A program made the position numbers and the translations under genes. DNA of 62,459 nt, the filler included, from Leucoraja ocellata (taxonomy: Eukaryota): the NCBI GenBank assembly GCA_036785375.1. It is 3 parts of 3 records of this genome, joined end to end, with 100 filler letters (N's around TTAATTAATTAA, not from the genome) between each part and the next. Parts side by side here need not be neighbours in the genome. Positions count along the whole stretch, not along the records: positions 1 to 27,030 come from JAWMAR010000061.1; 2 more parts are not named here. One strand, written 5' to 3'. Below, in pieces: positions 1 through 62,459 of the stretch. How positions within the stretch are numbered: position 1 is the stretch's first letter; each line of letters begins with the position of its first letter. The notes below the pieces were generated by a model, which searched no databases, was not told the origin of the DNA, and worked only from the letters and a program-made list of their open reading frames with translations.

Positions 1-10800: not shown

Positions 10801-11199
10801 AAACCAGAATCTGCAGTTCCTTCTTAAACAATTTGTATTACGAAGGCAACATTGATTGCAAAATGCTTTCCATAGGGAACTAATTAAAAGTAACTTTGAA
10901 AATCTTTAGGCAGAGGAAAGCTGCCAGATTTAAACACTAAAGTCTGAAGAAGGGTCTCGACCCAAAACGTCACCCATTCCTTCTCTCCAGAGATGCTGCC
11001 TGTCCCGCTGAGTTACTCCAGTGTTTTGTGTCTATCTTATTAGTGAAGCTGTTAGTCGGTGCAGGTCACCAGAAGAATCTTTCTTTGGTTGATGTTACAC
11101 TGGGAATAATAATGTCAGGCTCCATGTGTTGCAGTGTACAAAGGGATTGAAGTTGCAATCTGCAGTGTTAATAATGATGTGCATTTACTTTGAAAGGGA

Positions 11200-11780
11200 C
11201 AGGCCTTAACACTGAGCACTCAGGAGGTACAGTGCGCTCTGCGTAGGATCAATCCACGCAAGGCTGTAGGCCCGGGTGGAGTCCAGGGAAGGGTACTAAA
11301 GGACTGTGCTGTACAGCTGGCGGAGGTATTCACGAGAATCTTTAATCTGTCTCTATCTCTGGCAACGGTCCCCAAGTGCCTGAAAACAGCCACCATAGTG
11401 CCGGTGCCGAAAAAGTCTAAAGTCACCAACCTGAACGACTACCGCCCGGTTGCGCTAACTCCAATCCCAATGAAGTGCTTCGAAAGGCTGGTCCTCTCCC
11501 ATATCAAATCCAGCATCCCTGCCTCACTGGACTCTCATCAATTTGCATACAGGGCAAATAGATCAACAGAGGATGCCATCTCTCTGGCTCTTCACACTGT
11601 CCTGACTCACCTGGACAGACAGGGCATGTACGTGAGGATGCTCTTCATTGACTATAGCTCTGCATTCAATATGGTCATCCCCACAAAGTTCACCACCAAA
11701 CTCCACCAGCTAGGCCTCAGCTCGCCGATATGCGATTGGATCCTGAACTTTCTGACGGAGCGACCGCAGGCAGTGAGACC
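11200..11780 (+). mobile_element. Rex1/Babar LINE reverse transcriptase fragment
   Basis: [31 protein letters not shown]...[14 protein letters not shown]...[11 protein letters not shown]. Confidence 0.9.
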
Positions 11781-11885
11781 TGTCCTAATATTATTATTAT
11801 TATTTCATGTGAAAATGACAAGCGAATCAAGGCCGCGCTTACATTAAGCCGATGATTCTCTTCCAAGCTGTTAACAGGCAACTAA

Positions 11886-12050
11886 AGGGCCTGTCCCACT
11901 TGGACGTATTTTGCGCGTCATCTACGCACCAATTTACGTGTCACGACACATGACACGCACGTCGCGCCGCGCACGTGATGCGCGCGAGGTACGTGGTGAC
12001 CTAGGCAGTGACGCGCGGTCGTGCGCAGCGCCCCAAACGAGACAGGCCCT
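11886..12050. mobile_element. Harbinger-type MITE (CpG-rich)
   Basis: taa|agggcctgtcccact ... gagacaggccct. Confidence 0.7.
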
Positions 12051-13324
12051 TTCATCACCCTCGTGCAACTAGAGAGCGGCCCTGAACTACATCCCACCTC
12101 ACTGATGACTCTCGGACTATCATTGATCGGACTTTGCTGGCTTTACCTTGCACTAAACATTATTCCCCTGTTCAGGCATCGGTACATTGTAAACGGCTCG
12201 ATTGTAATCATGTATTGTCTTTCCGCTGACTGGTTAGCCCGCAACAAAAGCTTTTCACTGTACCTCGGTACACGTGACAATAAACTCAAATGAAAACTGA
12301 AATGAAGAGAATGTGGGGACAATAAAAGAATGGGATTAAAATAAACTGGATAGTTGATGGTAGGTGCGGACTTTATGGGCCGAATGGCTTTGTTTCCACA
12401 CAGCATCTAATCTATAAAAGCTAAGACTCTATAATGAAAAGCACTGTGGTTCCAATGTCCGTGAAGAGAGACGAAAGTGATTTTATTTTAGTCGAATTCA
12501 AGGATGATATATGGGGTTGCAATTTTTCCAAATTAGCTATTAATATTTTTGCAATTTCATCACTCTTAGCAAATCTAATGCTTCAGCAATTGCAACCTCT
12601 ATATTTTTGTAAAATGCAGTTTATGTTTTGCAGTTGGTTCCAAGTAACTATTATTTTTTCCTGTGAGACTGCGGTCCGTAATACCTCATACAGCAGTGCA
12701 AATAGACTGTGTTTAAGTTTGATTCATCCCTGCACGTTGCAACCAGAGATTTAATGTGATCCATGATTTGTTTGGTGATGGTACATTAGAAATAAACATG
12801 TTATTTTTTCCACAGCCGTCAGGAAATCGGTCATTGTCTCTCACTGAAGGCTTGTGTTGCTGGAATTACAAAAGGGTGGAAGGACAGATCCATCATGTTG
12901 CTTATTGCAAAACAAAAATAACATCAGTGGAAACTGAAGTCTACAAAATAATGGTCAGCTCGCTTTGAAACACAACGAGGGTCTTGGTGGCAGCAGAAAT
13001 GCAACAAAGCTGGGAAGGGATGAGAGAAGGAATGAATGGGTGACATTTCAGGTTGAGACCCTTCAGACTGAGAGTCAGGGGAGAGGGAGATTCAGAGGTA
13101 AAGAAGGGTAAGGTGTGAAAATGAGACATCAAAGGGGATGAGGATCAGGGGACATGTTGGCTGAGGGGAAGGTGACAACGAGGCATACAGAGATAACATT
13201 TAATCAGGGGGCATCTTTAATCAGACAGGTCGGAGAATTAGGATGGAGGAGGGGATGGTGACAGAGGGAAAGCAAGGGTTGTTTAAAGTTAGAGAAGTCA
13301 ATGTTGCAGTTGCAACTGCAACTA

Positions 13325-14000
13325 CTGCAGTTGTACAGGGTCTTGGTGAGACCACACCTGGAGTATTGCGTACAGTTTTGGTCTCCAAATCTGAGGAAGG
13401 ACATTATTGCCATAGAGGGAGTACAGAGAAGGTTCACCAGAATGATTCCTGGGATGTCAGGACTGTCTTATGAGGAAAGACTGGATAGACTTGGTTTATA
13501 CTCTCTAGAATTTAGGAGATTGATTCAGATTCAGATTCAATTTTAATTGTCATTGTCAGTGTACAGTACAGAGACAACGAAATGCATTGAGACAACGAAA
13601 TTGAGAGGGGATCTTATAGAAACTTACAAAATTCTTAAGGGGTTGGACAGGCTAGATGCAGGAAGATTGTTCCCGATGTTGGGGAAGTCCAGGACAAGGG
13701 GTCACAGCTTAAGGATAAGGGGGAAATCCTTTGAAACCGAGAGGAGGAGAACTTTTTTCACACAGAGAGTGGTGAATCTCTGGAACTCTCTGCCACAGAG
13801 GGTAGTTGAGGCCACAGTTCATTGGCTATATTTAAGAGGGAATTAGATGTGGCCCTTGTGGCCAAGGGGATCAGGGGGTATGGAGAGAAGGCAGGGATGG
13901 GATACTGAGTTGGATGATCTGCCATGATCACATTGAATGGCGGTGCAGGCTCGAAGGGCCGAATGGCCTACTCCTGCACCTAATTTCTATGTTTCTATGT
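13325..14000 (+). mobile_element. CR1 (HER1-like) LINE 3' fragment
   Basis: [19 protein letters not shown]...LRGDLIETYKILKG, with a (tttctatg)n tail. A small Rex-type tail is inserted at ~13523-13600. Confidence 0.9.
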
Positions 14001-14486
14001 TCATGCCGATGGGGTGCAAGCTGCCCAAGCGAAATATGCCGAGCTGTTCCTCCAATTTGCGCTGGGTCTGTGTAGAGTGGTATAAGATGTTTTATTTCTT
14101 GAGTTAACAGTAGGTGTGGATAAAGAATAGACACTATCTCCTTAGTTTTCTGACTTTAGTGCGCGATGAATTTGGAAACATGCAGCATTTAGGTGAGGGC
14201 AGCGTAGGTTTACTGGGAGGAAAGTTTGCCTGAGTGGTTTAAGACCAGGCATCATCTATGTGGTGCAGGGGAGTGGATGCCTGACGACATTGTCTATTCC
14301 TGCCAGAGTTGTTCTCATTGACTCATCAGTGTGTTCTACATCTCACCCACACGTCCAAACAAACCGGCCAAGCTGTATCCCAAACGCCAACTCGCCCACA
14401 CCAATTAGTCACTCCATTAGTAGATGGCCATCGATGTTCAGGCAGCTTCCTACCCAATCTCCACATCGTGTCTGCTCACAGTTTAG

Positions 14487-15452
14487 TAGAAACATCGAAA
14501 CATCGAATATAGGTGCAGGAGGAGGCCATTCGGCCCTTCGAGCCAGCACCGCCATTCATTGTGATCGTGGCTGATCGTCCCCAATCAATACCAGACTGAT
14601 TCCTGGGATGTCAGGACTATCTTATGAAGAAAGACTGGATAGACTTGGTTTATACTCTCTAGAATTTAGAAGACTGAGGGGGGATCTTATAGAAACTTAC
14701 AAAATTCTTAAGGGGTTGGACAGGCTAGATGCAGGAAGATTGTTCCCGATGTTAGGGAAGTCCATGACAAGGGGTCACAGTTTAAGGATAAGAGGGAAAT
14801 CCTTTAAAACCGAGATGAGAAGAACTTTTTTTTCACACAGCGAGTGGTGAATCTCTGGAACTCTCTGCCACAGAGGGTAGTTGAGGCCAGTTCATTGGCT
14901 ATATTTAAGAGGGAGTTAGATGTGGCCCTTGTGGCTAAGGGGATCAGGGGGTATGGAGAGAAGGCAGGTACGGGATACTGAGTTGGATGATCAGCCATGA
15001 TCATATTGAATGGCGGTGCAGGCTCGAAGGGCCAAATGGCCTACTCCTGCACCTAATTTCTATTTTTTTTTTTCTAATAACCCGTGCCTGCCTTCTCCCC
15101 ATATCCCTTGACTCCACTATCCCCTAGAGCTCTATCTAACTCCCAGTGACTTGGCCTCCACTGCCCTCTGTGGCAGGGAATTCCACAAATTCACAACTCT
15201 CTGGGTGAAAAAGTTTTTTTCTCATCTCAGTTTTAAATGGCCTCCCCTTTATTCTTAGACTGTGTGGCCCCTGGTTCTGGACTCGCCCAACATTGGGAAC
15301 ATTTTTCCTGCATCTAGCTTGTCCAGTCCTTTTATAATTTTATATGTTTCTGTAAGATATGCCCCTCATCCTTCTAAATTCCAGTGAATACAAGCCCAGT
15401 CTTTTCAATCTTTCCTCATATGATAGTCCCGCCATCCCAGGGATTAACCTCG
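14487..15452. mobile_element. CR1 (-) interrupted by a younger CR1 3' fragment (14594-15065, +)
   Basis: ORF 14608-14850 [29 protein letters not shown]. The flanks continue a minus-strand CR1. Confidence 0.85.
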
Positions 15453-15454
15453 AT

Positions 15455-15772
15455 AAGTTTAGTTTAGTTTAGTTTAGAGGTATAGCGCGGAAAGAGGCCC
15501 TTCGACACACAAAGTCCGTGCCGACCAGCGATCCCCGCACATTAACACTATCCTACACACACTAGGGACAATTTACATTTACACCAAGTCAAATAACCTA
15601 CAAACCTGTACGTCTTTAGAGTGTGGGAGGAAACCGAAGATCCCGGGGAAAACCCACGTGGTCACGGGGAGAACGTGCAAACTCCGTACAGACAGCACCC
15701 GTAGTCAGGATCGAACCCGGGTCTCTGGCGCTGTGAGGCAGCAACTCTACCGCTGTGCCATCGTGCCGCCCA
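15455..15772 (-). mobile_element. V-SINE (HE1-like), full length
   Basis: Head gggcggcacgatggcacagcggtagag, B box, V-domain and (ctaaa)n tail. Confidence 0.92.
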
Positions 15773-16389
15773 CAGATAGCAACATCAGCCACTATCCAGC
15801 CAGCAAGAAGCTCGTAAACAGCTAGATTCTTTTATAAAAATGAGATCAGCAGAAGTATTTAAAAACAGCGTTGTTATCCCATCAACCATCTGAATTCTTA
15901 GTCATTCACTGCTTTAGAAATTAGCTCATCAATCTCACAATCTTCAATCTCCCAGTAATATTTTCTCTTCAAAGTGCAAGAAACTTACAACAAAGTGTTG
16001 TGAGTTAAGTTGTGTCGGAAGGAACTGTTTACTCTGAAGACAGACACAAAATGCTGGAGTAACTCAGCGGGACCAGCAGCATCTCTGGAGCGAAGGAATG
16101 GGTGATGTTTTGGGTCAAGTCTGTAGAGTCTTGGCCCAAAACGTCACCCAATCCTTTTCTCCAGAGATGCTGCCTGTCCCGCTGAGTTCCTCCAGCTTTT
16201 TGCGTCTATCTATGGCTAACTATGGTGCACTGTCCCCCGCTGTGGCCTGACCTGCTGAGTTTTTCCAGCGTTTCATGTTTTCAGTTCAGAAGAATGTACC
16301 CTTCGTTTTTCTAAAACATGTCATCCGATGGATTTAATTAAATACAGGAGAGAGGTAAGCAAGGGCAAGATGTGAAAAGGGGACATTAA

Positions 16390-16803
16390 AGATTCAAGAT
16401 TCAAGAGAGTTTATTGTCATGTGTCCCAGATAGGACAATGAAATTCTTGCTTTGCTTCAGCACAACAGAATATAGAAGGCATGAATACAGAACAGATCAG
16501 TGTGTCTATATACCATTGTATAAATATATACACACATGAATAAATAAACAGATAAAGTGCAAATAAACAGATAATGGGTTATTAATGTTCAGAGTTTTGT
16601 CTGAGTTGAGTTTAATAGCCTGATGGCTGTGGGGAAGTAGCTATTCCTGAACCTGGACGTTGCAGTCTTCAGGCTCCTGTACCTTCTTTCTACCTGAAGG
16701 CAGCGGGAGATGAGTGAGTGGCCAGGATGGTGTGGGTCCTTGATGATGCTGCCAGCCTTTTTGAGGCAGCGACTGCGATAGATCCCCTCGATGGAAGGGA
16801 GGG
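16390..16803 (-). mobile_element. Rex1/Babar LINE 3' end
   Basis: PSIEGIYRSRCLKKAGSIIKDPHHPGH...RFRNSYFPTAIRLLN, with a (cttgaat)n tail. Confidence 0.85.
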
Positions 16804-17046
16804 GACGAAACTCAAGGATTATGTAGAATAGATTTATTGTCAGCTGGGGCAAGGTGACAACGAAGGTAAAACTTAATCAGGCTGCTCGGAGAACTAGGGT
16901 GGGGGAGTGTCTGAAGGATCTCAAGCCAAAACGTCACCCATTCCTTCTCTCCGTAGATGCTGCCTGTCCCGCTGAGTTTCTCCAGCATTTTGTCCCTATC
17001 CTCTGGGATTATAGGTGGTGTAACAGATCCAAAATTGGTTGAAATG

Positions 17047-17290
17047 TTCAAGGAGGAACTGCAGATGCTGGAAAATCGAAGTGCTGGAGAAACTCAGCGG
17101 GTGAGGCAGCATCTATGGAGCGAAGGAATAGGTGACGTTTCGGGTCGAGACCAGGAAGCATCTATGGAGCGAAGGAATAGGTGACGTTTCGGGTCGAGAC
17201 CCTTCCGGGTCTCGACCCGAAACGTCGCCTATTCCTTCGCTCCATAGATGCTGCCTCACCCGCTGAGTTTCTCCAGCATTTCTGTCCACA
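17047..17290. repeat. PLE-derived fold-back unit (same internal structure as 8337-8592)
   Basis: Shares the junction gagaccaggaagcatctatgg and the turn gagacccttccgggtctc. Confidence 0.85.
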
Positions 17291-18060
17291 TTCAACATTG
17301 GTCGCGGCTGACATTCAATCAAAACCCCATCGCATATTTCGGGATTCCAAATTGCCTCCATTTTTAATGTCCCGTGAAGTATGTACATCAATTAATATAA
17401 CAATGAAAAATTCCAGGGCTGCCAGTGATTAATGAAAGTAGGCAATGCCTGAAGAATTCATTAGTGCTGAGCTCGGCAAACAGCCTGCAAATGGTTCTCT
17501 GTTGCAGTCTCACAGAATTAACTGCACGGCTAACAGGTCATCTATTCTAACTTTAATCACCAGGTTCCCCCTTAAAGCTATCTAAGCTATTTTCCCTTAA
17601 TTTGCCAATAATTGTGCAAATTCCTGGGAATATTTATAGGTCAGGAAACATCTGTGTAAGTGCTGAGGTTTCTCTTGAAAAACTCACCATCTCATTGCAG
17701 TTGCAGTCTCAATATTTACATAGGCGCTGTCTGTGCGGAGTTTGCACGTTCTCACCGCGACCTGCGTGGGTTTACTCCGGGTGCTCCGGTTTCCTCCCGC
17801 ACTCCAAAGACGTGCAGGTTTGTAGGTCAATTGGCTTTGGTAAAATTGTACAGTGTCCCTAGTGTGTGCTAGTATACGGGGCGATCGCTGGCCGGCACAG
17901 ACTCGATGGGCCGAAGGGTGCGTAGGGTAGAAGATACTTTTATATATTCTGGACAATTCTGATCACAAAACCCCAGACACTAAAAATATAACTATCACTG
18001 TATGTCATGTTGTTACTTGTGGGCGGAGCACCAATGCAAATTCCTTGTATGTGAATACTT

Positions 18061-18535
18061 AACCATATAACCATATAACAATTACAGCACGGAAACAGGC
18101 CATCTCGACCCTTCTAGTCCGTGCCGAACACATAATCTCCCCTAGTCCCATCTACCTGCGCTCAGACCATAACCCTCCATTCCCTTCCCATCCATATAAC
18201 TATCCAATTTATTTTTAAATGATAAAAACGAACCTGCCTCCACCACCTTCACTGGAAGCTCATTCCACACAGCTACCACTCTCTGAGTAAAGAAGTTCCC
18301 CCTCATGTTACCCCTAAACTTCAGTCCCTTAATTCTCAAGTCATGTCCCCTTGTTTGAATCTTCCCTACTCTCAGTGGGATAAACTCTGTCTATCCCTCT
18401 CATCATTTTAAAGACCTCTATCAAGTCCCCCCCTTAACCTTCTGCGCTCCAAAGAATAAAGCCCTAACTTGTTCAACCTTTCTCTGTAACTTAGTTGCTG
18501 AAACCCAGGCAACATTCTAGTAAATCTCCTCTGTA
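18061..18535 (-). mobile_element. CR1 LINE 3' end, second subfamily with (tatatggt)n tail
   Basis: GNFFTQRVVAVWNELP...FKNKLDSYM. Related pieces at 23430-23612 and 23846-23980. Confidence 0.85.
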
Positions 18536-18699
18536 ATCTGGCCAATAAACTTACTTACTTACTTAATTCCTTTAAAACAGTAAAGGTTGGCAAAACAAAT
18601 ATGTCTTTAACTCTGCCTTAAAGGACAGGATATATTAAACCTTTCCTTAATTCGCTGGGAGAGTCAGTGTGGGGCGATTACAATAGCCATTCTTTAGAC

Positions 18700-18996
18700 T
18701 ACTTCAGAGATACAGCATGGAAACAGGCCCTTCGGCCCACTGAGTCTGTACCGACCAGTGGTCCCCGCGTACACTAACACTATCCTACACACAATAGGGG
18801 CAATTTACACTCATACCAAGCCAATTAACCTATCAACCTGCACGTCTTTGGAGTGTGGGAGGAAGCCGAAGATCTCGGAGAAAACCCTAGGCAGGTCACG
18901 GGGAGAACGTGCAAACTCCGTACAGACAGCACCCGTAGTCGGGATCGAACCCGGGTCTCTGGCACTGTGAGGCAGCAACTCTACCGCTGAGCCACT
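18700..18996 (-). mobile_element. V-SINE (HE1-like)
   Basis: tRNA head, V-domain and CR1-like tail. Confidence 0.88.
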
Positions 18997-19939
18997 GAAT
19001 CATCCCATCCCCAACTAGAGAGCAGTCCTAACCTAACACCCACCTCATTGAAGACCCTCGGACTATGTTTAATCGGACTTTACTGGGCTTTACCTTGCAC
19101 TAAACATCATTCATGTCTACCATGTTCTGTTGTGCTGAAGCAAAGCAAGAATTTCATTGTCCTATCTGGGACACATGACAATAAATTCTCTTGAATCTTG
19201 AATCTTGAATCCCTTCACCCTGCATCTATACACTGTGGACGGCTCGATTGTAATCGTGTAAAGTCCTTCCGCTGACTGGATAGCACGCAACAAGAAAGCT
19301 TTTGACTGTACGCGTGACAATAAAGAACAAACTAGCAAAAAACTCAAAACAAATTGGCATCCCTACTTGCAAATGGGATGAGGACAGAAAGATGTTCCCA
19401 TTAAATCTCGATTTGAAAAGTTGGCAGTCAGAGGCATGGACACACATGAGCTGTGGTGATTTTATTGAGCTCCACAGTACATACTGAAATTAACTTTCAA
19501 TATATACTGTACCTTGGCAGAGGTACCTTGGTGAGATTTTGAATGGTTACTCCAAAGACTGATTGTTGCAATTTGCATTGGACTATATGAGTATGTTACA
19601 CTGATGGAGTGGGAAAGTACTTTCATATCTTCATCAATCAGTTTTTTTTGTGTGTGCCGTAGTGCTTTATCAATTTTTCACACATTAACTTGCAGAAGGG
19701 TGAGTTAATCGCCAGTTTTATAGCAATATTTCAACAATAACTAACAATGATACAATAACAGAGGGAGATTCGTCCTCCCTTCTGTTCCAGATATGTTCCA
19801 GGAGCAGAATTAGGCCATTCGGCCCATTGAGTCTACCCCGACATTCAATCATGGCTGATCTATCTCTCCCTCCTAACCCCATTCTCCTGCCTTCTCCCCG
19901 TAACCCCTGACACCCGCACTGATGAAGAGTCACACATGC

Positions 19940-20110
19940 GTCACGGTGGCGCAGCGGTAGAGTTGCTGCCTCACAGCGCCAGAGACCCGGGTTCAATCCC
20001 GACTACGGGTGCTGTCTGTACGGAGTTTGCACGTTCTCCCCGTGACCTGCGTGGGTTTTCTCCGAGATCTTCGGTTTCCTCCCACACTCCAAAGACGTGC
20101 AGGTTTATAG
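19940..20110 (+). mobile_element. V-SINE 5' part
   Basis: ggtggcgcagcggtagag...ggttcaatcccg, followed by the V-domain. Confidence 0.85.
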
Positions 20111-20477
20111 GGTCACCTATTCAAACTCTTTTTTAATACATTTCTTTTTCATAAATTATAAAAAATATATATATTTTTATAAATTATGTTTCTCTGGGGT
20201 ACCTAATGTTTTAGTTGTTTAAATTATGACATCGGATGGAAGCTGCATACCAAATCTCGTTGCACCTCTGTGCAATAATATTATTATTATTATTCTAACT
20301 TTAATCACCATGTATTTCTGCCCATGTTCCCCTTAAGTTATTTTTTCCTTAATTTGCCAATAAATGTACAAATGCCTGGGAATATTTATAGGTCGGGGAA
20401 ACATCTGTGTAGATGCCAAGGTTCCTCTTCAAAAACTCACCATCTCATTGCAGTTGCAGTCTCAATAATTATATTGC

Positions 20478-20732
20478 ATGGGTTCGATCCCGACTACGGG
20501 TGCTGTCTGTACGGAGTTTGCACGTTCTCCCTGTAACCTGCGTGGGTTTTCTACGAGACCTTCAGTTTCCTCCCAGAAGACGTACAGGTTTGTAGGTTTA
20601 ATTGGCTTGGTGTATCTGTACAAAATGTCCCTAGTGTGTGTGTCGGACAGTGTTTGTGTGCGGGGATCGCTGGTCGGCGTGGACTCAGTGGGCTGTTTCC
20701 ACGCTGTATCTCTAAACTAAAACTAAACTAAA
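20478..20732 (+). mobile_element. V-SINE (5' truncated)
   Basis: B box, V-domain and (ctaaa)n tail. Confidence 0.85.
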
Positions 20733-21416
20733 CACATATGAGGAGATAGACTGAAGAAGGGTCTCGACCCAAAACGTCACCCATTCCTTCTCTCCAGAGA
20801 TGCTGCCTGTCCTGCTGAGTTACTCCAACACTTTCCGAAATAAAGCAACACAGAGTGCTGGAGTAACTCAGCGGGACAGGCAGCATCTCTGGAGAGAAGG
20901 AATGGGTGATGTTTTGGGTCAAGACCCAGCATTTTATGTCTACTTTCGATTTAAACCAACATCTGCAGCTCTTTCTTACACATGGTCTGAAGAATAACCT
21001 CACTAAAATGGTGGTATAAATTAGCATAAAATAGTTATTATTGGACCATTGAAGTCAGGTTTATTGAGCTATTCAGATTACAAACCGTTCAGCAAGATAT
21101 TCCTCTGGGTCAGATTGCTGCGATATTAATGAGATAATGTGATAGAGCAGAGGTTAGTCTATAATTAAACAGAATCCAATCTTAAGCAAGACTGAGTAAG
21201 GTGCTAGTTTACAATGGGTGGTGCCAATATCTCTTTTCGAGCAGCCTCAACAAATAACTTAATTAGAGGTGGGCCAGATCATTCTGAGATCATTACCAAA
21301 TCATTCAAGTTAAGCCTTGCTATTAGATCTCTCCAAACTATAGATCGTAAGAATATTTTTAAAACGACACAAAACGCTGGAGTAACTCAGCGGGACAGGC
21401 AGCGTCTCTGGAGAGA

Positions 21417-21462
21417 AGGAATGGGTGACGTTTCGGGTCGAGACCCTTCTTCAGACCAATCC
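21417..21462 (-). ncRNA. Minimal type-I hammerhead ribozyme motif, best-preserved copy
   Basis: Minus strand: ggattGGU CUGAAGA a GGGU cucg ACCC GAAA C GUC|ACC cattcc. Core intact, stem I GGU/ACC, predicted cleavage between 21427 and 21426. Confidence 0.75.
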
Positions 21463-21599
21463 TGAACTCTCGTCGAAGAGAGGAGGAGAACTTCCTCCTT
21501 AGATAGATAGAGTTAGATAGAGGCCAGTGGAATCAAGGGATATATGGGGAGAAGGCAGGCACGGGTTACTGATTGTGGATGATCAGCCATGATCACAAT

Positions 21600-21882
21600 C
21601 AAAGGTGGACAAAAATGCTGGAGAAACTCAGCGGGTGCAGCAGCATCTATGGAGCGAAGGAAATAGGCAACGTTTCGGGACGAAACCCGGAAGGAAATAG
21701 GCAACGTTTCGGGCCAAAAACCGGAAGGAAATAGGCAACGTTTCGGGCCGAAACCCGGAAGGAAATAGGCAACGTTTCGGGCCGAAACCCGGAAGGAAAT
21801 GGGCAACGTTTCGGGCCGAAACCCGGAAGGGTTTCGACCCGAAACGTTACCTATTTCCTTCGCTCCATAGATGCTGCTGCAC
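21600..21882. repeat. PLE fold-back unit with 34-bp tandem array (~5 copies)
   Basis: Unit ggaaggaaataggcaacgtttcgggccgaaaccc. Confidence 0.9.
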
Positions 21883-21894
21883 AATGAATGGCAA

Positions 21895-22250
21895 GTTGTA
21901 CGTTCTCCCCGTGACCTGCGTGGGTTTGCTCCAGGAGCTCCGGTTTCCTCCCACACTCCAAAGACGTGCAGGTTTGTAGGTTAATTGGCTTGGTGTAAAT
22001 GTAAAATTGTCCCTAGTGTGTGTAGGATAGTATTAATGTGCGGGGGGGGGGGGGGGGGGGGAATCACTGGTCCGAAGGGCCGAAGGGCCTGTTTCCATTC
22101 TGTATCTCTAAACTAAATGAAATTAAACAGGTTAAATGACTTGGTATAAATGTAAATTGTCCCTAGTGTGTGTGTGTGTGTGTGTGGGATAGTTTTCACC
22201 GGTCAGTGTGGACTCGGGGGGCCGAAGGGCCTGTTTCCGCGCTGTATCTC
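21895..22250 (+). mobile_element. Two V-SINE 3' parts
   Basis: V-domain and tails, with poly-G and (GT)n inside. Confidence 0.8.
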
Positions 22251-22935
22251 TGAACATAGAAAACATAGAAACATAGAAAATAATACTGCAGGAGTAGGCC
22301 ATTCGGCCCTTCCACTGAGTTCCCCAGGGGTACAGGATTAATCTGCAGCGTTCCACACTCCCCGAGGGCAATCGCAGTGACACAGGGTTGGTGGCAGAGT
22401 GCTCGTGAAACATTTCCCACTAACTATTACACCAATACTACCTTCGGAGAATGAGGGCGTGGGATGAGACAGGTTACTTGTAGGAAATAAAGCACATGGG
22501 ACTAATTGAGGGGCAATTTGGGCTTCCTCTCTGTTCAGTATGCTGAATGCATAGGCACTGTTTGATACTTTTATGCCTAATTAGGTGTACAATTTTTTTG
22601 CTGTTATCAATGCAGGGACCACAGTCCCTGACCAGTGAATGCGTCCAATTAGCATTGAATTTCGAATGCTCAGAATGATTGCTTTCAACATGATGTCCCT
22701 TTATAGTTATATCTCTCTTGCCTGTTATTTGCCTGTTACAACGTGTCATTTCATTCAAAAATTGTGAATAAGTAAAAGGCCCACAATTTGTCAACGGATA
22801 TCCATGTAAAATTATCACTTGTTGTTCTTCTCACTGGGTCTAATCTTTCCCTATCCACCCCCGAGATAAAGATTCGGAAAATGTTCTTCTTCTTGAGTGT
22901 GGCGTGCACAGCCTAAAGTTGTAGGACAACTTGTT

Positions 22936-23400
22936 TAAGAAGGATGCAGGAAAATCGAAGGTAGACAAAAATGCTGGAGAAACTCAGCGGGTGCAGCAGC
23001 TTCTATGGAGCGAAGGAAATAGGCAACGTTTCGGGACGAAACCCTTCCGGGTTTCGACCCAAAACGTTGCCTATTTCCTTCAGGGTTTCGACCCGAAACG
23101 TTGCCTATTTCCTTCAGGGTTTCGACCCGAAACGTTGCCTATTTCCTTCTTGGTTTCGACCCGAAACGTTGCCTATTTCCTTCCGGGTTTCGACCCGAAA
23201 CGTTGCCTATTTCCTTCTTGGTTTCGACCCGAAACGTTGCCTATTTCCTTCTTGGTTTCGACCCGAAACGTTGCCTATTTCCTTCAGGGTTTCGACCCGA
23301 AACGTTGCCTATTTCCTTCAGGGTTTCGACCCGAAACGTCGCCTATTTCCTTCGCTCCAGAGATGCTGCTGCACCCGCTGAGTTTCCCCAGCTTTTTTGT
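22936..23400. repeat. PLE fold-back unit with nine 34-bp tandem repeats
   Basis: Units c(a/c/t)(g/t)ggtttcgacccgaaacgttgcctatttcctt at a 34-bp period from 23047 to ~23352. TSD gta(g/a)gacaacttgtt at 22921-22935 and 23401-23415. Confidence 0.92.
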
Positions 23401-35965: not shown

Positions 35966-36453
35966 TTAGACCATTCAGCCATCGAGTCTACTCAGCTATT
36001 TAATTTATTTTTCTCCCCCAACACCATTCTCCTGCCTTCTCCCTGTAACTTAACAACCTTCCTAATCAAGAACATGTGAATCTCTACCTTAAAATAATCA
36101 ATGTCAGCCTCCATAGCTTTCTGTGGCAATGATTTCCACAGATTCGCCACCCTCTGACTAAAGTAATAACTCTTCATCTCCATTTTGAAGGTACGACTTT
36201 TATTCTGAGGCTGTGCCCTCTGGTTGTAGATGCAGAAAACATCCTTTCTACTTTATCTCGGCCTTTCATTATCTGATTAATGAGATTCCACCTTATCCTT
36301 TTAAATGCCAGCAAGTACAAGCTCAGAGCCTTCAAATGCTCTTCATACTTTAACCCAATTATACTCGGGATCATCGTGATAAACCTCTTCTGTACCCTCT
36401 CCAATGCCAACACATCCTTCCTCAAATATGGACCCCCAAACTGCTCACAATAC

Positions 36454-37213
36454 TATACAATAATACTTTATTAGCCAAGTATGTTTTGCAACATACGAGG
36501 AATTTCATTTCCCAATCAGTCATACAAATAAAAAGTAACAGAACACACAAAATACATTTTAACATAAACATCCACCACAGTGACTCCTCCACATTCCTCA
36601 CTGTGATGGAAGGCGAAAAAAAGTTCAATCTCTTCTCTTCTTTGTTCTCCTACGGTCAGGGGCCTCGAGCCTTCCGTTGACAGGACGATCTTGAATCCCG
36701 TATTTGGTGGAGCTTGGGGCCTCCACGACGGGGCGATCAAGCTCTCGCGTCGGGGGCGATGTCAGCTCCCCGCGCAGAGCAAACGGACCCCGGGTCGGGG
36801 CTGGTCAAACCTTCTGCGTCGTTGGAGCTGCCGACATCAACGGCCTCTCCCGAGACTGCGAGCTCTTGATGATAAAGTCCGCAGGCCGCGATTGGAGTGA
36901 TCCCAGCCAAGGGATCGGCTCCGACGGTAAGTCAACGCCCTGCGGTGGGGCTCAAAGTCAGTCGCGAAAAGGCCTCCAGCTCCACAATGTTAGGCCGCAG
37001 AGCGACCAGAGATATGATCCAGAAAACAATCGCATATCTCCGGCAAGGTAAGAGATTGAAAAACAAGTTTCCCCCGACCCTTTCCCCCTCCCCCCACAAA
37101 AAACAAGCCAGTGAACATTTACACACTTTTAAAACACACTAAAGATAACAAAAAAAGAAGAAAAAACAGACAGACTGTTGACGGGGCTGCCAATTGTGCG
37201 GCACCCTTGGTGG
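36454..37213 (-). mobile_element. GC-rich ~750-bp non-autonomous retroposon inserted in a CR1
   Basis: Minus 3' end ...catacttggctaataaagtat followed by a simple-repeat tail. Homologous to 53940-54675. Confidence 0.75.
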
Positions 37214-37851
37214 CGTTCCAGATATGCCAGATGTGGCCTCACCAGTGCCTGATAAAGCTGTAGAATTGCATCCTTGCTTTTATTTTCTAGTCCTCTCAAA
37301 AGTTACAGAGTAGATTTAGGAGGATGTTGTGAGAACTGGTGCAGAGAAGAATTACGAGGATGTTGTCAGGACTAGAGGGCCTGAGCTCTAGGGAGAGGTT
37401 CGGGAGGCTAGGACTCTATCCCTTGGAGCGCAGGAAGATGAGGGGTAATCTTATGGAGGTGCATAAAATCATGAGAGGAATAGATAGGGTAGACTTGCAG
37501 AGTCTCTCGCCCGGAGTTGGGGAATCAAGAGCCAGAGGACATACAGTGCATTCAGAAAGTATTCAGACCCCTTCACATTTTGTTACGTTACAGCCTTATT
37601 CTAAAATGGATTAAATTATTTTTTTTTATCATCAAGCTACACACAACACCCCATAATAAAAAAGCAAAAACAGGTTTAGAAATTTTTGCAAAGAAATAAC
37701 TGAAATATCACATGTATTCAGACCCTTTACTCAGTACTTTGTTGAGGCACCTTTGGCAGCGATTACAGCCTCAAGTCTTCTTGGGTATGACACTACAAAC
37801 TTGGCACACCTGTATTTGGGTAATTTCTCCCATTCTTCTCTGCAGAGACTC

Positions 37852-38403
37852 TCAAGCTCCTGCTGCTGAAAAACATCCCCACAGCATGATGCTGCCACCA
37901 CCATGCATCACCGTAGGCATGGTATTCACCAGGTGATGAGTGGTTCCTGGTTTCCTCCAGACGTGACACATGGCATTCAGGCCAAAGAGTTCAATCTTGG
38001 TTTCATCAGACCAGAGAATCTTGTTTCTCATGACTTTTGGCAAACTTCAAGCGGGCTGTCGTGTGCCTTTTACTGAGGAGTGGCTGCATGGTCACTCTAC
38101 CATAAAGGCCTGATTTGGTGGAGTGCTGCAGATATAGTTGTCCTTCTGGAATGTTCTCCCATCTCCACAGAGGAACTCTGGAGCTCTGTCAGTGACCATC
38201 AGGTTCTTGGTCACCTCCCTGACCAAGGCCCTTCTCCCCCAATTGCTCAGTTTGGCCGGGCGGCCAGCTCTATGAAGAGTCCTGGTGGTTCCAAAGTTCT
38301 TCCATTTTAGAATGACCGAGGCCACTGTTTTATACCCTTCCCCAGATTGGTTTCTCGACGCAATCCTGTCTTGGAGGTCTACTGCCAATTCCTTCGTCTT
38401 CAC
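37852..38403 (-). pseudogene. Tc1 transposase remnant (internally deleted and frameshifted)
   Basis: MKTKEL...SGEGYK...GRPAKLS...LVREVTKN, and [14 protein letters not shown]...[19 protein letters not shown]. Confidence 0.92.
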
Positions 38404-38709
38404 GGCTTGGTTTTTGCTCTGACATGCACTGTCAACTGTGGGACCTTATATAGACAGGTGTGAGTATTTCCAAATTATGTCCAATCAAATGAATTTACCA
38501 CTGGTGGTCTCCAATCAAGTTGTAGAAACATCTCAAGGATAATCAATGGAAACAGGATGGACCTAAGCTCAATTTTGTGTGTCATAGCAAAGGGTCTGAA
38601 TACATGTAAATGTGATATTTCAGTTATTTCTTTTTAATAACTTTGCAAAAATTTCTAAACATCTGTTATCCCTTCTTTAGTCTTGGTTATCGTGTGTACA
38701 TTGATGTCA

Positions 38710-39805
38710 AGTCAGATTCAGATTCAGATTCAGATTCAGATTCAACTTTAATTGTCATTGTCAGTGTACAGTACAAAGACAACGAAATGCAGTCAAGTCA
38801 AGATTGTTTATTGTCATGTGTTCCAGATAGGCCAATGAAATTCTTGCTTGCTGAAGCACAACAGAATATCGTAAGCAAAAATACAGAACAATTCAGTTCA
38901 ATATACACATAAATAAGCAGGTAAAGTGCAATAGGCTGTTACAGTTCAGAGTCTGTTTGTTGGTGAGTTTAATAGCCTGATGGCTGATGGGAAGAAGTTG
39001 TTCCTGTACCTGGAGGTAACAGATTTCAGGCTCCTGTACCTTCTGCCCGATGGTAGCGGATAGATGAGTGTGTGGCCTGGATGGTGTGGGTCCTTGATGA
39101 TGTTGACTGCCTTTTTGAGGCAGCGACTGTGATAGATCCATTCGATGGAGGGGAGGTCAGAGCTGGACTGGGCAGTGGTCACAACGTTCTGCATCCTTTT
39201 CCACTCCTGGACGCTCAAATTGCCGAATCAAGCCACAATGCAACAGGTCAGCATGCTCTCTACTGTGCACTTGTCGAAGTTTGAGAGAGTTTGAGAGAGT
39301 CCTCTTTGGCATACCGACTCTGCGTAGTCTTCTCAGAAAGTAGATGCGCCGATGTGCTTTCTTTATAATTGCAACAGTGTGCTGGGACCAGGAAAGATCT
39401 TTGGAAATGTGCACGCCCAGGAATATGAAGTGCTTGACCCTTTCCACCAATATAAATGGAATTGTGGGTCCCTAACCTACCCCTTCCAAAGTCCACAATC
39501 AGTTCCTTGGTTTTGCTGGTGTTGAGGGCCAGGTTATAGTGCTGGCACCATTTGGTCAATCGATCAATCTCACTTCTATACTCTGACTCATCCCCATCAG
39601 TGATTCGTCCCATAACAGTGGTGTTGTCAGCGAACGTGATGATGGAGTTCGCAATATGTCCGGCTACGCCATCATGAGTATAGAGTGAGTACAGCAGGGG
39701 GCTGAGCACGCAGCCTTGAGGTGCTCCCGTGCTGATTGTTATCGAGGATGACGCATTTCCACCAATACGGACAGACTGTGGTCTGTGGATGAGGAAGTCG
39801 AGGAT
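38710..39805 (-). mobile_element. Rex1/Babar LINE (RT C-terminal half plus 3' end)
   Basis: [19 protein letters not shown]...[11 protein letters not shown]...[13 protein letters not shown], and KDPHHPGHTL..PLPSGRRYRS. Confidence 0.92.
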
Positions 39806-40319
39806 ATAAAAAAATGAATTTAATCAATTTTAAAATGAGGTTGTAACGTAACAAAATGTGGAAAAAGTGAAGGGGTCTGAATACTTTTTGAATGCACTGT
39901 AGGTTTAAGGTGAGGGAGGAAAGATTTAAAATAGGAATCTGAGCGGTAACTTTTTCCACACAAAGGTGTATGGAACGAGCTACCACAGGAGGTGGTTCAG
40001 GCAGATACAATTGGTACGTTTAAGAAACATTTACACTGGTACATGGATAGGATAGGTTTAGAGGGATATGGGCCAAATGCAGGCAGGTGGGACGAGTATA
40101 GATGGGGCATTGGCAGATGTGGGCAAGTTGGGCCAAACGGCCTGTTTCCACGCTGTAGGACTATAAATAAATACCAGAATCGCATTTGCCTTCCTTACCA
40201 CCAACTCAACTTGCAAACTAACCAAAGATAGACACAAAAAGCTGGAGGAACTCAGACAGTGTCTCTGGAGAAAAGGAATAGGTGACGTATTCCCAAGTCC
40301 CTTTCCACTCCGCAATTAG

Positions 40320-41225
40320 AAAGTAATCTACACCTTTATTCCTTCTACCAAAGGATTTATTCCATTTGCCATTTCTTTGCCCATAATATCAACCTATCCA
40401 AGTCCTTCTGCAGCCTCAACACTAAAAGACAGCTCCTCTACCTATTTTTTTTATTATTTATTTTTTTTATTTTACATCGGTTGGAAGCTGCATACTAAAT
40501 CTGGTTGCACTAATGTGCAATGACAATAAAATATATTATTATTATTATTATTTTACATCATCTGCAAAGCCATCAATTCCGTCACCCAGATAATTAACAT
40601 ATAATGTGAAAAGTAGCAGACCCAACTCAACCCCGTGCAACACCACTTGCCACCAGCAGCCAACCAGAAAAGTTTCCCTTTATTCCCACTCTTTGCCTTC
40701 TGCCAGTCAGCCCATCGTCTATCCATCATCTATTCATGCTAGTACCTTGCCTCTAATACCATGGGTTACTATCTTGTTTAGCAGCCTCACATATGGCACT
40801 TTGTCAAAGGCCTTCTGAAAATTCACGTAAACAACATCAACTGGCTCTCCTTTGTCTATCTTGCATGTTGCCGCCTCAAAAAAACTCCTACAAATTTGTC
40901 AGGCAAGGTCTCTCCTTAACAAAACCATGCCAATTTTATCGTGTGCTTCCAAGTACCCCAAAACCTCATCCTTAATAATGGGCTTAAATTTTACCAACCA
41001 CCGAAGTCAGACAAACTGGGCTATCAGTTCCTTTTTTTGCCTTGCTCCCTTGTACAACAGTGGAGTTACATTTGCAATGTTCCAGTCCGCTGGACCCATT
41101 CTTGATTCTAGTTATTCTTGAAAGATCGCAACTAATGCCTCCACAATCTCCACTACTGCCTTTTTCAGAACCCTGGAGTGTAGTCCATCTGGTCCAGGGT
41201 GACTTAAACCACCTTCAGAACTTTC
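40320..41225 (-). mobile_element. Old CR1 RT fragment
   Basis: PGPDGLHSRVLK..VEIVEAL..IFQ on the minus strand, plus FQKAFDKVPY-like sequence. Confidence 0.75.
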
Positions 41226-42130
41226 GCTGTTCCGAGCGCCTTCTCCTAATTTTAACATTCTGCATATTGTGTACAATTGCAAAAATTCCTGAACCATAAA
41301 AATGAACACGTAATAAATAAAAGTTCAATTAAAATCAGCAAATAAAAAAACTGAAAATGTAAATTTTGATAAACTACAGACTGAGGAATCCTAAGTTATT
41401 ATTGACTTTACGAAGCTTAGAAATATTAATTAGACCTGAAATAAAAAAAATAAAATGCTGGAAATATTCGAATGGTTGGACCACAACAGTGGAGAGGTAA
41501 ATAAAGTTACCATTTCAGGTGAAATCTGAAACATCAAGTGTTTTTCTCTCTGTTGATGCTGATTGTCCATTTTCTGATTTGATTTCTGTCTTTCAGCATT
41601 GGCAGCTTTTTACCCTTGCTGATTGAATTTTACTCTAAATCTATATTTTGGAATGCAATAAATTGTGTTCTTACATAGTATAAGAACCAACAATGTTTTT
41701 AAACATCTGTAAGCACTTGCAAAGAATGTTTAATATTTTGCCAAGAATGTGCAGAATAATTAAACAATAAAAACACTTGTATTTATTAAAACTAGAAATG
41801 AAACCTAAAATAAATTTTTAAAAAGCATTTATATTGCTTCCACCCTTCAAACAATATAAAATCCCTGAACTTAAGCTGACAGCCAGTTAACCTAGTAACC
41901 CCACTCAATTCCATTCTTTGTTGGTTAGTAATGTTACTGAAAGCTCTTTTCATTATATGTTAAAAGCTTGCAGACTGTCAACCCAAACTTGCACTTAGCT
42001 TGTAGCCTCCTTTAGAGTCGACAACACATGCTGTGTTTTATGTTGCAGATTTTTGCCCCGAAAGAAAATGACTACCTGTCTACTACTATCAGTAAATGCA
42101 TCGTATTATTTAGCATACTCAGTAATACAG

Positions 42131-42147
42131 AGTGCCACCTGCTGGTA
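42131..42147 (-). promoter_or_regulatory. Consensus CTCF binding motif
   Basis: Minus strand CCAGCAGGTGGCAC is a full match to CCASYAGRKGGCRS, in unique AT-rich DNA. Confidence 0.55.
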
Positions 42148-43129
42148 TAGAAACTGAATTTGAAAAAATAAATTCAGTCTTGTTCTGAAGAATGCTAGTA
42201 TTGTTCATTGCGCATTCATGGATTATTCAAAAATACAAACCATTTTTTGTATCAGGGAAAGAAAAGGAGTGAGAAATTCTGCTCTATTCTGCATATCTCT
42301 ACAATTTTAATTGAAAACATGGAAAGTTCAATTACAGAAAAGAAAGACTCCCTCACGAAAGAGAGTGAACAAATAAGCCAAGCTTCATAATATGAAATAA
42401 TAATTTAGTTGAACGTTTTGTGGCTAATGTTAGATAGGTGTAGATAGATTTAACTGCCCCCACTTCCTCTTTGCCCGTCTCTCAATTAATTTAACTTTTA
42501 GGTAACAGTCTAATTCTCTTTAAACGACATGAGCAGCTTCTACCCCTCCATGCGGTAATATTTCAGATTCTTCCATTTGGAAAAAAAATCTCCTTAATTC
42601 ATAACTTGAGAGGATTTACTTGACATAAATTTGATTACATATTATTGTAAAAGAACATTTAAAAAAACAATTAGTCTTTCTTTTTAAAAAAAAACGTAGA
42701 TCTTGGGATTTGTAAGTGCTTTGGTAAGTTGTTTTTGGTAAATGTTTGATCATTAGTACTAAATGTGAACAACAAATGTTTTGAATAGCTTTCCTCCCCC
42801 AACTGCTTAATATGTATGTCAAAAACATCTTATTCTAGTTTGTTAATTCTATAGATATTAAGCAATAGAAAGTCATAACAGAATGTTAAATACTGAGTGT
42901 AGAAGATTTCAGAAGTGTATATATAGATATCTAGTTTAAAAAAAATGTTCTCATCTTTTAAATAAACAAAACATTGCTGTTGGTTTAGATTGCAAGTGCA
43001 GCCTGCAATTTGGTTTTTACGCTTAGTAAAGAATCTTCACCTAAAACCTCAATATTCTGGTCTTGTTATAGTATACTAAGATTTACATCATCAAAGTTTG
43101 TTTTAAAAATGATTTTTTTCACAACCATT

Positions 43130-43135
43130 TTTATT
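43130..43135 (-). terminator. Candidate polyadenylation signal AATAAA for the minus-strand gene
   Basis: ~95 nt downstream of the TAA at 43230-43232. An alternative lies at 41782-41787. Confidence 0.3.
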
Positions 43136-43229
43136 TGGTAATTTAGAAGTTTTTCCATAGTTATACAATTCAATTGTGAAAGCAGAAAATTATGATCTAT
43201 TTACCAACCAGATCTGTACACTGATTTCT

Positions 43230-43314
43230 TTAGTGCCTCCTCTGTCCAAAAAGCCTCGCGTTTGGACCACCCAAGTAACTCTTTGTCTCTTCCAGTTGCT
43301 GCTTGAAAACATTC
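43230..43314 (-). CDS. Putative terminal coding exon of an unidentified host gene: (R)NVFKQQLEETKSYLGGPNARLFGQRRH*
   Basis: Acceptor gtttcttttcag|G, phase 2. GC-richer coding-like island in AT-rich unique DNA. Phase matches exon 51265-51315. Confidence 0.6.
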
Positions 43315-43768
43315 CTGAAAAGAAACTCCATCCTGCCTTTGTTTTTTGTAATTGTGCGTTTGCATTTGCAGCATCAAGTTTTGTCAAATTACAGTATACC
43401 CTAGAAAATACCTTAAAATCACATATTACACATATTAACTTGCAAACGTTATCAAAATAAGAACATTTCTTATTCCTTATTCTGAGGCGGAATATTTGGT
43501 AACTAATGGAAAATTTGAACATGAAGAACTATCCATGCATGTCACAAAATTAGCAGTTTACATGTCAAGTTTATTAAACTGAAAACAGATAGTTTCATGA
43601 TAAATATTAATTACTCATCACCAAAATTACCTTCACAAAGAATACCTAGCTAAGATATCTCAAGATAAATGCTGATTTTGATATGACTTTATCAAATATA
43701 AATCAGCATGATAAATTACCCACTGCCATTTGTTTGAAAAGAGGTAGAAACCAATAAGGATATTCATA

Positions 43769-44023
43769 GGTACACAAAAATGCTGGAGAAACTCAGCGGG
43801 TGCAGCAGCATCTATGGAGCGAAGGAAATAGGTAACATTTCGGGCCAAAATCCTTCTTCAGACTGATAGGGGGTGGCGGGGAGAAGGAAGGAAAAAGGAG
43901 GAGGAGGAGCCCGAGGGCTGGGGGATGGGAGGAGAGCCCGAGGGCTGAGGAAGGGGAAGAGACAGCAAGGGCAAACAAAATTGGGAGAATTCAATGTTCA
44001 TGCCCGCAGGATGCAGACTCCCC
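43769..44023 (-). mobile_element. Short PLE 3' fragment with degenerate hammerhead
   Basis: PLE tail, C-rich tract and ORF end. TSD aagga(t/c)attcata on both sides. Confidence 0.85.
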
Positions 44024-44217
44024 AAGGACATTCATAACTTGGTTTACCATTCTTAATTACATTAATATTTTGTTTTCGTCTAAAATCTTCATTCTTAAAG
44101 AAAATATTGTTTTAATGTTTTATGTCTATTGAGAATGTTATTGTTCTCCTCATTATTTTTGTTACTTCCGTTCATTGTAGAATTAATCCCAATGAAAGAA
44201 TGAGGGAATGAGGTAAC

Positions 44218-45982
44218 AGGGTGGCACGCTCTCGCAACGGTAGTGTTGCTCCGTTATAACGCTTGCAGCGCCAGAGACGTGGGTTCGATCTCGACTATGG
44301 GTGCTGTCTGTACGGAGATTGTACATTCTCCCCATGACCGAATGGGTTTTCTCTAAGATCTTAGATTTCCTCCCACACTCCAAAGACGTACAAGTTTACT
44401 TGGTATAAGTGTAAATTGTCCATAGTATGTGTAGGATAGTGTTAATAGAAACATAGAAACATAGAAGTTAGGTGCAGGAGTAGGCCATTCGGCCCTTCGA
44501 GCCTGCACCGCCATTCAATATGATCATGGCTGATCATCTAACTCAGTATCCCGTACCTGCCTTCTCTCCATACCCTCTGATCCCCTTAGCCACAAGGGCC
44601 ACATCTAACTCCCTCTTAAATATAGCCAATGAACTGGCCTCAACTACCCTCTGTGGCAGAGAGTTCCAGAGATTCACCACTCTCTGTGTGAAAAACGTTC
44701 TTCTCATCTCGGTTTTAAAGGATTTCCCCTTATCCTTAAGCTGTGACCCCTTGTCCTGGACTTTCCCAACATCGGGAACAATCTTCCTGCATCTAGCCTG
44801 TCCAACCCCTTAAGAATTTTGTATGTTTCTATAAGATCCCCTCTCAATCTCCTAAATTCTAGAGAGTATAAACCAAGTCTATCCAGTCTTTCTTCATAAG
44901 ACAGTCCTGACATCCCAGGAATCAGTCTGGTGAACCTTCTCTGCACTCCCTCTTGGCAATAATGTCCTTCCTCAGATTTGGAGACCAAAACTGTACGCAA
45001 TACTCCAGGTGTGGTCTCACCAAGACCCTGTACAACTGCAGTAGAACCTCCCTGCTCCTATATTCAAATCCTTTTGCTATGAAAGCCAACATACCATTCA
45101 CTTTCTTTACTGCCTGCTGCACCTGCATGCCTACCTTCAATGACTGGTGTACCATGACACCCAGGTCTCGCTGCATCTCCCCCTTTCCCAATCGGCCACC
45201 ATTTAGATAATAGTCTGCTTCCCCGTTTTTGCAACCAAAATGGATAGCCTCACATTTATCCACATTATACTGCATCTGCCAAACATTTGCCCACTCACCC
45301 AGCCTATCCAAGTCACCTTGCAGTCTCCTAGCATCCTCCTCACGCCTAACACTGCCCCCCAGCTTAGTGTCATCCACAAACTTGGAGATATTGCCTTCAA
45401 TTCCCTCATCCAGATCATTAATATATATTGTAAATAGCTGGGGTCCCAGCACTGAGCCTTGCGGTACCCCTCTAGTCACTGCCTGCCATTGTGAAAAGGA
45501 CCCCGTTTACTCCTACTCCTACTCTTTGCTTCCTGTTTGCCAGCCAGTTCTCTATCCACATCAATACTGAACCCCCAATGCCGTGTGCTTTAAGTTTGTA
45601 TACTAATCTCTTATGTGGGACCTTGTTGAAAACCTTCTGGAAGTCCAGTTACATCCTCGAAAAATTCTATAAGATTCGTCAGACATGATTTACCTTTCGT
45701 AAATCCATGCTGACTTTGTCCAATGATTTCACCACTTTCCAAATGTGCTGCTATCCCATCTTTAATAACTGACTCTAGCAGTTTCCCCACTACCGATGTT
45801 AGACTATCTGGTCAGTTATTCCCCGTTTTCTCTCTCCCTCCCTTCTTAAAAAGTGGGGTTACGTTTGCTACCCGCCAATCCTCTGGAACTACTCCAGAAT
45901 AATGTGTGGGGATCGCTGGTTGGCGCGGATTCGGTGGGCTGAAGGGCCTGTTTCCATGCTGTATCTCTAAACTAAACTAAAA
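44218..45982 (+). mobile_element. V-SINE split by a 1.45-kb CR1 insertion
   Basis: Head and V-domain at 44218-44445; the tail resumes at 45901 (aatgtgtggggatcgctgg). Confidence 0.85.
44446..45900 (-). mobile_element. CR1 (HER1-like) LINE, RT domain to 3' end
   Basis: ORF 44922-45479 [20 protein letters not shown]...FVDDTKL...[13 protein letters not shown], with a (tttctatg)n tail. Confidence 0.95.
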
Positions 45983-46769
45983 AGAGGGGAAAATAATTTT
46001 GCTGTCCCACACATATAACTGCTCATATACGTTCAATTCCTCTGAATCAGGATAACTTATCATCCCAATATCCCACCATTGGCAGCTGTGAAATGAAATT
46101 CCCTGCTAAGATCTTGCCATTGAAAGAAAACACTACATTTTGTAACACCTTTGATGAGATCAGAATGCAAAGAGAGGCCTAGGCCTAAAACCTCATCTGA
46201 AAGATGCCAACTCTGAAAATGTAACACTTCCTCAGTACTTTAATGGAGCACTCAGCTGAATAAGAATGGTGTAGATGTGCTGTGAACAACATAGATGCAT
46301 TGAACACTCTGAACAAACATAAGAGGGAAAACATATCAAGTTACATTGGTAGATATGGAAGAAATAAAGATGAGTAGAGCATAACAGCAGCATAGACTGG
46401 TTGGGTGAAATGACTAGAACTCTGCTGTTTATGCCAGGACTATGGAACACTTGACTGCAATTTTAAGGGAACACTCTATTGATTGAAATGTTACTTGCAT
46501 GTGATAGTATACTGAGTTCCCAGTCTTAAGACCATAAGTCATAGGAGCAGGAGAAGGTCATTCAGCCCTTTGAGTCTGCCGTCATTCGATCGTGGGTGAT
46601 CTATTTTTCCCTCTCAACCCTTTTCTCCTGCCTTCTCCCCATGACATTTGACACCCTTGCTAACCAAAAACCTATCAATCAATCTCTGCTTTAAAAATAC
46701 CCAATGACTTGGCTTCCACAGCCATCTGTGGTAATTAATTCCACATTCATCATGTGAATATATAAGTTA

Positions 46770-47444
46770 CTAGACTAAGTGGGACCCGCTGGGTCCCAGC
46801 ATCACATGGGAGGGCTGGTCCCCCAACGCAATATTCCACCTCCCCACCAATTCCAATATTGGTGGCGCTAGTACGGGTGTGGGCTGAAGGGACTGGTTTC
46901 CAGAGGGCTAGTATGGACATTGTGGGCCGAATGGATTCTTGGGCTGGCGGCTCAGTCACTCAAGCTTGGTGTGGTGGCAGCTCACTCACTCACGGCTGGT
47001 GAGCTGGCAGTTGACTCACGACTATTCCTTGAAATTCCATTTCAAACAGGGTGCAAGGCCACCAAATTCACGTGCAGTTTCATACCATTTCAAGTAGGGT
47101 GCAAGGCCACTAAAGACAACGAGTCGTGACCTCTCCCTCCTCCATCCTGCAGAGACTGAGCCACGCCCACACTTCTGGGTTTTATAGTGCCTCCCCCCCT
47201 CCCACCAGAATGGGCGTGGCCTTCATGGCATTAATGACAGGAGAGAGAGAGAGTCTCAACATTTATTAAACACTAATAACTCTTTTATTTTTCATCGATG
47301 GGAAAAGAAATCGGCACCTGATGAGCGGAAGGGGACTCTGAGTAAGATGGCCAAAAATCACAGCCAGACGTGGTAACGTTTTCTCTAAAATCAATATAAA
47401 GCACAAAAAGGAAGTGGTCAAGATTAGACTTTTAATTATATAGA
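46770..47444 (-). mobile_element. Non-autonomous Helitron
   Basis: 5' TCTATATAATTAAAAG. 3' hairpin GGGACCC-agc-GGGTCCC then acttagtCTAG|T. No TSD. Confidence 0.8.

Positions 47445-62459: not shown

What the first reader, a model, noticed from the sequence alone, without database searches (positions are those of the whole stretch)
21417..21462. Hammerhead ribozyme motif built into the dominant Penelope-derived repeat, with more than ten intact or decayed copies in 62 kb
Seen in sequence: the most common short repeat reads, on the PLE sense strand, (g/a)gt-CTGAAGA-a-[GGGT ctcg ACCC or GGGT ttcg GCCC]-GAAA-C-GTC/GTT-(a/g)cc. This gives the full hammerhead core (CUGANGA, GAAA, NUH) with one extra A after A9, a tetraloop-capped stem II, stem I pairing GGU/ACC and an almost absent stem III. 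Intact cores are at 21417-21462(-), 7012-7050(+) and ~27964-28000(-). Near-intact or decayed copies are at ~196, 1725, 3552, 9420, 9825, 10238, 10942, 20749, 25128, 35715, 43830, 48945 and 59424. The motif sits ~100 nt after the stop of the GIY-YIG ORF (1-278, 3494-4421, 27915-28716). The two subfamilies differ in stem II and in the cleavage triplet yet keep the pairing. Established: Penelope-like elements are known to carry minimal type-I hammerheads that likely act as dimers (Cervera & De la Pena 2014). Inference: in this chondrichthyan the ribozyme unit has become a very high-copy genomic repeat that could cut intronic or UTR transcripts.
Basis: partly seen in the sequence, partly recalled or inferred. 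Interest (0 to 1): 0.8.

Follow-up and report, generated by a model that had tools for sequence, protein, structure and literature searches.

The report
Skate Penelope-element minimal hammerhead repeat
The hammerhead-ribozyme motif is really there, about 20 times in 62 kb, as the tail end of a Penelope-type jumping gene; this arrangement has been known since 2014, and the scattered copies decay like ordinary repeat DNA, so they likely do not cut host RNA.

Summary
23 copies carry the 5' core (68 fragments, 7% of the window), and 4 are fully intact (199+, 7016+, 21454-, 27995-). The motif lies 97-115 nt after the stop of a Neptune-type Penelope-like (PLE) GIY-YIG ORF whose best relatives are skate proteins. 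It fits the published minimal hammerhead of metazoan PLEs. The same architecture in 27 other-animal repeat clusters shows compensatory helix I pairs.

Corrections: helix I is only 2 bp in the parent element (the GGU/ACC pair uses a flank base), and stem II is three fixed G-C pairs plus a variable fourth.

Inserted copies show no extra core conservation (7.5% vs 7.4% changes), and catalytic G12 is lost in 5 of 12. RNA reads show no ends at the cut site.

A new detail: 17 of 23 copies start within 5 nt before the core and none at the cut site. They are likely run-off cDNAs of an uncut element RNA.

Host-RNA cutting is unsupported. This scan reported the same kind of motif before, in three windows of other (shark) genomes. 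Verdict: new member of a known kind.

The parts
21365..21456 (-). Solo copy (subfamily A1) holding the reported hammerhead plus about 60 nt of element tail; unique DNA on both sides; no target-site duplication seen
21425..21456 (-). Minimal hammerhead motif: helix I arm 21456-21455, core 21454-21448, extra A 21447, stem II 21446-21435, GAAA 21434-21431, palindromic ACGU 21431-21428, C17 21427, predicted cut 21427/21426. Flank bases extend helix I to 7 of 8 pairs by chance (about 2% of window flanks would)
7013..7106 (+). Solo copy (subfamily B), intact motif (C3 7016, U17 7043), 13-bp target-site duplication that overlaps the first 5 bases of the copy
27915..28716 (-). 5'-truncated PLE: broken linker and GIY-YIG ORF (stop 28095-28093), pyrimidine-rich 3' UTR, intact motif (C3 27995), tail; 14-bp target-site duplication
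3494..4421 (-). 5'-truncated PLE: CX4CX2C linker and frameshifted GIY-YIG ORF (stop 3702-3700), 3' UTR, motif with a 1-nt insertion (C3 3584); 14-bp target-site duplication
1..281 (+). ORF end (stop 96-98), 3' UTR and intact motif (C3 199, subfamily A2 stem II with GUU triplet), followed by an inverted tail at 290-400
43768..44026 (-). Short 5'-truncated PLE: ORF end, 3' UTR, decayed motif (C3 43861)
24898..25158 (.). Composite insertion: inverted halves joined at the start of stem II, 34-bp tandem units, and a core-bearing piece that ends at U16.1/C17; one 17-bp target-site duplication brackets it all
22940..23404 (.). Head-to-head composite with a run of 34-bp tandem units that start at stem II and lack CUGAAGA; 11-bp target-site duplication
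21597..21882 (.). Head-to-head composite with 34-bp tandem units, no 5' core
35645..35844 (.). Head-to-head pair pivoting on the small palindrome just before the core (C3 35747- and 35749+), both decayed
8338..8740 (.). Head-to-head composites joined at stem II (8473/8475) and at the core (8635-); a near-identical unit lies at 17050-17293
48891..48992 (-). Copy with C3 48979 and broken ACGU palindrome, preceded by about 10 nt of inverted tail; 12-bp target-site duplication
1724..62352 (.). Further decayed core-bearing copies, C3 at 1725+, 5778-, 9420+, 9855-, 10239+, 10944+, 13066-, 16120+, 16911+, 20751+, 59426+, 62350-

Best explanation
The motif is the minimal hammerhead in the terminal repeat of a Neptune-type Penelope-like retrotransposon, likely of a skate, and most genomic copies are 100-130 nt element ends that were likely reverse-transcribed from uncut element RNA and are likely inert where they sit. 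Shown: sequence, position after the GIY-YIG stop, target-site duplications, a sharp 5' edge just before the core, neutral decay. Inferred: in the active element two tandem copies would pair through the ACGU palindrome and cut after GUC/GUU slowly, helped by the element's protein. Inferred (about 45%): the element's transcript starts 3-5 nt before the core. Reverse transcription primed at the tail 95-130 nt downstream would then run off that 5' end and give the short copies. Priming from both target strands and template jumps at stem II would give the head-to-head and 34-bp tandem forms. The motif is abundant because it lies between the RNA start and the priming site, not because cutting is selected in the copies.
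For: PLE link: the translated ORF end finds 37 relatives at E<=1e-10, best Leucoraja and Rhinoraja proteins at 73-82% identity, then rays 61-66% and sharks 57-59%. Relatives run RT-linker-EN, and 129 of 133 fetched proteins with the YIGET motif have the CX2-5CX2C linker, the Neptune/Nematis mark (PMC8557442 passages). Ribozyme class: positions left out of my search pattern behave as hammerhead positions in 127 metagenome matches, with H17 C 104, U 21, A 1, G 0, 1 cut off. In 27 cluster representatives helix I pairs 1-3 form in 100/96/74% against 55/45/49% shuffled. On a 29-row alignment, 47 cells change on both sides and 0 of 500 shuffles reach the observed pairing. 24 of 122 loci have a PLE protein match within the 300-400 nt flank. 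Retro-insertion: 6 of 26 units have 11-17 bp target-site duplications; random pairs reached 8 bp apart from one 36 bp outlier in 400. Sharp edge: 17 of 23 core-bearing copies lose similarity within 5 nt before C3; 4 certainly and 2 probably carry the UTR. None of 68 fragments starts at profile columns 25-43, which hold the cut site. In runs of related genomes, depth over motif plus tail is about 15-30 times the UTR depth in contigs and over 100 times in RNA run X22, and loose ends lose agreement just past the core. Inertness: non-CpG changes are 9/120 in the core and 40/539 in the tail (Fisher p=1); G12 is A in 5 of 12 A1 copies, two of them among the least diverged. Literature: a lizard PLE primes internally, does not need hammerhead cleavage to insert, and its hammerhead cuts only with protein (PMC11167929).
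Against: No cleavage was measured. A transcript start at the edge is not shown: the RNA runs list no place where many molecules begin, and in D. virilis Penelope the start lies about 120 nt further upstream with an intron between (PMC2377424, PMC4209133). In three other-animal families only 2 of 27, 2 of 20 and 5 of 14 copies have their edge within 5 nt of the core, so the sharp edge is not general. The depth step is inflated because several subfamilies share the tail but not the UTR, contig depth is no copy number, and the runs may not be the window's species (best word share 0.68). The four subfamily-B copies show 0/40 core changes against 12/207 in the tail (p=0.22), too few to exclude some constraint. 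Two pieces end at or within 2 nt of the cut site (25128, 8606). No full-length skate ORF was found to show that the tail is the ORF start.
Confidence: 0.8

Rival explanations
1. Dispersed intact copies cut host pre-mRNA: two copies in one long transcript pair through ACGU, and the cut acts as a terminator or decay signal.
For: Intact motifs occur about once per 15 kb, two per strand here and 6.5-6.8 kb apart. The region is abundant in RNA on both strands. The 21454 copy has a flank-extended helix I, and its hammerhead fold is 3.2 kcal/mol above the minimum, close to the median 3.25 of 22 other-animal families.
Against: There is no excess core conservation and G12 decays. No ends pile up at the cut site, and both orientations are about equal in X22 (1680 vs 1779 at 3547-3567) although ORF bins are 3:1 skewed (low power, mixed copies). 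Parent helix I is 2 bp. Published minimal hammerheads are inactive as monomers and weak as dimers (PMC4209133); 8 of 9 Xenopus dimers did not cut (bioRxiv 2026.07.22.740005). No host gene was found in the window.
Confidence: 0.06
2. The skate motif is a degenerate relic: helix I has shrunk to 2 bp, the ribozyme no longer cuts even in active elements, and the sequence is kept as a promoter or protein-binding signal.
For: Helix I has 2 pairs, against 3 or more in 87 of 127 other-animal matches. Subfamily B has U17 and a U.G first pair. Young A1 copies share G12A, which may mark a ribozyme-dead master. None of the 6 tested pieces folds as a hammerhead at minimum energy, z -0.8 to +0.7.
Against: 30 of 127 other-animal matches also have 2 pairs and 21 have U17. 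D. virilis Penelope has a 2-bp helix I (PMC4209133). All subfamilies keep every core base while their tails and UTRs differ, and a zebra-shark read-through protein ends in a peptide compatible with the same core (P0010).
Confidence: 0.2
3. The sharp 5' edge comes from something other than a transcript start: a 3' splice site (pyrimidine tract plus CAG right before the core), or self-priming at the TCAG-N-CTGA palindrome on an antisense template.
For: UTR-bearing copies are 80-91% pyrimidine upstream and most end in CAG one base before the arm. The D. virilis intron ends at helix I (PMC4209133). Head-to-head pairs pivot on the palindrome, which PMC3846280 reads as antisense self-priming.
Against: Solo copies share no upstream exon sequence, and two have their target-site duplication directly against the core (7013, 25158). 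No canonical splice joint ending there is among the 15 of 98 joints shown.
Confidence: 0.3
4. The short copies are a non-LTR retrozyme or SINE-like element that multiplies through self-cleaved circular RNA.
For: Tandem arrays exist (34-bp and 66-bp units), also in related genomes (joints 3575 to 3543). Retrozymes derive from PLE repeats and occur in one chondrichthyan genome (bioRxiv 2026.07.22.740005).
Against: The tandem units start at stem II or G12 and lack CUGAAGA, so none has a complete motif. No copy is circularly permuted at, or begins at, the cut site.
Confidence: 0.05

Closest known systems
Minimal type-I hammerheads (min-HHR) in pLTRs of metazoan Penelope-like elements (Cervera and De la Pena 2014, PMC4209133)
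   Same: Full core, extra base between 9 and 10.1, G10.1-C11.1 pair, palindromic 15.2-16.2 with no helix III loop, position in the repeat after the GIY-YIG ORF, mostly single truncated copies, opposite-strand pairs. Reported in Xena, Poseidon and Neptune elements of fishes.
   Different: Helix I is 2 bp (4-5 bp in the Schistosoma families described) and helix II is 3-4 bp (7-8). Density is far higher: about one intact motif per 15 kb here, against about 4,000 and 9,000 per genome in coelacanth and Xenopus. No cartilaginous fish is named in the text parts read or in the 2 supplements searched (one file not searched).
Poseidon PAc of Anolis carolinensis (Frangieh et al. 2024, PMC11167929)
   Same: Hammerhead near the element end, tail of 30-40 nt defining two 3' ends, AT-rich targets, uncut RNA as template.
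   Different: Poseidon clade, without the Cys linker. A sharp 5' edge just before the core is not described in the two parts read.
D. virilis Penelope (PMC2377424, PMC4209133)
   Same: 2-bp helix I bounded by an upstream acceptor-like sequence; internal promoter in the pLTR; inverted and partial-tandem copies.
   Different: Its start site lies about 120 nt upstream with a 75-nt intron; helix III has a 2-nt insertion; about 130 motifs.
Animal non-LTR retrozymes (PMC7229834; bioRxiv 10.64898/2026.07.22.740005)
   Same: PLE-derived short repeats with type-I hammerheads; one chondrichthyan genome has them.
   Different: They are head-to-tail units each with a complete motif. The tandem units here lack the 5' core, and the common form is a solo or head-to-head copy.

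Membership tests
PLE min-HHR | Core C3UGANGA9 and G12AAA15.1, U16.1, H17 | tested here: met
   Exact in 6 copies, all other criteria met in 4
PLE min-HHR | Unpaired base between 9 and 10.1; G10.1-C11.1 pair | tested here: met
PLE min-HHR | Palindromic, loop-less helix III | tested here: met
   ACGU in the majority of copies
PLE min-HHR | Helix I closing the motif (type I) | tested here: inconclusive
   2 bp in parent context; the first two pairs covary across families of the same architecture; shorter than the 4-5 bp described, equal to D. virilis
PLE min-HHR | Located in the pLTR downstream of a PLE ORF | tested here: met
   97-115 nt after the stop in 3 copies, same layout in a fourth
PLE min-HHR | Self-cleavage as a dimer or with protein | not testable with these tools
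   No assay; RNA reads show no ends at the site (low power)
Canonical hammerhead (Rfam models) | Score at gathering threshold; stable helix III and loop 1-loop 2 contact | tested here: not met
   No Rfam hammerhead hit
Neptune-type EN+ PLE | C-terminal GIY-YIG endonuclease after a PLE RT | tested here: met
   49% identity to the C-terminus of a 938-aa RT-EN protein, E 8e-33; relatives run RT-EN. Pfam GIY-YIG alone is weak, E 0.19. The RT itself is not in the window
Neptune-type EN+ PLE | CX2-5CX2C linker before the endonuclease | tested here: met
   CX4CX2C in 3889-4383(-)
Neptune-type EN+ PLE | Placement in the Neptune rather than Nematis clade by RT phylogeny | not tested
   No tree built; the 2026 preprint found only Neptune and Poseidon in vertebrates
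EN+ PLE insertions | Target-site duplications, inverted truncated copies, optional 30-40 nt tail | tested here: met
Non-LTR retrozyme | At least two consecutive tandem units each with a complete hammerhead | tested here: not met
   Tandem units lack CUGAAGA

The most novel reading that the evidence does not exclude
Skate genomes carry on the order of 100,000 intact minimal hammerheads, spread as short run-off copies from a transcript start inside helix I. At that density two intact copies often share one pre-mRNA, dimerise through ACGU with the element's protein as chaperone, and cut host transcripts, making this a genome-wide, germline-switchable RNA cleavage system.
Probability: 0.06. Interest if true: 0.8.

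Novelty: new member of a known kind. Interest (0 to 1): 0.27.

Why it matters
The kind is known, so the catch is correct but not surprising. Two side points have some value. First, if this window is typical, the motif would be far more abundant than in the vertebrate genomes counted in 2014. That makes skates a good statistical test of an open question, whether PLE hammerheads are under selection in or against host transcripts (intact against G12A copies, sense against antisense in introns). Second, the sharp 5' edge and the recurrent junctions at stem II record where PLE reverse transcription stops and jumps, which is not yet worked out in vivo.

Tried and rejected
Rfam: 0 hits at gathering score in the window; only an unrelated E 9.9 hit in 21300-21560.

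Whole genome: none held, so there are no genome-wide counts; all density figures come from one window.

A first fuzzy scan timed out and was redone by Hamming scan and nhmmer.

Folding energy does not discriminate: skate gaps are 1.2-6.1 kcal/mol, other families 0-9.

The run search listed no RNA holder on record; two unindexed raw RNA runs were laid instead. The difference table showed 40 of 193 rows, so per-base core conservation across reads could not be read.

Host gene: 148 ORFs (mostly from the 172 non-repeat ORFs of 48 aa or more) gave only RT and Tc1-type transposase hits; short exons may be missed.

A full-length skate PLE N-terminus was not found.

Viral contigs: 1 match, not followed.

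Literature: one search returned only unrelated shark papers. One search (Penelope, skate, transposable element, Chondrichthyes) listed 3 papers, not read. Searches listed no paper whose title or abstract start concerns solo PLE ends beginning at the hammerhead. Lunse et al. on dimer cleavage is not held and is known to me only through a review passage (PMC6765202).

Rejected: chance motif; assembly artefact (target-site duplications, and the same joints in independent runs); covariation between the window's subfamilies (changes are one-sided; the two cut-site contexts are each one CpG transition from a third form also present).

Full report
1. Observation. On the minus strand C3 is 21454, the extra A 21447, stem II 21446-21435, G12 21434 and C17 21427. 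The core pattern matches 14 times with up to one mismatch and never in 100 shuffles. A profile search finds 68 fragments at E<0.01, against no such hit in 5 shuffled windows; they cover 7.1% of the window. 23 copies keep the 5' side of the core. Four pass a strict test: 199+, 7016+, 21454-, 27995-. Rfam detects none, as expected for a motif without helix III.

2. The element. Four copies continue upstream through a pyrimidine-rich UTR into the end of an ORF; the stop lies 97-115 nt before C3 in the three measured. Read with X at one stop, this ORF end finds 37 relatives. The best are skate proteins at 73-82% identity, then rays and sharks, so the host is inferred to be a skate. [quoted passage not shown] The linker marks Neptune and Nematis elements (PMC8557442, passages), and only Neptune and Poseidon were found in vertebrates (bioRxiv 2026.07.22.740005, parts 1-3 of 5). 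No tree was built. Six of 26 units have target-site duplications of 11-17 bp, so solos, long copies and composites each arrived by retro-insertion.

3. Is it a hammerhead? By sequence it fits the minimal hammerhead of metazoan PLEs: full core, extra base after A9, G10.1-C11.1, palindromic 15.2-16.2 (PMC4209133, parts 1-2 of 4). In 127 matches position 17 is never G. In 27 cluster representatives the first three helix I pairs form in 100, 96 and 74% of cases against 55, 45 and 49% after shuffling. On an alignment of 23 of these representatives (4 near-duplicate clusters left out) and 6 window copies, 47 cells change on both sides and no shuffle of 500 reaches the observed pairing or covariation score; the rows are related, so this is not a probability. 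The architecture is therefore a real, covarying class.

Within it the skate version is at the weak end. Helix I has 2 pairs in parent context, the third position being A.C; 30 of 127 other matches also have 2. Stem II is three G-C pairs with a freely varying fourth, both here and in the other families. The subfamily differences are one-sided. Folding energies neither support nor exclude activity.

4. Are inserted copies under selection? In 12 subfamily-A1 copies non-CpG changes are 9/120 in the core and 40/539 in the tail (p=1). G12, which lies in a CpG, is A in 5 of 12, including two of the least diverged copies. Four B copies show 0/40 against 12/207 (p=0.22). In two raw RNA runs laid on 3400-4000 no place has many molecules beginning or ending. 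In X22 both orientations are about equally deep over the motif while ORF bins are skewed 3:1. This is weak evidence: libraries are fragmented, reads mix intact and dead copies, 6% and 1% of the runs were read, and the species may differ. No host exon was found in the window, so 'intronic' is unverified.

5. Why so many short copies? 17 of 23 core-bearing copies lose similarity to the parent within 5 nt before C3. A second preferred edge lies at the start of stem II, where head-to-head pairs and 34-bp tandem units join. None of 68 fragments starts at the cut site; two pieces end at or near it, both at composite junctions. In related genomes depth falls steeply at the same edge, loose ends lose agreement just past the core, and the same inversion and tandem joints recur (with the caveats above). 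In three other-animal families the edges are much more spread.

A lizard PLE primes reverse transcription internally at the tail, extends both target strands, uses uncut RNA, and has a hammerhead that cuts only with protein (PMC11167929, parts 1-2 of 4). I infer that the skate element's RNA begins 3-5 nt before the core. The bases there match the initiator consensus (recalled, from no call), and PLE promoters are internal to the pLTR (PMC2377424, parts 1-3 of 4). Priming at the tail of the 5' repeat would then run off the RNA end and give 100-130 nt copies; priming at the 3' repeat would give the longer truncated copies. This would also cap helix I at 2-3 bp. I put this at about 45%; a splice acceptor or antisense self-priming (PMC3846280, passages) remains possible.

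6. Comparison. Same kind as the 2014 minimal hammerheads, which were already reported as widespread single truncated copies and opposite-strand pairs, inactive as monomers and weak as dimers. Dimer cleavage by Lunse et al. I saw only through a review passage (PMC6765202). It is not a retrozyme, since the tandem units lack the 5' core. I found no paper on this motif in skates (searches; supplements of PMC4209133 with one file unsearched; supplements of the bioRxiv preprint, which covers one chondrichthyan, not seen), but the library lacks most subscription journals. Three earlier notes of this scan describe the same kind in other (shark) genomes; they are unchecked and are not counted as support. 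Extrapolating one intact motif per 15 kb to a genome of about 2-2.5 Gb (size recalled) gives on the order of 100,000 intact copies. That compares with about 4,000 and 9,000 motifs in coelacanth and Xenopus and up to 120,000 canonical ones in axolotl (section title in PMC7229834). This rests on one window.

7. Verdict. Real motif, known class, new host lineage; dispersed copies likely inert. Interest 0.27.

Noticed in passing
window 1725, 8634, 10944, 16120, 16121, 16911, 20751, 20927: G12 to A is common in subfamily A1 (5 of 12 aligned copies; 8 A among 52 matches of all subfamilies), including young copies. This may mark a ribozyme-dead master that still transposed, or plain CpG decay.
   Followed up: partly
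window 8473/8475, 17205/17207, 21824/21826, 23047/23049, 24985/24987: The same head-to-head junction at the start of stem II recurs in two subfamilies, with one extra base; it is also seen as a joint in reads and contigs of related genomes.
   Followed up: partly
window 21691-21824, 23049-23318, 24987-25055: 34-bp tandem arrays from stem II to about 12 nt past the cut site; two lie inside a single target-site duplication, so they may form during reverse transcription.
   Followed up: partly
window 9106-9419: 66-bp tandem of a further subfamily starting exactly at G12.
   Followed up: no
window 25128-25157 and 8606-8637: Two core-bearing pieces end at or within 2 nt of the predicted cut site at composite junctions; these may be chance or copies of a cleaved 5' product.
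   Followed up: partly
window 21426-21407 (-) and equivalents: A second pyrimidine tract plus AG lies directly before a conserved ATG about 20 nt after the cut site; possible acceptor or ORF start, with a different frame open in subfamilies A1 and B.
   Followed up: partly
window 25590-25690: Copy whose 5' core appears to be deleted between two short identical words.
   Followed up: no
P0010 residues 509-517: A zebra-shark read-through protein ends in a peptide compatible with the same hammerhead core, suggesting conservation across elasmobranch PLEs.
   Followed up: partly
L001 401-427: One viral contig has the same core and stem II layout between two ORF-like regions; helix I not evident.
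   Followed up: no
L002-L122: At least 27 clusters of the same minimal-hammerhead architecture in metagenome contigs, 24 loci with PLE protein matches in the flank.
   Followed up: yes
window 38009-38445 (-); 11194-11844, 39263-39823, 44925-45506: Tc1/Sleeping-Beauty-like transposase remnant and LINE reverse-transcriptase fragments.
   Followed up: no
window 56010-57030; 58373-58712: 483-bp 96% inverted pair of LINE ends 55 nt apart next to an assembly gap; 48-bp tandem array.
   Followed up: no
window 34767-35142: Old PLE remnant with a small inverted ORF piece joined directly to a tail fragment that lacks the hammerhead.
   Followed up: no
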